From positions 1 to 46,430 of the forward strand of contig JAUVHW010000002.1 in assembly GCA_030593075.1 (NCBI GenBank): 46,430 nucleotides of DNA, read 5' to 3'. A program made the translations under genes and the position numbers. The notes beneath the pieces were generated by a model. The model had not been told where the DNA came from. It ran no database searches and was given only the letters and a program-made list of their open reading frames with translations. This document shows, one piece after another, positions 1 through 46,430 of this stretch. Within the stretch, counting starts at the first letter, position 1; the number at the start of each line of letters is the position of its first letter. The stretch comes from Ardenticatenales bacterium (GTDB lineage: Bacteria > Chloroflexota > Anaerolineae > Promineifilales > UBA4811).

Positions 1-628
1 TGGGCTCCCCCAGGAGACGATGAACGATGTGGCGGCCATCGCTGACCTGGCCTGGGACGTGCTGCGATTGGGACGCAAACACCACGGGCGGCGGGCGCGG
101 GTACACCTTGGCGTCAGCACCTTCATCCCCAAGCCGCACACCCCGTTTCAGTGGGCGGCGCTGGACCGGGTGGAGCAGATCAAGGCCAAGCAGGCGCTGC
201 TGATGGAGAAGACCGGGGGCAAAGGGTTGGAGCTGAAATGGAACCAGCCTGAGGAGACTGTGGTGGAGGCGCTCCTGGGTCGTGGCGACCGCCGGCTCGG
301 CGCTGCTATCTACCGCGCCTGGGAGCTGGGCGCAAGGTTTGATGGCTGGCACGAGCACTTTGAGTTCGGCTTGTGGCAGCAGGCGCTTCGGGAGACCGGC
401 CTAGACTGGGGTTTCTACCTCTACCGGCCGCGCCCCCTGGACGAGACGCTGCCCTGGGACCACATCGACGTCGGGGTACGGAAGGACTACCTGGTGCAAG
501 AGTACCAGCGCAGCCTGCGAGGCGAGCCGCAGCCTGATTGCCGCCACGGGTGTGTAGCCTGCGGGATACTGACCTCCTTCGATGAGGAACGCAGTGCCGT
601 GCCGGCCGGAGCCTGGGCGTGCCCTTAG
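1..628 (+). CDS. Radical SAM protein (TIGR03960-like B12-binding-domain radical SAM family), C-terminal part; 5' end outside the window
   Basis: The reading frame of ORF 20..628 stays open to the window edge. HLGVSTFIPKPHTPFQW and the following Arg/Trp-rich region match the C-terminal region of this family as I recall it. No N-terminal CxxxCxxC motif is visible because it is off-window. Confidence 0.6.
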   Translation, partial: GLPQETMNDVAAIADLAWDVLRLGRKHHGRRARVHLGVSTFIPKPHTPFQWAALDRVEQIKAKQALLMEKTGGKGLELKWNQPEETVVEALLGRGDRRLGAAIYRAWELGARFDGWHEHFEFGLWQQALRETGLDWGFYLYRPRPLDETLPWDHIDVGVRKDYLVQEYQRSLRGEPQPDCRHGCVACGILTSFDEERSAVPAGAWACP

Positions 629-692
629 TGGCCCCGAGGCAACGGAGGCCCGGGCGCAGCCGGTGAGGCGCATCTGGACTGCCTGAACTCGG

Positions 693-1379
693 ATGGGTAC
701 AATGATGCAGTTGGAGCGTTCGCTGAGCGTTGACGACAGACTCATCAGCTTACTCACGCGGGATCCGGTACCTGGCTGCAGCGGCCGAGAGGTGTTCAAC
801 CAGTACCGGCACACCCACGACGAGCATGACCTTCCAGATGCGCCGGAGATCCGACTGCAGAATCTCAGGCAGTACCTGGGTACTATTGGTGGTGGGGCTG
901 GCGTCTTGTATATTCTGGTTGCAGAGGCGGCCGGGTACCAAGGCTGCCGTTTCTCAGGAATACCTATGACCAGCGAAGCCCAACTGGTGGGCCCAGGCCG
1001 GCTACACTGGGCGCGCGAGCAGGAATACCGGAGAAGCAGCGCGCGCGACCGGCCATGGCGGGAGCCTTCCGCCACAATTCTGTGGGAAACCCTGGGCGAA
1101 AGGACCGACTGCCTGATCTGGAACGCCTTTCCCTGGCATCCGATCGGCAAGCGCGGACCGCTCTCGAATCGCCGACCCCGCGCGAGCGAGGTGGCAGCCG
1201 GAGCGGAGGTGTTGCGCTGCCTGCTGGAGCGGTACCCGGCCGCGGTCCCGGTCGCCGTGGGCCGGGTAGCCGAGCAGATGCTCCAGGAATTGGGCCGGGA
1301 TCCGCTCTATGTCCGCCACCCGGCCCATGGCGGCAAGCGGGAGTTCGTGGCCGGAATCCGGTCACTGAGCCTGATCTGA
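693..1379 (+). CDS. Uracil-DNA glycosylase superfamily protein
   Basis: 228-aa ORF. It has LVAEAAGYQGCRFSGIPMTSE (a UDG motif-A-like region) and a C-terminal HPAHGG motif-B-like His. The subfamily is not resolved. Confidence 0.6.
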   Translation: MGTMMQLERSLSVDDRLISLLTRDPVPGCSGREVFNQYRHTHDEHDLPDAPEIRLQNLRQYLGTIGGGAGVLYILVAEAAGYQGCRFSGIPMTSEAQLVGPGRLHWAREQEYRRSSARDRPWREPSATILWETLGERTDCLIWNAFPWHPIGKRGPLSNRRPRASEVAAGAEVLRCLLERYPAAVPVAVGRVAEQMLQELGRDPLYVRHPAHGGKREFVAGIRSLSLI

Positions 1380-1414
1380 GGGGTTCCCGGGTGCTGCCGA
1401 TACGGAGTAAGGCG

Positions 1415-2389
1415 ATGACAGCGAGAGGTATCCGAGACTCGTGTTCGCCTGCGCCGGCCGGGTTCCGGCCGGGCAGCAGGCCTTGCGTGCCCGGAGGCGT
1501 CAGCTGGCTACTCGCTCTATTCCTCTGCCTGCTGGCTGCGTGCGGATCAGCGCGAGAGGACGCCGGGCCGGATGGCACGGGAGGCCTGGGCATCGACCTT
1601 CCGCCCACCTGGACACCGACACCGGACGGTTCAGAGATCACCGCAGCTGTCATAGCGAGGCTAGCGTCGCCCACTCTTCGGCCGACCAAGACTCCTCTGC
1701 CAACCCTGACCCCCAGCTCCACCCCCACCGCCACACCGCGGCCGATACCCACCACCGCTGTGCCTCCAACTGGTGATCAGGGCCAGGAGGTGCCAGTAGG
1801 CGTCAACCTGCTGCCCAACCCCTCGTTTGAGGAAGGGTGGTACAACCAGAGGGGGGCGCCGGAGCTGCAGGTCGCGAGCAGCTGGTTCCTCGAATGGGAC
1901 GAAGGGTTCAACCATCTCGACCCCTCTCCCACCAACCCCTTTTACCGGCCGGAAGCCCGCGTCCTACCCAAGGCCCAACTGCCAGAGCGAGAACATGATC
2001 TGTTCATCTGGGACGGCGACCACACGGTCAAGATCTTCAAAAAGCAGGCCGCTATCAGTTTCCGGCTGCTGGCGGGGGTCTACCTGGTACCCGCCTCGTA
2101 CCGCTTTGAGGTCAATGTCTTCCCGGATCTCTACTTTGGAATCGACGAAGGGGGAGGCAAGATCTGGGCGGACAACCCCCTATGCGGTGAGCTGCAGTTC
2201 ATGGTAGGCGTTCAGACGAGCGAGTGGATACTCCCAGAGATCGCCCGCAAGAACACGCTCACTTTCCCCTTCGACATCGTTGAACCAGGCCATTACCTGG
2301 TTGGTGCGGCGATGCGCGGCCGCTGGGGCATTGAGAACAACGGCTGGTTCATGGACGACTGGTCGTTGGTGCGGTTGCCGGAGGAGTAG
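1415..2389 (+). CDS. Secreted lipoprotein with a Pro/Thr-rich linker and a C-terminal CBM/jelly-roll-like domain, function unknown
   Basis: In-frame ATG at 1415 lies after the upstream gene's stop at 1379. Signal peptide with lipobox LLAAC. A TPTP-rich linker is followed by NLLPNPSFEEGW, a motif common at the start of carbohydrate-binding jelly-roll modules. The track ORF start at 1055 overlaps the UDG gene and was rejected. Confidence 0.55.
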   Translation: MTARGIRDSCSPAPAGFRPGSRPCVPGGVSWLLALFLCLLAACGSAREDAGPDGTGGLGIDLPPTWTPTPDGSEITAAVIARLASPTLRPTKTPLPTLTPSSTPTATPRPIPTTAVPPTGDQGQEVPVGVNLLPNPSFEEGWYNQRGAPELQVASSWFLEWDEGFNHLDPSPTNPFYRPEARVLPKAQLPEREHDLFIWDGDHTVKIFKKQAAISFRLLAGVYLVPASYRFEVNVFPDLYFGIDEGGGKIWADNPLCGELQFMVGVQTSEWILPEIARKNTLTFPFDIVEPGHYLVGAAMRGRWGIENNGWFMDDWSLVRLPEE

Positions 2390-2431
2390 CGTGGCCCCGG
2401 ATCCGGACTCGGTGCGGCAGCGGGCTCTCCC

Positions 2432-3316
2432 GTGGGTACCCGGTACTGGCGGAATCTGACCCTTTTCGGCCTGTGCACCCTGCTGGTCGGCCTCTCAGCC
2501 GGAATTGGTGTGCACACGCGGCGTGGAGCCCTCGGGTACGTCCATCCACCCAGGGGCCAGAGGTCCCCGGGTGACACGCCGGCCCGGTTTGGAGTCCCAT
2601 ATCAGGAGGTCTCGCTGCAGACGGCCGATGGGCTCCGTCTGGCAGCGTGGTACACGCCGCCCGGCAACGGAGCCCTCATACTGGTGGCGCACGGCTACCA
2701 GGCATATCGCTCGGCCGAGATGCACGCCTACTTTGCACAGCAGGGATACGGCGCGGTGTCCTGGGACTTTCGCGCCCATGGCGAGAGCGGGGGGGAGCTG
2801 TGTACCCTGGGCTACGACGAGGCTCTCGATGTGGAGGCAGCGCTCGATTTCGGCCTTGCCCAGCCCGGCGTCCGACATGTGGGGGCGTGGGGCGGCTCTA
2901 TGGGAGCCGCCGCGGTGATAGAAGCAGCCGCCCGCCGGCCCGAGATTGAGGCAGTAATCGCAGACAGTGGCTTCCCCACCCTGGAGGAGGAGATGGAACT
3001 GATGATCACCTCAAACCTCCTGCGCCCGTTGATCCGCTTCTTCGCTGAGCGGGAGGCGGGACTGGACGTTATGGCGCTCCGGCCGGTGGATAGCGTGGGC
3101 CTGATCAGCCCCCGTCCTCTGCTCCTCATTCAGGGAGCGGCTGACGATACCATCCCGGCCGATGCCGCTCGGCGCATGTACGAGGCAGCCGACGAGCCTC
3201 GCACTCTTTGGGTTGAGCCGGGCGTTGGCCACATGGGGGTGCGCGGCGCCCGGCCGGAAGAGTATGAGCGGCGCGTGATCGGGTTGTTTAACGCGGCGCT
3301 CGTGAACGGCGGATAG
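2432..3316 (+). CDS. Alpha/beta hydrolase (membrane-anchored, dienelactone hydrolase/S9-like)
   Basis: N-terminal hydrophobic anchor LFGLCTLLVGLSAGIGV. Nucleophile elbow GGSMG, then an acidic residue in GAADDTIP and His in GVGHMG, in the usual Ser-Asp-His order. GTG start as given by the track. Confidence 0.75.
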   Translation: MGTRYWRNLTLFGLCTLLVGLSAGIGVHTRRGALGYVHPPRGQRSPGDTPARFGVPYQEVSLQTADGLRLAAWYTPPGNGALILVAHGYQAYRSAEMHAYFAQQGYGAVSWDFRAHGESGGELCTLGYDEALDVEAALDFGLAQPGVRHVGAWGGSMGAAAVIEAAARRPEIEAVIADSGFPTLEEEMELMITSNLLRPLIRFFAEREAGLDVMALRPVDSVGLISPRPLLLIQGAADDTIPADAARRMYEAADEPRTLWVEPGVGHMGVRGARPEEYERRVIGLFNAALVNGG

Positions 3317-3594
3317 GGTCTGCCCGAGGGGGAACGCTTATGTCAAGCTACTCACCTGTTCAGGGTGAACTGTAGGCCAGTTGCCCTCAGCGGCCGGCGA
3401 GCTCTGGCACCAGCTCGTTGGCAGGGCGAGACCAACTCTCCTACGGGCTGCGTGAGGATCAGCCCCGAAGAGGATCTCGGCGGAGGTTCTCAGCCCGTCA
3501 GCAACCACCAGGCGGCCGGGGCCGTGCTGTTCTAGGTCCAGAACGGCGCCAGCGTTCTCTGCGGACCGATTCGTCCCTCACCGCCCTCGTGTGA

Positions 3595-3849
3595 CTAGAT
3601 CGAGAGGCGGTAGACACGGTACCGCTTGTAGAGCTTGGCCCCCATCCGCTCGGCAAGAACCGGCGTGTGTGGATTGTCCTCCGAGGTGAGCGACAGATCC
3701 ATCCACTTGAAGCCCTTCGCCTTGGCGCGGCTACCTAGCTCAGCGAAGAGGAGCGCGCTTACCCCGGTGCCCCAGTACTCGGGCAGTACCAGAACGCTCT
3801 TGACCGCCGGGCACTCAGGCTGCCGGCGCATGTGCCACCAGAGTCTCAC
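3595..3849 (-). pseudogene. C-terminal remnant of a GNAT-family N-acetyltransferase
   Basis: The 84 aa carry VLPEYWGTGVSALLF (acetyl-CoA-binding motif-A-like) and a KRYRVYRL tail, typical of the C-terminus of a much longer GNAT family. The frame is closed by a stop about 100 nt upstream, and the intervening codons contain no start codon and no recognisable family sequence. Confidence 0.45.
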
Positions 3850-3912
3850 ATAGTCCCACGGGCGGCGCAGACCATGCTGACGGCGCCACGAGTTCCAACA
3901 CGCTCCCGCACT

Positions 3913-3941
3913 TTGACGCCTGCGCTGCGATGGGTTACAAT
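3913..3941 (+). promoter_or_regulatory. Sigma-70-type promoter of the metG leader
   Basis: TTGACG (3913-3918), a 17-nt spacer, then TACAAT (3936-3941). It sits about 210 nt upstream of the metG ATG. Confidence 0.55.
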
Positions 3942-3947
3942 CTATCC

Positions 3948-4110
3948 GCTATGCGACACAGTGGGCTGGAGATCTGGGTCAGTATGATGGTCATGCACAG
4001 CCGGCCGTGGTTGGCGGTAGACGAGGCGCCGTCAGCAATGGTCAGTTCCGCATGGGCCTGACCAACGGCAGAAGGTGAACCCTAGGCCGGCCTCGCGCCG
4101 GCTTTTTTGT
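3948..4110 (+). promoter_or_regulatory. Candidate T-box-type (tRNA-sensing) transcription attenuation leader of metG
   Basis: ~200-nt untranslated leader ending in an intrinsic terminator. GGTGAACC (4074-4082) resembles the T-box core GGUGGUACC. CCGTCA (4029-4034) resembles the F-box CCGUUA. An alternative helix GGCCT (4055-4059)/AGGCC (4084-4088) would sequester the 5' half of the terminator stem. AUG triplets at 3983-3988 and 3993-3995 are possible Met specifiers. CCGCUA (3947-3952) can pair with UGGCGG (4012-4017) as a Stem I base. Confidence 0.4.
4084..4110 (+). terminator. Intrinsic terminator/attenuator immediately upstream of metG
   Basis: Stem GCCGGC (4086-4091)/GCCGGC (4097-4102), extendable by G-U and A-U pairs. 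Loop CTCGC, followed by TTTTTTGTT. No plus-strand gene ends nearby; the last one ends at 3316. Confidence 0.7.
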
Positions 4111-4150
4111 TGCCTCAATCGCTTATCTGGATTTCGATTGGAGGAGACTC

Positions 4151-5920
4151 ATGTCAAAGAAGGTATTGGTATCCGTCGCCTGGCCCTACGCCAACGGCGA
4201 TTTGCACGTGGGCCATCTGGCCGGCGCCTACCTGCCGGCCGACGTCTTTGCCCGTTATCACCGTCTCAAGGGTAACGACGTGCTGATGGTCTCCGGCTCT
4301 GATAGCCACGGCACGCCCATCACCGTGGCCGCCGATGAGGAAGGGGTGCCTCCTGAGGAGATCTTTCAGCGCTACCACCGGCGATTCCTCGATACCCAGG
4401 AGGCCATAGGGATCAGCTACAACCTCTTCACTCACACCGACACCGAGAATCACCGCCGCGTAGCCCAGGACATCTTCACCCGGCTGCTCGAAGGAGAATA
4501 CCTCTATCAGAAGCGCCAGCGGCTGCTCTACTCGGAAAGCGAGAACCGTTTCCTGCCCGACCGCTACGTGGAGGGAGAATGCCCTTTCTGCGGCTATGAG
4601 AGCGCGCGAGGGGATCAATGCGACAACTGCGGCAAGCTGCTAGAGGCAACCGAGTTGGTCAACCCGCGCAGCAAGACCGACGGCTCCACACCGTCCGTGC
4701 GGGAGACCGAGCATTACTTCCTGGACCTACCCGCTTTTGCCGATGCGCTGAGGGACTATCTTGCGGCTGGCAAGGAGCACTGGCGGCCCAATGTGGTCAA
4801 CTTTGCTCGCAACTACGTCAAGGGCGGTCTCCTGGGCCGGCCCATCACCCGGGACATCGCCTGGGGGGTTCCGGTACCGCTGCCCGGTTGGGAGGACAAG
4901 CGACTCTACGTCTGGTTCGAGGCCGTAGTCGGCTATCTCTCTGCGAGTATAGAGTGGTCCAATAATCAGGGCCGGCCGGATGCCTGGAAGCAGTGGTGGT
5001 ATGACCCCGAGGCGCTGACCTACTACTTCATCGGCAAGGATAACATACCCTTCCACGCCCTCATCTGGCCGGCCGAACTCATGGGGGTGAAACGGCTATA
5101 CGAAAGCGACGAAACGAAGTGTCTCAATCTCCCCTATGATGTGCCGGCCAATGAGTTCATGAACATCGAGAGCCGGCAGTTCTCCAAAAGCCGCGGCTGG
5201 GCGGTCTGGTTGCCCGACGTGTTGGAGCGCTATGACCCGGACGCCATTCGCTACTATGTGGCGGCCGTGATGCCTGAGACGCGCGATTCGGATTTCGGTT
5301 GGGATGATTTCGTGGCGCGGAACAACAACGAGCTAGTCGCTACCTGGGGAAACTTGGCCAACCGGATGCTGGGTTTTGCCTATCAGCGGTTCGCTGGTCG
5401 GGTGCCAGAACCGGGAGAGCTGCGGCCGGCCGACCAGGGGCTTCTGGACCGCGCCGAGGCAGCCTTTGACGTTGTCGGCGATCTACTGGCCGCCTGCCGG
5501 TTCCGCGCTGCCCTAGCAGAGGCGGTGGGGCTGGCTCGTGACGCCAACAAGTACCTGGATGACCAGGCGCCCTGGTTCGAGATCAAGAGCGACAGAGGGG
5601 AGGCTGCCAAAACGGTCTATACCACCCTGCGCGTGATTGACAGCCTCAAGCTGCTGCTGGCGCCCTTTCTGCCCTTTTCCTCGGAGCGCCTGCACCAATA
5701 CCTGGGGTACGAGGGCCAGCTGTTTGGCGAACTGGCTATCCAGACCTACCATGAGGCCAACCAGAGCCACGGGGCGCTGACCTACGACCCGGCCAAGGCG
5801 ACGGGCAGCTGGGAGCCCAGCCAGCTGCCGGCCGGGCAGATCCTGCGCAGGCCGGCGCCCCTCTTCAAGAAGCTGGATGAAGAGGTAGTGGAGCAGGAGC
5901 GGCAGCGGCTGGCAGGCTGA
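4151..5920 (+). CDS. metG: Methionine--tRNA ligase
   Basis: HIGH motif as HVGHLAG, KMSKS motif as QFSKSRG, zinc knuckle CPFCGY...CDNCG. RBS GGAGGAG lies 5-12 nt upstream of the ATG. 589 aa. Confidence 0.95.
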   Translation: MSKKVLVSVAWPYANGDLHVGHLAGAYLPADVFARYHRLKGNDVLMVSGSDSHGTPITVAADEEGVPPEEIFQRYHRRFLDTQEAIGISYNLFTHTDTENHRRVAQDIFTRLLEGEYLYQKRQRLLYSESENRFLPDRYVEGECPFCGYESARGDQCDNCGKLLEATELVNPRSKTDGSTPSVRETEHYFLDLPAFADALRDYLAAGKEHWRPNVVNFARNYVKGGLLGRPITRDIAWGVPVPLPGWEDKRLYVWFEAVVGYLSASIEWSNNQGRPDAWKQWWYDPEALTYYFIGKDNIPFHALIWPAELMGVKRLYESDETKCLNLPYDVPANEFMNIESRQFSKSRGWAVWLPDVLERYDPDAIRYYVAAVMPETRDSDFGWDDFVARNNNELVATWGNLANRMLGFAYQRFAGRVPEPGELRPADQGLLDRAEAAFDVVGDLLAACRFRAALAEAVGLARDANKYLDDQAPWFEIKSDRGEAAKTVYTTLRVIDSLKLLLAPFLPFSSERLHQYLGYEGQLFGELAIQTYHEANQSHGALTYDPAKATGSWEPSQLPAGQILRRPAPLFKKLDEEVVEQERQRLAG

Positions 5921-6017
5921 GTGCGGCCCGTTCAGAGGCACCGGTCCCGTAATGACCCGACAGTCACAGGGGCGCCGGTCGCTTGAGCCTGCTGGTTCTT
6001 CTGAGAGCATGGCTCTG

Positions 6018-6045
6018 GTGACCTGCTGGCAGGAAGCGGTATAAT
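6018..6045 (+). promoter_or_regulatory. Possible promoter of the glycosyltransferase gene
   Basis: GTGACC (6018-6023), a 16-nt spacer, then a perfect TATAAT (6040-6045), about 27 nt upstream of the ATG at 6072. Confidence 0.35.
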
Positions 6046-6071
6046 ACCTGCCGCACAGAGCAGAGCCTGCG

Positions 6072-7547
6072 ATGCAGCCCGCACCCACTTTGCCCATGAG
6101 CCTTCCCTACCGGCCGAAGCTGGCGCTGGCGCTGATTCTGGTCGCCTACCTGGTCCTGGGAACGCTGTATGCAGCCTTGACCCCTGAGTGGCAGGTGCCC
6201 GACGAACCAGCCCACTACAACTATGTCCGGCAACTGTCGGAAGGGGAACTCCCCGTCCTTGAGCCAGGCGACTATGACCAGGAATACCAGGAGGAGCTGG
6301 TACGGGCTGGCTTTCCTCCCGATTCCCCGGTCAGCCGCATCCAGTACGAGGACCACCAGCCGCCGCTCTACTACCTGGTGGAGACGCTTGTCTTCTTGGC
6401 CTTTGACGGCGCGCTTCTGCCGATGCGGCTCTTCTCTCTGGCCCTGGGCGCCGGAGTGGTGCTGCTGGCCTATCGGATTGGTGAATGGTGTTTCCCCGGC
6501 CGGCCTCTGGTAGCGCTCACGGCCGCCGCCCTGTCTGCCCTGATCCCGCAGCACATCGCTATCTTGGCCGGGGTGAACAACGACGCCCTGGCCGAACTGC
6601 TGCTGGCGGCCGCCCTGCTGGGCATGGTTTACGTACTGCAGGCCGAACGCCCGGTCCGGCCCTGGCTCCTTGGCCTCTTGCTGGGCGCCATCTTTGTCAC
6701 TAAGGCCCAGGCTTACGTCGCCGCGCCGGCGCTGGCGCTGGCGGTCCTGGTTCGCTGGCGGCAAAGGCGCGAGACCACCGGCTGGCTGGTTCGCTGGCTG
6801 GCAGGGCTGCTCGGAATCGCACTGCTCATCGGCGGCCTGTGGTGGGGGCGCAACCTGATGGTCTACGGGGGGGCCGACTGGATGGGCCTCGCCCGGCACG
6901 AGGCGGTAGTGGTCGGGCAGCCAACTACGGCCGGCTGGATAGCCAGGGAGGGCCTGGGTGCCACCCTGCGCCGCTTCCTCGAGTTCACCTTTCAGAGTTT
7001 CTGGGGGGTATTTGGCTGGATGGCCGTGTTCATGGACGCCCGGCTCTACCAGGGACTGGGCGTCGTCACTGGGGTGACCGCCGTGGGGTTTGGCCTGGCG
7101 CTCTTTAGCCGGCGACCGGCCGGTCCCTGGGCCCGGCCCCAGCCGGCCATCTACTTGTTGGCCCTATCGGCCGTCATGACTGCCGGCGGCTACCTCTGGT
7201 ACAATCTAAGCTTTGTTCAGCATCAGGGGCGCTACCTGTTCCCCGCGCTGGTCCCCCTGGGATTGGCGGCCGGAGTGGGCTGGGAGTATCTGACGCAGAG
7301 CCGGCCGGCGCGCATCGCTGCTGCGGCCCTGCTGGCGGCGACGCTCCTGCTGGCGGGATGGGGGCTGCTGCGAGGGGACCTGCCCGGCTGGCTGATGGCC
7401 TGCTGCGGGGCAGGCTCGGGAGCGCTCTGGGGCTCTAGTCGTTTGCCTTTCCGGTTTCGCCCCCTCCTGGTGACGGCTGTCTGGGTAGCGCTGGCTGGGC
7501 TGAGCCTGGCGGTTCCCTTCCTCTACATCCTCCCCTGGCTGGGTTAA
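6072..7547 (+). CDS. Polytopic membrane glycosyltransferase (GT39/ArnT/PMT_2-like)
   Basis: 491 aa with many hydrophobic helices. The first extracytoplasmic loop carries PDEPAHYNY, a DE-type motif of the GT-C ArnT/PMT family. An alternative start at 6096 is possible. Confidence 0.6.
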   Translation: MQPAPTLPMSLPYRPKLALALILVAYLVLGTLYAALTPEWQVPDEPAHYNYVRQLSEGELPVLEPGDYDQEYQEELVRAGFPPDSPVSRIQYEDHQPPLYYLVETLVFLAFDGALLPMRLFSLALGAGVVLLAYRIGEWCFPGRPLVALTAAALSALIPQHIAILAGVNNDALAELLLAAALLGMVYVLQAERPVRPWLLGLLLGAIFVTKAQAYVAAPALALAVLVRWRQRRETTGWLVRWLAGLLGIALLIGGLWWGRNLMVYGGADWMGLARHEAVVVGQPTTAGWIAREGLGATLRRFLEFTFQSFWGVFGWMAVFMDARLYQGLGVVTGVTAVGFGLALFSRRPAGPWARPQPAIYLLALSAVMTAGGYLWYNLSFVQHQGRYLFPALVPLGLAAGVGWEYLTQSRPARIAAAALLAATLLLAGWGLLRGDLPGWLMACCGAGSGALWGSSRLPFRFRPLLVTAVWVALAGLSLAVPFLYILPWLG

Positions 7548-7564
7548 CTGGCGGCTACACGAAA

Positions 7565-7595
7565 CCATCCCCCGGCACCGACTGCCGGGGGATGG
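7565..7595. terminator. Hairpin between convergent genes; likely terminator for etfA and possibly bidirectional
   Basis: Perfect 13-bp stem CCATCCCCCGGCA/TGCCGGGGGATGG with loop CCGAC. On the minus strand it is followed by TTTCGTGT. It lies between the stop at 7547 (+) and the stop at 7629 (-). Confidence 0.7.
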
Positions 7596-7628
7596 TGAAT
7601 GCTCGGTCTACGGTGCTGCAGTGCTCGG

Positions 7629-8603
7629 CTAGAGCCGCTTCTTGAGTTCGGCGGTCAGCGCCGGGACCATCTTGAACAGGTCCGCCACGATCCCGTACTG
7701 AGCCAGCTTGAAAATCGGGGCCTCAGGGTCCTTGTTGATCGCTACAATCACCTTGGAGGTTCGCATGCCCGCAAGGTGCTGGATGGCGCCCGAGATGCCG
7801 GCCGCGACGTACAGGTCCGGGGACACGGTCTTGCCGGTTTGGCCAACCTGGCGCGCGTAGGGAATCCAGCCGGCGTCCACGGCCGCGCGGCTGGCACCCA
7901 GTGCAGCGCCCAGAGTGGAAGCCAGTTTCCGCACCGGCTCGAACCCCTCGGGCCCAGCCACGCCCCGGCCGCCGCTCACGATGATGCCCGCGTCCGCCAA
8001 GCTGACCTCGCCTGCGCTGGCCTCCAGGCCCAGCACTTCTACGCTGATGTCCCCGGCCGCCATCGCCGGCTGGATGTTGATGACCTCCCCGCTGCGGGCG
8101 GCGTCGGCCTCAGGGGCCGGAAAGGCCCGGCTGCGCAGGCTGGCCAACATGGTGTCGCCGTCAGCATACACGTTGGACATGAGCTTGCCAGCATAGACGG
8201 GCCGGGTTGCCCTGATAGCGCCGTCCTCGACCGCCAGTCCGGTGCAGTCGGGGATCAGCCCTGCTTCCAGGTCCACAGCCGCCAGGGCCAGCACGTCGCG
8301 GCCCGACGCGGTAGCGCCCGCCAGAATGGCTATTGGTTCGTGCTCAGCCGCCAGCTGCGAGACCAGGGCGGCATGAGGCTCTGACCGGCAATCTGCCAGA
8401 GTGGCGTCGTCGCAGGCGTAGACTTGGTCAGCTCCGTGATGGATGGCCGCCTCGGCTGCCTCTTCCACTCCCTGTCCAAAGACCAAGGCAGACAGCTCGG
8501 TGCCAAGCTCGTCGGCCAGCGCCCGGCCGGCTCCGAGGGCCTCCACGGAAACCGGTGCGGCCTTGCCGTCCGACAGTTCTACCCACACCCAAATGCCACT
8601 CAT
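7629..8603 (-). CDS. etfA: Electron transfer flavoprotein subunit alpha
   Basis: Start [14 protein letters not shown] at the ATG at 8603, which overlaps the etfB stop as ATGA. FAD-binding signature [19 protein letters not shown]. The track ORF start at 8681 lies inside etfB and was rejected. Confidence 0.9.
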
Positions 8604-9421
8604 AGCACCTTCTCCTCTAGCAGCTTGTCCACCAGTTCGGCGGCAGCCGCTTCCGGCGAGTCCGCCTCTATCATGGTGCACTCACCCTCCTTGGGCGGCA
8701 ACGCGTATACTTGGAGCCATCGCACCCTGGAACCGGCCGCGCCGATCTTGGAGCTGTCGGCTTCCAGGTCGGCCGTGGCCCAGATGGGCAGGCTGCGCCG
8801 CATGTACTTGGTGGCCTGCCGAATCCCCTTGAAAGAGGGATAGCGGGGCTCGTTGATTTCCTTGAGCACACTGAGAGCGGCCGGCAGGGGACCCTTTACC
8901 TTCTGGCGGCCGGCCTCAATAGCGCGGGTTACCGTCACCGTCCCTCCCTCGGCGTCTACCTCGTCCACGGCCACCACAAAGCTGAGCGGTGTCCATCCCA
9001 GGCGGCGGGCCACCTGCATGGATGTCTGCCCTGTGTCGCCGTCGACGGCCTGCCGGCCAAAGATCACCAGGTCCACGTCACCCAGCTTCTCAATTGCCTT
9101 GGCCAGCACGTAACTGGTTGCCAGGGTGTCAGAGCCCTTCATCGCCTCATCAGAGACGAGCACGGCCTCGTCACACCCCATTGCGATGGCAGTCTTGAGG
9201 GCTTCGCGAGCCTCCTCCGGCCCCATGCTAATGGCCGTGACCTTGCCTCCGTGTTTCTCCTTGAGGCGTATCGCCTCTTCGATGGCGTACTCGTCCCAGG
9301 GATTCGCTATGTCAGGAGAGCCGCCGGGGTCACTCCATGTGACCTTGCCGTCTTCCACTGCCAGGACGGCCGTGGTGCTGGGCGTCTGTTTGGCGCAGAT
9401 CGCGATGTGCAAAGCAACACC
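8600..9421 (-). CDS. etfB: Electron transfer flavoprotein subunit beta
   Basis: TTG start at 9421 preceded by GGGAGGTG, giving MHIAICAKQTP. Family motif VDLVIFGRQAVDGDTGQ. The long N-terminal extension in the track ORF (to 9685) has no family similarity. Confidence 0.85.
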   Translation of the reverse strand, partial: GVALHIAICAKQTPSTTAVLAVEDGKVTWSDPGGSPDIANPWDEYAIEEAIRLKEKHGGKVTAISMGPEEAREALKTAIAMGCDEAVLVSDEAMKGSDTLATSYVLAKAIEKLGDVDLVIFGRQAVDGDTGQTSMQVARRLGWTPLSFVVAVDEVDAEGGTVTVTRAIEAGRQKVKGPLPAALSVLKEINEPRYPSFKGIRQATKYMRRSLPIWATADLEADSSKIGAAGSRVRWLQVYALPPKEGECTMIEADSPEAAAAELVDKLLEEKVL

Positions 9422-9502
9422 TCCCGTTTGTGGGGGCAGCCTCGTGGCTGCCCAGGTTGTGATTGGAGTAGTCGATAGGACCTCTATTCGAAGAACCAGC
9501 GT

Positions 9503-9530
9503 ATTATACCAGGCTGCTTGCAGGCGCAAA
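9503..9530 (-). promoter_or_regulatory. Possible etfBA promoter
   Basis: On the minus strand: TTTGCG (9530-9525), a 16-nt spacer, then TATAAT (9508-9503). It sits about 80 nt upstream of the etfB start. Confidence 0.35.
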
Positions 9531-9555
9531 ACAGAGACGGCCCTTGCCCCAGCCT

Positions 9556-9605
9556 GTGCTGGCCCAGCATGTGTTGGCGCAGCACGTGCTGGCGCAGCAT
9601 GTGCC
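9556..9605. repeat. Tandem 15-nt palindromic repeat, about 3.3 copies
   Basis: GTGCTGGCCCAGCAT / GTGTTGGCGCAGCAC / GTGCTGGCGCAGCAT / GTGCC. Each unit is a 6-3-6 inverted repeat (GTGCTG..CAGCAC), and unit junctions form CAGCA(C/T)GTG(C/T)TG palindromes. Confidence 0.85.
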
Positions 9606-9631
9606 CGATGACCAGGGTTGCGCTTGTTGTT

Positions 9632-9660
9632 TTGACCCAATCCTGGCGGCAGGGTATAAT
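9632..9660 (+). promoter_or_regulatory. Sigma-70-type promoter of the Ser/Thr kinase gene
   Basis: TTGACC (9632-9637), a 17-nt spacer, then TATAAT (9655-9660). Followed by AAGGAGG and GGAGAAGG Shine-Dalgarno elements and the ATG at 9706. Confidence 0.6.
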
Positions 9661-9705
9661 CTGCACCCAGGCAAGAGTTTGCCAAGGAGGCCGGAGAAGG
9701 TACGT

Positions 9706-11730
9706 ATGGCAGAATCTCTCATCGGCAAGACAATCGGCAAATACCAGATCGTGGAACACCTGGGGCGCGGGGGAATGGCCGAGGTATACAAAGCCCATCA
9801 GCCAGCCCTGGACCGCTACGTCGCAATCAAGCTCATGCATTCCTTTCTCGCCGACGACAAGGACTTTCTCGGCCGGTTCCAGCGTGAGGCCAGAGCCGTC
9901 GCCAGCCTAAGACACGGCAACATCGTGCGCGTGTACGACTTTGACGTGGCAGACGGCGTTTACTACATGGTGATGGAGTTCATCGATGGTTACACGCTCA
10001 AGGCATTGCTTGAGGGACTCACGGCTAAGGACCAGAGAATGCCGCTCAGGGAAGCGCTCCGCATCACCGAGGATTTGGCCTCTGCTCTGGCGTACGCGGC
10101 CCGGCGGGACATGGTCCACCGGGACGTCAAACCGGCCAACGTGATGATAAACCGTGAGAATCAGGTGATTCTCACGGACTTTGGAATCGCCAAGATTCTG
10201 AGCGGCCCGCAATTCACCGCCAGCGGGGCCATGATCGGTACGCCTGCCTACATGTCCCCGGAGCAGGGGCTCGGAGAAGCAGGTGACGCCCGCAGCGACA
10301 TCTACTCCCTGGGCGTGATGCTTTTCGAGATGTCAACCGGCCGGCGCCCGTTCGATGCTGACACTCCCCTGGCTGTGGTCCTCAAGCACGTCAACGCCCC
10401 TATCCCGATTCCTAGTAGCATCAACCCCGACTTGCCGCCCGACGTGGAGCGGGTTATCCTGAAGGCCATCGCCAAGGAACCCGATGACCGGTATCAGACG
10501 GGCGGTGAGCTCGCAGAGCATCTGGCCATGATTAAGAGGGGAGCCTCTGTCCCCGAAACCGTGTTGGCTGCCAGGGGAGCGGGCGGCGTAATAGACCAGA
10601 AGGCCAGGACTGTAATCGGCGTTCCCTCTGCCACCGTCCAGGCACCGGTGGCACCGCCAACCCGGCGCGGAGGGTGGCCCGCTTGGCTCTGGCTTGCCGT
10701 CGGCGGCGCGGCCGTTGTGCTATTCCTGCTGGGTATCGCGGCCGTGTCTGGCCTCTCCGGTTTCCTGGGGTCGAGAACGCCGACTCCGGCAGTGGCGGGA
10801 GGGACCCCGCGGGCGACCGAGGCCGGACCAGCCTCGACGCCCGCCGGAACCCCTCAGCCAACGGCTACGCCGCTCGACCTGGTTGGTGCTGCGTCAACAG
10901 CCTTGGCGCAGCAGAACGCCACCCTCACCGCCCTGGCTCCTACTGCGTCTCCGACGCCTGTGGTGACCCATACTCCGTCACCCACGTTGACTCCTTCGCC
11001 GACGCCCACGCTGGCGTGCGAGCTTGGCTACGAGCTGATTGCCTATTTCACCTACGGCAACCCAAACAACTACAATAGCAGCCGGAACCAGACTCTGGCC
11101 CCTGTTGACCGACAGTTCTCGTTCACCGCCCGGCTTCTGAACCAGGGCACCTGTGCCTGGCCGGCCGGGACTCAGCTGGTTTTCATTGGCGGAGACGCGC
11201 TAGGGGCCGACGAGGAGATGACGGCCGATTCCGAGACCGAGGTCGGTGACACGGCCGAGTTCGATACTTCGATGACCTCGGGAAGCCAGACTGGGTTGTT
11301 CAGCAGCCACTGGGGGTTGCAGCTGCCGGACGGCACCGAGGTTGGCGACCCGCTTGAGATCAGGGTCCTTGTCTACGAGCCTGCCACGCCCACACCCACC
11401 GCCCCGCCGCAGCCAGTGGCTACGCCTACTTCTGAGCAGACCGGCCCCATCGATTTCAACTGGTTCATCAGCAGTTGCGAGTACATTGGAACCGAGTGGC
11501 GCTGCCTGATGACGGTTACTCCATTCGGGGGGATTGGCGAGCCCTACACCATGTGGGTCTTTGACACCGCGCAGGGCACCCGCTACTATGGCGGGAACCA
11601 GCAGTTCTGGGTGACTGCCCGCCGCTGCTCCCCGTGGATTCATGATATCAAGCTTCAGGACGATGGCGGGAACTCTATCACCAAGGGCGCTTACATCGAT
11701 CCCAATGCCTACTTTTCCTGCACGCCGTAG
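9706..11730 (+). CDS. Transmembrane Ser/Thr protein kinase (Hanks type) with a Cys-containing extracellular domain
   Basis: GRGGMAEVYKA (Gly loop plus Lys), HRDVKPANVMI, DFGIAK and GTPAYMSPEQ. One TM helix (WLWLAVGGAAVVLFLLGIAAV), a Pro/Thr linker, then about 240 aa of extracellular sequence. Start chosen at the ATG at 9706, downstream of the promoter. Confidence 0.9.
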   Translation: MAESLIGKTIGKYQIVEHLGRGGMAEVYKAHQPALDRYVAIKLMHSFLADDKDFLGRFQREARAVASLRHGNIVRVYDFDVADGVYYMVMEFIDGYTLKALLEGLTAKDQRMPLREALRITEDLASALAYAARRDMVHRDVKPANVMINRENQVILTDFGIAKILSGPQFTASGAMIGTPAYMSPEQGLGEAGDARSDIYSLGVMLFEMSTGRRPFDADTPLAVVLKHVNAPIPIPSSINPDLPPDVERVILKAIAKEPDDRYQTGGELAEHLAMIKRGASVPETVLAARGAGGVIDQKARTVIGVPSATVQAPVAPPTRRGGWPAWLWLAVGGAAVVLFLLGIAAVSGLSGFLGSRTPTPAVAGGTPRATEAGPASTPAGTPQPTATPLDLVGAASTALAQQNATLTALAPTASPTPVVTHTPSPTLTPSPTPTLACELGYELIAYFTYGNPNNYNSSRNQTLAPVDRQFSFTARLLNQGTCAWPAGTQLVFIGGDALGADEEMTADSETEVGDTAEFDTSMTSGSQTGLFSSHWGLQLPDGTEVGDPLEIRVLVYEPATPTPTAPPQPVATPTSEQTGPIDFNWFISSCEYIGTEWRCLMTVTPFGGIGEPYTMWVFDTAQGTRYYGGNQQFWVTARRCSPWIHDIKLQDDGGNSITKGAYIDPNAYFSCTP

Positions 11731-11838
11731 CGGTCCGTCAACCTTGGCTCTAGCGGGCACGGCCTCTCGTTCCTCTGCTGACGTGCCCGGCTCGGTTTGG
11801 CCGTCCCGTAGGCAGGGAGCCCTGCAAGCCAGAGGCTG

Positions 11839-12207
11839 GTAGCATAACCCCTTGAGGGCGTCGCGTGAGGGGACGTCGCGCGCGTCTAGGACGGGCGCAA
11901 GGCGCTATGCTACCGGTGGAAATCGTAGCATAACCCTTGAGGGCATCGCGTGAGGGCATGTCGCGCGCGTCCAGGACGGGCACAGGGCCTTATGCTACCG
12001 GTGGAAATCGCAGCATAACCCTTGTGGGCGTCGCGTGAGGGGACGTCGCACGCGTCCAGGACGGGCACAAGGCGTTATGCTACCGGTGGAAATCAAATCG
12101 TAGCATGACCCTTGTGGGCGTCACGCTAGGTCCTCTCTCTCGCACATCCGGAACGGGCACAAGGCCCCACGCTACCGGTGAAAGCCGTAGCATAGCCCCT
12201 CAGAGCG
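11839..12207. repeat. Tandem array of an ~86-bp hairpin-forming unit (4 full copies plus a partial fifth), non-coding
   Basis: Units at 11839-11924, 11925-12009, 12010-12099 and 12100-12186, with a partial unit from 12187. Consensus is roughly GTAGCATAACCCTTG(A/T)GGGCGTCGCGTGAGGGGACGTCGCGCGCGTCCAGGACGGGCACAAGGCGTTATGCTACCGGTGGAAATC. The arms GTAGCATAACCCTTGTG and CACAAGGCGTTATGCTAC are near-perfect inverted repeats. The unit length is not a multiple of 3. Confidence 0.9.
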
Positions 12208-12433
12208 TTGTGACCGAAACCTGACTCCAGGTCATTGGCCTGCCTGGAGCCGATTGCCGCGGCCGGTCGCAGAATAGGGCACGGATTGTGCACCCTGGTA
12301 GACTGTGGCAGAAGACTTGGCGCTCGCAGAAATGGGGACTCGCCTGCCAGGCTCTTGGACCTGGTGCAGGAGCATCACGCACCGCCGGAGCGGTACGGGT
12401 CCTGGCGAGTCGTGACAAGTACGTTCCTGGGTG

Positions 12434-12451
12434 CCGCTGAGCGCTCAGCGG
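12434..12451. promoter_or_regulatory. Perfect 18-bp palindrome upstream of the 12500 gene (candidate operator or hairpin)
   Basis: CCGCTGAGCGCTCAGCGG is a perfect palindrome. It ends 48 nt upstream of the ATG at 12500. Confidence 0.5.
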
Positions 12452-12499
12452 GCCATGCCACCACAGTAAGACGAGCACTGCGCGTGGGGTGAGTGTGGA

Positions 12500-13522
12500 A
12501 TGAGTGCCTACTTTGATCGCCGGCTCCTCGTTGGGCTTGCTGTCGGCATCCTCATAGGCTGGCTCATCATTGGGTGGGTGTTGTGGCCGGTTGAATGGGA
12601 AGACGCCACCCCCTCCCTACTTACCGAGTCCTTTCGCGCCGATTATGTCAAGATGACTGCCGATCTCTACGCCAGCACCACGAACGAGGAAGAGGCTAGA
12701 TACCGAATGCGAGATTGGCGAGGAGGGGCCAGCTACGCGTGCCAACTGGCGAACCTGGCGGTCGAGGGGTCTGACGAGCAGCAACGGCTTCTGAACCTGG
12801 CTCTGGCGGTAGCCCCCGGCGCCACGTGCGAGGAGCTGGCTGTGGCTGCCCCTGCCCAGGAGCGCCGGTCCTTCGCCGCCACCGCTGGCCCATTCCTTGC
12901 GGGCGGGCTCTTGGTTGTGGCCGTGTTGGTGGGCGTCTTTTTCGTCATCTCCCAGCGCGGTACGTCGGAGGGCGTCAAGGAACAAGTGGCGACCGGCGGC
13001 CGGTCGGCCCTGGCGGGAACGACTGGAGGTAGGACGATTCCACTGGCTCAGTTCCCCACCGAGTACAGGATTGGGGATGATGCCTATGATGACTCCTTCT
13101 CCATTGAAACCCCTGCTGGAGATTTCCTCGGTGAGTGTGGCCTGGGCATCTCGGAGACGATCGGCGTGGGCGATCCCAAGAGGGTCACTGCCTTTGAGAT
13201 CTGGCTCTTCGACAAGAATGACATCCGCACTGTAACCAAGGTGATCATGAGTGACCACGCGTATCATGACGCCGCGCTGAGGGCAAAGCTGGCCCCGAAG
13301 GGAGAGGCAGTACTGGCAGCACCCGGCGCAGTCATTGTTCTGGAGACAGCGGCCCTCATCATAAACGCGCGAATCGTCGAGATGGAGTACGGCACCGGCG
13401 AGATTCACGCTGAGAGCTTCTTTGGCCGCCTGGCGGTGGAGTTGGCCACTTGGGCGAAAGAAGATGGACTGCCGGCCGGTGCCAGGGTGCTCGACCAACA
13501 CGAGGACGAGCTTGTTCTCTGA
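12500..13522 (+). CDS. Hypothetical two-TM membrane protein with an uncharacterised C-terminal domain
   Basis: 340-aa ORF. TM helices LLVGLAVGILIGWLIIGWVLW and FLAGGLLVVAVLVGVFFVI. I do not recognise the ~170-aa C-terminal domain (FPTEYRIGDDAYDDSFSIE...). Confidence 0.6.
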   Translation: MSAYFDRRLLVGLAVGILIGWLIIGWVLWPVEWEDATPSLLTESFRADYVKMTADLYASTTNEEEARYRMRDWRGGASYACQLANLAVEGSDEQQRLLNLALAVAPGATCEELAVAAPAQERRSFAATAGPFLAGGLLVVAVLVGVFFVISQRGTSEGVKEQVATGGRSALAGTTGGRTIPLAQFPTEYRIGDDAYDDSFSIETPAGDFLGECGLGISETIGVGDPKRVTAFEIWLFDKNDIRTVTKVIMSDHAYHDAALRAKLAPKGEAVLAAPGAVIVLETAALIINARIVEMEYGTGEIHAESFFGRLAVELATWAKEDGLPAGARVLDQHEDELVL

Positions 13523-13621
13523 TCGAGCTTTGGTTCCAGTACAGAGTTGCCCTGCTCGGGCCGGAGCCGGAGCCGGAACCGGGCTCAGGGTGATTCTGCC
13601 TGGAGAAGTGTGGAGGAAGCC

Positions 13622-14200
13622 ATGTCAAGAAAACTAAAGAGCGCTGCAGTTGGCCTCTTGGCCTTGATTGTGATCTGGGTTATTGCGGTCCTTTTCTGGC
13701 CTGAACCGGCGGCAATGCGAGACGAACACAGTTCGGACTCGGCGATGCCGACCGCTCTGTTGACCGTAGAGACCCCTCCCTCGCCAGCATCCCAGCAGAT
13801 GGAGACGGCTGCACCGCGTCCGACCTTCACGCCCACGCCTGTTATTACTCCTACTCCCGCTCACACCCCCACCCCTACGCCCCGTCCGGACCTCATGCTG
13901 TACGTGCAGCACGAGGTCCAGTCAGGCGAGACGCTTCTGTCCATTGCCAAGCGGCACAACACATCTGCTGCTCTGCTGGCCGCTCATCTGACAGTGGACG
14001 ACATGGCGCTGGGCAGCCTCATAGCGATTCCTGTGCCGAACCCGGATGCCTGCCCCTCGCTGAAAGTGCACATGGTGGAACAGGGCGAGACGCTCTTTCG
14101 AATCTCCCAGCAGTACGGGGTGACCGTAGAGGCCCTCAAGTCGGCCAACGGGCTCACAGAGGACATCATCAGGGCTGGCGATCTGGTCTGCATTCCCTGA
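13622..14200 (+). CDS. Membrane-anchored protein with two LysM domains
   Basis: The ATG at 13622 gives MSRKLKSAAVGLLALIVIWVIAVLFW (signal anchor). A TPTP linker follows. Two LysM-like segments: YVQHEVQSGETLLSIAKRHN... and HMVEQGETLFRISQQYGVTVEALKSANGL. Confidence 0.8.
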   Translation: MSRKLKSAAVGLLALIVIWVIAVLFWPEPAAMRDEHSSDSAMPTALLTVETPPSPASQQMETAAPRPTFTPTPVITPTPAHTPTPTPRPDLMLYVQHEVQSGETLLSIAKRHNTSAALLAAHLTVDDMALGSLIAIPVPNPDACPSLKVHMVEQGETLFRISQQYGVTVEALKSANGLTEDIIRAGDLVCIP

Positions 14201-15110
14201 GCAGGCCCAGTACGGCTGGAGCGATATCGGGCAGACTGCCTATCTGGGCTGCCAGTTGCTCGTGATCCTGGCCCACAGCAACGGTGGGGACGGCGTTCAG
14301 GGTGTGGGTTCGCACTCCGAGGTCTTCGATGTTGCCGTGGTCGCTCGTGATGATGATGGAACCAGCCTCCCAGTCCCAAGTGTCCACTACTCCGGCTAGC
14401 ACCCTGTCGAATCTGTCTAGCGCTTCCACCGCCTGCCGGAACTCCTTTCGATGGCCTATGATGTCGGTGGGCCAATGCTCGAGAAAGACCAGGCTGTGGC
14501 TGCGGGCAACGGCGGCTAGCCGTTCCCCAGCCTCCCAAGGGCTCAGCACCGGCGTCTCTGGGCGGCCGAGCCGTTCGCGCCATCCCTCACCGGTAAAGTC
14601 TGGGCTCACCGCCCTCCCTGCCACAAGGTCCTCGTGGGTAAGCAGCCGAATGCCGGCTGCCCGGGCCGCCAGTGGGATGGCTGGCATGAGGCGGCGTCCA
14701 CTCTTGATGCCTTCAAAGAACTGCGGAGGGTACGGGTTGAGCAAGATAGCTGAGCCTCCCTCAGCCCGCGTCTGCGAAAACAGGTTACCGCTCCTGAGGA
14801 TAGATGCGATGGCAGGAGTCGGTTTGGGCCCGAAATGCCCGCCAACCTCAGCCGGGACGTTTCGGCCGGTCAGCAGAGCCGCCTGTCCGGTGGCGCTCTG
14901 CGGCCTGCCGGGTACGCCGAGGCAAGCGTCGGTGGGTGCCAATGAAGCCATTGGGCCGGTGACTCGCCCCCTTCCCGCCAGGAACCACCCCTCTCCCAGC
15001 AACTCGGTAAGAGTTGGCATGTGGGCGGCGCAGAAGGGGTTGCGCACGGCGTCCGCCTTGCCCAGCCCTACTCCGTCCAGGAAAATGAACAGTAGGTGCC
15101 TCGGACTCAT
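14169..15110 (-). CDS. Alkaline-phosphatase-superfamily metalloenzyme (iPGM/phosphopentomutase-like core)
   Basis: LLFIFLDGVGLG (metal-binding Asp), SATGQAALLTG, and IIITSDHGNIED (the DHG metal site typical of this superfamily). Start set at the ATG at 15110 (MSPRHLLFIF). The upstream 45 codons of the track ORF look non-homologous. The start is uncertain. Confidence 0.6.
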   Translation of the reverse strand: MSPRHLLFIFLDGVGLGKADAVRNPFCAAHMPTLTELLGEGWFLAGRGRVTGPMASLAPTDACLGVPGRPQSATGQAALLTGRNVPAEVGGHFGPKPTPAIASILRSGNLFSQTRAEGGSAILLNPYPPQFFEGIKSGRRLMPAIPLAARAAGIRLLTHEDLVAGRAVSPDFTGEGWRERLGRPETPVLSPWEAGERLAAVARSHSLVFLEHWPTDIIGHRKEFRQAVEALDRFDRVLAGVVDTWDWEAGSIIITSDHGNIEDLGVRTHTLNAVPTVAVGQDHEQLAAQIGSLPDIAPAVLGLLRECRPDRQP

Positions 15111-15243
15111 CTCGCCATTATACACCAGCACCTCCGCGGCGCCACGATTGCCCTTTTCAACCTCGCTAGTATACTTGGCCGAGCTGGGCGCCACCTGGTG
15201 TCCCGGCGGTGCTAGATTCATTGGGCAGAACTTCCGATTGCTC

Positions 15244-16302
15244 ATGAGAACTGCCGAGTTCGATTATTGCCTGCCGCCCGAGTACATCGCACAGGAGCCG
15301 GCCGTGCCTCGCGACAGCTCTAGGCTGATGGTCCTAGACCGCGAAACCGGCCGGGTCGAGCACTGTGTCTTTCGTGGCGTCGGCAGCTACCTGAGGGCCG
15401 GGGATTTGCTAGTACTGAACGACACCAGGGTGATACACGCGCGGCTCTACGCGAAGAAGACCGGCACCGGCGGCCGGGTCGAGATACTGTTGCTGGAGCA
15501 AAAGGGCTCCCTGAGCTGGTTGGCATTGGTCGGTGGCTCCCGTGTGCGCACAGGGACCTCACTGGAACTGCTGGACAAAGAGGGCCAAGCGAGCGGGGTG
15601 CAGGCGAAGATTCGGCGAGAGAGCGCCGGCGCGCAGCGGATTGTGGAGTTTGACCGGCCGAGTGATCAGTGGCTGTGGGAGCTGGGGCATCTTCCGCTTC
15701 CCCCCTACATCCGAGGGTATTCGGGTGATCCGGAGCGCTATCAGACTGTGTTCTCGCGACACGAGGGCAGCGCAGCGGCCACCACGGCCGGGCTCCACTA
15801 CACTCCCGACCTGCTGGAGAACCTGCGCGCGATGGGTGTCAGCATTGGCTATGTCACCCTGAGAATCGGCCTGGACACCTTCAAGCCGATCACGGAGCAG
15901 GACATCTCCCAACACCCAATTCACACCGAGTGGGCACGGCTGAACACAGAGACCGCCCGGCAGGTCAACGAGACAAAGCTGGCGGGCGGCCGAGTAGTGG
16001 CTGTTGGCACAACGGTGGTGCGGGTGCTGGAGACAGCTGCCCTCAGGATGGTCTGCGGCGACAGTGGACCCGGTGAGCGTCCGTGCTGTGCCTTTGAGGG
16101 TCCTACGGACCTCTACATCACGCCCGGCTTTCGTTTCCGCGCTGTAGATGCCATGGTGACCAATTTCCACCTGCCGAGGAGCACCTTACTGGTTCTGGTG
16201 GCTGCCTTTGCTGGCCTACATCAGGTCAAGGATGCCTATCGAATCGCCATCGACCATCGGTATCGGTTCTACAGTTTTGGCGATGCGATGTTGATATTGT
16301 AG
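15244..16302 (+). CDS. queA: S-adenosylmethionine:tRNA ribosyltransferase-isomerase
   Basis: MRTAEFDYCLPPEYIAQEPAVPRDSSRLMVL is the canonical QueA N-terminus, and PLPPYI and GTTVVRVLE are present. The track ORF (from 14284) is an antisense-shadow extension. Confidence 0.9.
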   Translation: MRTAEFDYCLPPEYIAQEPAVPRDSSRLMVLDRETGRVEHCVFRGVGSYLRAGDLLVLNDTRVIHARLYAKKTGTGGRVEILLLEQKGSLSWLALVGGSRVRTGTSLELLDKEGQASGVQAKIRRESAGAQRIVEFDRPSDQWLWELGHLPLPPYIRGYSGDPERYQTVFSRHEGSAAATTAGLHYTPDLLENLRAMGVSIGYVTLRIGLDTFKPITEQDISQHPIHTEWARLNTETARQVNETKLAGGRVVAVGTTVVRVLETAALRMVCGDSGPGERPCCAFEGPTDLYITPGFRFRAVDAMVTNFHLPRSTLLVLVAAFAGLHQVKDAYRIAIDHRYRFYSFGDAMLIL

Positions 16303-16381
16303 TGGAGGCCGGATCGGGAACCCACGCCCTTTTGCAGACGTCTTGTGGATATGACACTATTCTAGGCCAAGGACAATCGCT

Positions 16382-17773
16382 ATGCGCCGCTATTCACTTC
16401 TGCTGGTCGCCGCCCTCCTGGCGGCAGGGCTGAGCTGCAACCTCCCGGGGCGGACTCCCTCATCGCCTGCGCCGCGTTACCTCTCACCCGTGCCACCCAC
16501 CAGCACTCCCACGCCCGAGCCAGAACAGGGAGAGATATGCGTGTGGGCCTACCTGGACAGCAATCGGAATGCCATGCATGATGACGGCGAGCGGCCGCTG
16601 CCTGGCGTGCGCTTCTCAGTCGTGGCTGGGAATGTGGAGGTTGGAGAGCACCTCTCGGATGCCAGCCCGATAGAGTTCTGCTTCCTCAATCTCCCTCCCG
16701 GCGCCTACCTTGTGCAGGCAGAGGCCCCGGACTCGCTGGAAGCCACCAATCCCACGACCCTCAGCATCATGCTTGGTGCCGACGAAAGCCTGCCTGTGGT
16801 GCTGGGCTTCACTGGAACGCCTCCTGCAATAGACGGCCGGATGCCGCTGGCAGAGGCAATAGTGGGGAATACTCCGGACGGGCAGACCCTTTTCCTGGTA
16901 GTGAACGGGCAGCTGCAGCGGTCGGATGATGGAGGGCAGAGCTGGAATGAAGTGGGGGAGCGCCCACCCGCCAGCCACCTGGTGGTCAGCGAGGCTGATC
17001 CGGATCTGCTGTTTGCCGGCGACGGATTTCCCTGTCTGCGGGGCGGACCCTCTGCGCCGTTGTTCATCAGCTCGGACGGTGGCGGCAACTGGAGGGAGTC
17101 GCCGGGCGGGGCGGATCTTCTTCCGACGGCAGCGCATCCCACGGACCCAGCCGTTGCCTGGGCGGTGGGCTGCGATGGCGTGTACCGCTCCGATGACGGG
17201 GGCAACACCTGGCAGCTCCAACCGGCCGCGGCATGGGGCCTCTACCTGCCTGAGATTGTCTTGCCGGTGGCTGCACAGCCAAGGACGCTGTACGCCAGCG
17301 GCAACTCGGAAGGGGGAAGCGGTGCCCTGCTTCGCTCCGACGATGGCGGCGATAGCTGGCGGGTAATTACCGAGGAGTTGGGCCTTTGGATCACCTCAGT
17401 TCTGGTGAATCCTGATGACCCTGATGAGGTATGGTTTGTCACTCCAGCTGGAGTGTGGCGCACTCAGGATGGCGGGGCCGCCTGGTCGAGTTCGGCAGCC
17501 GGCCTGGAGCAGGTGGCGGTAGGTGACGACATGCAGTTCGAGGGCAAGGGACTCTATACGCTGGCTCGGGCACCATCTGGGCTCCTTCTCCTCGGGACCG
17601 CACGCGGTGTTTTCGAGAGCCGTGACGGGGGGTCAAGCTGGAGCCCACAGACTGCCGCACCGTGGGGTCAAGAGCCTGTTTCCCACCTGACTGTCACCGC
17701 CGCCTGGCCCACGATTCGTCTGTGGGCGGCGGCCGAGTCGGGTGTCTACATCTATACTCCTGGCGGCCCGTAG
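16382..17773 (+). CDS. Secreted BNR/Asp-box repeat beta-propeller protein (Ycf48/sialidase-like fold)
   Basis: Signal peptide MRRYSLLLVAALLAAGLSC. Six Asp-box-like repeats: SDDGGQSWNE, SSDGGGNWRE, SDDGGNTWQL, SDDGGDSWRV, TQDGGAAWSS and SRDGGSSWSP. Confidence 0.75.
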   Translation: MRRYSLLLVAALLAAGLSCNLPGRTPSSPAPRYLSPVPPTSTPTPEPEQGEICVWAYLDSNRNAMHDDGERPLPGVRFSVVAGNVEVGEHLSDASPIEFCFLNLPPGAYLVQAEAPDSLEATNPTTLSIMLGADESLPVVLGFTGTPPAIDGRMPLAEAIVGNTPDGQTLFLVVNGQLQRSDDGGQSWNEVGERPPASHLVVSEADPDLLFAGDGFPCLRGGPSAPLFISSDGGGNWRESPGGADLLPTAAHPTDPAVAWAVGCDGVYRSDDGGNTWQLQPAAAWGLYLPEIVLPVAAQPRTLYASGNSEGGSGALLRSDDGGDSWRVITEELGLWITSVLVNPDDPDEVWFVTPAGVWRTQDGGAAWSSSAAGLEQVAVGDDMQFEGKGLYTLARAPSGLLLLGTARGVFESRDGGSSWSPQTAAPWGQEPVSHLTVTAAWPTIRLWAAAESGVYIYTPGGP

Positions 17774-17842
17774 GTCTGGCCCAGCGTCCGCCCCCGCGCG
17801 CTAGCCGATTCTCTCCCCACAGAGAGACAGCTGCATCTCAAG

Positions 17843-19201
17843 CTATCTCTCGTCCTCAGCCCTGGCCCGGAAAAGCATTGCCAATGGAGTGCCCGGGAAG
17901 GGATGCTTCTCACGGATCTGGTTCTGCAAGTAGCGCTGGTAGGAGAAATGCGCCAGCCGTGGGTCGTTCACGAAAAAGAGGAACGTAGGGGGATCCACGG
18001 CTACCTGAGTTGTAAAGTAGAACTTTAGACGTTTGCCTGCCTTGGATGGCGGTGCGTGGCGTGCGACCGCATCGCGCACCAGCCTGTTCAGTTCGCCCGT
18101 GGGTATACGCTGATGCCGGGCCGCGCAGACATGCAGGGCTGTCGGAAGCACTTGGGACACCCGCTGCCCCGTCAGAGCAGAGATGAACAGCACCGGCACA
18201 TAGTCCATGAACTTGAGGTCGGACCGCAGCTTCCCGGTGTACTCTGCCATGGTGTGGGTATCCTTCTCAATGGCGTCCCACTTGTTCACGGCTACCACTA
18301 CGCTGGTCCTGTCCTCCAGAACAAAGCCGGCCACGTGCTGGTCTTGCGACGTCACTCCTTCCTGGGCATCGATCAGCAGCACAGCTACGTCTGCCCGCCT
18401 GATTGCGCCCAAGGCCCGCAGCACACTGTACTTCTCCACGCCAGGAGCAATCCGGCCGCGCCGCCGGATTCCGGCCGTGTCTATCAAGGTTACCGGTGTC
18501 CCCTCCCACGCCAGTTGCGTGTCGACGGAGTCGCGGGTGGTGCCTGGGATGGGGCTCACGATAGCCCGCTCCTCGCCCAGGAGGCGGTTCAGAAGAGAGG
18601 ATTTGCCCACGTTGGGCCGGCCGACTATGGCGATCTTGACCGACTCATCCTCGACTTGCTCCTCCGATAGCTGGGCAGGCAGTTCGCTCACCACCGCGTC
18701 CAGCAGATCCCCTGTCCCGGTCCCGTGGAGCGCGGAGACGGGGATTACCTGGCCGAGTCCCAGACGGTAAAAGTCGGCGGCCGACTCGCGGCTGGCGCGG
18801 CTCTCAGCCTTGTTGGCTGCGACAATCACCGGTATTGTGGTCCGGCGCAGGATCGTGGCCACTTCTTCGTCTGCGGCGGTCACTCCGGCTTGCGCATCCC
18901 CCAGCATGACCACTACGTCGGCCGCGTCAATGGCAATCTGCGCCTGGGCGCAAATGGCGGGCAGGAAGCGGGCTGAATCCTCCGACAGGGGAAGAGTGTG
19001 AAAGCCCCCTTCCACCTCGATCCCTCCCGTGTCCACGATAGTGAACACAATGCCATCCCACTCGGTATCCCCGTGGATGCGATCACGGGTGGTCCCCGGG
19101 ACCTCGGAGACCACCGCAACCCGCCGGCCGATCAGGCGGTTAAAGAGTGTGGATTTGCCAACGTTAGGGCGGCCGACCAACGCGACCATTGGTCTGCGCA
19201 T
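17843..19201 (-). CDS. der: Ribosome-associated GTPase Der (EngA)
   Basis: Two tandem GTPase domains (GRPNVGKSTLFN and GRPNVGKSSLLN; DTGG and DTAG; NKAE and NKWD) plus a KH-like C-terminus. The ATG at 19201 is preceded by GGAG at about 9 nt. The track start at 19210 (GTG) is also possible. Confidence 0.9.
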   Translation of the reverse strand: MRRPMVALVGRPNVGKSTLFNRLIGRRVAVVSEVPGTTRDRIHGDTEWDGIVFTIVDTGGIEVEGGFHTLPLSEDSARFLPAICAQAQIAIDAADVVVMLGDAQAGVTAADEEVATILRRTTIPVIVAANKAESRASRESAADFYRLGLGQVIPVSALHGTGTGDLLDAVVSELPAQLSEEQVEDESVKIAIVGRPNVGKSSLLNRLLGEERAIVSPIPGTTRDSVDTQLAWEGTPVTLIDTAGIRRRGRIAPGVEKYSVLRALGAIRRADVAVLLIDAQEGVTSQDQHVAGFVLEDRTSVVVAVNKWDAIEKDTHTMAEYTGKLRSDLKFMDYVPVLFISALTGQRVSQVLPTALHVCAARHQRIPTGELNRLVRDAVARHAPPSKAGKRLKFYFTTQVAVDPPTFLFFVNDPRLAHFSYQRYLQNQIREKHPFPGTPLAMLFRARAEDER

Positions 19202-19276
19202 GGAGTGCACTCCGCGGAGATCCAGATCAGGCCCAGAATACCCGGGTTCAGCGTCTCCCCGAAGCCATGATCACTA

Positions 19277-20611
19277 TCATTGCACCGGCGTTGGCGCAGG
19301 CGTAGAGGGGAGACCGGGCGTCAGCGTGCTGGTAAGGGTTGCTGTTCCAGTCACGACTGGCGCTGGGGTAGCCATCGCGAGCGGGTATATTTCAACCAGT
19401 AGAGCAGACGGTAGTACTCCCTCGATCTCGACGCCGGCGACGTTGCTGAACGCCGCTGGCAACAGCTGGTAGGAGCCCGGTTCGATCCCGTAGAGGTTGA
19501 GGGTGAGGCTCAAGTCGGTCTCTGGGTCAAAGGACTCCATGAGCGCCAGCGGGCCTACTAGCGACACACTGACTGTCTCCGGCGAGATGGTGGCAGCCAG
19601 ACCAGAGTCAGGCCCCTGAACCGTCGGTTTCCAGGGCACTGTCAGTGACGTCAATATTGGCTCCACATCCAATATCACCAGCACCGTCTGATCGCCAATC
19701 AGGGTCACTTTCTCCGGCACCTGCAGCCCGACACGCTGAACCAGATCCGTGTCCGCGCCTGAGACGTCTACCACAGAAGTGCTGACAAAACCAGGCAGCG
19801 CAGCGACGGCCTCGGGAGGGCCAAAGATCGTGACTCGCTGGGGCTCGACCGAATAGTCCACGAGCCGGTACCCGGGTGCAGTCGTGCCTGTGATGTTCAC
19901 AGTGACAAAGAGCTCAGCGTACTCGTCTGATTTGCTGACGGGCACACGCACGAGTATTTGCGTGGGGTACGCCTCCAGCCCTGTCACCAGTCTTCCTCTG
20001 GCGTCAGTCAACCGGACAGCCACCGCCTCCTCCACCGCCTCGCGTGCACCCTCAATTGAGAGTCTTGCCTGTGCCTCCTGGACCGGGTCTACCCTCGAGG
20101 CCGGGCCCTCCAATGTCACCGTCTGCGTTTCCATGACCGGTTCCCCTGCTATGTGACCAAGGGCTGGCTCGCCGACGATGGACAATGTAATCGGCAGAGA
20201 TCTGCTCCGGAACTGCTCCAGGTGGATTCGGACGCTTTCCACATCCTGCTGAACGATGCTGACCAGCGGATTGTCCACCGTGACCACCACGGGCACGTCG
20301 GCACCGCCGAGAGGAACGGTGGAGAGGTCAACAATCGCTTCGAAATTGCTGGGCTGGAGTTCAGCGAGCACCTGCCTGGGTCCGCGCACTACTACTTCGA
20401 TGGACTCATTTGGAGGGTCTGACAGGACTGCTCCGGCCGCATCTGTCAGCACCGTTCCTACCGGCATGTTGAGCATCACCACCCGCACCGGCTCCCGATA
20501 CGGCTGTTCATCAATCGGATTGGTCTCTTGGATGGCGACAAACCAGACAAAGATTGCCAGGACAAGAGCCAGGGCCAGCGTGCCCAGGTTGTCTGTCAGT
20601 GACCGAATCAC
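19277..20611 (-). CDS. cdaR: YbbR-domain protein, probable CdaA regulator
   Basis: N-terminal TM helix, then repetitive beta-rich YbbR-like modules. It sits directly downstream of cdaA on the same strand. GTG start preceded by ACGGAG. Pro/Thr-rich C-terminal tail. Confidence 0.75.
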   Translation of the reverse strand: MIRSLTDNLGTLALALVLAIFVWFVAIQETNPIDEQPYREPVRVVMLNMPVGTVLTDAAGAVLSDPPNESIEVVVRGPRQVLAELQPSNFEAIVDLSTVPLGGADVPVVVTVDNPLVSIVQQDVESVRIHLEQFRSRSLPITLSIVGEPALGHIAGEPVMETQTVTLEGPASRVDPVQEAQARLSIEGAREAVEEAVAVRLTDARGRLVTGLEAYPTQILVRVPVSKSDEYAELFVTVNITGTTAPGYRLVDYSVEPQRVTIFGPPEAVAALPGFVSTSVVDVSGADTDLVQRVGLQVPEKVTLIGDQTVLVILDVEPILTSLTVPWKPTVQGPDSGLAATISPETVSVSLVGPLALMESFDPETDLSLTLNLYGIEPGSYQLLPAAFSNVAGVEIEGVLPSALLVEIYPLAMATPAPVVTGTATLTSTLTPGLPSTPAPTPVQ

Positions 20612-20667
20612 GGGCTACTCCGTCTGCTGGGGTCAGGCCTCTCCTCGTCTGGAGCGAGGATCTGACC

Positions 20668-21516
20668 TCAACTCTCCTTGGCCGTCGCCTTCGATGAGCG
20701 TCTGAGCAGCGTCGGCATCCAGCGCAGCCAATCGCGCCGAAAGCGCGGCTGGAAGAAGGCCCTCAGGATGGTCTCTAGTCGCAGGGCGTCCAATCGGCGA
20801 ATCATCCTGCCGTTGTGTGTCACCGAGATCTGGCCGGTCTCTTCCGAGACTACTACCACAATAGCGTCGCTTACCTCACTGATGCCCAGTGCCGCCCGAT
20901 GGCGCAGACCCAGGTGCCGCTCGTCGCTGTGAATCCTCCCCGCCGACAGTGGTAGGACGCAGGCGGCAGCCACGACACGGCCGTCACGCACAATTGCGGC
21001 ACCATCGTGAAGCTCAGTGTTGGGAAAAAAGATCGTCTCCAGCAGCTCTCGAGAAAGCAGCGATTCCAGCGGGGTGCCGGTGTCCACGTACTCCTGCAGG
21101 CCCGTGTCACGTTCCAGCACGACTAGTGCACCATGGCGCCGCTCTGACATGCGCTGGCAGGCCTGAGCGATGCTGCTGATGAGTGCACCCTGCTCTTCCT
21201 CGCGGAACCCGCGGAAGAGTGAGCCTGCCTGCCCCAGGCGCTCAAAGGCACGGCGTAGTTCGGGCTGAAAGATGATGGGAATGGCGAGCAGCAGGGCGGG
21301 AATCGTCTTGTCTATCAGCCACCCGAATGCCGGCAGTTCGACGACTGACGTGAGCGACAGAACTACTAGTACGATTAGTGTCACCCCCCGCAGCAACTGC
21401 ACCGCCCGCGTGCCCCGGATTAGGAGGAGTATGAGGGTGAAGACTAGGGTCACCAGCGCAATGTCGACAACGCTGGCCCACGTTAGGGTCCCAACCAGCC
21501 GCCAGAGGTCGGTCAA
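20668..21516 (-). CDS. cdaA: Diadenylate cyclase (c-di-AMP synthase), membrane-bound CdaA type
   Basis: Three N-terminal TM helices plus a DAC domain with HDGAAIV, LGLRHRAALG and VVVSEETGQISV. The TTG start at 21516 overlaps the upstream TPR gene's stop (TTGA). Confidence 0.9.
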   Translation of the reverse strand: MTDLWRLVGTLTWASVVDIALVTLVFTLILLLIRGTRAVQLLRGVTLIVLVVLSLTSVVELPAFGWLIDKTIPALLLAIPIIFQPELRRAFERLGQAGSLFRGFREEEQGALISSIAQACQRMSERRHGALVVLERDTGLQEYVDTGTPLESLLSRELLETIFFPNTELHDGAAIVRDGRVVAAACVLPLSAGRIHSDERHLGLRHRAALGISEVSDAIVVVVSEETGQISVTHNGRMIRRLDALRLETILRAFFQPRFRRDWLRWMPTLLRRSSKATAKES

Positions 21517-23819
21517 GGTGCTTTCTTGATCTGTGCCAGGAGGTGCTGGTATCCCTCCACCTCGGCCGGCCCGAGCGACAGGATGGCCTCAATGGTCCTG
21601 CCGGCGTCTTCCCGGAGCCCGGCATCCAGCTGCAGCTCGCCCAGGCGGTCCAGATGCTCAATTGCCTTCTCTCGCTCGCCAGTCTGCGCGTAGGCGGCCG
21701 CTAGGCGGCTCAGCAATCCGGTATCATCGGGCTGCTGGGACAGCAGATCGTTCAGGATAGCCAGAATCCTCTTGCTCCTGTTAAGCGAGGCTAGTCTCTC
21801 CAGGAAGCGATCCAGTTCGGCCATCGCCTCGTGGCCCCGGTCCATCTTGAAGAGGAGTTCAACCAGGGTGACATTGGCGCGCTCGTCGTCCGGGGCCTGG
21901 CGGACGATCTGCTTGTAGATGCTCACCGCGTCTCGCCAGGAAAGGCGCTGCATGTCAATGTCGGCGACTCTATGCAGAATCGCGACTGGCCACTGCTTCT
22001 CCGGGTCACCGCGTGGCGCCAGGTGCAGCGCTGACAGGTAGGTGTCGCGGGCCTTGTCTACTTGAGCCAGCTGGTAATAGGCATCGGCCATTGCCACAGA
22101 GTGTTCCAACGCGCGGTCTATCTCTCCGTGCCGCTTAAGCATCTCGACCATCCGACTCCGCAGCCCGATGTCCAGGGGATCCAACGCCACTGCCTGCTCA
22201 AGGGCGTTTGCTGCCCGTGTGATGTCTCGCCGGGCGCGGTAGGTCTGAGCCACGGTGACGAGTTTGTTGCGTGCGCCCTCCGTGTTTCCCCTCTCTTGCA
22301 GCAGTCGGGCCAGCCGCACGTGTGTTGGCAGGTAGAAAGGAGCCAGCTGGACCGCGCGATAGCACTCCTCCAGGGCGGTGTCAGGCCAGCCGCGTCGAGC
22401 GAACTCACTGGACATAGAGATGGATTCCAGCAGTTCATCCGAGCCGGGGAGGGTCAGGATCTCGGCCAGGCTCATTGTCTGGCCGCCATCGGCGAGCTCG
22501 TCCAGGTGCTCGCGGGCTTCTCGGACTTTGTCCTGCCACCCTTTGGTACCGAGGAACTCCACCAAGGCGTTGGCGAACCGGGCCGCTTGCTCCTGCTCTC
22601 CCTTCATGGCGTAGGTGCTGGCCAGGCCCTCGTAGAGACGCACCAGGTCGCCAACCTGCTCACGCTTCACGGTCTGCATGTCCACAATCTTGGCCACCTC
22701 CACGAAATGGGTGATGGCCTCGTCGAATCTCCCTTTGGCCCGGTAGCACTCGCCCAACGCAAAATGGCTGCCGAGCCTGTACTCGGGGTCCTGCACAGAA
22801 GCTTGGAGCTGCTCGATCGCCTCGTCCAGTCGCAGCCGCTCCTGGTAGAGGAGCCCAAGGTTGAAGCGGGCGGCCGGCTGCCTGACACCGCTCATGATTG
22901 CGAGCTCGTAGGATTCTATCGCGTCATCGATCTCCCCGCGGGTCTGGAGCTCTATTGCCTTTCCGATCAGCGCGTCCCGGTCCCCGATCTCCTGCACCGG
23001 GCCGGCAGAGGGCTCTTCCTCGAAGATGATCTCTGCCAAGTCCGCCAGCGCGGCCTGCCGGGCGTCTTCGACTGGACTGCCTGCCCCTTCCCATTCGGGC
23101 TCCTGCTCCTCGGCCCATCCCAGCGGTTCGCCACTCTCCAGCGCATCGATGGCCGAAGCCACCACGTCCCCTGCCAACGCACCAACAGGCATCGAATCCC
23201 CCGGCGGCAGAGCCGGCTCCTCCAGCTCCAGTCCCTGTTGCAGCAGGCTCACAGCAGCCAGCACGTCGGGGTTGTTTGGATCAGCTTCCAACGCTTCCTT
23301 GCAGACTGCGGCCGCCTGCCCCACATCACCCTGTGCCTGATATATGCGCGCCATGGCTAGCCGTTCCCTGACAGAGTCCCGGTGACGTCCCATCTTCTCG
23401 TAGACCACTGCAAGCCGCTGCCGAGCCCCCAGCAGGTCGGGGGCCAGGCGTGTCGCCCGCTCCCAGTTCGAGACTGCCGAGTCCAGGTCGCGCTCCTTGA
23501 GGTGAGCTTCTGCGACCGCCATGTAGATTCGAGCAGCTTCCTCGATCCTGCCCATCCGCTCCAGGATGTCCGCGGTACGGGCGAGCGCCGCGGTGTCGCC
23601 AGGGTCCAGGCGGACCGCATACTGGTAGTATCGAAACGCGGTGTCGTACTCGGCCAGCTCAAAGTACGCCTGCCCCAGTTGGGAGTACGCCACTGGGTCG
23701 TCAGAGAACTCGGCCACAGCTGTTTCCAGCTGCTCAATGGCCTCCCGCCATTCCTTGTCCCAGGCGTGCTGGGCAGCCAGGTTCAGCGCGTCCAGGTAGC
23801 GTTGCCGGTCTCCCGCCAC
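21513..23819 (-). CDS. Large tetratricopeptide-repeat (TPR) protein
   Basis: 768 aa of repeated A..Y..A..LDP-type TPR helices, for example AFRYYQYAVRLDPGD, ALEADPNNPD and AVALDPLD. GTG start at 23819 preceded by AGGGAG. Confidence 0.8.
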   Translation of the reverse strand: MAGDRQRYLDALNLAAQHAWDKEWREAIEQLETAVAEFSDDPVAYSQLGQAYFELAEYDTAFRYYQYAVRLDPGDTAALARTADILERMGRIEEAARIYMAVAEAHLKERDLDSAVSNWERATRLAPDLLGARQRLAVVYEKMGRHRDSVRERLAMARIYQAQGDVGQAAAVCKEALEADPNNPDVLAAVSLLQQGLELEEPALPPGDSMPVGALAGDVVASAIDALESGEPLGWAEEQEPEWEGAGSPVEDARQAALADLAEIIFEEEPSAGPVQEIGDRDALIGKAIELQTRGEIDDAIESYELAIMSGVRQPAARFNLGLLYQERLRLDEAIEQLQASVQDPEYRLGSHFALGECYRAKGRFDEAITHFVEVAKIVDMQTVKREQVGDLVRLYEGLASTYAMKGEQEQAARFANALVEFLGTKGWQDKVREAREHLDELADGGQTMSLAEILTLPGSDELLESISMSSEFARRGWPDTALEECYRAVQLAPFYLPTHVRLARLLQERGNTEGARNKLVTVAQTYRARRDITRAANALEQAVALDPLDIGLRSRMVEMLKRHGEIDRALEHSVAMADAYYQLAQVDKARDTYLSALHLAPRGDPEKQWPVAILHRVADIDMQRLSWRDAVSIYKQIVRQAPDDERANVTLVELLFKMDRGHEAMAELDRFLERLASLNRSKRILAILNDLLSQQPDDTGLLSRLAAAYAQTGEREKAIEHLDRLGELQLDAGLREDAGRTIEAILSLGPAEVEGYQHLLAQIKKAP

Positions 23820-23939
23820 AGTCAGTCTCCCTGTGAGCAGCCGGAGTCATCCTCGCAAGGCTGGCCGAAATGCAGCGTCTCTGAGCTGTTCATAGCCTGA
23901 TAGAACGGTCTCCTCCCGAGCTAGCTGCTCCAGAACCCG

Positions 23940-24857
23940 CTATCCCAGCAACTCTACCAGAATCGCTTTCTGTGCATGGAGCCGGTTCTCGGCCTGGTCA
24001 AAGAGGGCTGAATTGGGGCCGTCAGCGACCTCATCGGTAATCTCCTCTCCCCGGTGGGCTGGCAGGCAGTGCAGGACCGTGACCTGGGGACTGGCTCCAC
24101 TGAGCAGTTGCTGGTTCACCTGGTAGGGCGGGAAGATCCGGCGACGGGCGGCCGCCTCGTCCTCCTGTCCCATGCTCGCCCAGGTGTCGGTGTAGACCAC
24201 GTCGGCACCTTCCACGGCAGTGGTGGCATCGGTGAGAGCGGACACCGTGCCCCCGCTCTCCGACGCGTACTGCCTTGCCAGCGCCACATCCTGGCTCGGC
24301 AGAGCGTACTCTGCTGGCGTCGCGATGACGAATTCGGCCCCCAGCTTGGCTGCGCCGAACATCAGGGTGCGCGCCACGTTATTGCCGTCCCCAACAAAGG
24401 CGATTCTCAATCCAGCGATCCGGCCGTGCGTCTCGAGGATAGTGAGCAGGTCAGCCATCCCTTGGCAAGGATGGCTGTAGTCTGAAAGGCCGTTGATGAC
24501 CGGCACTCGCGAGTACTGGGCTAGTTCAACGATGTCATCGTGGGCAAAGACCCGCGCCATGATCCCATCCACATAGCGCGACAGCACTCGCGCTACGTCG
24601 GCTACGCTCTCCCGCCTGCCCAACTGGATCTCATTCGGCGACAAGTAGAGTGCCTGCCCGCCCAGGTGGATCATCCCCACGTCGAACGAGACACGGGTGC
24701 GGAGCGACGGTTTCTGGAAGACCATCGCCAGCGTCTTGCCGGTCAGCCGGTCCTTCCCGCCACCCACCTTCCACTCGTGCTTTAGCTCGACTGCAAGGTC
24801 CAGCAGCCGCTGGATGTCGGCCCCAGACAGGTCAGTCAAATTGAGGAGGTGTTTCAC
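23940..24857 (-). CDS. argF: Ornithine carbamoyltransferase
   Basis: SLRTR (carbamoyl-phosphate site), HPCQ and [10 protein letters not shown]. Start set at the GTG at 24857 ([11 protein letters not shown]), preceded by GGGAGG. The track start at 24884 (TTG) adds 9 non-conserved residues. Confidence 0.9.
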
Positions 24858-25023
24858 AGGTGCCTCCCGCGTGGGCTCCCCCAAGTCTCTTGCTCGCGCC
24901 CCGCTGTTGCCCTCATGGCGCCAAGTATAGCACAGGAAGATGACAATGCAATGGTCCCCTGAACATCGCGTAGCGGTGACTTCGCCCGGCGGCGGTGGCC
25001 TGCGCCAGAGATCGGATTCCGCG

Positions 25024-27816
25024 TTATGTCATCTCAAGCCAATTGGGACCTGCCTTGGTATCTGCCTTGAGCGCTGCTCGCAGTTGGTACGCATCCTCCA
25101 TGACTCTCGAAGCCAGTTTGGTGACCGGTTCCAGTTCCTCCGCCGGGACTTCTAGCACCAACTCGTCGTGCACCTGGAGAATCATCCTGGCGCGATAACC
25201 TTCTGTGGCCAGCGCCCGGTGCAGGTCTATCATCGCAATCTTGATGATGTCGGCTGCGCTTCCCTGGATGGGAAAGTTGACCGCCTCTCGTTCGGCTCGC
25301 TGGCGAGCCAGCGCAGAGGTGCGCCCGCCGGCGGCCGTCCCCTGCAGCACCGGGAAGTAGCGCCTACGCCCCAACACTGTCTCGACCCAGCCTTGCTCCT
25401 TTGCCTGGCGGATGGTCTCCTCCAGATAGCCGCGCACCGCAGGGAAACTGTCAAAGTAGGACTCTACGAAATGCTCCGCCTCCGCCAGCGTCAGCTCTGA
25501 CTCCCGCGCCAGTCGAAAAGCGCTCATCCCATATAGCAGGCCAAAGTTAACGCTCTTGGCGAAGCGGCGTTGATCTCGCGTGACCTGGTCGAGAGGGATA
25601 CGATGCACGGCGGCTGCCGTAGTGGCGTGGATGTCCTGTCCGCGCTGGAACGCTTCCAGGAGCCCGGGGTCCTGGCAGATGTGGGCCAGGACGCGCAGCT
25701 CCACCTGGGAATAATCGGCCGCCAGAAAGAGATACCCGGGCCGAGCCACGAACGCGCGCCGAACCTGGCGGCCCAGCTCGGTACGGATGGGGATGTTCTG
25801 CAAGTTCGGCCCCGAAGACGCAATGCGGCCCGTAATCGCGCCGGCCTGGTTGTAGGACGTGTGAATCCGGCCGGTAGCGGGATTCACCATTTCAGGCAAT
25901 GCGTCGACGTACGTGGACTTGAGCTTGGTGACCTCACGGTGCTTCAGAACGCGATCGATGATCGCGTGGCGCCCCTTGAGCGTCTCCAGTACGCCGGCCG
26001 CCGTCGAGTAGTGGCCGGATTTCGTCTTTCGAAGTCCTTCTGTCGGCAGCCCCAGTTCCTCAAACAGCACCTTGCTCAACTGCTGGGTAGAGTTGATGTT
26101 GAAGGGGTGTCCAGCCAGCTGGTGGATGCTCTCCTCCAGCGCGCCCAAGCGGCCGGCCAGCTCGATCGACATCTGCTGCAGAAAGCCGGGGTCTAGCGCC
26201 ACACCGGTCTGCTCCATCTGCGCCAGGACGGGGATCAGCGGCATCTCGACCTCGGCAAAGAGCCGCCACAGCCCCTTCTCCTTCAACTCGGGTTCCAGCT
26301 GTTGCTGCAGACGAAGCGGCATATCGACATCGGCGGCCGCATAGGGCGCCGCCTGGGCTATGGGGACCTGCGCCATGGTGATCTGCTTGGCTCCTCGGCC
26401 AATCAGCTGGACGATCTCGGTCATCTCGACTCCGAGCCGCATCCAGGCCTGGTTCTTCAGCCCCAGGCCGCGACTGGCTGGCTCCAGCAACCAGGCGGCT
26501 AGCATTGTGTCAAAGGTGATGGGGGCCACGCTCAGACCAAGCCGCTCCAACACGGTCAGATCGTACTTGGCATTGTGGGCGACCTTGGGGATTCCCGGGT
26601 CCGTCAGCACCGGCCGCAGCGCGGCGATCACGTCAGCGGCTGGTAGCTGTTTCCCTCTGTCTTCTTCCAGCACGTGCCCCACCGGTACATAGTACGCCTC
26701 GCCGGCAGCCGGACTGACGGCTATGCCCACCAGTTCGGCCGTCATCTCGTCGGTGCTGGTTGTCTCGGTGTCGAAGCAGATTGCCGGGGCTTCCGCCAGA
26801 TGCCTGACTAGTGCCTCCAGGTCGGCCGCGCTGGAAACCACGTGGGTCCGGGTACCGGCGCGCTCAGCGCCAGAAGCAACCGCCGAGTGTGCGACGGCGC
26901 TCTCGGCCTCCGCAAAGAGGCCCAGCTGCCGCCCGTCAGGCCCGGCAGCGCGCTCTCGAAGCCGTTGCCCCAGCGAGCGGAACTCCAGTTCACGCATCAA
27001 GTCGGCCACCCTGGCTCGATCGAAATCGGCCGCCCGGCAGGCCTCCAGGTCTAGCGTCACCGGCACGTCGATGGTGATGCGAGCCAGCCGCTGGCTCAGG
27101 AGAGCGTTCTCCCGCCCCTTGACCAGGGCGCTGCGAAAACGGGCGCTCTCGATCTCGTCCACGTGCTCGTAGATCTGCTCCAGCGTCTCGTATTCCTGCA
27201 GCAGTTTGACGGCCGTCTTGTCCCCAACGCCCCGCACTCCAGGGATGTTGTCTGATGTATCGCCCACCAGCGCCTTATAGTCCACGATCTGATCCGGCCG
27301 GATGCCGTACTTCAACTCTACTGCGCTCGGATCGTACTCATCAGTACCCTTGCGGCCCGCCAGGAGCACGTGTGTCTGCTCGTCCACCAACTGCAGCAGA
27401 TCGCGGTCTCCGGTGAGAATGCGCACCCGTACTCCCTGAGCGGCCGCCTGCTGGGCGATGGTGCCCAAGACGTCGTCCGCCTCGTATCCATCCTTCTCAA
27501 GAATCGGCACGTTGAAGGCGGCTACCACCTCCCGGATGCGATCTACCTGCATGTGCAACTCGTCCGGAGTCTTGGCCCGGGTTGCCTTGTAGTCGGGAAA
27601 GATCTCGTCCCGGAACGTCTTGCCGGTGTCAAAGCTCACCGCCAGGTACTCGGGCGGGTCATCCGCCAGGATCAGGTCCATGAGAGCACGGGCAAAGCCA
27701 TAGGTCGCGTTCGTCGGCTCCCCGGCGCGCGTGGAGAATGAATCCATCGGCAAGGCAAAGAACATCCGGTAAGCCAGTGCGTGGCCATCGACCAGGACCA
27801 GTTCCTTGCGAGGCAT
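25024..27816 (-). CDS. polA: DNA polymerase I
   Basis: 930 aa. 5'-nuclease domain ([24 protein letters not shown]), a central exonuclease-like domain, and polymerase motifs A ([12 protein letters not shown]), B ([14 protein letters not shown]) and C (QVHDELVLE). Confidence 0.97.
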
Positions 27817-27959
27817 GCTGTAGCTCCTTTCCGCTCGCGGCGGCTCTCAGTCGCGAATCCGCCAGGGCACGAGGCCCGATTTCGTGTAACCAGCGTCGCC
27901 AGGCGCCGGAGACCTGTGCCTGGCCGAGCCTGGCAAGTTTGGTGTGCGCATCTTCCTAT

Positions 27960-27987
27960 ATTATAGCGACGAACGGGATCGATACAA
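27960..27987 (-). promoter_or_regulatory. Possible polA promoter
   Basis: On the minus strand: TTGTAT (27987-27982), a 16-nt spacer, then TATAAT (27965-27960). It lies in the only AT-rich patch of this intergenic region. Confidence 0.35.
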
Positions 27988-28232
27988 GACTACTGTGCGG
28001 AGCCTGACGTGGAGCACTGTCTTGGTCGGCGCTATCGGACAGGTCTGTGGCTTGGGGGGCGTAGCCTAGATGGAGCAGCGCACCGAGACCTACTCCATCG
28101 GGGACCAACCCCGCGCGCCAGCCGAGAGCCGCGATGTGCCTCAAGGCGCCGAGCATACTGACTCTTGTCTCTAGCACAGCAGAGGGACCAGCCGTCACGG
28201 TGGCGGGGCCACCGGATGCTCGCCTGGCGAGT

Positions 28233-28261
28233 TTGGCTGCCCTGCCCGAACGTGCTACAAT
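28233..28261 (+). promoter_or_regulatory. Promoter of the microcompartment operon
   Basis: TTGGCT (28233-28238), a 17-nt spacer ending in TGC (extended -10), then TACAAT (28256-28261). Followed by GGAGAGAG (28287-28294) and the TTG start at 28303. Confidence 0.55.
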
Positions 28262-28302
28262 TGCGCCCTGCCCTCTGGAGCGAGACGGAGAGAGTCAGAA
28301 CA

Positions 28303-29049
28303 TTGGATCAGGAAGAGGTCCGTGAGATGGTGCGGCGCGTCGTGCACCGCACCCTGAATGTACCGTACAGCCCGTCTGCGCAGGCTGCCCGGCCTCTGGT
28401 CACAGAGGCCGATGTGCGGGCAGTGCCGGTGGGCAGCCAGCTCTCGGTCCCCAAGGGGGCACTGGTCACCCCGCTTGCCCGCCAGGTTGCCCTCGAGAGG
28501 AAGGTGTCGCTCAACCAGGAGACGCTGCCTCCGGCGCCCTCTGTCGCTGGTGAACCCTGCTCTGAGCGCCGCCCGGACAGCGGCCGGACCGTCGCTCTAG
28601 GCTCAGATCATGGAGGATACCAGCTCAAGGCGGTGCTGGCGGGCTACTTGGAAGAGCTGGGCTATCCAGTAATAGACTGCGGTACTGACAGCACTGCCTC
28701 GGTAGACTATCCGGATTTTGCCCTTGCCGTGGCGAGGCTGGTGGCTCGGGCGCAGGCCTGGCGCGGCATCGTTGTTGACGGCGCAGGGATTGGCTCCTGC
28801 ATGGCTGCCAACAAGGTGCCTGGAGTGCGCGCCGCCATGTGCTACGACCAGGCGACGGCCGTCAACAGCCGCGAGCACAATGATGCCAACGTGCTGACCC
28901 TGGGTGCTGGCCTGATCGGAGCCAACCTGGCCCGGCAGATTGTTAGAACCTGGCTAGAGACGCCGGCCGGGGGCGAGCGGCACGCGCGGCGCGTGGGCAA
29001 GATCATGGACATCGAGCGCCGTTTCCTCAGAGATGTTTCCAGGGGATAA
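28303..29049 (+). CDS. rpiB: Ribose-5-phosphate isomerase B family enzyme with a ~95-aa N-terminal extension (EP-like helix plus conserved module)
   Basis: Core motifs LGSDHGGYQLK, GAGIGSCMAANKVPGVRAA and REHNDANVLTLGA. Start placed at the TTG at 28303 because the predicted promoter lies inside the longer track ORF (28165) and an RBS precedes 28303. The ATG at 28327 is an alternative. Confidence 0.85.
   Translation: MDQEEVREMVRRVVHRTLNVPYSPSAQAARPLVTEADVRAVPVGSQLSVPKGALVTPLARQVALERKVSLNQETLPPAPSVAGEPCSERRPDSGRTVALGSDHGGYQLKAVLAGYLEELGYPVIDCGTDSTASVDYPDFALAVARLVARAQAWRGIVVDGAGIGSCMAANKVPGVRAAMCYDQATAVNSREHNDANVLTLGAGLIGANLARQIVRTWLETPAGGERHARRVGKIMDIERRFLRDVSRG
28396..28512 (+). other. Conserved N-terminal module (copy 1) shared with the class II aldolase
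   Basis: LVTEADVRAVPVGSQLSVPKGALVTPLARQVALERKVSL. 30 of 39 residues are identical to aldolase residues 11-49. Confidence 0.9.
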
Positions 29050-29052
29050 AGC

Positions 29053-29916
29053 GTGAAGAAACTGGACGAGGCGAGGGTCGAGCGCATCATCGAAGAGGTC
29101 ACAAGGCAGGTGCTGCTCGTGATGGAAGAGACCGAGGCAGGCGCAGACCCGGCCGCTGCAGAGCCTATTTCAGCCCACAACTATGTGGACCGAGTCAAGC
29201 CGGTTGTCAACGCCGGCGCGGACCGCCTGGCCAGCACGCTGGGCATCATGCCCACCGACGGCAGCGTGCGTCACATGATCGATCACACCCTGCTCAAGCC
29301 AGATGCGACGCCCGATCAGGTCGCCCAGCTGTGCTTCGAGGCGCGCAAGCACGGTTTTGCCGCCGTGTGTGTCAACCCGGCTCACGTCGAGCTTTGCAGC
29401 CAGCTCCTCAAAGGCAGTGATGTGCTGGTCTGCACTGTTGTGGGCTTTCCTCTGGGCGCCACCTCTACTGAGGCCAAGGTCTTTGAGGCTCAAAAGGCAA
29501 TTCAGGACGGCGCTGCCGAAGTGGACATGGTGGTCAACGTGGGAGCGCTCAAATCCCGCGACATTGGGCTGGTGGAGCGCGACATCGCCTCCCTGGCCCG
29601 GACTTGCCACGCCGGTAACGCTGTTCTCAAGGTGATCATTGAGGCGGCGCTGCTCACCGACGAGGAAAAAGTCATCGCCTGCCAGCTAGCCAAGGTGGCG
29701 GGTGCCAATTATGTCAAGACTTCTACCGGTTTTGGCCCTGGTGGCGCTACTCCTGAAGATGTTGCGCTCATGCGGCGCGTGGTCGGACCCAGCATGGGAG
29801 TCAAGGCAGCTGGCGGCATTCGGACCTACGAGGACGCAACTAGGATGATCGCAGCGGGCGCCACCAGGATAGGCGCCAGCGCCAGTGTGAGAATCATGCA
29901 GGGGGCGCCGGGCTAG
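29053..29916 (+). CDS. deoC: Deoxyribose-phosphate aldolase with a ~70-aa N-terminal extension (EP-like helix)
   Basis: [27 protein letters not shown] and YVKTSTGF (Schiff-base Lys region). N-terminus [27 protein letters not shown] start 4 nt after the rpiB stop. Confidence 0.9.
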
Positions 29917-29953
29917 GAGCAGCCGGAACCTCCATTGCCTCAGGAGAGCGCGA

Positions 29954-30592
29954 ATGTCAGTGGACCTGCGTACTTATGTCTTTCTCGACAGTCTGCAGCC
30001 GCAACACGCCGGCTTTCTCGGCACAGTGGCGCGCGGCTTCCTGCCGCTGCCAAATGACACCTCGCTATGGGTGGAGATCTCTCCCGGAATCGAGATCAAC
30101 CGCATCACCGACATTGCCCTCAAGGCGACCCGTGTTCGCCCCGGGATGCAGATTGTGGAGCGGCTGTTTGGCCTGCTGGAGGTGCACCATGAGGAGCAGG
30201 CCGAGGTGCGGGCGGCTGGTGCGGCGATCCTGGAGGCCCTGGGCGTCGAAGAGTCGGACCGCATCAAGCCCCGGGTGGTCTCCAGCCAGGTCATCCGCCA
30301 CGTAGACGCCCATCAGGTGCAGCTGATCAACCGCATGCGGCACGGGCACATGTTGCTGGCAGGACAGACTCTGTATGTTCTGGAGGTCGAACCGGCCGGA
30401 TATGCAGCGCTGGCAGCCAATGAGGCGGAAAAGGCTGCTCGTATCAACATCCTGGAGGTTCGCGCCTTTGGCAGCTTTGGGCGCGTCTACCTGGGCGGTG
30501 AAGAGAGGGATATCATGGCTGGCTATGGCGCGGCCGTGGCTGCCATCGAAGCTGTGAGCGGGCGCATGGTAGAGACCCGGCGCCGCGACTAG
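29954..30592 (+). CDS. BMC-T shell protein, CcmP/CsoS1D-like tandem (permuted) BMC domains
   Basis: [26 protein letters not shown]...[20 protein letters not shown] and [36 protein letters not shown] closely follow the CcmP sequence as I recall it. 212 aa, i.e. two BMC folds. Confidence 0.8.
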
Positions 30593-30637
30593 TCTTACTG
30601 GAGAACGAGTGCAAACCCCACTTGTCAGGAGGATACC

Positions 30638-30931
30638 ATGACCGATGCACTTGGAATGATCGAGACCAAGAGCTTCCCGGCTATGGTCGAGGCTGCCGAC
30701 GCTATGGTCAAGGCAGCCAAGGTCGAGTTGGTGAGCTACGAAAAGACGGGCGGAGGCCAGGTGACCGCAGTCGTGCGCGGTGACGTGGCGGCCGTCAAGG
30801 CGGCCGTAGAGGCAGGCGCACGCGGAGCCGAGAGGGTTGGAGAGGTAGTTGCCATCCACGTCATCCCGCGGCCGCACGCCAACGTGGACGTGACTCTTCC
30901 GCTGGGCCGCACACCGGCCGAAGGCAAGTAG
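30638..30931 (+). CDS. BMC-H hexameric shell protein (PduA/EutM/CcmK-like)
   Basis: [57 protein letters not shown] is the canonical PF00936 BMC-domain sequence. 97 aa. Confidence 0.95.
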
Positions 30932-30983
30932 CCGCCCTCCAGGCGCAAGGGCAGGACCCGACTGCGCGCCGGGGGCGGGAGCG

Positions 30984-31006
30984 ATGCGTGGGTCCTTCCC
31001 ACGCAT
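30984..31006 (+). other. Intra-operon stem-loop directly after the BMC-H gene
   Basis: Perfect 9-bp stem ATGCGTGGG/CCCACGCAT with loop TCCTT, followed by TTTGCCGTTACTT (short, interrupted U tract). Confidence 0.6.
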
Positions 31007-31039
31007 TTGCCGTTACTTGCACCTTGAACGGAGTTCTCT

Positions 31040-31339
31040 ATGCTGCTAGGAAGAGTAGTGGGTACGCTGGTCGCCACCCGCAAAGAGCCGTCGCTGGGGG
31101 GGCTCAAGTTCCTGGTGCTCAAGCAACTCGACATTGAGGGGCAGGAGACAGGCGGCTATCGGGTGGCGGCCGACGCCGTGGGAGCTGGCCTTGGAGAGGT
31201 GGTGCTCTATGCCACCGGCAGCGCCGCGCGCCAGACCAAGCTGACGGACCGCCGACCCTGCGACGCCGTGATCATGGCCATCGTGGACACCGTGGAGGTG
31301 GACGGCGTGGTCAAGTACGAGAAGGCTGAGGCCGATTGA
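31040..31339 (+). CDS. BMC-P pentameric vertex protein (EutN/CcmL family), paralog 1
   Basis: [15 protein letters not shown]...[10 protein letters not shown]...[22 protein letters not shown] is the typical PF03319 pattern. 99 aa. Confidence 0.9.
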
Positions 31340-32811
31340 TGATGGACGATGCCCGCATCGAAGCCATCATCCAGGAGGTGATGGATGAGCTGAACCTGGG
31401 CGACCGGCCGCGGCATGGTCCGTCGCCCCAGCCACTGCGCCCCGCCACGCTCGCTGAGCTTGCGCCTGCCCCCCAGCTGCACCACGGCGACAATCTGTTT
31501 CCGGATGTCGAAAGCGCGGTTGCGGCCGCCCGCCGCGCCTACCTGCAGCTGGCGGACCTTCCGCTGACGTTGCGCGAGCGCATGATCGCCCAGATCCGCC
31601 GCGTGATGCGGGAGAACGCGCAGCTCCTGGCGCACGAAGCCTGGCGCGAGACGGGGATGGGCCGCTACGAGGACAAGATCCAGAAGAACTTGCTCAACGC
31701 CAACAAGGCGCCCGGCACCGAGATCCTGGACCCGACCGCCTGGAGTGGGGACGACGGCCTGACTCTGGTCGAGTACGCACCCTATGGCGTGATTGGGTCG
31801 ATTATCCCCAGCACCAATCCCACCTCCACCGTCATCTGCAATGTCATTTCCATGGTCGCGGCCGGCAACGCCGTGGTATTCAATGCCCACCCAGGCGCGC
31901 GCGGCTGCTCCAACCACACCGTGCAGCTGGTGAACGAGGCCATCGTCCAGGTAGGCGGCCCGCCCAACCTGGTCTGCGCACTGGCCGAACCGACCATAGA
32001 GACCGCCCAGCAGATCATGCGCCACCCCGATGTGGGGTTGCTGGCGGTCACAGGCGGGGCAGCTGTGGTGCAGGCGGCGATGCAGAGCGGTAAACGCGCG
32101 GTCTGCGCCGGCCCGGGCAATCCTCCGGCCGTGGTGGATGAGACGGCCGATCTGCAGCAGGCAGGGCGAGACATCGTGCTGGGTGCCTCCTTTGACAACA
32201 ACGTCATTTGCATCGACGAAAAAGAGATCTTTGCGGTGGACAGCATTGCCGACGATCTGAAGCGGTCCATGTGCAGCAACGGAGCCCTCGAGATCAGCTC
32301 CCGGCAGCTCGATCGCCTCTCCCAGTCGATCTTTGACCAGGTTCCGCCGGCCGGGCAGCATGGCGCCATGAACAAGGCCTTCATAGGCAAGAATGCGAGC
32401 CTACTGCTCCAGGAGATCGGCATTGAGGTCGGGGAGGAGGTACGGCTGATATTGGTGGAAGTAGAGCCGGATCACCCGCTGGTACTGTCGGAGCAGATGA
32501 TGCCCATTGTGCCGCTGGTCCGCGTTCGCGATGCTGACCAGGCCATCGATCTGGCAAAGAAGGCAGAGCATGGTTTTCGGCACACGGCCGTGATGCACTC
32601 CAAGCACCTGGACCATCTGAGCCGCATGGCGCGCGAGATGGATTGCAGCATTTTTGTCAAGAACGCTCCTTCCTATGCTGGCGTTGGATATCGCGGCGAG
32701 GGTTTTTGCTCCTTTACGATTGCCAGCGCCACCGGCGAAGGGCTGACCAACCCTATCAGCTTCAGCCGCATCCGCCGCTGCACTCTTAAGGACTCCTTCA
32801 GGATCGTCTGA
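31339..32811 (+). CDS. CoA-acylating aldehyde dehydrogenase (PduP/EutE-like) with an N-terminal EP-like helix
   Basis: CAGPGNPPAVVDETAD and FDNNVICIDEKE (catalytic Cys context) are typical of BMC-associated acylating AldDH. N-terminus [21 protein letters not shown]. The start overlaps the stop of the preceding gene. ATG at 31339 or 31342. Confidence 0.9.
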   Translation: MMDDARIEAIIQEVMDELNLGDRPRHGPSPQPLRPATLAELAPAPQLHHGDNLFPDVESAVAAARRAYLQLADLPLTLRERMIAQIRRVMRENAQLLAHEAWRETGMGRYEDKIQKNLLNANKAPGTEILDPTAWSGDDGLTLVEYAPYGVIGSIIPSTNPTSTVICNVISMVAAGNAVVFNAHPGARGCSNHTVQLVNEAIVQVGGPPNLVCALAEPTIETAQQIMRHPDVGLLAVTGGAAVVQAAMQSGKRAVCAGPGNPPAVVDETADLQQAGRDIVLGASFDNNVICIDEKEIFAVDSIADDLKRSMCSNGALEISSRQLDRLSQSIFDQVPPAGQHGAMNKAFIGKNASLLLQEIGIEVGEEVRLILVEVEPDHPLVLSEQMMPIVPLVRVRDADQAIDLAKKAEHGFRHTAVMHSKHLDHLSRMAREMDCSIFVKNAPSYAGVGYRGEGFCSFTIASATGEGLTNPISFSRIRRCTLKDSFRIV

Positions 32812-32868
32812 GGGCCCGCGGACGGGTCTGACTCCAGGTTCTGGCACCTGAGCGGGATGTTATGAGAG

Positions 32869-33459
32869 ATGGTTGAGCCAGCGCTGGTACTGGTAGAGCT
32901 GAACAGTATCGCGGCCGGCATCGAGACGGCCGACGCCATGGTCAAGCGCGCGCCGATTGACCTGATCAAGGCTGGCACGGTGCAGCCGGGCAAGTACCTG
33001 GTACTGATTGGGGGGCTAGTGGCTGACGTCGAAGAGTCGCTGGCTGCCGGCCGCCAAGTCGGTGGCCCGGCTGTGGTAGACACCGTCTATCTGCCCCAGG
33101 TGCACCCCGAGGTGGTCGAGGCCGTCGCGGGGGGGCGGGTACCGCAGGCGACCGACGCCGTGGGAGTGATAGAGACGACCACCGTCGCGGCCGCCATCCA
33201 CGCGGCCGACGCAGGTGTCAAGGGGGCCGAGGTACGACTGCTGGAGGTACGGCTGGCGGACGGGCTGGGCGGCAAGGGCATTGTGCTCTTCTCCGGCCTG
33301 GTGGCCGATGTGGAGGCCGCGGTTCGGATCGGTGTCGGGGCGCTGGAGCGGCCAGAGCTCCTGGTGAGGCAGGTGGTCATCCCCCAGCTGCACCCCGAGA
33401 TGTGGGAGAACGTCGCTGACGCCACCCGCTTCCGCAGCCGGGTGATGGGCAACCTATGA
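32869..33459 (+). CDS. BMC-T shell protein, PduT-like tandem BMC domains, cysteine-free
   Basis: LVLVELNSIAAGIETADAMVKRAP...VQPGKYLVLIGG and VGVIETTTVAAAIHAADAGVKGAEV...GKGIVLFSG...IPQLHPEMW parallel PduT. The translation contains no Cys. Confidence 0.85.
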   Translation: MVEPALVLVELNSIAAGIETADAMVKRAPIDLIKAGTVQPGKYLVLIGGLVADVEESLAAGRQVGGPAVVDTVYLPQVHPEVVEAVAGGRVPQATDAVGVIETTTVAAAIHAADAGVKGAEVRLLEVRLADGLGGKGIVLFSGLVADVEAAVRIGVGALERPELLVRQVVIPQLHPEMWENVADATRFRSRVMGNL

Positions 33460-34025
33460 AGCCGATCCTGCTCGACTTCCCCGATTCCTTCGAGACCGAG
33501 CGGCTCACCATCCGTTCGCCCTTGCCGGGCGACGGCACCGAACTGCAGGCGGCCGTGGCCGAGACGCTGGATGACCTGGCCCCCTGGATGCCCTGGGCTG
33601 ACCACCTACCCAGTGTCGACGAGGAGGAAGAGGCGGTGCGCAGGGCGCGCGCTCGCTTCCTGACCCGCGAGGACCTCTGGCTCCTGCTCCTCCTCAAGGA
33701 TAGTAGCACCATCGTTGGGGGGAGCGGACTGCACCGCATAGACTGGGAGGTTCGCCGGTTTGAGATCGGCTTCTGGGCGCGGAGGCGCGTTGCCGGCCAG
33801 GGTTACATCTCGGAGGCCGTCCGCGGCATCACTCGGTTTGCCTTTGAGACGCTCGGTGCCCGTCGGGTCGAGATTCGCTGCGACGAGCGCAACGGGCGGA
33901 GCCGCCGGGTGGCGGAGAGGGCGGGCTTTTCGCTGGAGGCGACTCTTCGCAACCACGCCTTGGCGGCCGACGGCGAGCTGCGCAACACGCTGATCTACGT
34001 CCGGCTGGAATCAGCAGAAGCCTGA
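33456..34025 (+). CDS. GNAT N-acetyltransferase (RimJ/RimL-like, Acetyltransf_3 type)
   Basis: ETERLTIRSP...WLLLLK...IGFWARRRVAGQGYISEAVRGITRFAFETLGARRVEIRCDERNGRSRRVAERAGF follows the RimJ/L pattern. ATGA overlap with the upstream shell gene and TGATG overlap with the downstream one. Confidence 0.8.
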   Translation: MKPILLDFPDSFETERLTIRSPLPGDGTELQAAVAETLDDLAPWMPWADHLPSVDEEEEAVRRARARFLTREDLWLLLLLKDSSTIVGGSGLHRIDWEVRRFEIGFWARRRVAGQGYISEAVRGITRFAFETLGARRVEIRCDERNGRSRRVAERAGFSLEATLRNHALAADGELRNTLIYVRLESAEA

Positions 34026-34351
34026 TGAAGTTCGCGCGCGTTCTAGGCACGGTGGTCGCCACCCGCAAGTACGAAGGGCTTGAGGGGATCAAGTTCCTGG
34101 TGGTGCAGCCCCTCGATAGGGACCTGCATCCGCACGGGGAACCTGTGGTCGCGGCCGACGCCACCGCCCAGGCCGGGCCCGGCGAGTTGGTCTTCATGGT
34201 AGCTAGCCGTGAAGGCGCGCAGGCGCTGCCCGAGGTATTCGTGCCGGTTGACCTGGCGATCACCGGGATTGTGGACGAGGTCGAAGTAGAGCGCGGTGAG
34301 CGCCGGCAGCAGCCCACGGCCGTGTGGCATCCCGTGTCTGAGGGCGACTGA
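34025..34351 (+). CDS. BMC-P vertex protein (EutN/CcmL family), paralog 2
   Basis: MKFARVLGTVVATRKYEGLEGIKFLVVQPLD...AADATAQAGPGELVFMVASREG. 108 aa. Confidence 0.85.
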   Translation: MKFARVLGTVVATRKYEGLEGIKFLVVQPLDRDLHPHGEPVVAADATAQAGPGELVFMVASREGAQALPEVFVPVDLAITGIVDEVEVERGERRQQPTAVWHPVSEGD

Positions 34352-34353
34352 CG

Positions 34354-34626
34354 GTGTACATCGGCAAGGTCATCGGCACGGTCGTCGCCACTATCAAGAT
34401 ATCCCACCTGGACCGTCGCAAGCTGCTCCTGGTGGACCAACTGGACCTGCAGGGGCAGGAGACCGGCTACTATGACATTGCGGTCGACGTGGTGCAGGCC
34501 GGACCCGGCGACACCGTGCTGGTGATCGATGAGGGGAACGGGGCACGCCAAATCCTGGGGCTGGACCCCGGCGCAGTGCGGGCAGTCGTCGTCGGGGTGG
34601 TGGACGAGGTGGCTTTGGGCAGCTAG
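34354..34626 (+). CDS. BMC-P vertex protein (EutN/CcmL family), paralog 3
   Basis: GTG start. MYIGKVIGTVVATIK...LLLVDQLD...AVDVVQAGPGDTVLVIDEGNGARQ. 90 aa. Confidence 0.85.
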   Translation: MYIGKVIGTVVATIKISHLDRRKLLLVDQLDLQGQETGYYDIAVDVVQAGPGDTVLVIDEGNGARQILGLDPGAVRAVVVGVVDEVALGS

Positions 34627-35080
34627 CCCCGAGCAGGCTGCACGTTCCCGCCAGGGGCGGCACGCGCCAGTGCCACGCCGATCCATTTGTACAGAGGCCT
34701 GGCCGGAGAGAAAGCCTGCCGGGTCCTAGCGGGGAGCCGACGCACTGCCAGCCACCCAGATGCGCCTGTGGTGGGCCGGCCAGGCCTTCAAGAAGCCTAC
34801 TCTCGCAGATCTGTGGGTAGCGGTCATGGGAGTTCATCGTGTCAGACCAGTCCTCGGCCGGGCTTCTGGGCTGACGCCTTCCTGGGTGGCAGGTTGGGCT
34901 AGATCCCGAGGTAGCGAGCTGGGAACGCGCACCACGAACTCCCCGCTGTAATCGTCAACCAGGCAGCTGATCATGCTCATCTGTGTCCTGGTCTGCAAAG
35001 CCCTTCCGCGACTGGCCCAGTGAATATGCGCCTGGCGGACCAACCGCGGGGTGCAAGCCGGCAGCGACAGTCACCAAGTC

Positions 35081-35872
35081 TCAGCGCGTGTCTGCCGCCC
35101 GCTGCACCAACTCCAGAAACCCCGGCGTCAGGCTGGCGCCGCCCACCAGCGCGCCGTCTATCTCTGGCATCGCCATGAAAGAGGCAATGTTCTCGGCCGT
35201 TACGCTGCCGCCGTAGAGCACTCGCACTGCCTGGGCCGTCGCCTCCCCGAATGATTCTGCAATAGCCCCTCGTATCGTGAGGCCGATCACGCGGTTTGCC
35301 CCGGCCGGCGTCGATGCCCTGCCCGTGCCGATGGCCCAGATAGGCTCGTAGGCGATCGCGCACTTGCCTACATCCTCGGCCGTCAGGCCCTCCAGCGCGG
35401 CTCTCACTTGGCCTCCGATGAACTGGTGTGTCTCGCCTGCTTGATTCTGCTCCAGGTTCTCGCCCACGCACACGATGGGTGTCAGGTTGTGAGCCAGTGC
35501 GGCATGAACCTTGCGGCTGACCGCGCTGTCGCCTTCCAGGCCCCGAACTGGCTCCGGGGAGGCCACCCGGCCGCTCCGGCGCTCCGAGTGACCCAGGATG
35601 ACGTACTGGCACACACCTGTCAACATGGCGGGCGAGACCTCGCCGGTGTATGCGCCGCAGTCCTCCCAGTGCATCGTCTGTGCGCCCAGGCCGATGCGCG
35701 TGGGCCGCAACACCTCCGCCACCACTGCCAGCACGGTGAAAGGGGGGCACACCACCCGCTCCACTCCCTCGATCTGGCTCAGCGGGTACCGGATGCGACG
35801 CACCAGCGCCAGTGCTTCCTCGACCCGGCCCAGGTTCATCTTCCAGTTGCCGACGATGATGGGTGTTCGCAT
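35081..35872 (-). CDS. tpiA: Triose-phosphate isomerase
   Basis: The ATG at 35872 gives MRTPIIVGNWKMN. GHSERR, AYEPIWAIGTG (catalytic Glu) and YGGSV are present. There is a short insertion after GHSERR. The track ORF start at 35950 adds 26 non-conserved residues. Confidence 0.9.
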   Translation of the reverse strand: MRTPIIVGNWKMNLGRVEEALALVRRIRYPLSQIEGVERVVCPPFTVLAVVAEVLRPTRIGLGAQTMHWEDCGAYTGEVSPAMLTGVCQYVILGHSERRSGRVASPEPVRGLEGDSAVSRKVHAALAHNLTPIVCVGENLEQNQAGETHQFIGGQVRAALEGLTAEDVGKCAIAYEPIWAIGTGRASTPAGANRVIGLTIRGAIAESFGEATAQAVRVLYGGSVTAENIASFMAMPEIDGALVGGASLTPGFLELVQRAADTR

Positions 35873-35996
35873 TCTGTCTGCCAGCGGAACGGCCGTCCGA
35901 CTCCAGCCTGCGGCGGCAGCGTTCCTCTCCAGGCGAGGATTATACGCCATTGCCGGGCCCTGACCAGGAGCGCTTCAGGTGCTGGCGCCAGTTGGG

Positions 35997-36025
35997 TTGC
36001 TCCAAGTTGGGGCGGCTGCTATAAT
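35997..36025 (+). promoter_or_regulatory. Promoter of the class II aldolase gene
   Basis: TTGCTC (35997-36002), a 17-nt spacer, then TATAAT (36020-36025). It sits about 55 nt upstream of the GTG at 36081. Confidence 0.55.
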
Positions 36026-36080
36026 CGCGCTGCCGAGCATGAGCCAGCGTTCAGATCAGATAATGGACCGGAGACTATAG

Positions 36081-36908
36081 GTGACCAGGCAGCAGTCCAG
36101 GAGCCGGCAGCTGGTAACAGAGCAGGACGTGCGCGCCGTTCCGCCCGGAGGGCAGTTCGCTGTCCCCCGCGGGGCGCTGGTAACGCCCCTGGCTCGGCAG
36201 GTGGCTATGGAGCGCGGGGTGACCCTGAGGGAGCCAGGAGCGGCGCCGGCCCTTGAGGAGGACGGGCTGCGCGGCGAAATCGTGCGCGTCGGCCGACTCC
36301 TGCACCAGAAGGGGTTCGTCGCTGCCACCGCGGGGAACATCTCTGCCCGCCTGGGCCCTGACAGAATCCTGGCCACCCCCAGCGGCCGGCACAAGGGGTT
36401 CCTGCGCGCTGACGAGCTGATCGTCGTTGACCTGGAGGGACAGCCCGTGGGTCCACGGCCGAGGCTCGGGCCGACCTCCGAGATGCCCATGCATCTGGAG
36501 GTCTACCGCCAGCGGCCGGAGGTCGGCGCAGTAGTCCATGCCCACCCTCCAATTGCGGTGGCGCTCAGCACGGCCGGGATCTCTCTGGCCGAGCCTATGC
36601 AGCCCGAAACCGTCATCACCCTTGGCGAGATCCCTACCACAGAGTACGCGACGCCCTCGACACACGAGAACGTTGAGGTGATTCGGGATCTGATTGGGCG
36701 GCACGACGCCATCGTGTTGCGCCGGCATGGCGCTCTCACGGTTGGGGCTGACCCTTTTGACGCCTACGCGAAAATGGAGATCCTGGAGCACACCGCGCAC
36801 GTTGCGATGCTGATGCGTCTGGTCGATGGGGCTGAACCGCTCTCCCCCGAGCAGGTGGAGAAGCTGCTGGCGCTGCGGGAGCGGTTTGGCGGGCAGCCTC
36901 TGGGATGA
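36081..36908 (+). CDS. Class II (zinc) aldolase/epimerase family protein (FucA/RhaD/AraD-like) with a ~50-aa N-terminal extension
   Basis: ATAGNISARL, SEMPMHLEVY, VVHAHPP and LRRHGALTVG are class II aldolase/adducin-domain motifs. GTG start preceded by GGAGAC. The N-terminal module matches RpiB. Confidence 0.85.
   Translation: MTRQQSRSRQLVTEQDVRAVPPGGQFAVPRGALVTPLARQVAMERGVTLREPGAAPALEEDGLRGEIVRVGRLLHQKGFVAATAGNISARLGPDRILATPSGRHKGFLRADELIVVDLEGQPVGPRPRLGPTSEMPMHLEVYRQRPEVGAVVHAHPPIAVALSTAGISLAEPMQPETVITLGEIPTTEYATPSTHENVEVIRDLIGRHDAIVLRRHGALTVGADPFDAYAKMEILEHTAHVAMLMRLVDGAEPLSPEQVEKLLALRERFGGQPLG
36111..36227 (+). other. Conserved N-terminal module (copy 2) shared with the RpiB-like enzyme
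   Basis: LVTEQDVRAVPPGGQFAVPRGALVTPLARQVAMERGVTL. 30 of 39 residues are identical to copy 1, and 17 of the 30 identical residues use different codons. Confidence 0.9.
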
Positions 36909-37248
36909 GCGCGACCATGGAGGCAGAGAAAACAGGGCGGGCAGGCGGCCGGGAAGCAGCGCTTCGACCTGAGCCTCCGTGCCCCTGCCATCAAGAGTTC
37001 CCACATCGCATCACGCCTTCCAGCAGATCTCTATTCCTCTCTCTGCCTGCTGCTCAGTCGACTGGCGCTCCCAGTGACTTGTGGTACTCTCTGTTCACCT
37101 GTGGGGCGAGTTCGTCGCTGTTCTTTCGGGTTGACGAGTCGGCTCTCTGTCGTCGCGTACCGCACGGAACCAGCTCTTGCACAGCCAGGCTGATGCCGCC
37201 TGCGCTGGTGCAGCCGGCTGTTTCTGTGCTTGCAGCAGAGTGACTGCA

Positions 37249-40200
37249 ATGTCTGGATCGGAACCCGTCCGCATTCTATACATGGAGGACGATGCCGCCC
37301 TTGCTCGTCTCACGCAGAGGAAGCTCGGGCAGTTCGGCTATAGCGTGGACCTGGCTTGCGACGGCGAGGAGGGCCTTGCCATGTACGCTGCGGGCGCCTA
37401 CGATCTGGTGGCGGTGGACCACCAGATGCCTGGGCACAGCGGACTGGAAGTAATCCGGACCCTCGCCGCTCAGGGTCAGCTGCCACCCACGATCATGATT
37501 ACCGGTGCTGGCAGCGAAGAGACGGCCGTGGAGGCCATGAGGCTGGGTGTGGGCGACTATGTAATCAAGGACGTGGAGGGTGGATACCTTGACCTGCTGC
37601 CCACGGTGATTGAGCGGGTGCTGGAGCAGCGGAAGCTCGCGGAGGAGAAGCGGCGGGCCGAGGAGGCGCTGCAGAAAGCCCACGCTGAGCTCAAAAGGCG
37701 AACGAAGGAACACACCGCCGAGCTGACCGTCCTGCTGGAAGCAGCTAGAGCGATCTCGTCCACCACCAGTCTCAAGAACCTGCTCACCCTCATTGCCCAG
37801 CAGATGGTGAGAGCCGTTGGCGCCTCTGGCTGCACTATTTCCCGGCTGGACCAAGGACCCGACGAGGTCGTAACTTGGATCGAATGGCGAGAGGCTTCGG
37901 GACCTCCCGACGAGCCGGGCACTGCCTACGCCCTGGATGACTTCCCAGCCACGCGGTCCGTGCTGGAACGTCGTGAGCCTCTCAGTATCTTGGTCTCCGA
38001 TCCTGATGCTGATCCGGCCGAAGTCGAGTTGATGCGTCAGGTGGGCTCGGCAAGCCTGCTCATGTTGCCCTTGGCGGCTGGTGATCAGGTCATCGGCGTC
38101 GTCGAGATAGATGAGTCGAAGCGCGAGCGGCGGTTCACAGCCGCCGAGATTCACCTGTGCCAGGCTCTGGCGGACCAGGCTGCGGTGGCCATCCAGAAGG
38201 CCTGGCTGTACGAACAAGCTCAGCAGGAAATCGCCGAGCGGGTGCGAGGGGAGCAGGCTTTGCGGGAGAGCGAGGAACGCTTCCGGGCGGTGTTTGAGAC
38301 GGCTGAAGACTCTATCTTTATCAAGGACCGCTCACTACGGTACACACACGTCAATCCGGCCATGGAGAGGCTATTCGGGGTCTCGGCTTCGGAACTGATC
38401 GGCCGGACGGATGTGGATCTCTTTGGGCAGGAGGCCGGGGAACACATCAGCGAGGTAGATTCCCGTGTCCTAGGTGGCGAGATCGTCAAGGAAGAGGATA
38501 CCAAACCCGTGAAGGGGATTCCACATACCTTTCACGTCGTCAAGGTGCCCATGCGGGACAGCTCTGGCGAGATAGCAGGGCTCTGCGGGATTGCCCGCGA
38601 GATCACCGAGCGGGTGCAGATTGAGGAGGCGCTGAGAGAGGCCCGTGATGAGTTGGAAATGCGGGTCGAGGAACGAACGGCCGAGCTCGCCATGGCCAAC
38701 GAGCAGCTGCGCCTGGGGCTCGCCGAGCTGGAGCGAGCGCAAGAGCGGCTCCAGGGCCGCGAGCGCTTCCTCAGACTACTCAACGATATCACCCGCGCTG
38801 CCCTGGAGACGCCCGATCTGCAGGCCATGCTCCAGATCCTGGCAGACCAGCTCGGTGGGCTGTTCGATGCCGACGGCTGCGTCATCTGCCTGTGCGACCA
38901 GGCGCGGCAGACGACCATTGGAGCCGCGGCCGGCGGCGACACCATGGACCTTTGCTCCGGCCTCCAGTCCAGCGCTGACGAGCCGACCATGGTCGAGCGG
39001 GTGCTGCGCCATGGAAGGCCGCTCGTGGCTGGAGATCTGTTGGATCACCCAGAGGTGAGCCCAAGCATCCCTGAAGCGCTGGCGGCCCGCTCTGTGCTCG
39101 GCCTGCCGCTGGTTGCCGGGGCACAGGAACTGGGAGCAGCTTTTGTCCTCTTCAATGACCCGCACGAGTTCGCCCCGGAGGAAGTTGAGCGCGGCGAGCA
39201 TGTGGCGGGCCAGGTTGCCCTGGCTATCGCCAAGGCCTCCCTGCTAGAGACGGAACGAGAACAGCGCAAGTTGGCTGAGACCTTGCGGGAGGTCGGCAGT
39301 GCACTGAGCAGCACCCTCGACCGCGAGCAGGTACTGCGTCTCATTCTGGAGCAGCTGGGCCAGGTGGTCGCCTATGATAGCGCCTCCGTAATGCTTGTTT
39401 CCGGTGCTGAGCTAGAGACCGTCGCCAGGCGCAGTCTTGATCCGCAGGCCCTGCCGGGAGCCGCTTCCCCTGAGGTAGCAGCCCTGCCGCATGTCCAGAG
39501 GACTCTCCAGAGGAACCTGCCCGTCGTAATCCCGGACACCGCGCGCGACCCGGACTGGCTGCAGCTGCCCGGTACCGAGCAGATACGCTGCTGGCTGGGA
39601 GTACCGCTGGTGGCACGGGATCAGGCAGTCGGCCTGCTCAACCTGAACAAGAAGGAGGCGCACTCCTATTCTGAGCGGGATGCCCAGGTCGCTGCGATCT
39701 TTGCGGCACAGGCGGCTATGGCCATCGAAAACGCCCAGCTCTTTGCAGAGACGCAGAGCCGCTTCCAGGAAATGACGGCTCTGTACGGCATCTCACTCGA
39801 TATCACTGGTCGTCTGGAGATGTCAGGACTGCTCCAATCGATTGTGCAGCGGGGCAGCGAGCTGCTGAACGCTGACTCTGGCGGTGTCTACCTGTACGAT
39901 GAAGAGAGAGATGAGCTGAGACTGGCCGTTGGTCACGGTGACGCCGCGCGCCACGTGGGGGGAACCCTCAGGCCGGGCGAGGGCATAGCCGGCCGGGTGC
40001 TCCAGACAGGAGAGCCCATTGTTGCTGATGACTACCGGGAATGGGACGCCAAGCCCGCGTGGTTGCAGGATAGCGATCTGTCCAGGGCAGTGCTTGAGGT
40101 GCCGCTCAGGTGGGAGGAGCGCGTCGTAGGCGTGCTCTTTATCGACGCCGACTGCCGGGAGCGAACGTTTGGTCCCGAGGATGTCCGCGTGGCCAAGCTC

Positions 40201-40998
40201 CTGGCCAGCCAGGCGGCCGTCGCCCTTGAAAACGCGCGACTATACAAGGAGCTGCAGCAGCGGATGGATGAGCTGAGTCAAACGCAGGTCCAGCTCATCC
40301 AATCCACGAGAATGGCGACCGTCGGCGAACTGGCGACCGGGCTAGCCCACGAGATCAACAACCCGTTGACTGGTATAGTGGGGATGGCCCAGATCTTGGG
40401 CCGGGAAGCGAGCACACCGGAGCATAAAGAGGGTCTGGAGAGTATTGTGGAACAGGCCCTCCGCGCGGCCGATGTCGTGCGCGGGCTGCAGGTCTTTGTC
40501 GACGAGCCAGGCGTTCGCACGCGGGCCGACGTCAACCAGCTGCTGCGCGACACTGTTCGCCTGGTCCGTGAGCGTGCGCTGCGAAGCGGCGTTCAGATTG
40601 TCGAACACCTGGCCCCTGACCCGCTGTGGCTGGTCGCGAGCCCCCTCCAGGTGCGGCAGCTGTTCCTGGGCTTGATAACGAGAGCGCTGCTCGTCATGCC
40701 TGACGGCGGCGAACTGGTTCTGTCCACAAGAATCAAGGATGTCGAGGGCCAGAGCACGATCGAGATCCGCATAACAGACTCCGGCCCCCCCACTCCTCCT
40801 GACGAGGTGGCCTCCCTATTCGAGATCGTCTTTGACGCCGGTGCTCCCCGGCCGGGCCTCAGACTGGGGTTGGCAGCCAGCCGTACGATTGCCCAGGACC
40901 ACGGCGGCGACATCGCAGTAGAGTGCAGGCCTGGACAGGGTACCACTTTCGCGGTACAACTCCCACGCGCAGCGCGCGGAACGCGCGAAACGTGCTGA
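37249..40998 (+). CDS. Hybrid sensor histidine kinase: N-terminal REC, coiled coil, GAF, PAS, multiple GAF, HisKA, HATPase_c
   Basis: REC: ILYMEDD...LVAVDHQMPGHSGLEV...IMITG. PAS: ESEERFRAVFETAEDSIFIKD. Several GAF-like blocks end in ALENARLY-type helices. H-box LAHEINNPLTGI. ATPase G-boxes DSGPP and GLRLGL. Start at the ATG at 37249 (MSGSEPVRILY). Confidence 0.85.
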   Translation: MSGSEPVRILYMEDDAALARLTQRKLGQFGYSVDLACDGEEGLAMYAAGAYDLVAVDHQMPGHSGLEVIRTLAAQGQLPPTIMITGAGSEETAVEAMRLGVGDYVIKDVEGGYLDLLPTVIERVLEQRKLAEEKRRAEEALQKAHAELKRRTKEHTAELTVLLEAARAISSTTSLKNLLTLIAQQMVRAVGASGCTISRLDQGPDEVVTWIEWREASGPPDEPGTAYALDDFPATRSVLERREPLSILVSDPDADPAEVELMRQVGSASLLMLPLAAGDQVIGVVEIDESKRERRFTAAEIHLCQALADQAAVAIQKAWLYEQAQQEIAERVRGEQALRESEERFRAVFETAEDSIFIKDRSLRYTHVNPAMERLFGVSASELIGRTDVDLFGQEAGEHISEVDSRVLGGEIVKEEDTKPVKGIPHTFHVVKVPMRDSSGEIAGLCGIAREITERVQIEEALREARDELEMRVEERTAELAMANEQLRLGLAELERAQERLQGRERFLRLLNDITRAALETPDLQAMLQILADQLGGLFDADGCVICLCDQARQTTIGAAAGGDTMDLCSGLQSSADEPTMVERVLRHGRPLVAGDLLDHPEVSPSIPEALAARSVLGLPLVAGAQELGAAFVLFNDPHEFAPEEVERGEHVAGQVALAIAKASLLETEREQRKLAETLREVGSALSSTLDREQVLRLILEQLGQVVAYDSASVMLVSGAELETVARRSLDPQALPGAASPEVAALPHVQRTLQRNLPVVIPDTARDPDWLQLPGTEQIRCWLGVPLVARDQAVGLLNLNKKEAHSYSERDAQVAAIFAAQAAMAIENAQLFAETQSRFQEMTALYGISLDITGRLEMSGLLQSIVQRGSELLNADSGGVYLYDEERDELRLAVGHGDAARHVGGTLRPGEGIAGRVLQTGEPIVADDYREWDAKPAWLQDSDLSRAVLEVPLRWEERVVGVLFIDADCRERTFGPEDVRVAKLLASQAAVALENARLYKELQQRMDELSQTQVQLIQSTRMATVGELATGLAHEINNPLTGIVGMAQILGREASTPEHKEGLESIVEQALRAADVVRGLQVFVDEPGVRTRADVNQLLRDTVRLVRERALRSGVQIVEHLAPDPLWLVASPLQVRQLFLGLITRALLVMPDGGELVLSTRIKDVEGQSTIEIRITDSGPPTPPDEVASLFEIVFDAGAPRPGLRLGLAASRTIAQDHGGDIAVECRPGQGTTFAVQLPRAARGTRETC

Positions 40999-41070
40999 AC
41001 CAGGAAGGGAACGGGCCTGTGGGTCGTCTTCTCGCCCGATCAGCCGTCACTGTATCTGGGAACTCTCTTC

Positions 41071-43047
41071 ATGGCGAATGAGAGAATCTTGGTCGTAGAC
41101 GACGAACCTCTCATCGTGCGCGCCTGCGTGCAGATGCTGCAGGACGCTGGGTTCCAGGCGGAGGGGACGGCCGACAGCCGTGAAGCGCTGGCGTGGCTGG
41201 TGGAAAAGCCAGCCTCGGGGAGTTCCGCCGAGCCGTTTGATCTGGCATTGGTAGACATTCTCATGCCCGGAGTCGGCGGCCTTGAAATCCTCCGGGAGAC
41301 AAGACGCGAGGTCCCGGATCTGTCGGTCGTCATGATCACCGGGCACGGCAGGATGGAGACGGCGTTGAGCGCCCTGCGCCTGGGCGCCGAGGGCTTTATC
41401 CTCAAGCCCTTCACCGAAGGGGAACTGCTGGCGACGGTGCGGGACGTGCTGGCCCGCCGCCTTTTGCTGCGCGAACACCATCGCCTGCTGGACCGGTTCC
41501 CTCTGCTGGAGATTGGGCAGGCGCTGGTCTCTGCTACCGACAGGGAAGACCTGGCGGAGCGAGCGATTGAGGTCATCTCTCAGGAGGTCGACGCCGATGG
41601 CGCTGCTCTGTTGCTCAGAAATGGTGACCAGGCCAGATGGGAGGCCGCGGCCTTTGCGGGCGAGAAACCCGAGTTCATCGCTCAGGACCGGGAGATGGCC
41701 CAGTGGCTCCTATCGCAGGCGGCAGAGGCCCGCCGGCCTCTGTACCTCGACGGGGAAGAGACTGGCAGTGGCCCGCTTCGCCTCTCGCCAGAGCCCGAGG
41801 ACGGCCGGACCCTGCTTCTGCCTGTTGAGGTGCAGGACAGGACGATTGGCATCCTAGCAGTGTCCCGGCCGGTGGGCCTGCCTCCTCTGGAGCTGAACGA
41901 TGTCCTGTTCCTGGGGTTGCTGGCACGCCAGGTAGTCATTGCCCTGGAAAACGCCCGCCTCTACACGGCCGTTGACCGCAGCCGCCAGGAGTGGGAGGCG
42001 ACTTTTGCTGCCATCACCGACGGTATCTCGGTCCACGACGCGGCACTCCGCGTCATTCGCGCCAATCCAGCCCTGGCCCGTATGTTGGAAACCAGCGTGC
42101 CGGAGCTTGTTGGGCAGGATGGCGAGGAGGTGTTTCGGGACTGGTATGGTGACGTCTCTTCTCCCCTGATCGCCGCAGCCATGAGCGTTCAGGCGCAGAC
42201 CTTCGAGGTCAGCGAACCCGGCGACCGGCCCGGTCGTTTCGTGGTCCACGTCTACCCGCTGGATGATGGCAAGGGTCAGGCCAGCGGCGTTGTGCAGGTC
42301 ATCCAGGACGTTACCGAGGAGAAGAAGGTCCAGGCGCGCCTTTTCCAGACCGAGAAACTGGCCGCCCTGGGGCGCATGGTAGCTTCCCTGGCCCACGAGA
42401 TCAACAACCCCCTACTGGCCCTGGATAGCGGATTGGCCTTGCTGCTCAATCCATCTCTGGCCCAGGAAAAGAGGCAGCGCTATTTGCGCGTGGCATCCAC
42501 CGAAGTGCAGCGACTGACCGCCATCGTGGAGCGGATGCTCAACTTCTACCGCCCGTCCACCGATGAGAGCACGCCAACTGACATTCACGAGGTATTGGAC
42601 CAGGTACTGGCTCTGGCCGGCAAGAAACTGGAGCATCAAGGGGTCAAGGTTGTGACCAGCCTGGGGCCGGACCTCCCTACCCTGGATTTGGTCTCTGATC
42701 AGATCAAACAGGTCTTTCTGAATATCATCCTGAACGCGGCCGAGGCCATGCCGGAGGGCGGAGAGGTGCGCGTCTCTGCTGCTCTGACCGATTCCGAGGT
42801 GCAGGTGATATTCGAGGACACGGGCGTGGGGATGCCGGCCGACGCAGTCTCCCACATCTTTGAGCCGTTCTACACACTCAAGGAAGGCGGGACGGGGCTG
42901 GGACTGTCCATCAGTCTGAACATTGTGGAGCGGCACGGCGGGCGCATTGAGGTGAGCAGTACGCCGGGAGAGGGAAGCGTCTTCACCATCTGCCTTCCGC
43001 TGGAGATGCCGCCGGAAGTCAACTGTTCGGGTCGCACGCCACAATAG
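41071..43047 (+). CDS. Hybrid sensor histidine kinase: N-terminal REC, GAF, PAS, HisKA, HATPase_c
   Basis: REC: ILVVDDEP...LALVDILMPGVGGLEI...VMITGHG. A GAF block ends in ALENARLYT. The PAS block begins WEATFAAITDGISVHD. H-box LAHEINNPLLAL. DTGVGMP and GTGLGLSI. Confidence 0.85.
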   Translation: MANERILVVDDEPLIVRACVQMLQDAGFQAEGTADSREALAWLVEKPASGSSAEPFDLALVDILMPGVGGLEILRETRREVPDLSVVMITGHGRMETALSALRLGAEGFILKPFTEGELLATVRDVLARRLLLREHHRLLDRFPLLEIGQALVSATDREDLAERAIEVISQEVDADGAALLLRNGDQARWEAAAFAGEKPEFIAQDREMAQWLLSQAAEARRPLYLDGEETGSGPLRLSPEPEDGRTLLLPVEVQDRTIGILAVSRPVGLPPLELNDVLFLGLLARQVVIALENARLYTAVDRSRQEWEATFAAITDGISVHDAALRVIRANPALARMLETSVPELVGQDGEEVFRDWYGDVSSPLIAAAMSVQAQTFEVSEPGDRPGRFVVHVYPLDDGKGQASGVVQVIQDVTEEKKVQARLFQTEKLAALGRMVASLAHEINNPLLALDSGLALLLNPSLAQEKRQRYLRVASTEVQRLTAIVERMLNFYRPSTDESTPTDIHEVLDQVLALAGKKLEHQGVKVVTSLGPDLPTLDLVSDQIKQVFLNIILNAAEAMPEGGEVRVSAALTDSEVQVIFEDTGVGMPADAVSHIFEPFYTLKEGGTGLGLSISLNIVERHGGRIEVSSTPGEGSVFTICLPLEMPPEVNCSGRTPQ

Positions 43048-43064
43048 ACAATAGGGAGACGATA

Positions 43065-44186
43065 ATGGCAGAGAAGAAACGCATCCTGGTGGTTGACGAT
43101 GAAGAGAGCCTGGTCTATTTTCTGAGCGAGCATCTGGCCGGGGCCGGGTCTGGTTTTGAGGTGGAATCCGCAAGCTCGGCGCAGGAAGCGGTTCTCAAGA
43201 TGGAGGAGCGGCCGCCAGACCTGGTCATCACCGATCTGCGCATGCCGGGAGTTGACGGGTTGCAGCTATTGACGTGGCTTCGCAGTGCGTATCCCGACAC
43301 GCGCATGATTCTGATGACCGCGTACGGCAGCGACGAGGTGCAGGCTGAGGCCCGTCGTCTCGAGGTCTACCGCTACCTCACCAAGCCATTCCGAGTCCAG
43401 GAGCTCGTTGCTGCGGCGGAGGGGGCGCTGGGGGAGATAGCCCTCAGCGGTCAGGGGATGCTGGTTCTCTCAGGCGAGAGCTTTGGGGCAATTACGGCCG
43501 CCCTGGAGGCACTGCGGGTGGACGTGGGTGCACGCTGTGTTCTGATGTCGGACTCGTTGGGGCAACTGGTTACCCGCGCCGGCGTCGTGCACGACCTGGA
43601 CACGGGACCGCTGCTAGCACTGCTCAGTGGTGTCTTTCTCGCCACGCTGGAACTGGGCCGGCGTCGCGATCAGATCCCGCCGGCCGCCTTTAGCTATGTG
43701 GAATGCGAGGACGAGGATGTTTGCACCGTCGCTGTCAACGAGGAATTGTACCTGATCCTGGTTTTTGACAAGGAGACAGAGGCTAGCCGCGTGGGGACCG
43801 TGTGGTTCTACGCTCGACAGGCTGCCGGCAAACTGAGCCAAATGCTGGAGGCCAGCGCACGCCGGTCGACGGCCGAGGAGCGGGTCGTGGGGGATGCCAG
43901 TATACCAGCGTCGCTGATCGACGAGCTGACTGATATGCTGACGGACCTACAGCTCGACGCGGAGCCGGCCGACGTTGACCAGCCCCCTCGAGAGTCTGTC
44001 GCTCCGCGGGATCGGGCCCGAGAGGATAGCGCCGGCCTACCTGATCGGGCAGCGCTCCCGAGGGTACCGTCCCTGCTGGATATTGAGGCTGCCATTGAGC
44101 TTGGCCTGATCAGCCACGACTCGGCCGACACGCTGCGAGCAGGGCACACAGGCACCTCCGAGCCCCTGGACCTGCCCACAGACTGA
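43065..44186 (+). CDS. Response regulator with a REC domain fused to a Roadblock/LC7 (MglB)-like domain and an acidic/Pro-rich tail
   Basis: REC: ILVVDDEESL...LVITDLRMPGVDGLQL...ILMTAYG...YLTKPF. The C-terminal ~130 aa (ITAALEALRVDVGARCVLMSDSLGQLVTRAG...LYLILVFDKE...) fits the Roadblock/LC7 pattern by eye. No DNA-binding domain. RBS GGGAGA. Confidence 0.7.
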   Translation: MAEKKRILVVDDEESLVYFLSEHLAGAGSGFEVESASSAQEAVLKMEERPPDLVITDLRMPGVDGLQLLTWLRSAYPDTRMILMTAYGSDEVQAEARRLEVYRYLTKPFRVQELVAAAEGALGEIALSGQGMLVLSGESFGAITAALEALRVDVGARCVLMSDSLGQLVTRAGVVHDLDTGPLLALLSGVFLATLELGRRRDQIPPAAFSYVECEDEDVCTVAVNEELYLILVFDKETEASRVGTVWFYARQAAGKLSQMLEASARRSTAEERVVGDASIPASLIDELTDMLTDLQLDAEPADVDQPPRESVAPRDRAREDSAGLPDRAALPRVPSLLDIEAAIELGLISHDSADTLRAGHTGTSEPLDLPTD

Positions 44187-44272
44187 TGTGGCTCGACCGG
44201 CCTGCCCGCGTAGCCAGCACAGCCGCGCAGCCCGGTTCCGTGGGGAATGGGCCTCTTGGAGCTGTTTCCCTC

Positions 44273-44301
44273 TTGACGGAGAGCGCTCGACCGGATAGAA
44301 T
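44273..44301 (+). promoter_or_regulatory. Promoter of the methyltransferase gene
   Basis: TTGACG (44273-44278), a 17-nt spacer, then TAGAAT (44296-44301). Followed by GGGAGGAG and the ATG at 44337. Confidence 0.55.
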
Positions 44302-44336
44302 AGCTGCAGGATCCACAACCTGGGAGGAGTAGAGAG

Positions 44337-45140
44337 ATGCCGCAAGAGAGCATAGTGGATGCCAGCCGGCCCAGCGCCGGCCGCATATACGACTATCTTC
44401 TGGGGGGGCATCACAACTTCGAGGTGGACCGCCAGGCCGCCGAGCGGATCAAGGAGATGCTGCCTTTTATGCCCAAGGCAGTGCGCCTGTCGCGCTGGTG
44501 CTTGCAGGACCTGGCGGTGGAGCTGGCTGAGAGACGCGGCTATGACGTGATCATAGACTATGCCTCCGGTCTGCCCACCAACGACCACATCCACCACGTG
44601 GTCCCTGAAGGCACCACCGTGATCTACTCCGACTATGACCCGGTGGTGGTGGAATACGCCCACGAGATCCTGGCCGGTGTTCCCAACGTCTACTTCTTCG
44701 AGGCAAACGCGGGTCGCCCCGAGGAACTGCTCGAACGCCGCGAAGTGCAGGAAATCCTTGGGGGCAGGCGCAAGGTGGCTCTGGTCTATTGGGCCGTTGG
44801 CATGTTCCTCACCGACGAGGATCTGTCCCACGCCGCACAGTACCTCTACGAGTGGGCAGCCCCGGGAAGCTGCTGGGCCTTCAACGCTCAGGCGGCCGTG
44901 CCGGGCACCCATGATCCGGCAATGCTCAGGGCCGCGAAGATGTACGAGCAGATGGGGTCGCCTGTGCAATACCGGTCTCTGGAGACGTATCGCCAGAACA
45001 TCCGGCCCTGGCTGCCCGACGAAAACGGCTTTGTCTCATTCCTGGAGTGGCACGGCGTTGACCTTTCGATTTTCAGTCCATCGGACCTACGCGTTCTCGG
45101 TCGGACTGGCGGAGGCTACGGGGCCTACCTGGTCAGGTAG
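44337..45140 (+). CDS. SAM-dependent methyltransferase, PF04672 (Methyltransf_19/DUF574)-like
   Basis: The N-terminal signature GRIYDYLLGGHHNFEVDR and the IDYASGLPT SAM-binding-loop position match this family as I recall it. 267 aa. Confidence 0.7.
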   Translation: MPQESIVDASRPSAGRIYDYLLGGHHNFEVDRQAAERIKEMLPFMPKAVRLSRWCLQDLAVELAERRGYDVIIDYASGLPTNDHIHHVVPEGTTVIYSDYDPVVVEYAHEILAGVPNVYFFEANAGRPEELLERREVQEILGGRRKVALVYWAVGMFLTDEDLSHAAQYLYEWAAPGSCWAFNAQAAVPGTHDPAMLRAAKMYEQMGSPVQYRSLETYRQNIRPWLPDENGFVSFLEWHGVDLSIFSPSDLRVLGRTGGGYGAYLVR

Positions 45141-45441
45141 CAAATCAGATCGGAGAGGACAGACCCAGGTGGGCGTGCTCTATTGCCAGAGGGGGTAGTC
45201 ATGCGGTGCGAGCCCTGACCGAGAAACCCGCACTGCCTTCACCGACAAGGTAGCAAACCTGACCTCAATGCGTTGCCTGTCTGCATCCATCGCCCCCTTG
45301 AGTTGTGGGGGCGTGTCCGAGGCACTGCTCTGGGTGAGTACAGCGGGGCATTCTGGAACCCGGTCCAAGCGCCCCGCGGCTTCGCGCTAGAGAGAGGGAG
45401 CGTCGTTTCCCGTTACTTGGGACTTGGGCAGGATCGCGGAA

Positions 45442-46430
45442 ATGAGCCAATCAAGTGAGCCGAAGCGAATTCAGGCGGAGCTCGCGGAACAGCGGGACAG
45501 CTTGGCCGCGCTGTACCAGCGGGCATTGCAGGAGACCCTGTTCACCAGCCATAGCGAGCTTCGACCCGCCAGTTTGAGGCCCATTGCAGCCGCCGAGGCC
45601 GAGTCCGTCCTTGAGTTCCTCCAGGAAGCCGATGGGCCGCGGGCTCGCCAGCGGGGGAGCCAGCTCTGCCAGGCTGGTCTGGGAGACGACGCTGTCCTGG
45701 GCCTGCATCGGGCCACCCGCGAGTTCCTTCTGGCCCACCTGCCGGAGGACCTGAGCCTGCCGGCCGTCGATCTCGCGGAAGCCTACCACAGTTCGGTCAT
45801 GCAGGGCTTCATCCAGGCCCGCACCGAGGTCGTGCTGGGGGAGCAGGAGCGCATCCGCACTGCGCTTCAGCGAGCCCTGAGTCGCTTCTCCGTGCAGATG
45901 GAGGTCGCCGCCGACATCGCCAAGGTCGCCACCTCCACCCTGGACCTGGAGGAGCTCCTCAAGACATCGGTCGAGCTGATCCGCGAGAGGTTCGTATTCC
46001 CCTACGTAGGCCTTTTCCTGGCGGACGAGGGTGGGAAATGGGCGGTCCTGCGGGCACAGAGCGGAGAGGCGGGCCAGGAGACGTGGGCGCTGGGACACAG
46101 GCTCGAGGTCGGCGGAAGCTCGCTCGTTGGATTGTGCGTGGCTCACGAGCAGCTGCGCGTTGGCCCAGGCGTAGATGCCCAGGCGGTCCCATCTGACAAC
46201 CCGCTCCTGCAGCGCGTCGGCTCAGAAGTTGCTCTGCCCCTGTCCACGCGGGGCAGCGTCATAGGTGCTATGACCGTCCAGAGCCATCGCCCGACCCCCC
46301 TTTCGCAGCAGGACGTGACAGTGCTGCGCATACTCAGCGACCAATTGGCCAACGCGATCCGAAACGTCCGCCTGTTGGAGAGGGTCCGCGAGCAGGTCGA
46401 GCGCGTCAATCGGATAATGGACGCCGTGCC
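45442..46430 (+). CDS. GAF-domain sensory protein, N-terminal part; 3' end outside the window
   Basis: Found by manual translation; it is absent from the ORF track because no stop lies inside the window. The frame is open from the ATG at 45442 to the window end (MSQSSEPKRIQAELAEQRDSLAALYQRAL...). GAF-like block: LDLEELLKTSVELIRERFVFPYVGLFLADEGGKWAVLRAQSG...ALPLSTRGSVIGAMTVQS...LSDQLANAIRNVRLLE. Confidence 0.7.
   Translation, partial: MSQSSEPKRIQAELAEQRDSLAALYQRALQETLFTSHSELRPASLRPIAAAEAESVLEFLQEADGPRARQRGSQLCQAGLGDDAVLGLHRATREFLLAHLPEDLSLPAVDLAEAYHSSVMQGFIQARTEVVLGEQERIRTALQRALSRFSVQMEVAADIAKVATSTLDLEELLKTSVELIRERFVFPYVGLFLADEGGKWAVLRAQSGEAGQETWALGHRLEVGGSSLVGLCVAHEQLRVGPGVDAQAVPSDNPLLQRVGSEVALPLSTRGSVIGAMTVQSHRPTPLSQQDVTVLRILSDQLANAIRNVRLLERVREQVERVNRIMDAV

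What the first reader, a model, noticed from the sequence alone, without database searches (positions are those of the whole stretch)
11839..12207. Tandem array of ~86-bp long-hairpin units in a 770-nt non-coding gap
Four full copies and a partial fifth of one unit lie head to tail, with no unique spacers. Copies 1-3 are near-identical by eye. Copy 4 keeps the flanks but has a replaced centre (TCACGCTAGGTCCTCTCTCTCGCACATCC). Each unit has terminal inverted arms (GTAGCATAACCCTTGTG ... CACAAGGCGTTATGCTAC, with one bulged G) enclosing a GC-rich core with an internal direct repeat CGTCGCG x2. Units are joined by a CCGGTGGAAATC linker. The period is not divisible by 3 and no credible ORF spans the array. 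It matches no CRISPR, tRNA or terminator architecture that I know. Possibilities are a tandemly duplicated structured sRNA, a REP/BIME-like element recognised by a hairpin-binding (RAYT/IS200-type) enzyme, or a protein-binding array.
Basis: seen in the sequence. Interest (0 to 1): 0.65.

Follow-up and report, generated by a model that had tools for sequence, protein, structure and literature searches.

The report
Intergenic tandem array of hairpin repeats
A real, species-specific block of head-to-tail ~85-bp hairpin-forming DNA units lies between two conserved genes of an uncultured marine-sediment Anaerolineae bacterium, and it looks like an ordinary palindromic minisatellite of the REP/BIME kind, not a new RNA gene or defence system.

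Summary
The array is real. There are four full units with starts at 11839, 11925, 12010 and 12100, and a decayed fifth at 12187. Each unit has two inverted ~25-nt arms with GTAG...CTAC ends. The same array occurs in at least 16 metagenome runs from about nine studies, so it is not an assembly artefact. Contig depths suggest the window undercounts the units by at least one.

It sits in a lineage-specific ~560-bp insertion between the stop codon of a Ser/Thr kinase gene and the conserved promoter and leader of the next gene. Four of the five relatives that keep this gene pair have gaps of only 129-161 bp, and none of the six related loci examined carries the unit.

No copy was found elsewhere in the 46-kb window. 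Nothing matched in Rfam, species-representative genomes, JGI metagenomes, IMG/VR, phages or plasmids. Logan contigs do hint at one diverged second locus in the same genome.

Stem changes mostly break pairs (10 broken cells, 1 compensated, 1 wobble). No promoter or terminator consensus was found, and no RNA data cover this organism.

Best reading: a locally amplified palindromic element with BIME-2/REPIN-like architecture. It is probably transcribed as the kinase 3' UTR, where it would act as a hairpin barrier or attenuator, or it is neutral. Strict REP membership is not met. Interest is low to moderate.

The parts
11839..11924 (.). Unit 1: arms 11838-11862 and 11890-11914, 27-nt centre, then the linker CCGGTGGAAATC
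   Evidence: inverted pair I2: 25 nt, 80% complementary. RNA fold is -42.8 kcal/mol (+) and -37.5 (-), z about -4.
11925..12009 (.). Unit 2, whose stem is weakened by four mismatches in the window's version
   Evidence: 89% identical to unit 1. Fold z is -1.7 and -1.1. Most other strains have A at 11985, which restores one pair.
12010..12099 (.). Unit 3, with head GCAGCAT and a linker lengthened by a 5-nt AAATC duplication
   Evidence: Fold is -36.8 and -37.6 kcal/mol, z -3.2 and -4.3. A variant with five changes in the centre is common in other runs.
12100..12186 (.). Unit 4, an older copy: the arms are kept and the centre has diverged
   Evidence: (62% identical to unit 1) and alignment A2. 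It holds the only compensated pair of the stem, A-U to G-C.
12187..12270 (.). Unit 5, a decayed copy: only the head GTAGCATAGCCCCT is recognisable, and it has its own small hairpin at 12223-12251
   Evidence: (family D2), alignment A1, and the weak Rfam hairpin hit at 12223-12251.
11731..11838 (+). Unique lead-in of 108 nt between the kinase stop codon and unit 1; part of the lineage-specific insertion
   Evidence: It has no counterpart in the relatives' gaps. Its fold is no better than shuffles.
12276..12499 (+). Promoter-like site (TGgTAGACT) and 5' leader of the downstream gene, homologous to the whole short gap of the relatives
   Evidence: Alignment A3, gap sequences, and my own hexamer scan.
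9544..11730 (+). Upstream gene: Ser/Thr protein kinase with a C-terminal NBR1-type Ig domain; the likely true start is ATG 9707
   Evidence: Pfam, NCBIfam and the sequence.
12500..13522 (+). Downstream gene: a conserved Anaerolineae membrane protein of unknown function, 340 aa
   Evidence: There are 2713 homologues and no Pfam or NCBIfam family. Synteny with the kinase gene is kept in five relatives.

Best explanation
This is a locally amplified palindromic DNA element: a minisatellite whose unit is a long hairpin.

Origin (inferred). One ~85-bp element with 25-nt inverted arms and GTAG...CTAC ends came to lie just after the kinase stop codon. Together with its linker it was then duplicated stepwise by unequal recombination or replication slippage. 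This gave a run of alternating inverted arms separated by two alternating spacers: a variable 27-33-nt centre and a conserved 11-16-nt linker. That is the layout of E. coli BIME-2 clusters and of tandemly reiterated REP dimers. The oldest copies (units 5 and 4) lie at the right end and the youngest at the left end.

Effect (inferred, not shown). No terminator consensus separates the kinase ORF from the array, so the array is probably transcribed as the 3' UTR of the kinase mRNA. There the stable hairpins (-31 to -43 kcal/mol) would block 3'-5' exonucleases and damp read-through into the next gene's promoter and leader, as shown for the REP325 cluster in E. coli. It may equally be close to neutral.

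It is not a trans-acting RNA gene array, a CRISPR array or an antitoxin RNA array.
For: Anatomy. Units lie head to tail and the arms pair either within a unit or across the linker. Base composition matches the host genome (overall G+C).

Lineage-specific insertion. Five relatives keep the kinase gene next to the 340-aa gene. Their gaps are 129, 142, 144 and 161 bp, and 428 bp in L007. The short gaps consist of the promoter and leader alone. None of the six related loci holds the unit.

Permissive site. L007 has acquired unrelated long palindromes at the same place.

Decay, not constraint. In the 21-pair stem, 12 pairs never vary and 7 depart only by broken cells (10 cells). One pair is compensated and one is a wobble. 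Covariation is not above shuffles (132 of 500). Units 2 and 4 fold no better than shuffles.

Plasticity between strains. A 15-nt deletion lies exactly between the two CGTCGCG direct repeats in runs X8 and X15. Unit variants are present, and the junction contig has 1.5-2.4 times the flank depth.

Persistence. The array is present in at least 16 runs from about nine studies dated 2015-2025.

Not a known RNA or mobile element. There is no Rfam family and no match in phages or plasmids.

Precedents from papers. BIME-2 occurs as tandem copies that are well conserved within a locus and vary in number between strains (PMC3333891). [quoted passage not shown] REP325 acts both as a terminator and as an mRNA stabiliser between co-directional genes (bioRxiv 10.64898/2026.03.23.713779).
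Against: - No transcript data exist, so the 3' UTR role is pure inference.
- The arms are not stem-loops on their own, and the unit is not visibly dispersed. The REP/RAYT analogy is therefore architectural only.
- The arms and linker are more conserved than the centre, which could also reflect a sequence-specific ligand.
- The arm stem is more stable on the - strand in all four units. This is a weak hint of a - strand RNA: 4 of 5 transition mismatches favour it, which is not significant.
- The array has been kept in all strains seen, so it may not be neutral.
Confidence: 0.55

Rival explanations
1. A tandem array of small structured RNA genes, possibly on the - strand. Each unit would give a ~80-90-nt hairpin RNA made from its own promoter or cut out of a precursor.
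For: Units 1 and 3 form very stable hairpins. The arm stem is more stable on the - strand in all four units because the A-C mismatches of the + strand become G-U. Each junction with a CGTAGCA head reads TGCTACGAT on the - strand, a weak extended -10-like motif; my relaxed scan flagged one such site at 12124.
Against: No sigma-70-type promoter or intrinsic terminator was found on either strand by the standard scan. There is no Rfam match. There is no covariation and most stem changes break pairs. Units 2 and 4 fold no better than shuffles. One strain deletes 15 nt of the centre. The unit is absent from all relatives examined. The strand asymmetry rests on about five substitutions.
Confidence: 0.12
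2. A DNA-level protein-binding array. The inverted 7-25-bp arm ends flanking the conserved 11-nt linker (ATGCTAC-N11-GTAGCAT), repeated every ~85 bp (about eight helical turns), would bind a dimeric regulator, a nucleoid protein or gyrase. This would set local topology or insulate the two genes.
For: The linker and the arm ends are the best conserved parts of the unit, while the centre drifts. The period keeps the sites on one face of the helix; this is an inference from the spacing. BIMEs bind IHF, Pol I and gyrase (PMC3333891).
Against: No candidate binding protein is encoded nearby; the window holds housekeeping genes only. The array lies upstream of, not over, the conserved promoter, and relatives do without it. 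Nothing tested here speaks directly for binding.
Confidence: 0.1
3. A true REPIN/RAYT-type (or MITE-type) mobile element: one cluster of a family that a Y1 HUH transposase, encoded elsewhere in the genome, copies around as single-stranded hairpins.
For: The unit has GTAG...CTAC ends, two inverted arms and a ~77-nt long hairpin, as in REP doublets (PMC3116915 and PMC3337134 as listed). Logan contigs carry 28-38-nt diverged arm copies in foreign flanks. Their depth equals that of the window's flanks in runs X5, X6 and X8, which suggests a second locus in the same genome. GTAG repeats are known in Chloroflexi.
Against: No other copy exists in 46 kb that contains about 35 intergenic regions. Summed contig depth over the array is only a few-fold the flank depth, so there are not tens of identical copies. 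The arms lack their own stem-loop, and GTAG is paired rather than free. No Y1 transposase gene is in the window. Exact-pattern scans of species-representative genomes, JGI metagenomes and IMG/VR gave chance hits only.
Confidence: 0.12
4. An assembly artefact: a falsely expanded or chimeric repeat.
For: All short-read contigs break inside the array, and the copy number cannot be read from them.
Against: Unit-to-unit junctions and unit-to-flank junctions are recovered independently in many runs from different studies and years. Depth indicates more copies than the window shows, not fewer.
Confidence: 0.02
5. An array of recombination sites of the integron attC type, without cassettes. The hairpin has AAC/GTT near its base, a bulge and an internal loop.
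For: GCATAAC...GTTATGC resembles the attC core sites RYYYAAC/GTTRRRY with one mismatch in each. The stem has a bulged base and a 2x2 internal loop (read directly from the sequence).
Against: No integrase gene and no cassettes are in the window. Adjacent attC sites only 11 nt apart are not a known arrangement, to my knowledge. No attC model was available, so this rests on resemblance alone.
Confidence: 0.03

Closest known systems
E. coli BIME-2 clusters (tandem REP/iREP pairs), for example REP325 between yjdM and yjdN
   Same: - Alternating inverted ~25-35-nt arms tagged GTAG/CTAC, with two alternating short linkers.
- Several tandem copies that are well conserved within one locus.
- A position between co-directional genes, downstream of the first.
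- Unit content, and probably number, that varies between strains.
- Hairpins that can form in two registers.
   Different: - Each E. coli REP is itself an imperfect palindrome with a free 5' GTAG. Here the arms have no stem-loop of their own and GTAG pairs with CTAC.
- E. coli has about 600 dispersed REPs and a RAYT gene. Here only this locus is seen, plus perhaps one diverged copy, and no RAYT gene could be looked for beyond 46 kb.
REPINs (REP doublets forming hairpins) of Pseudomonas, and the clustered GTAG-23 repeats of Thermomicrobium roseum (Chloroflexi)
   Same: - A long hairpin of about 80-110 nt made of two inverted arms with GTAG at the outside.
[quoted passage not shown]
   Different: - REPIN populations number tens to hundreds of copies per genome and are tied to a single RAYT gene. 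Neither was seen here.
- I could not compare sequences with GTAG-23, because its consensus is given only in a figure that was not held.
Bacterial intergenic minisatellites (VNTRs such as mycobacterial MIRUs) and MITEs amplified in place
   Same: - Head-to-tail units of 40-100 bp in an intergenic region of a co-directional gene pair.
- Species-specific, with a gradient of divergence along the array and polymorphism between strains.
- A slippage deletion between short direct repeats.
- MITE-like size and 25-nt terminal inverted repeats.
   Different: - MIRUs are dispersed at about 40 loci and are not long hairpins.
- MITEs are dispersed and flanked by target-site duplications, which are not recognisable here.
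Type III toxin-antitoxin RNA arrays (ToxI) and CRISPR arrays
   Same: A tandem array of short units ending in a partial or degenerate copy, lying upstream of a gene.
   Different: - ToxI units are about 36 nt and lie directly before a ToxN/AbiQ-type gene. Here the period is 85 nt, a conserved promoter and leader lie between the array and the gene, and the gene exists without any array in relatives.
- CRISPR arrays need unique spacers, and there are none here.

Membership tests
REP/BIME (GTAG-tagged repetitive extragenic palindromes) | Each REP is a 20-40-nt imperfect palindrome (stem of 6-13 bp) with an unpaired GTAG at its foot | tested here: not met
   The arms are ~25 nt and start with GTAG, but they have at most a 3-4-bp CCC(T)/(A)GGG self-pairing. 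GTAG pairs with the CTAC of the opposite arm (sequence; folds). The definition is taken from PMC3733652 and PMC3333891.
REP/BIME (GTAG-tagged repetitive extragenic palindromes) | BIME layout: REPs in alternating orientation, regularly spaced, with alternating linkers, in tandem copies | tested here: met
   Nine arms alternate in orientation. They are separated in turn by a 27-33-nt centre and an 11-16-nt linker.
REP/BIME (GTAG-tagged repetitive extragenic palindromes) | High copy number, dispersed over many intergenic regions (usually more than 100 per genome) | tested here: not met
   No copy lies outside the array in the 46-kb window. Contig depth over the array is only a few-fold the flank depth. 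Only one diverged second locus is hinted at. The rest of the genome was not available.
REP/BIME (GTAG-tagged repetitive extragenic palindromes) | A cognate RAYT (Y1 HUH transposase) gene flanked by the repeats | not testable with these tools
   None lies among the genes of the window. The genome beyond the window could not be retrieved.
Bacterial minisatellite / VNTR | Head-to-tail repeats of a 10-100-bp unit without unique spacers, in non-coding DNA | tested here: met
   TRF reports period 85, 90% matches, score 426. Four units plus a decayed fifth are present. There is no ORF with a family hit.
Bacterial minisatellite / VNTR | Unit number or content differs between strains | tested here: inconclusive
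   Content differs: there are unit variants and a 15-nt deletion. The junction contig has 1.5-2.4 times the flank depth, which suggests at least one extra unit. Short-read contigs cannot count units.
MITE | A 70-300-bp element with 15-30-bp terminal inverted repeats, target-site duplications and dispersed copies | tested here: inconclusive
   Size and inverted repeats fit. No target-site duplication is recognisable at the array ends. There are no dispersed copies in the window, and a possible second locus exists.
CRISPR array | 24-48-bp repeats separated by unique spacers of similar size, usually with cas genes | tested here: not met
   Units abut one another. The centre and linker are themselves repeated. 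No cas-like domains are in the window.
Type III toxin-antitoxin (ToxI-like RNA array) | A tandem ~34-40-nt repeat array immediately upstream of a ToxN/AbiQ-type endoribonuclease gene | tested here: not met
   The period is 85 nt. About 290 nt holding a conserved promoter and leader separate the array from the gene. The gene has no family hit and occurs without an array in all relatives.
Known structured RNA families (Rfam 15) | A match at or above a family's gathering score | tested here: not met
   The window has no hit at gathering score. The best sub-threshold hit is a eukaryotic microRNA hairpin model at 27.8 bits against a gathering score of 100, which merely detects the junction hairpin.
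Integron attC sites | R''/R' core sites RYYYAAC/GTTRRRY, an L box with extrahelical bases, cassettes between sites, and intI nearby or a cluster of attC sites | not tested
   This rests only on an eye comparison: GCATAAC/GTTATGC has one mismatch per core. No attC model was available. No integrase gene or cassette is in the window.

The most novel reading that the evidence does not exclude
The array is the visible tip of a hairpin-element system in Chloroflexota that has not been described. One form would be a REPIN-like family in which the whole ~77-nt GTAG...CTAC hairpin, and not a short REP, is the unit copied by a Y1 transposase encoded elsewhere, and which grows as polar tandem blocks at a few loci. 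The other form would be a set of - strand hairpin sRNA genes that are duplicated in tandem.
Probability: 0.12. Interest if true: 0.45.

Novelty: new member of a known kind. Interest (0 to 1): 0.22.

Why it matters
As it stands, this documents an ordinary class of bacterial repeat (a palindromic minisatellite or BIME-like cluster) in an uncultured, widely distributed marine-sediment Anaerolineae species.

It has three practical uses:
- It is a warning that short-read assemblies of this locus break or collapse here.
- It could serve as a strain-typing (VNTR) marker for this lineage.
- It is a natural test case for whether hairpin arrays inserted between co-directional genes act as 3' UTR stabilisers or attenuators outside Proteobacteria.

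If a cognate Y1 transposase or discrete transcripts were found, it would extend REPIN-type elements or tandem sRNA arrays to Chloroflexota.

Tried and rejected
- Rfam, at gathering score on the window and on six relatives' loci, and at E-value up to 10 on the locus: nothing relevant.
- tRNA and tmRNA scan: none.
- Promoter and terminator consensus scan: none on either strand. My relaxed hexamer scan gave only the downstream gene's promoter-like site and one weak - strand site.
- Exact-pattern scans for the unit in species-representative genomes, JGI metagenomes and IMG/VR: only chance hits inside unrelated genes.
- BLAST of the whole 570-bp insertion against phages and plasmids: no match.
- nhmmer profile of the four units against the window and 16 loci (187 kb): only the array itself.
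- Metatranscriptomes from the cold-seep study: they do not cover this organism at all, not even its flanking genes, so they say nothing about transcription.
- Covariation analysis: four sequences give no power, and the result is not above shuffles.
- Extending beyond the window through its edge genes: those proteins are not on record.
- Protein-coding reading: the period is not a multiple of three, and the ORFs on the array have no family.
- ToxI-like, CRISPR-like and attC-like readings were considered and set aside; see the membership table.

Full report
**1. Observation**

The repeat is there and is far beyond chance.
- Tandem Repeats Finder reports 11839-12094 with period 85, 3.0 copies, 90% matches and score 426. 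It is by far the strongest repeat in the window.
- The repeat finder extends this to four units in register (100, 89, 88 and 62% identity to the first) and five heads at 11839, 11925, 12010, 12100 and 12187.
- The head motif GTAGCATAACCCTTG occurs six times within three mismatches. All six lie inside the array, against 0.5 expected; none of 100 shuffles reached six.
- Each unit has two inverted arms of ~25 nt around a 27-nt centre.
- On my 21-pair stem, 88% of cells are paired, against 24-39% when the partners are slid.
- Units 1 and 3 fold much better than shuffles on both strands (z -3.2 to -4.3). Units 2 and 4 do not (z -0.1 to -1.9).
- The gap between the flanking ORFs is 769 nt.

- The extra base in the 3' arm is a C on the + strand.
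- Unit 4 has a diverged centre, not a wholly replaced one.
- Unit 5 is a decayed unit.
- The 3' arm of one unit pairs with the 5' arm of the next across the linker just as well as arms pair within a unit (-34.6 kcal/mol, z -4.3). The array is best described as alternating inverted arms with two alternating spacers.

**2. Is it an artefact?**

No. The k-mer index finds the array together with its flanks in at least 16 metagenome runs. They come from about nine studies of cold-seep, marine-sediment, subsurface and seawater samples dated 2015-2025. Contigs from these runs reproduce unit-to-unit and unit-to-flank junctions independently.

All short-read contigs break inside the array, so the copy number in the window is not secure.
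- The 39-nt junction contig 11991-12029, present once in the window, has 1.5-2.4 times the depth of the flanks in X1, X3 and X4.
- Further unit variants sit at single-copy depth.
- The real array is therefore probably at least one unit longer, or it differs between co-existing strains.
- Runs X8 and X15 carry a 15-nt deletion at 11859, exactly between the two CGTCGCG direct repeats. That is a slippage signature.

**3. Context**

The window is an ordinary chromosomal stretch of an uncultured Chloroflexota (Anaerolineae/Ardenticatenales-like) bacterium with 64% G+C. The taxon follows from the names that sources give to the homologues. The genes include MetRS, ETF, QueA, Der, CdaA, PolA, an OTCase-family carbamoyltransferase, TIM, two-component proteins and a microcompartment-type cluster. 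There is no transposase, integrase, cas gene or Y1 enzyme.

The array lies between a Ser/Thr kinase gene (stop codon ends at 11730) and a conserved 340-aa membrane protein gene (start at 12500). Both are on the + strand. That protein has 2713 homologues, the nearest only 63% identical.

Five relatives keep the order kinase, then 340-aa gene, then (LysM), then QueA. Their gaps are 129, 142, 144 and 161 bp, and 428 bp in L007. In a sixth locus, L006, a different gene lies upstream and the gap is 367 bp.

The short gaps consist of a promoter (TTGTAC-N17-TGgTAAAAT in L015) and a conserved leader ending in GGTGAGGG-N5-ATG. The window's equivalent is about 12276-12499. The ~560 bp from 11731 to about 12290, which holds the array, is therefore an insertion specific to this lineage, placed between the kinase stop codon and the next gene's promoter. 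None of the relatives' loci contains the unit. L007 has picked up two unrelated long palindromes at the same site, so this spot tolerates such elements.

**4. Distribution of the unit**

Nothing like it occurs elsewhere in the 46-kb window. Nothing was found in one genome per GTDB species, in JGI metagenome contigs or in IMG/VR; exact-pattern scans gave chance hits only. Phage and plasmid collections gave no match.

Logan contigs from X1, X2, X5, X6 and X8 do hold 28-38-nt diverged copies (83-87% identical) of the 3' arms of units 3 and 4.
- The two copies lie 227 nt apart in foreign flanks.
- Their depth equals that of the window's flanks: X5 8.7 against 10-11, X6 5.3 against 5.0-5.4, X8 4.8 and 3.2 against 4.6-4.8.
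- This points to one further, older locus in the same genome.

**5. RNA or DNA?**

No known RNA family matches. No promoter or terminator consensus was found on either strand.

The four units give no covariation signal.
- Twelve pairs never vary and seven depart only by broken cells (10 cells in all).
- One pair is compensated (A-U to G-C in unit 4) and one is a wobble.
- The covariation score is reached by 132 of 500 shuffles.
- Changes mostly break the stem. This fits an inherited palindrome that is decaying better than a structure held by selection, although most other strains repair one mismatch of unit 2 (A at 11985).

The arm stem is more stable on the - strand in all four units, because the A-C mismatches of the + strand become G-U. 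This rests on about five substitutions and is not significant.

The only metatranscriptomes linked to these samples do not cover the organism at all, so transcription is untested.

**6. Explanation**

The most likely account is a locally amplified palindromic element.
- A hairpin element of ~85 bp with GTAG...CTAC ends was inserted, or arose, behind the kinase gene. It was then duplicated with its linker by unequal recombination or slippage.
- The gradient of divergence (units 5 and 4 old, units 1-3 about 90% alike) fits stepwise growth towards the kinase gene.
- The layout equals BIME-2 clusters: REP and inverted REP with short linkers, in tandem copies that are conserved within a locus and variable in number between strains (PMC3333891).
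- The same paper reports GTAG-tagged repeats in Chloroflexi. [quoted passage not shown]

As to effect, no terminator consensus lies before the array. It is therefore probably transcribed with the kinase mRNA. Its hairpins would then protect the 3' end and damp read-through into the next gene, as shown for REP325 between yjdM and yjdN (bioRxiv 10.64898/2026.03.23.713779). That step is inferred. A near-neutral repeat is equally compatible with the data.

**7. Membership and novelty**

It works like a BIME, but it is not shown to be a REP.
- The arms are not stem-loops of their own.
- GTAG is paired, not free.
- The unit is not dispersed in what can be seen.
- A RAYT gene could not be looked for beyond the window.

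It does meet the definition of an intergenic minisatellite. CRISPR, ToxI-type and Rfam memberships fail. attC was not testable.

I therefore file it as a new member of a known kind (a palindromic intergenic tandem repeat) and give it low to moderate interest. The most novel reading still open is a REPIN-like or tandem-sRNA system in Chloroflexota, at about 0.12.

Noticed in passing
window 9545-9604 (with 9655-9660 and 9707): Four tandem 15-bp palindromic boxes (CCAGCAYGTGCTGG-like; TRF period 15, 3.8 copies) lie about 50-110 nt upstream of a perfect TATAAT hexamer. The likely true kinase start is ATG 9707, preceded by AAGGAGG. This looks like an operator array for a regulator. The 728-aa ORF call from TTG 9544 is over-extended across it.
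   Followed up: partly
window 12276-12499; L015 3859-4003; L007 2895-3042; L006 4860-5003; L016 3857-4003; L005 4872-5003: A conserved promoter and structured 5' leader precede the 340-aa membrane-protein gene across Anaerolineae (TGGTAAAAT ... GGGGAACTCACCTGG ... GGTGAGGG-N5-ATG). CTCACC can pair with GGTGAG at the ribosome-binding site, which suggests a sequestering leader. There is no Rfam match.
   Followed up: partly
L007 2612-2920: A relative carries two unrelated long palindromic (MITE-like) elements at the same intergenic site between the kinase gene and the 340-aa gene. The site has therefore acquired hairpin elements independently.
   Followed up: no
Logan contigs of runs X1, X2, X5, X6 and X8, laid at window 12048-12085 and 12153-12188: Diverged copies of the 3' arms of units 3 and 4 lie 227 nt apart in foreign GC-rich flanks that contain GCGGCCGG motifs. 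Their depth equals that of the window's single-copy flanks. This is probably a second, older locus of the same repeat in the same genome.
   Followed up: partly
window 14169-16302: The 672-aa ORF 14284-16302 is an over-call. Only its C-terminal ~350 aa are QueA. A metalloenzyme-superfamily gene on the - strand (14169-15245) occupies the rest, as in the relatives.
   Followed up: partly
window 28165-33459: RpiB, a DeoC-family aldolase, an aldehyde dehydrogenase and a BMC-domain shell protein lie together. This is a bacterial-microcompartment-type cluster in an Anaerolineae genome.
   Followed up: no

Follow-up and report, generated by a model that had tools for sequence, protein, structure and literature searches.

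The locus examined here spans positions 28303-36908 of the window, as we call the whole stretch of 46,430 nucleotides that was analysed. It comprises 12 genes, encoding an RpiB-like protein (RPI), DERA, two BMC-T, one BMC-H and three BMC-P proteins, an aldehyde dehydrogenase (AldDH), a GNAT, TPI, and a class II aldolase. The first-pass annotation had listed this same gene content, and all 12 genes lie where it placed them, 11 of them above the Pfam cut-off, the exception being the CcmP-like BMC-T. Its description of a promoter-led, packed plus-strand operon followed by a divergent TPI/class II aldolase pair holds for the pair and for the spacing, neighbouring genes overlapping by 4, 4 and 1 nt or lying 2 to 108 nt apart. 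As for the promoter, a consensus scan located a promoter-like candidate (28233..28261, plus strand; TTGGCT-17-TACAAT, extended TG) suitably placed 42 nt upstream of the operon's first gene, but such matches are no rarer than chance (2 found in the region versus 1.0±1.1 expected from shuffles). A Shine-Dalgarno-like GGAGAGAG lies 8 nt upstream of TTG 28303, the start proposed for RPI.

Searches with PF00936 and PF03319, as suggested at first pass, matched five shell proteins, all encoded on the plus strand: the BMC-H hexamer (97 aa; 30638..30931; PF00936, 1e-30), the PduT-like tandem-domain BMC-T(s) (196 aa; 32869..33459; PF00936 twice, 8e-36), and BMC-P pentamer proteins 1 (99 aa; 31040..31339; PF03319, 1e-28), 2 (108 aa; 34025..34351; PF03319, 8e-24) and 3 (90 aa; 34354..34626; PF03319, 5e-23). 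The two shell peptides quoted in that annotation occur in BMC-H and the first BMC-P, and the BMC-H edge motifs, KAAK and PRPH, are standard. The name PduT-like is apt for the fold of BMC-T(s) and not for the Fe-S pore site: the protein has zero cysteines, so it cannot hold the Fe-S cluster of the PduT pore, and its TIGR02526 score of 108 bits is below the cut-off. The double-stacking, tandem-domain, CcmP-like BMC-T(dp) (212 aa; 29954..30592, plus strand) is sub-threshold with PF00936 (E=0.007). Against solved structures it matches CcmP (5lsr, E=4e-92) and HO-5816 (5v74, E=3e-77), its Glu69-Arg70 is identical to CcmP in the alignment, and it belongs to a 90%-identity cluster of 936 sequences. 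The shell would thus combine a single BMC-H with three BMC-P paralogues and two tandem-domain proteins, the gated, CcmP-like BMC-T(dp) and BMC-T(s), which is free of Cys.

Because this BMC-T(dp) also exceeds the NCBIfam equivalog cut-off for beta-carboxysome CcmP (369.6 bits versus 340), the cluster might be taken for a carboxysome-related or decayed relic with no working catabolic organelle. We regard this as extremely improbable: RuBisCO, CcmM/N/K/O and carbonic anhydrase are all missing from the window, all 12 reading frames are intact, the catalytic residues of DERA and AldDH are conserved, and the gene order is kept across phyla. The synteny comparison that had been proposed among Chloroflexota found the order RPI-DERA-Tdp-H-P-AldDH-Ts-P-P in Anaerolineae and beyond that phylum, in most of 37 shell-bearing loci drawn from Anaerolineae, Gemmatimonadota and Akkermansiaceae MAGs (Verrucomicrobiota).

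The initial assignment to the SPU class was correct, and it can be narrowed to SPU3 through a syntenic relative and the written definition of that subtype. The relative, L008 (Chloroflexi RBG_19FT_COMBO_62_14), has the gene order of the window, shares 88% identity with it in BMC-T(dp), and is labelled 'SPU3 (main), Tdp_mustardGreen_ccmPlike-chloroflexi' in Supplementary Data 4 of Sutter et al. 2021 (PMC8217296). SPU3 is there defined by AldDH, pfam01791 and pfam02502, with N-terminal encapsulation peptides (EPs) on AldDH and DERA, and by a shell with a single BMC-H, BMC-P as a triplet, a BMC-T(dp) of CcmP-like type, and a BMC-T(s) that has no pore Cys and no accompanying PduS (PMC8217296). The window agrees on each point that could be checked here, being alike in enzyme set, N-terminal extensions on AldDH and DERA, and shell set. 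It differs in having a GNAT between BMC-T(s) and BMC-P2 and the TPI/class II aldolase divergent pair, each of which occurs in only a minority of relatives, and in encoding RPI and DERA as separate genes, which are fused in some SPU3 loci. Neither flank (PolA and OTCase upstream, hybrid sensor kinases downstream) has a signature enzyme of PDU, EUT, GRM or PVM, whose presence would have spoken against the initial assignment, and no signature enzyme of PDU, EUT, GRM or the carboxysome lies anywhere in the 46 kb window. We therefore consider it likely that this is a complete SPU3-subtype BMC (metabolosome) in an Anaerolineae-like Chloroflexota genome, a judgement that covers the pathway and targeting proposed below as well.

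Two earlier statements about novelty are out of date. The class had been described as having no experimental characterisation, whereas DERA and RPI of an SPU6 locus have been tested by Dwyer, Sutter and Kerfeld 2024 (PMC11585597); and the locus had been called the window's strongest candidate for an undescribed system, whereas SPU was catalogued by Sutter et al. 2021, with more than 280 loci in 26 phyla and seven subtypes, SPU3 among them with n=31 (Nat Commun, PMC8217296). Within this widespread, already catalogued family the cluster is unexceptional. Assembly of SPU-like Hodarchaeales shells was achieved in 2025 (PMC12747264); our literature search found no report of native SPU compartments in bacteria. 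In vitro tests of SPU enzymes have been made only for the SPU6 locus of Chloroflexi bacterium GWB2_54_36 (Commun Biol 2024, PMC11585597), whose host phylum, Chloroflexota, is that of the window. Unlike the window, SPU6 has an AldDH with a C-terminal EP from another branch of the AldDH tree, a BMC-T(dp) of the 'blue' EUT3-like clade rather than a CcmP-like one, no BMC-T(s), a GntR regulator, and a separate EutQ-like protein of ~130 aa in place of a module fused to RPI and aldolase.

The SPU signature enzyme DERA (29053..29916, plus strand) scores 277 bits with TIGR00126 deoC (1e-82; cut-off 117) and 3.9e-14 with Pfam DeoC, and matches PDB 8qps across residues 72-287 (2e-79). Its D158, K222 and K251 do not vary among 30 homologues, and its N-terminal extension of ~70 residues begins with an amphipathic helix. 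The CoA-acylating AldDH (31336..32811, plus strand; start TTG 31336 or ATG 31339) matches NF011927 (8e-196), Pfam Aldedh (4e-38) and the BMC AldDH structures 4c3s (4e-131) and 5jfl (3e-123), with the Cys aligned in FDNNVICIDEKE. Purified SPU6 DERA cleaves deoxyribose 5-phosphate (Dwyer, Sutter and Kerfeld 2024, PMC11585597), the kinetics being those of an enzyme from a different subtype than the window's SPU3.

From these features we infer both encapsulation and the in vivo substrate. Deoxyribose 5-phosphate released when deoxynucleosides or DNA are broken down would enter the shell and be cleaved by DERA into glyceraldehyde 3-phosphate plus acetaldehyde; the acetaldehyde would be held back by the shell and converted by the CoA-acylating AldDH to acetyl-CoA with formation of NADH, while glyceraldehyde 3-phosphate would leave for glycolysis, where TPI could interconvert it with DHAP. 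N-terminal amphipathic helices would target DERA and AldDH to the compartment. Since the window has no gene for deoxyribose or nucleoside uptake, or for a kinase, mutase or phosphorylase, the substrate assignment comes from DERA alone; in one relative, L087, a PNP_UDP_1 nucleoside phosphorylase lies directly upstream of the operon. The locus likewise encodes no phosphotransacylase (PTAC), alcohol dehydrogenase or PduS, so that CoA and NAD+ would have to pass through the shell by exchange or be recycled in some other way.

The first gene of the operon encodes the RpiB-like protein (28303..29049, plus strand; 248 aa from the TTG; PF02502, LacAB_rpiB, 7e-52), which consists of an N-terminal amphipathic helix (DQEEVREMVRRVVHRTL), a module resembling the EutQ N-terminus, a linker and the RpiB domain. 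Aligned with RpiB 3ph3, it reads 'rgivvDgAgig' against 'rgivicgtglg', the catalytic Cys being replaced by Asp and the adjoining Thr by Ala. Because these two residues are absent, the protein is most likely an adaptor and not an isomerase: through its RpiB domain it would bind DERA, as the SPU6 DERA and RPI are reported to form a complex (PMC11585597), while its N-terminal region has the helix and a ~44-residue domain akin to the part of EutQ that binds the shell. It is rather unlikely, by comparison, that the protein is a working isomerase on another sugar phosphate, using Asp as the base and feeding or draining the DERA reaction. An acidic residue could in principle stand in for Cys, the protein keeps the RpiB fold and most of the residues that bind substrate (NF004051, 170 bits), and RPI and DERA lie side by side almost everywhere and in some SPU3 loci are fused, as expected of consecutive enzymes. 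However, the SPU6 RPI, which carries the same change (Cys66→Asp), has negligible activity on ribose 5-phosphate (PMC11585597), and the window's protein has lost the neighbouring Thr too. It also bears two targeting-type elements, the helix and the module, and the two or three module copies in some relatives (L009, P0406) fit a scaffold better than an enzyme.

The module of ~44 aa, at residues 29-72 of RPI (nt 28387-28518), recurs at the N-terminus of the class II aldolase (residues 8-51, nt 36102-36233), where it is 66% identical (E=5e-20) and is modelled by AF2 with pLDDT 90-96. Both copies have a pattern in common with the EutQ N-terminus (LxTxxDVxxxxxGxxLxVxxxAxxTPxARxxAxxxxV), and BLASTP against E. 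coli EutQ aligns them with residues 2-47 (aldolase copy E=3e-6, RPI copy E=1e-3). The top NCBIfam matches, individually weak (E 0.003-0.05), are all microcompartment proteins (eut_hyp, EutQ, PduM), and a 53-sequence module profile run against the E. coli eut region matched only the N-termini of EutQ and EutT. A profile built from the two window copies retrieved 137 cluster representatives out of 1.84 billion, among them a true EutQ-family protein (P0448), with fusion partners that include RpiB, Aldolase_II, EutQ cupin, PduL-type PTAC and TIM. By sequence comparison, the module is homologous to the EutQ N-terminus, for which shell binding by helices H1/H2 (residues 9-41) has been demonstrated experimentally (Sci Adv 2025, PMC12487888). 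This homology suggests that the module tethers RPI and the aldolase to the shell, as the EutQ domain tethers cargo to shell proteins of the ethanolamine-utilisation BMC. In EutQ, however, the domain sits on a cupin acetate kinase, and the cargo-binding helices H3/H4 of EutQ are not evident in the window proteins. In Vicinamibacterales (Acidobacteriota), module-bearing RPI and DERA pairs occur that lack any shell gene in the 10 kb around them; they may be satellite loci, or else the module does something besides shell binding.

The RimJ/RimL-type GNAT N-acetyltransferase (33456..34025, plus strand; 189 aa; PF13302, 2e-26) lies between BMC-T(s) and BMC-P2 in translational coupling, its start overlapping the stop of the former and its stop the start of the latter. 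The same Ts-GNAT-P-P arrangement is found in four independent metagenome contigs (L083-L086; 76-80% identity). Given this position, the absence of PTAC from the locus and an acetyl-CoA motif R-x-x-G-x-G (RRVAGQG), the enzyme could recycle CoA in this sub-lineage in place of phosphotransacylase, by passing the acetyl group of the acetyl-CoA formed inside the shell to an amine acceptor, or could acetylate the N-termini of shell or cargo. We consider either role improbable. No encapsulation peptide or module was found in the GNAT sequence, the gene is absent from 33 other shell-bearing relatives, most SPU3 loci lack both GNAT and PTAC, and a homologue with 63% identity sits in a non-microcompartment context; a literature search found nothing on GNATs in microcompartment operons. 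In L083, an unrelated esterase gene is inserted between AldDH and BMC-T(s), so that this stretch of the operon may simply tolerate insertions.

Beyond the shell genes, the class II aldolase (FucA/adducin-type; 36081..36908, plus strand; PF00596, Aldolase_II, 6e-50) is probably also recruited to the compartment, because it carries the same domain as the RpiB-like protein, and would act as a second enzyme forming an aldehyde plus DHAP. It is a real but less likely possibility that it is a second signature enzyme of a dual-entry metabolosome, cleaving a ketose 1-phosphate to DHAP and an aldehyde within the shell: L-fuculose or L-rhamnulose 1-phosphate to lactaldehyde, as in PVM organelles, or 5-deoxyribulose 1-phosphate to acetaldehyde, as in the DHAP shunt, with the DHAP then converted by TPI. 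If so, the organelle would have uses beyond the catabolism of DNA sugars. In addition to the module common to the aldolase and RPI, several observations point this way: more distant homologues of the aldolase have a C-terminal CxxCGVC motif and an amphipathic-helix EP, like other microcompartment aldolases; a TPI(-)/aldolase(+) pair likewise follows the SPU3 operon of L087; PF00596 comprises DHAP-dependent aldolases, with FucA and the 5-deoxyribulose-1-P aldolase 6btd among the structural neighbours; and Axen 2014 pointed to class II aldolases as a source of aldehyde in SPU-like, PVM and GRM5 loci. Against it, the aldolase is absent from 33 of the 33 shell-bearing relatives found via DERA, and so is not core to the SPU3 subtype; it falls under all NCBIfam equivalog cut-offs (the best being an OtnC-type decarboxylase, 123 bits versus 250), so that even aldolase activity is not certain; and the window has no kinase or isomerase to supply a ketose 1-phosphate. 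PVM loci, from Planctomycetes and Verrucomicrobia, have in common with the window a BMC-P triplet, a PF00596 class II aldolase (there generating an aldehyde and DHAP) and a CoA-acylating AldDH; they differ in taxa, in lacking DERA, RpiB and BMC-T, in having PTAC and acetate kinase, and in the C-terminal EP of their aldolase.

Upstream of the aldolase, TPI (35081..35872, minus strand; PF00121, 3e-77) is convergent with the shell operon, as it also is in 10 related loci; its sequence shows no evident encapsulation peptide or module. Its start is most probably at 35872 (Met27 of the long ORF) rather than 35950, and a promoter-like site lies nearby on the minus strand, at 35966-35939.

To judge from its genes alone, there is strong support for reading this region as a sugar phosphate utilisation (SPU) microcompartment locus of subtype SPU3, a metabolosome whose deoxyribose-5-phosphate aldolase (DERA) and CoA-acylating aldehyde dehydrogenase (AldDH) look active, and whose RpiB-like protein (RPI) appears disabled. 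Every gene named in the first-pass annotation was recovered when the ORF list was scanned with Pfam and NCBIfam, giving a plus-strand operon of ten genes with two neighbours beside it. RPI (28303-29049), DERA (29053-29916) and AldDH (31336-32811) were identified from the ORF list, Pfam and NCBIfam. The shell genes comprise a 212-aa tandem-domain protein, BMC-T(dp), with a weak Pfam but a strong CcmP match (29954-30592), one single-domain PF00936 protein, BMC-H (30638-30931), a second tandem-domain protein found by Pfam, BMC-T(s) (32869-33459), and three PF03319 proteins, BMC-P1 (31040-31339), BMC-P2 (34025-34351) and BMC-P3 (34354-34626). A GNAT gene (33456-34025; Pfam) lies between BMC-T(s) and BMC-P2. 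Beside the operon are triosephosphate isomerase (TPI; 35081-35872, or to 35950 for the longest ORF) on the minus strand and a class II aldolase of PF00596 (36081-36908) on the plus strand, both Pfam matches. All six shell genes fall within 4.7 kb, so that BMC-H and BMC-P are clustered, and the BMC-P genes are placed as in other SPU loci, with the first at 31040 and the other two side by side at 34025-34626.

Genes within the operon overlap or are separated by 2-108 nt, and the TTG start of RPI at 28303 is preceded by the ribosome-binding site GGAGAGAG. The operon had been described as promoter-led; a promoter-like match is indeed present at 28233-28261, but such matches are equally frequent in shuffled sequence. 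A terminator scan gave no convincing operon terminator, and Rfam and tRNA scans of the window returned nothing, with no riboswitch upstream of the operon. The canonical N-terminus of TPI begins at Met27 (35872), and a promoter-like match (TGGTCA-16-TATAAT, 10/12; 35966-35939, minus strand) overlaps the ATG of the longest ORF; the 26-residue extension is probably not translated.

DERA and an RpiB-like protein together with shell genes are what define an SPU locus, and the class had been correctly assigned. Its name was coined from loci with DeoC plus TIM (Axen 2014), and more than 280 such loci from 26 phyla have been catalogued in seven subtypes (Sutter 2021; PMC8217296). The description of the class as lacking experimental characterisation is, however, outdated, as DERA and RPI of an SPU6 locus from Chloroflexi were purified and assayed by Dwyer, Sutter and Kerfeld in 2024 (PMC11585597), and shells of SPU-like type from Hodarchaeales were assembled in a 2025 preprint (PMC12747264). 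The 2024 study measured turnover of deoxyribose 5-phosphate by SPU6 DERA, found negligible ribose-5-phosphate isomerase activity for SPU6 RPI, reported a Cys66→Asp replacement in all SPU RPIs, and isolated a ~131 kDa DERA-RPI complex (PMC11585597). The suggestion of an undescribed system is thereby superseded: the class is known and partly characterised, and this SPU3 locus, with hundreds of near-identical loci catalogued, does not represent a new kind of system. SPU loci belong to the most widespread types of microcompartment, and an intact, compact example offers a usable template for expression studies.

Two things underlie the subtype call: a syntenic relative that has been typed, and the written SPU3 definition. 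The relative, Chloroflexi bacterium RBG_19FT_COMBO_62_14, is labelled 'SPU3 (main)' in the tree file of the catalogue, and its 212-aa protein, labelled Tdp_mustardGreen_ccmPlike-chloroflexi, is matched by the BMC-T(dp) of the window at 88% identity (tblastn). The definition fits exactly, with AldDH, pfam01791 and pfam02502 as enzymes and N-terminal encapsulation peptides (EPs) on AldDH and DERA, both of which carry N-terminal amphipathic helices as read from their sequences. Its shell part fits as well: BMC-H is single and standard (KAAK and PRPH motifs), BMC-P forms a triplet, BMC-T(dp) is CcmP-like, and BMC-T(s) contains no Cys and has no PduS partner among the ORFs scanned in the window. 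SPU6, the usual subtype in Chloroflexi, is excluded, as it would need a C-terminal EP on AldDH, a BMC-T(dp) that is not CcmP-like, and no BMC-T(s); the C-terminus of AldDH aligns to the end of 4c3s without an extension.

Other microcompartment types were weighed in the same way. PDU, EUT and GRM loci are ruled out by the lack of their signature enzymes, with no diol dehydratase, ethanolamine ammonia-lyase or glycyl-radical enzyme found by Pfam among ORFs of at least 180 aa in the 46 kb window. In the PVM type (Planctomycetes or Verrucomicrobia), the class II aldolase bears a C-terminal EP, a PTAC is encoded and BMC-T is lacking, whereas the aldolase here has an N-terminal module, PTAC is missing and there are two BMC-T genes, which rules out this type too. 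RuBisCO, PTAC, PduS and alcohol dehydrogenase were likewise absent from the Pfam results for the 46 kb window, and thus the concern that signature enzymes of a characterised type might lie just outside the locus is not borne out within it. A beta-carboxysome is ruled out since RuBisCO and CcmK/L/M/N are missing from the window and only the CcmP-like protein is present. That protein is the sole weak Pfam match of the locus (E=0.007); its matches to solved CcmP (5lsr, 4e-92) and to the Haliangium BMC-T(dp) (3e-77) show that it had rightly been called CcmP-like. With 369.6 bits it also passes the 340-bit threshold of the NCBI equivalog for beta-carboxysome CcmP, in a window without carboxysome genes, so automated annotation may label it as CcmP. 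Clustering at 90% identity places it among 936 members, of which the named ones are 'hypothetical protein' and those with an organism come from Anaerolineales, Chloroflexota and Gemmatimonadota metagenome-assembled genomes (MAGs).

Scanning one genome per GTDB species for DERA gave 80 loci, against which the window proteins were searched by tblastn. Among these, the order RPI-DERA-Tdp-H-P-AldDH-Ts-P-P (Tdp and Ts being the two BMC-T proteins) recurs in Anaerolineales, Ardenticatenaceae and Promineifilaceae, Gemmatimonadota and one Akkermansiaceae MAG, often with TPI convergent to it. The best GTDB relatives are Anaerolineales MAGs, with 80% identity in DERA.

The enzymes themselves differ in how well their catalytic residues are preserved. 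DERA matches TIGR00126 with 277 bits, and its residues 72-287 align with solved DERAs (8qps, 2e-79), keeping D158, K222 and K251, which are invariant in 30 homologues; residues 1-70 form a microcompartment-specific extension missing from the solved proteins. AldDH matches NF011927 at 8e-196, and its nearest structures are the microcompartment AldDHs 4c3s (~1e-131) and 5jfl (~1e-123). Its catalytic Cys aligns with that of 4c3s, and about 50 N-terminal residues, starting with an amphipathic helix, lie outside the solved core; with this Cys and an extension of EP type, it has the features of a metabolosome AldDH and is predicted to be encapsulated. RPI matches PF02502 at 7e-52, and in alignment to 3ph3 it has Asp at the position of the catalytic Cys and Ala in place of the adjacent Thr, the former replacement being shared with the SPU6 RPI shown by Dwyer et al. 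to be inactive.

RPI and the class II aldolase share a module of ~44 residues near their N-termini, with residues 29-72 of the former and 8-51 of the latter 66% identical (E=5e-20). It surfaced in tblastn cross-matches and was missed by Pfam at E≤0.01. Its motif is kept in the RPI N-termini of most relatives, occasionally in two or three copies; two RpiB-like proteins, one at 1742-2986 of the related locus L009 and the other (P0406) found by module profile, have two or three tandem modules ahead of the RpiB domain. By sequence comparison the module qualifies as a homologue of the EutQ N-terminus (residues ~2-47). It matches residues 2-47 of E. coli EutQ at E=3e-6 and 1e-3, and its best NCBIfam matches, though weak, are all to microcompartment proteins (the eut_hyp C-terminus, EutQ N-terminus and PduM C-terminus). 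Of 349 six-frame ORFs from the E. coli eut region, a profile of 53 copies matched only EutQ and EutT, at their N-termini. A profile built from the two copies in the window found 137 cluster representatives in 1.84 billion proteins, with fusion partners including RpiB (30 of the 57 longer proteins), Aldolase_II, the EutQ cupin, PduL-type PTAC, TIM and PDU_like. One of these proteins (P0448; E=2.5e-6 with the two-copy profile) is a true EutQ-family member whose identity to the cupin domain from E. coli is 52%. In an AlphaFold2 model of the aldolase, the module is predicted with confidence as a small α/β domain (pLDDT 90-96), and the linker between it and the aldolase core has low confidence.

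In Salmonella, EutQ binds the shell through helices H1/H2 (residues 9-41), and its N-terminus alone sends GFP to the organelle (PMC12487888). A mention of EutQ was found neither in the 2024 SPU paper nor in the main text of the 2021 catalogue, whose supplement refers solely to a separate EutQ-like protein of ~130 aa in SPU6 (PMC8217296). Within the E. coli K-12 eut operon, the match to the N-terminus of EutT, a corrinoid adenosyltransferase, scores 19 bits, and E. coli EutQ itself matches the first ~88 positions of the NCBIfam model for the reactivase EutA (1.6e-9); from these two matches, the domain may be common to several Eut cargo proteins. Vicinamibacterales and other Acidobacteriota MAGs (L034-L036, L040, L041, L045, L050, L056, L057 and others, at ~9200-10800 in each) have the module at the very N-terminus of an RpiB-like protein, without a preceding helix, in a gene adjoining DERA, and no shell gene was detected within 10 kb of these pairs. 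Satellite loci are one possible explanation and a use of the module outside microcompartments is another, which is a caveat to the interpretation that follows.

In the pathway that we propose, deoxyribose 5-phosphate would enter through BMC-H or a gated BMC-T(dp) and be cleaved by DERA to acetaldehyde and glyceraldehyde 3-phosphate (G3P). AldDH would convert the acetaldehyde to acetyl-CoA, while G3P would leave the shell and be equilibrated with dihydroxyacetone phosphate (DHAP) by TPI. RPI would bridge DERA to the shell by its EutQ-like module, and the aldolase would be recruited through the same module. We advance tentatively, as a reading somewhat short of probable, that the disabled RPI is the shell-cargo adaptor of SPU3, its RpiB domain holding DERA and its module, present here also on the aldolase and elsewhere on TPI, PduL-type PTAC, eut_hyp-like proteins and EutT, acting as a second general targeting signal distinct from the amphipathic-helix EP. 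Such a role would be analogous to that of EutQ, CcmN or CsoS2, and would explain why, in the 2024 study, RPI was inactive and formed a complex with DERA. If the module binds shells, this would account for the retention by SPU organelles of an inactive isomerase bound to DERA, and would give engineers a second targeting tag; as a candidate tether to the shell, the EutQ-like domain is the transferable lead.

In the class II aldolase the family fold and the His ligands are preserved, and no NCBIfam equivalog cut-off is reached. The structures closest to it are those of YgbL/OtnC, FucA and 5-deoxyribulose-1-P aldolase, and a search for its substrate by NCBIfam, PDB sequence search and Foldseek of the AlphaFold2 model singled out none, with FucA, OtnC/YgbL, MtnB-like and DrdA scoring alike. 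Enzymes of PF00596 are DHAP-dependent aldolases, not fructose-bisphosphate (FBP) aldolases, and we therefore infer that cleavage of a ketose 1-phosphate to DHAP and an aldehyde is more likely than FBP synthesis. The latter was suggested for the aldolase by Dwyer et al. (PMC11585597). Homologues at 56-70% identity have a matching N-terminal extension, while more distant ones have instead a C-terminal CxxCGVC motif and amphipathic helix, the usual microcompartment EP.

Neither the aldolase nor the GNAT is unique to this genome. In one related contig (L087) the whole layout RPI…P-P-TPI(-)-aldolase(+) is present. The GNAT is absent from the 80 GTDB loci; its homologues are nevertheless numerous at 76-82% identity, and the arrangement Ts-GNAT-P-P-TPI(-) is found in at least four metagenome contigs. 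A further homologue at 63% identity lies in a context without any microcompartment. The window joins three optional features of an SPU3 sub-lineage. A GNAT-bearing relative (L083, 8549-9352) has an esterase-type gene (BD-FAE/Peptidase_S9) between AldDH and BMC-T(s), so that this part of the operon may tolerate insertions.

Pfam found no deoxyribose-supply genes in the whole window, the remainder of which consists of housekeeping and signalling genes. In L087, genes at 273-3187 for a Zn-dependent alcohol dehydrogenase, a nucleoside phosphorylase (PNP_UDP_1) and a protein with a SIS domain precede the SPU3 operon, the sole context evidence seen for a nucleoside supply route and possibly for NAD+ recycling. 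Downstream of the locus, Pfam identified two hybrid GAF/PAS histidine kinases, a response regulator and a methyltransferase. The kinases and response regulator (37177-44186) directly follow the aldolase, the first kinase being REC-GAFx4-PAS-HisKA-HATPase (1273 aa) and the second REC-GAF-PAS-HisKA-HATPase (658 aa), and they may be regulators of the SPU locus; an orthologous aldolase in GCA_030671995.1 (L088) is likewise followed by a 1782-aa SBP/GAF sensor.

Upstream are PolA, an ornithine or aspartate carbamoyltransferase, a TPR protein, CdaA, YbbR and Der, and farther upstream MetRS, ETF and a Ser/Thr kinase (Pfam). Two further observations concern regions 9544-11730 and 14284-16302. A Ser/Thr protein kinase there has an NBR1-like Ig domain (PF16158). 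The longest ORF with the QueA domain (PF02547, residues 324-671) has an N-terminal extension of ~320 residues without a Pfam match, which probably reflects an over-long ORF call. The SPU operon is directly preceded by PolA (25024-27816), which is encoded on the opposite strand, and in the closest GTDB relative, an Anaerolineales MAG, a PolA homologue with 59% identity (L002 2321) is also on the minus strand upstream of the operon; this shared placement suggests that the locus has been vertically inherited within this lineage despite its cross-phylum spread.

What the first reader, a model, noticed from the sequence alone, without database searches (positions are those of the whole stretch)
28396..28512. 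A ~39-aa N-terminal module is shared by two unrelated enzymes of the locus (RpiB-like and class II aldolase)
RpiB-like residues LVTEADVRAVPVGSQLSVPKGALVTPLARQVALERKVSL and aldolase residues LVTEQDVRAVPPGGQFAVPRGALVTPLARQVAMERGVTL (36111-36227) are identical at 30 of 39 positions. Both sit N-terminal to the catalytic domain and are followed by a Pro/Ala-rich linker. At the DNA level, 17 of the 30 identical residues use different codons. The similarity is therefore maintained by selection on the peptide and is not a recent DNA duplication. The module is longer than a classical encapsulation peptide and unlike one. It could be a shell-docking, scaffold or enzyme-pairing domain that co-localises the two sugar-phosphate enzymes. 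I vaguely recall similar short N-terminal segments on some Eut/Pdu accessory proteins but cannot verify this.
Basis: seen in the sequence. Interest (0 to 1): 0.7.

Follow-up and report, generated by a model that had tools for sequence, protein, structure and literature searches.

The report
Shared microcompartment shell-docking mini-domain
Two unrelated sugar-phosphate enzymes in a bacterial microcompartment gene cluster carry the same small folded ~40-residue domain, which is related to the part of EutQ shown by experiment to bind the compartment shell, so it most likely docks these enzymes to the shell.

Summary
Window 28396-28512 (RpiB-like gene) and 36111-36227 (class II aldolase gene) encode 39-residue segments that are 30/39 identical (BLASTP E 3e-16). 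Synonymous sites are saturated: third-position identity is 15/39, and the longest exact DNA run is 6 nt.

The locus is a sugar-phosphate-utilisation (SPU) microcompartment operon. The segment is not a linker. AlphaFold2 predicts a compact strand-helix-strand-strand-helix-strand mini-domain (pLDDT 96), and it is nearly as conserved as the catalytic domain.

All 120 closest RpiB relatives carry it, in 1 to 3 tandem copies. Only a small aldolase clade does; the other close aldolase relatives examined have a classical C-terminal encapsulation peptide instead.

A profile built only from these modules finds the same domain in several other proteins:
- the N-terminus of EutQ and of EutT
- the C-terminus of PduM
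- TIGR02536 proteins (through their family model)
- some PduL proteins, at the C-terminus

Wherever the context could be read, these lie in microcompartment loci. Published work shows that EutQ residues 9-41, which cover this region, mediate shell binding.

The best explanation is therefore a portable shell-docking domain. In RpiB it is paired with a core-binding encapsulation peptide. I found no paper that treats it as a shared domain. Its function in this locus is inferred, not tested.

The parts
28303..29049 (+). RpiB-like ribose-5-phosphate isomerase gene. The likely true start is TTG 28303. Layout: encapsulation-peptide helix, linker, module, disordered linker, RpiB domain.
   Evidence: PF02502 matches residues 143-280 of the long ORF. 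Homologues start with MxDExxIRQMVRRVVYRTLG. The AlphaFold2 full-length model shows the layout.
28306..28359 (+). Classical amphipathic encapsulation-peptide helix of RpiB (DQEEVREMVRRVVHRTLN).
   Evidence: Predicted helix at residues 3-18. Column conservation is 0.86. It resembles the C-terminal encapsulation peptides of related aldolases. PMC11585597 describes an N-terminal encapsulation peptide on SPU ribose-5-phosphate isomerases.
28396..28512 (+). Module copy 1 (RpiB residues 32-70): LVTEADVRAVPVGSQLSVPKGALVTPLARQVALERKVSL.
   Evidence: AlphaFold2 gives pLDDT 96 for the module alone, and the same fold appears in the full-length model. Conservation is 0.83, against 0.52-0.68 for the flanking linkers.
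28513..28587 (+). Pro/Ala-rich disordered linker between the module and the RpiB catalytic domain.
   Evidence: pLDDT is below 50 for residues 74-93. Conservation is 0.52.
36081..36908 (+). Class II aldolase gene with the module at its N-terminus and no C-terminal encapsulation peptide.
   Evidence: PF00596 matches residues 66-242. Of the 120 closest relatives, only the first seven carry the module; the module-less relatives read in full (P0135, P0141, P0189, P0235) have C-terminal encapsulation peptides.
36111..36227 (+). Module copy 2 (aldolase residues 11-49): LVTEQDVRAVPPGGQFAVPRGALVTPLARQVAMERGVTL.
29053..29916 (+). Deoxyribose-5-phosphate aldolase (DERA), the SPU signature enzyme, with an N-terminal encapsulation-peptide-like helix ([21 protein letters not shown]).
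   Evidence: PF01791. PMC11585597 reports that all SPU DERAs carry such an N-terminal helix.
29954..30592 (+). CsoS1D-like tandem-domain shell protein (BMC-T, double-stacking type). It is a candidate docking partner.
   Evidence: Weak PF00936 hit. The syntenic orthologue in L082 is marked PF27545 CsoS1D_N. Present in most related loci.
30638..30931 (+). BMC-H hexamer shell protein. It is a candidate docking partner, by analogy with EutM.
   Evidence: PF00936, E 1.2e-30.
31040..31339 (+). BMC-P pentamer (vertex) shell protein.
   Evidence: PF03319.
31336..32811 (+). Acylating aldehyde dehydrogenase with an N-terminal encapsulation-peptide-like helix (DDARIEAIIQEVMDELN).
   Evidence: PF00171. 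PMC11585597 reports N-terminal encapsulation peptides on aldehyde dehydrogenases of SPU types other than SPU6.
32869..33459 (+). BMC-T tandem-domain shell protein. It is a candidate docking partner, by analogy with EutL.
   Evidence: Two PF00936 domains.
34025..34626 (+). Two further BMC-P genes (34025-34351 and 34354-34626).
   Evidence: ORFs. They match BMC_P2 and BMC_P3 in related loci, and the orthologues in L082 are PF03319.
35081..35950 (-). Triosephosphate isomerase, transcribed divergently from the aldolase. The same arrangement occurs in L082.
   Evidence: PF00121. Synteny.

Best explanation
The 39-residue module is an autonomously folding mini-domain (strand-helix-strand-strand-helix-strand) that belongs to a microcompartment-specific domain family. 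Other members of that family are the N-terminus of EutQ and EutT, the C-terminus of PduM, TIGR02536 proteins and some PduL enzymes.

Its most likely job is to dock the protein that carries it onto the lumenal side of the microcompartment shell. By analogy with EutQ, the docking site would be a surface formed by the BMC-H hexamer and a BMC-T trimer. A flexible Pro/Ala-rich linker then tethers the catalytic domain.

In RpiB the module follows a classical encapsulation-peptide helix, which binds the cargo core. RpiB would therefore act both as an enzyme and as a core-to-shell bridge, built like PduM (encapsulation peptide plus module). Variants with three tandem cassettes would bind multivalently.

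In the aldolase the module has taken the place of the C-terminal encapsulation peptide found on the related aldolases examined. It would be that enzyme's only targeting device.

Shown here: the homology, the predicted fold, the conservation, the restriction to microcompartment loci, and the exchange of encapsulation peptide for module.

Inferred: shell binding in this system, the identity of the partner, and the lumenal location.
For: Observation and selection.

Predicted fold: the module alone gives pLDDT 96 and pTM 0.72. The full-length RpiB model has the same secondary structure, flanked by low-confidence linkers.

Conservation: 0.83 for the module against 0.52-0.68 for the linkers.

Distribution:
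- All 120 nearest RpiB relatives carry 1 to 3 copies, but only 7 of 120 aldolase relatives do.
- The module-less aldolase relatives read in full carry C-terminal encapsulation peptides.
- In a scan of species-representative genomes, 78 of 80 carrier loci have it on RpiB (75 intact genes, 3 split by a frameshift). Of the 80 loci, 72 show shell genes.

Homology beyond SPU: a profile built only from RpiB and aldolase modules gave 286 hits at E<=1e-3 among 1.84 billion proteins.
- Among the listed best 150 are a PduL with a C-terminal module (E 4e-7, in a EUT locus), EutQ-like cupin proteins with an N-terminal module, and proteins with an encapsulation peptide plus a C-terminal module that sit between the pduL-like and pduN-like genes.
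- 22 of 28 modules hit the C-terminal ~40 positions of Pfam PDU_like, 24 of 28 hit the TIGR02536 C-terminus, and 8 of 28 hit EutT.
- In E. coli eut and pdu operons the profile hits only EutT residues 5-45, EutQ residues 2-38 and PduM residues 121-161. These score 18-25 bits, against 2.9 bits or less for the other 935 control ORFs.

Experimental literature:
- Deleting EutQ residues 9-41 (helices H1/H2) leaves EutQ with the cargo and detached from the shell. EutQ 1-99 targets GFP to the compartment. EutQ binds EutM and EutL (PMC12487888).
- Removing the first 100 residues of EutQ abolishes pull-down with EutM (PMC4827028).
- Deleting pduM partly separates core from shell, and PduM residues 1-23 are a core-targeting signal (PMC12108088).
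- A Listeria EutL-TIGR02536 complex has been predicted (PMC13181095).
Against: - No binding experiment or complex prediction was possible for this SPU system, so the partner is unknown.
- The matches to EutQ, EutT and PduM are individually modest (17-26 bits). They fall below the whole-protein cut-offs of the curated models, so the homology rests on consistent position, reciprocity and a clean control rather than on one strong score.
- In EutQ, the published evidence for shell binding by residues 9-41 comes from in-vivo localisation of deletion mutants, not from a mapped interface.
- Dwyer et al. (PMC11585597) found a direct complex between the SPU isomerase and DERA, so a cargo-cargo role cannot be excluded.
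- One locus (L064) has a module-bearing RpiB and DERA with no shell genes in the 3 kb that follow.
- Foldseek found no solved structure that resembles the model.
Confidence: 0.6

Rival explanations
1. The module is a cargo-cargo pairing or scaffolding domain. It binds another core component (for example DERA or an encapsulation-peptide helix) or itself, so it co-assembles the sugar-phosphate enzymes inside the core rather than touching the shell.
For: Dwyer et al. showed that full-length SPU isomerase co-purifies with DERA lacking its own N-terminal extension (PMC11585597). Tandem 3x cassettes would also suit a scaffold role. In EutQ, a neighbouring segment (residues 62-99) does bind cargo encapsulation peptides.
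Against: The same domain occurs in EUT and PDU systems that have no DERA or RpiB. The component common to all these systems is the shell. In EutQ the homologous segment (residues 9-41) is the one needed for shell association, not cargo association. NMR peaks for EutQ residues 2-62 did not change when an encapsulation peptide was added.
Confidence: 0.2
2. The module is a structural or regulatory appendage of the enzymes themselves, affecting oligomerisation, activity or small-molecule sensing, with no targeting role.
For: It is well conserved and predicted to fold. One distant carrier fuses it to an ACT ligand-binding domain.
Against: It is attached through disordered linkers and does not pack onto the RpiB domain in the model. 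It sits on at least seven unrelated protein families, at either terminus and in 1 to 3 copies. It replaces an encapsulation peptide on the aldolase. Ordinary RpiB and aldolase family models lack it.
Confidence: 0.08
3. The similarity comes from a recent intragenomic duplication or gene conversion, or from chance, and has no functional meaning.
For: Two copies lie within 8 kb in one operon region.
Against: Third codon positions are at the random level (15/39 against 0.32 expected), and the longest exact DNA run is 6 nt. The aldolase module is no closer to its own genome's RpiB module than to many others (rank 17 of 176). The same arrangement is conserved in another lineage (L082). BLASTP gives E 3e-16.
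Confidence: 0.02

Closest known systems
EutQ N-terminal H1/H2 region (Salmonella/E. coli EutQ residues about 2-45), the shell-binding part of the EutQ shell-cargo linker (Sci Adv 2025, PMC12487888)
   Same: Sequence homologue: the module profile hits E. coli EutQ residues 2-38. It has the same two-helix core in a segment of about 40 residues and is followed by a flexible linker. It sits in a microcompartment operon. The EutQ segment is required for association with the shell.
   Different: In EutQ it precedes an encapsulation-peptide-binding helical pair and a cupin acetate kinase. Here it is fused to RpiB (after the protein's own encapsulation peptide) and to an aldolase, in an SPU compartment. 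Some RpiBs have 2 or 3 tandem copies. The EutQ paper does not describe the region as a domain shared with other proteins.
PduM (Pfam PF15953 PDU_like; TIGR04493), structural protein of the Pdu microcompartment
   Same: PduM's C-terminal residues 121-161 are the same module (22 of 28 modules hit PF15953 positions about 116-152). PduM has an N-terminal encapsulation peptide (residues 1-23) that targets the core, and its loss partly uncouples core and shell (PMC12108088). That is the same encapsulation-peptide-plus-module logic as the RpiB N-terminus.
   Different: PduM has a body of about 95 residues between the encapsulation peptide and the module and has no enzyme domain. The window proteins do not reach the PF15953 cut-off, because they share only the last ~40 positions. 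The literature states that PduM has no known homology outside Pdu compartments.
Classical encapsulation peptides (amphipathic helices of about 18 residues on PduP, PduD, EutC, EutE and on SPU DERA and aldehyde dehydrogenase)
   Same: Both are terminal extensions on microcompartment cargo, separated from the enzyme by a poorly conserved linker. The module takes the place of a C-terminal encapsulation peptide in the aldolase family.
   Different: The module is twice as long, is predicted to be a compact alpha/beta fold rather than a single amphipathic helix, is strongly conserved in sequence (TPLARQ motif), and coexists with a true encapsulation peptide on RpiB.
Peripheral subunit-binding domain of 2-oxoacid dehydrogenase E2 (Pfam PF02817 E3_binding)
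   Same: It is a very small docking domain flanked by Ala/Pro-rich linkers in a multienzyme assembly. The module's second half (TPLARQVAxERxV) resembles the first helix of that domain, and 10 of 28 modules give weak hits (best E 0.009).
   Different: The hits cover only about 19 of 36 model positions and are below the cut-off. The module's first half has no counterpart. I treat this as an analogy or a local motif resemblance, not as membership.
Repeat-based shell-cargo linkers of carboxysomes (CsoS2, CcmN, CcmM)
   Same: They bridge cargo and shell. Multivalent repeats resemble the three-cassette RpiB variants.
   Different: There is no sequence relationship. CsoS2 is intrinsically disordered, whereas this module is predicted to fold.

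Membership tests
EutQ-N / EutT-N / PduM-C module family (unnamed; partly embedded in Pfam PF15953 and in NCBIfam TIGR02536, PRK15428, PRK15020, PRK15457) | Sequence homology over the ~40-residue segment, detectable by profile in both directions | tested here: met
   The profile of window-type modules hits E. coli EutT residues 5-45 (25.7 bits), EutQ residues 2-38 (20.1 bits) and PduM residues 121-161 (22.5 bits). The next best of 938 control ORFs scores 2.9 bits. In the other direction, 22 of 28 modules hit the PF15953 C-terminus, 24 of 28 hit the TIGR02536 C-terminus, 19 of 28 hit PduM PRK15428 and 8 of 28 hit EutT. All of these are below whole-protein cut-offs, because only the last or first ~40 positions are shared.
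EutQ-N / EutT-N / PduM-C module family | Two-helix core (H1/H2 of EutQ) within a compact unit of about 40 residues | tested here: met
   The AlphaFold2 models have helices at module positions 7-11 and 29-37 plus short strands, at pLDDT 96 and again in the full-length context. This is a prediction only. No solved structure exists.
EutQ-N / EutT-N / PduM-C module family | Occurrence restricted to microcompartment loci | tested here: met
   72 of 80 genome loci show shell genes. Of the other 8, 7 are truncated by contig ends and 1 (L064) is unresolved. Distant carriers P0326, P0289 and P0347 lie beside BMC or EutN genes.
EutQ-N / EutT-N / PduM-C module family | Binds the shell (the EutM/EutL-type surface) | not testable with these tools
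   Known only for EutQ, from deletion-mutant localisation, MST and pull-downs (PMC12487888, PMC4827028). Multimer prediction and experiments were not available here.
Classical encapsulation peptide | A single amphipathic alpha-helix of about 15-20 residues joined by a poorly conserved linker | tested here: not met
   The module is 39-45 residues and is predicted as strand-helix-strand-strand-helix-strand with high sequence conservation. The separate segment 28306-28359 of RpiB does meet this definition.
Peripheral subunit-binding domain (PF02817 E3_binding) | A match to the full ~36-residue model above the gathering score of 23.7 bits | tested here: not met
   The best hits are 15.5-16.9 bits and cover model positions 2-20 only. 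10 of 28 members hit, with best E 0.0087.
RpiB/LacAB sugar-phosphate isomerase (PF02502) | The catalytic domain matches the family model, and the module is part of that model | tested here: not met
   The catalytic domain matches fully (E 7e-52, residues 143-280, model positions 1-138 of 138). The module lies wholly outside it, and the NCBIfam RpiB models also start at residue 142. The protein is an RpiB; the module is an add-on.
Class II aldolase (PF00596) | The catalytic domain matches the family model, and the module is part of that model | tested here: not met
   The domain matches residues 66-242 (E 5.5e-50), and the module at residues 11-49 lies outside it. 113 of the 120 nearest relatives lack the module.
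SPU (sugar-phosphate utilisation) microcompartment locus | DERA (PF01791), RpiB (PF02502) and acylating aldehyde dehydrogenase together with BMC-H, BMC-T and BMC-P shell genes | tested here: met
   All are present in 28303-34626. The same gene order is seen in L082 and in most of L001-L080. The definition is taken from PMC8217296 and PMC11585597.

The most novel reading that the evidence does not exclude
The module defines an unrecognised, autonomously folding shell-docking domain present across microcompartment types. It is carried by EutQ, EutT, PduM, TIGR02536 proteins, some PduL enzymes, SPU RpiB and a clade of SPU aldolases. It would be a second general targeting system alongside encapsulation peptides. 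Proteins that combine an encapsulation peptide with the module (PduM, SPU RpiB, some PduL) would be the general core-to-shell bridges of metabolosomes. Being small and portable, the module could serve as a universal tag for attaching foreign cargo to shells.
Probability: 0.45. Interest if true: 0.75.

Novelty: new member of a known kind. Interest (0 to 1): 0.6.

Why it matters
How enzyme cores are attached to shells in catabolic microcompartments is still being worked out one system at a time: the PduB N-terminus, PduM, and EutQ in 2025.

This finding links those cases. The shell-binding part of EutQ, the unexplained C-terminus of PduM (described as having no homologues), the N-terminus of EutT, and the so-called unstructured linker of SPU isomerases appear to be one domain family.

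That gives three things:
- A concrete, testable hypothesis for encapsulation in SPU compartments, which are among the most widespread types but barely studied.
- An explanation for why an aldolase clade could lose its encapsulation peptide.
- A compact folded tag, with a clear invariant motif (TPLARQ) to mutate, as a candidate for engineering cargo loading.

Tried and rejected
- A search of the 5.8-billion-protein index with the 47-residue module alone found nothing because of the word-index requirement. Full-length queries were used instead.
- Sequence searches of the PDB with the single module and with the profile found no significant relative. Foldseek of the model against the PDB gave only insignificant partial matches, such as Cas1 N-terminal domains and eIF5B, so no fold assignment is made.
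- Pfam and NCBIfam have no dedicated model. The single-sequence hits were weak and became convincing only when all 28 members were scanned and reciprocal profile tests were run.
- The resemblance to the E3_binding domain was considered and rejected as membership, because it is partial and below the cut-off.
- Recent duplication or gene conversion was rejected on the codon analysis and on module identity ranks.
- Two top profile hits (P0306, P0323) are repetitive low-complexity proteins and were discarded as false positives.
- The aldolases in L032 and L040 turned out to be unrelated AraD-like enzymes without extensions.
- The supplementary tables of the SPU paper are not held in the library, so I could not check how its authors annotated the isomerase extension per subtype.
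- Literature searches for a prior description of the shared domain found none. The library lacks most subscription journals, so absence is not proof.
Full report
**1. Observation**

Translating window 28396-28512 and 36111-36227 gives LVTEADVRAVPVGSQLSVPKGALVTPLARQVALERKVSL and LVTEQDVRAVPPGGQFAVPRGALVTPLARQVAMERGVTL. They share 30/39 residues and 79/117 nucleotides, and 17 of the 30 identical residues use different codons.

BLASTP of the two complete proteins aligns only this region (33/50 identical, E 3e-16). Identity by codon position is 29, 35 and 15 of 39. The third-position value is close to the 0.32 expected from the genes' base composition. The longest exact nucleotide run is 6, and the flanks are unrelated.

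The similarity is therefore real, old, and maintained at the protein level. A broadened profile finds no third copy in the window.

**2. Context**

The region from 28303 to 36908 is a sugar-phosphate-utilisation (SPU) microcompartment locus. In order it encodes:
- RpiB
- DeoC-type aldolase (DERA)
- a CsoS1D-like BMC-T
- BMC-H
- BMC-P
- acylating aldehyde dehydrogenase
- BMC-T
- a GNAT acetyltransferase
- two more BMC-P genes
- triosephosphate isomerase, on the minus strand
- the class II aldolase

An independent contig, L082, has the same order, including the divergent triosephosphate isomerase and a module-bearing aldolase. This matches the SPU definition of Sutter et al. (PMC8217296) and Dwyer et al. 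(PMC11585597).

The RpiB gene most likely starts at TTG 28303, which gives MDQEEVREMVRRVVHRTL. This amphipathic helix is conserved in homologues. RpiB therefore has a classical encapsulation peptide upstream of the module. DERA and the aldehyde dehydrogenase also begin with helices that look like encapsulation peptides.

**3. What the module is**

Family models for RpiB and for class II aldolase cover only the catalytic domains and leave the module outside.

AlphaFold2 was run on an alignment of 28 diverse modules. It predicts a compact unit with pLDDT 96 and pTM 0.72: a strand at positions 4-5, a helix at 7-11, strands at 18-21 and 26-27, a helix at 29-37 and a strand at 41-44.

In a full-length RpiB model built from 72 sequences, the same pattern appears at residues 32-72. 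It sits between an encapsulation-peptide helix (residues 3-18) and a linker with pLDDT below 50 (residues 74-93), ahead of the RpiB fold.

Column conservation across the 72 sequences is as follows:

| Region | Conservation |
|---|---|
| Encapsulation-peptide helix | 0.86 |
| First linker | 0.68 |
| Module | 0.83 |
| Second linker | 0.52 |
| RpiB catalytic domain | 0.92 |

Invariant or nearly invariant positions are E7, G16, the T28-P29-L30-A31-R32-Q33 stretch, A35 and R38.

[quoted passage not shown] For the proteins studied here, that description overlooks a folded, conserved domain.

**4. Distribution**

All 120 nearest RpiB relatives carry the module. About 25 have three copies and two have two copies. 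The repeated unit is the whole cassette: a degenerate encapsulation-peptide-like segment plus the module.

Among the 120 nearest aldolase relatives, only the first seven carry it. Four of the module-less relatives read in full (P0135, P0141, P0189, P0235) instead end in a classical C-terminal encapsulation peptide, for example ...EEELVRLVTREVLKELGKLSA. In this aldolase clade the module has therefore replaced an encapsulation peptide. That is indirect evidence that the two do related jobs.

A scan of one genome per species recovered 80 loci, from Chloroflexota, Gemmatimonadota, Holophagae and a Verrucomicrobiota genome:
- 78 have the module on RpiB (75 intact genes and 3 split by a frameshift), and 1 (L029) has it on the aldolase.
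- 72 loci show shell genes.
- 7 of the other 8 are cut off by a contig end.
- 1 (L064) has RpiB and DERA, both with encapsulation peptides, followed by unrelated genes. It may be a satellite locus.

Aldolase modules do not form their own clade. They are as close to RpiB modules as to each other. The window's aldolase module is not specially close to the window's own RpiB module (rank 17 of 176).

**5. Relatives in other compartment types**

The profile built only from RpiB and aldolase modules was searched against 1.84 billion representative proteins. It gave 286 hits at E<=1e-3. Apart from RpiB fragments, the listed best 150 include:
- a PduL phosphotransacylase with an N-terminal encapsulation peptide and a C-terminal module (P0326, E 4e-7), encoded in a EUT-type locus
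- EutQ-type cupin proteins with the module at the N-terminus (P0346, P0350)
- proteins with an N-terminal encapsulation peptide, an unassigned body and a C-terminal module (P0289, P0347, P0381), which lie between the pduL-like and pduN-like genes, the position of pduM
- an ACT-domain fusion (P0338)
- a protein of 161 residues with two modules and no recognised catalytic domain (P0297)

Scanning all 28 modules against the curated libraries gave consistent partial hits:

| Family model | Modules hitting (of 28) | Best E |
|---|---|---|
| Pfam PDU_like, positions ~116-152 of 153 | 22 | 1.3e-5 |
| TIGR02536, C-terminus | 24 | 1.6e-4 |
| PduM PRK15428 | 19 | 1.9e-4 |
| EutT PRK15020 | 8 | 9.1e-4 |
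| EutQ PRK15457 | 2 | 0.031 |

I then fetched the E. coli K-12 eut operon and the E. coli LF82 pdu operon. Among the 16 Eut proteins the profile hits only EutT residues 5-45 (25.7 bits) and EutQ residues 2-38 (20.1 bits). Among the 19 Pdu proteins it hits only PduM residues 121-161 of 163 (22.5 bits).

As a control, I scanned 938 six-frame ORFs from those 75 kb. The same three are the only scores above 3 bits (24.8, 21.5 and 17.8, against a next-best of 2.9).

**6. What the literature says about those relatives**

- The first 100 residues of EutQ are needed for pull-down with the hexamer EutM (PMC4827028).
- The 2025 Salmonella study (PMC12487888) shows that EutQ 1-99 is sufficient to target GFP to the compartment.
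  - Deleting residues 9-41 (helices H1/H2, which is exactly the module) leaves EutQ with the cargo aggregate and separated from shells.
  - Deleting residues 62-99 leaves it with shells, and residues 63-99 bind the encapsulation peptides of EutC and EutE.
  - EutQ interacts with EutM and EutL by MST.
  - The authors propose that H1/H2 bind at the EutM/EutL interface. They do not describe H1/H2 as a domain shared with other proteins. They note that Gram-positive EutQ proteins lack these helices.
- Gram-positive eut loci do encode TIGR02536 proteins, which carry the module at the C-terminus. A large-scale complex-prediction study reports a Listeria EutL-TIGR02536 complex (PMC13181095).
[quoted passage not shown] Its first 23 residues are a core-targeting signal, its loss partly uncouples core and shell, and its body interacts with the compartment 'by an unknown mechanism' (PMC12108088).

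**7. Mechanism proposed**

The component common to all systems that carry the module is the shell, and the only experimentally dissected copy (in EutQ) is the shell-association element. I therefore propose that the module docks its carrier to the inner shell surface, with the catalytic domain tethered by a flexible linker.

Proteins that also carry an encapsulation peptide (SPU RpiB, PduM, the PduL variant) would bridge the encapsulation-peptide-driven cargo core to the shell. The aldolase, which has the module alone, would be shell-docked directly. Tandem cassettes would add avidity.

The homology, predicted fold, conservation, locus restriction and exchange of encapsulation peptide for module are shown. 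The binding partner, the face of the shell and the effect on encapsulation are inferred. I put confidence at about 0.6.

The main rival is a cargo-cargo pairing role, at about 0.2. It is motivated by the isomerase-DERA complex reported for an SPU system. Against it stand the module's presence in systems without those enzymes and the EutQ deletion phenotypes.

**8. Comparison and novelty**

The closest known entity is the EutQ H1/H2 region, and the closest architecture is PduM. The module is not a classical encapsulation peptide: that definition was tested and not met. It is not a member of the E3_binding family either, since the hits are partial and below the cut-off, although the analogy of a tiny docking domain on Pro/Ala linkers is apt.

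I found no paper that recognises this segment as a shared domain. The SPU and PduM papers describe it as a linker and as lacking homologues, respectively. Because one member has a published function, I rate it as a new member of a known kind. The unifying domain-family reading is the novel case.

Noticed in passing
window 28303-28395: The RpiB gene probably starts at TTG 28303, with GGAGAGAG upstream. The database protein for this contig (P0001) starts at an internal ATG (MVRRVV...) and so loses half of the encapsulation-peptide helix. This is the start-site problem that Dwyer et al. noted for microcompartment cargo.
   Followed up: partly
L038, L041, L047, L049, L052, L057-L059, L065, L067, L077; proteins P0004-P0008 and others: About a fifth of the closest RpiB relatives have three tandem cassettes of roughly 79 residues. 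Each cassette is a degenerate encapsulation-peptide-like segment plus a module, which suggests multivalent binding. Two proteins (P0002, P0003) have two cassettes.
   Followed up: partly
protein P0245: This class II aldolase has an entire encapsulation-peptide-plus-module cassette, very like an RpiB N-terminus, inserted into an internal surface loop and splitting the Pfam Aldolase_II match in two. It could be a real loop insertion or an assembly chimera.
   Followed up: no
window 33456-34025: A GNAT acetyltransferase gene is wedged between the BMC-T and BMC-P genes, with overlapping stop and start codons. It was not found in any of the 80 related loci, nor in the syntenic locus L082.
   Followed up: partly
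window 35081-35950 (minus strand): The longest triosephosphate isomerase ORF has about 28 extra N-terminal residues with no obvious amphipathic helix. The real start may be the internal MRTPIIVGNWKMN. If so, the enzyme has no targeting element of its own and might be co-encapsulated through the adjacent aldolase.
   Followed up: no
L081 18503-19306 (E. coli K-12 eutT): The EutT adenosyltransferase begins with a clear copy of the module (residues 5-45, the strongest E. coli hit at 25.7 bits). I did not find this discussed in the papers read. It may explain how EutT associates with the Eut compartment.
   Followed up: partly
proteins P0338 and P0297: The module also occurs fused to an ACT domain (P0338) and as two tandem copies in a 161-residue protein without a recognised catalytic domain (P0297). 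The contig for P0338 is too short to show whether it lies in a microcompartment locus, and P0297 was not looked up.
   Followed up: partly
L064 4254-5884: In an Aggregatilineales genome, RpiB (encapsulation peptide plus module) and DERA (encapsulation peptide) are followed by an unrelated gene, with no shell genes in the next 3 kb. It may be a satellite locus serving a shell encoded elsewhere.
   Followed up: partly
window 37177-40998: Immediately downstream of the aldolase lies a 1273-residue ORF. From the translated sequence alone it looks like a hybrid sensor with a receiver domain, repeated sensory regions and a histidine kinase. It could regulate the locus. It was not analysed with any tool.
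   Followed up: no
module positions 26-44 (window 28462-28518 and 36177-36233): The second half of the module (TPLARQVAxERxVxL) resembles the first helix of the peripheral subunit-binding domain of 2-oxoacid dehydrogenase E2 (weak PF02817 hits in 10 of 28 modules). This may be a convergent docking-helix motif.
   Followed up: partly
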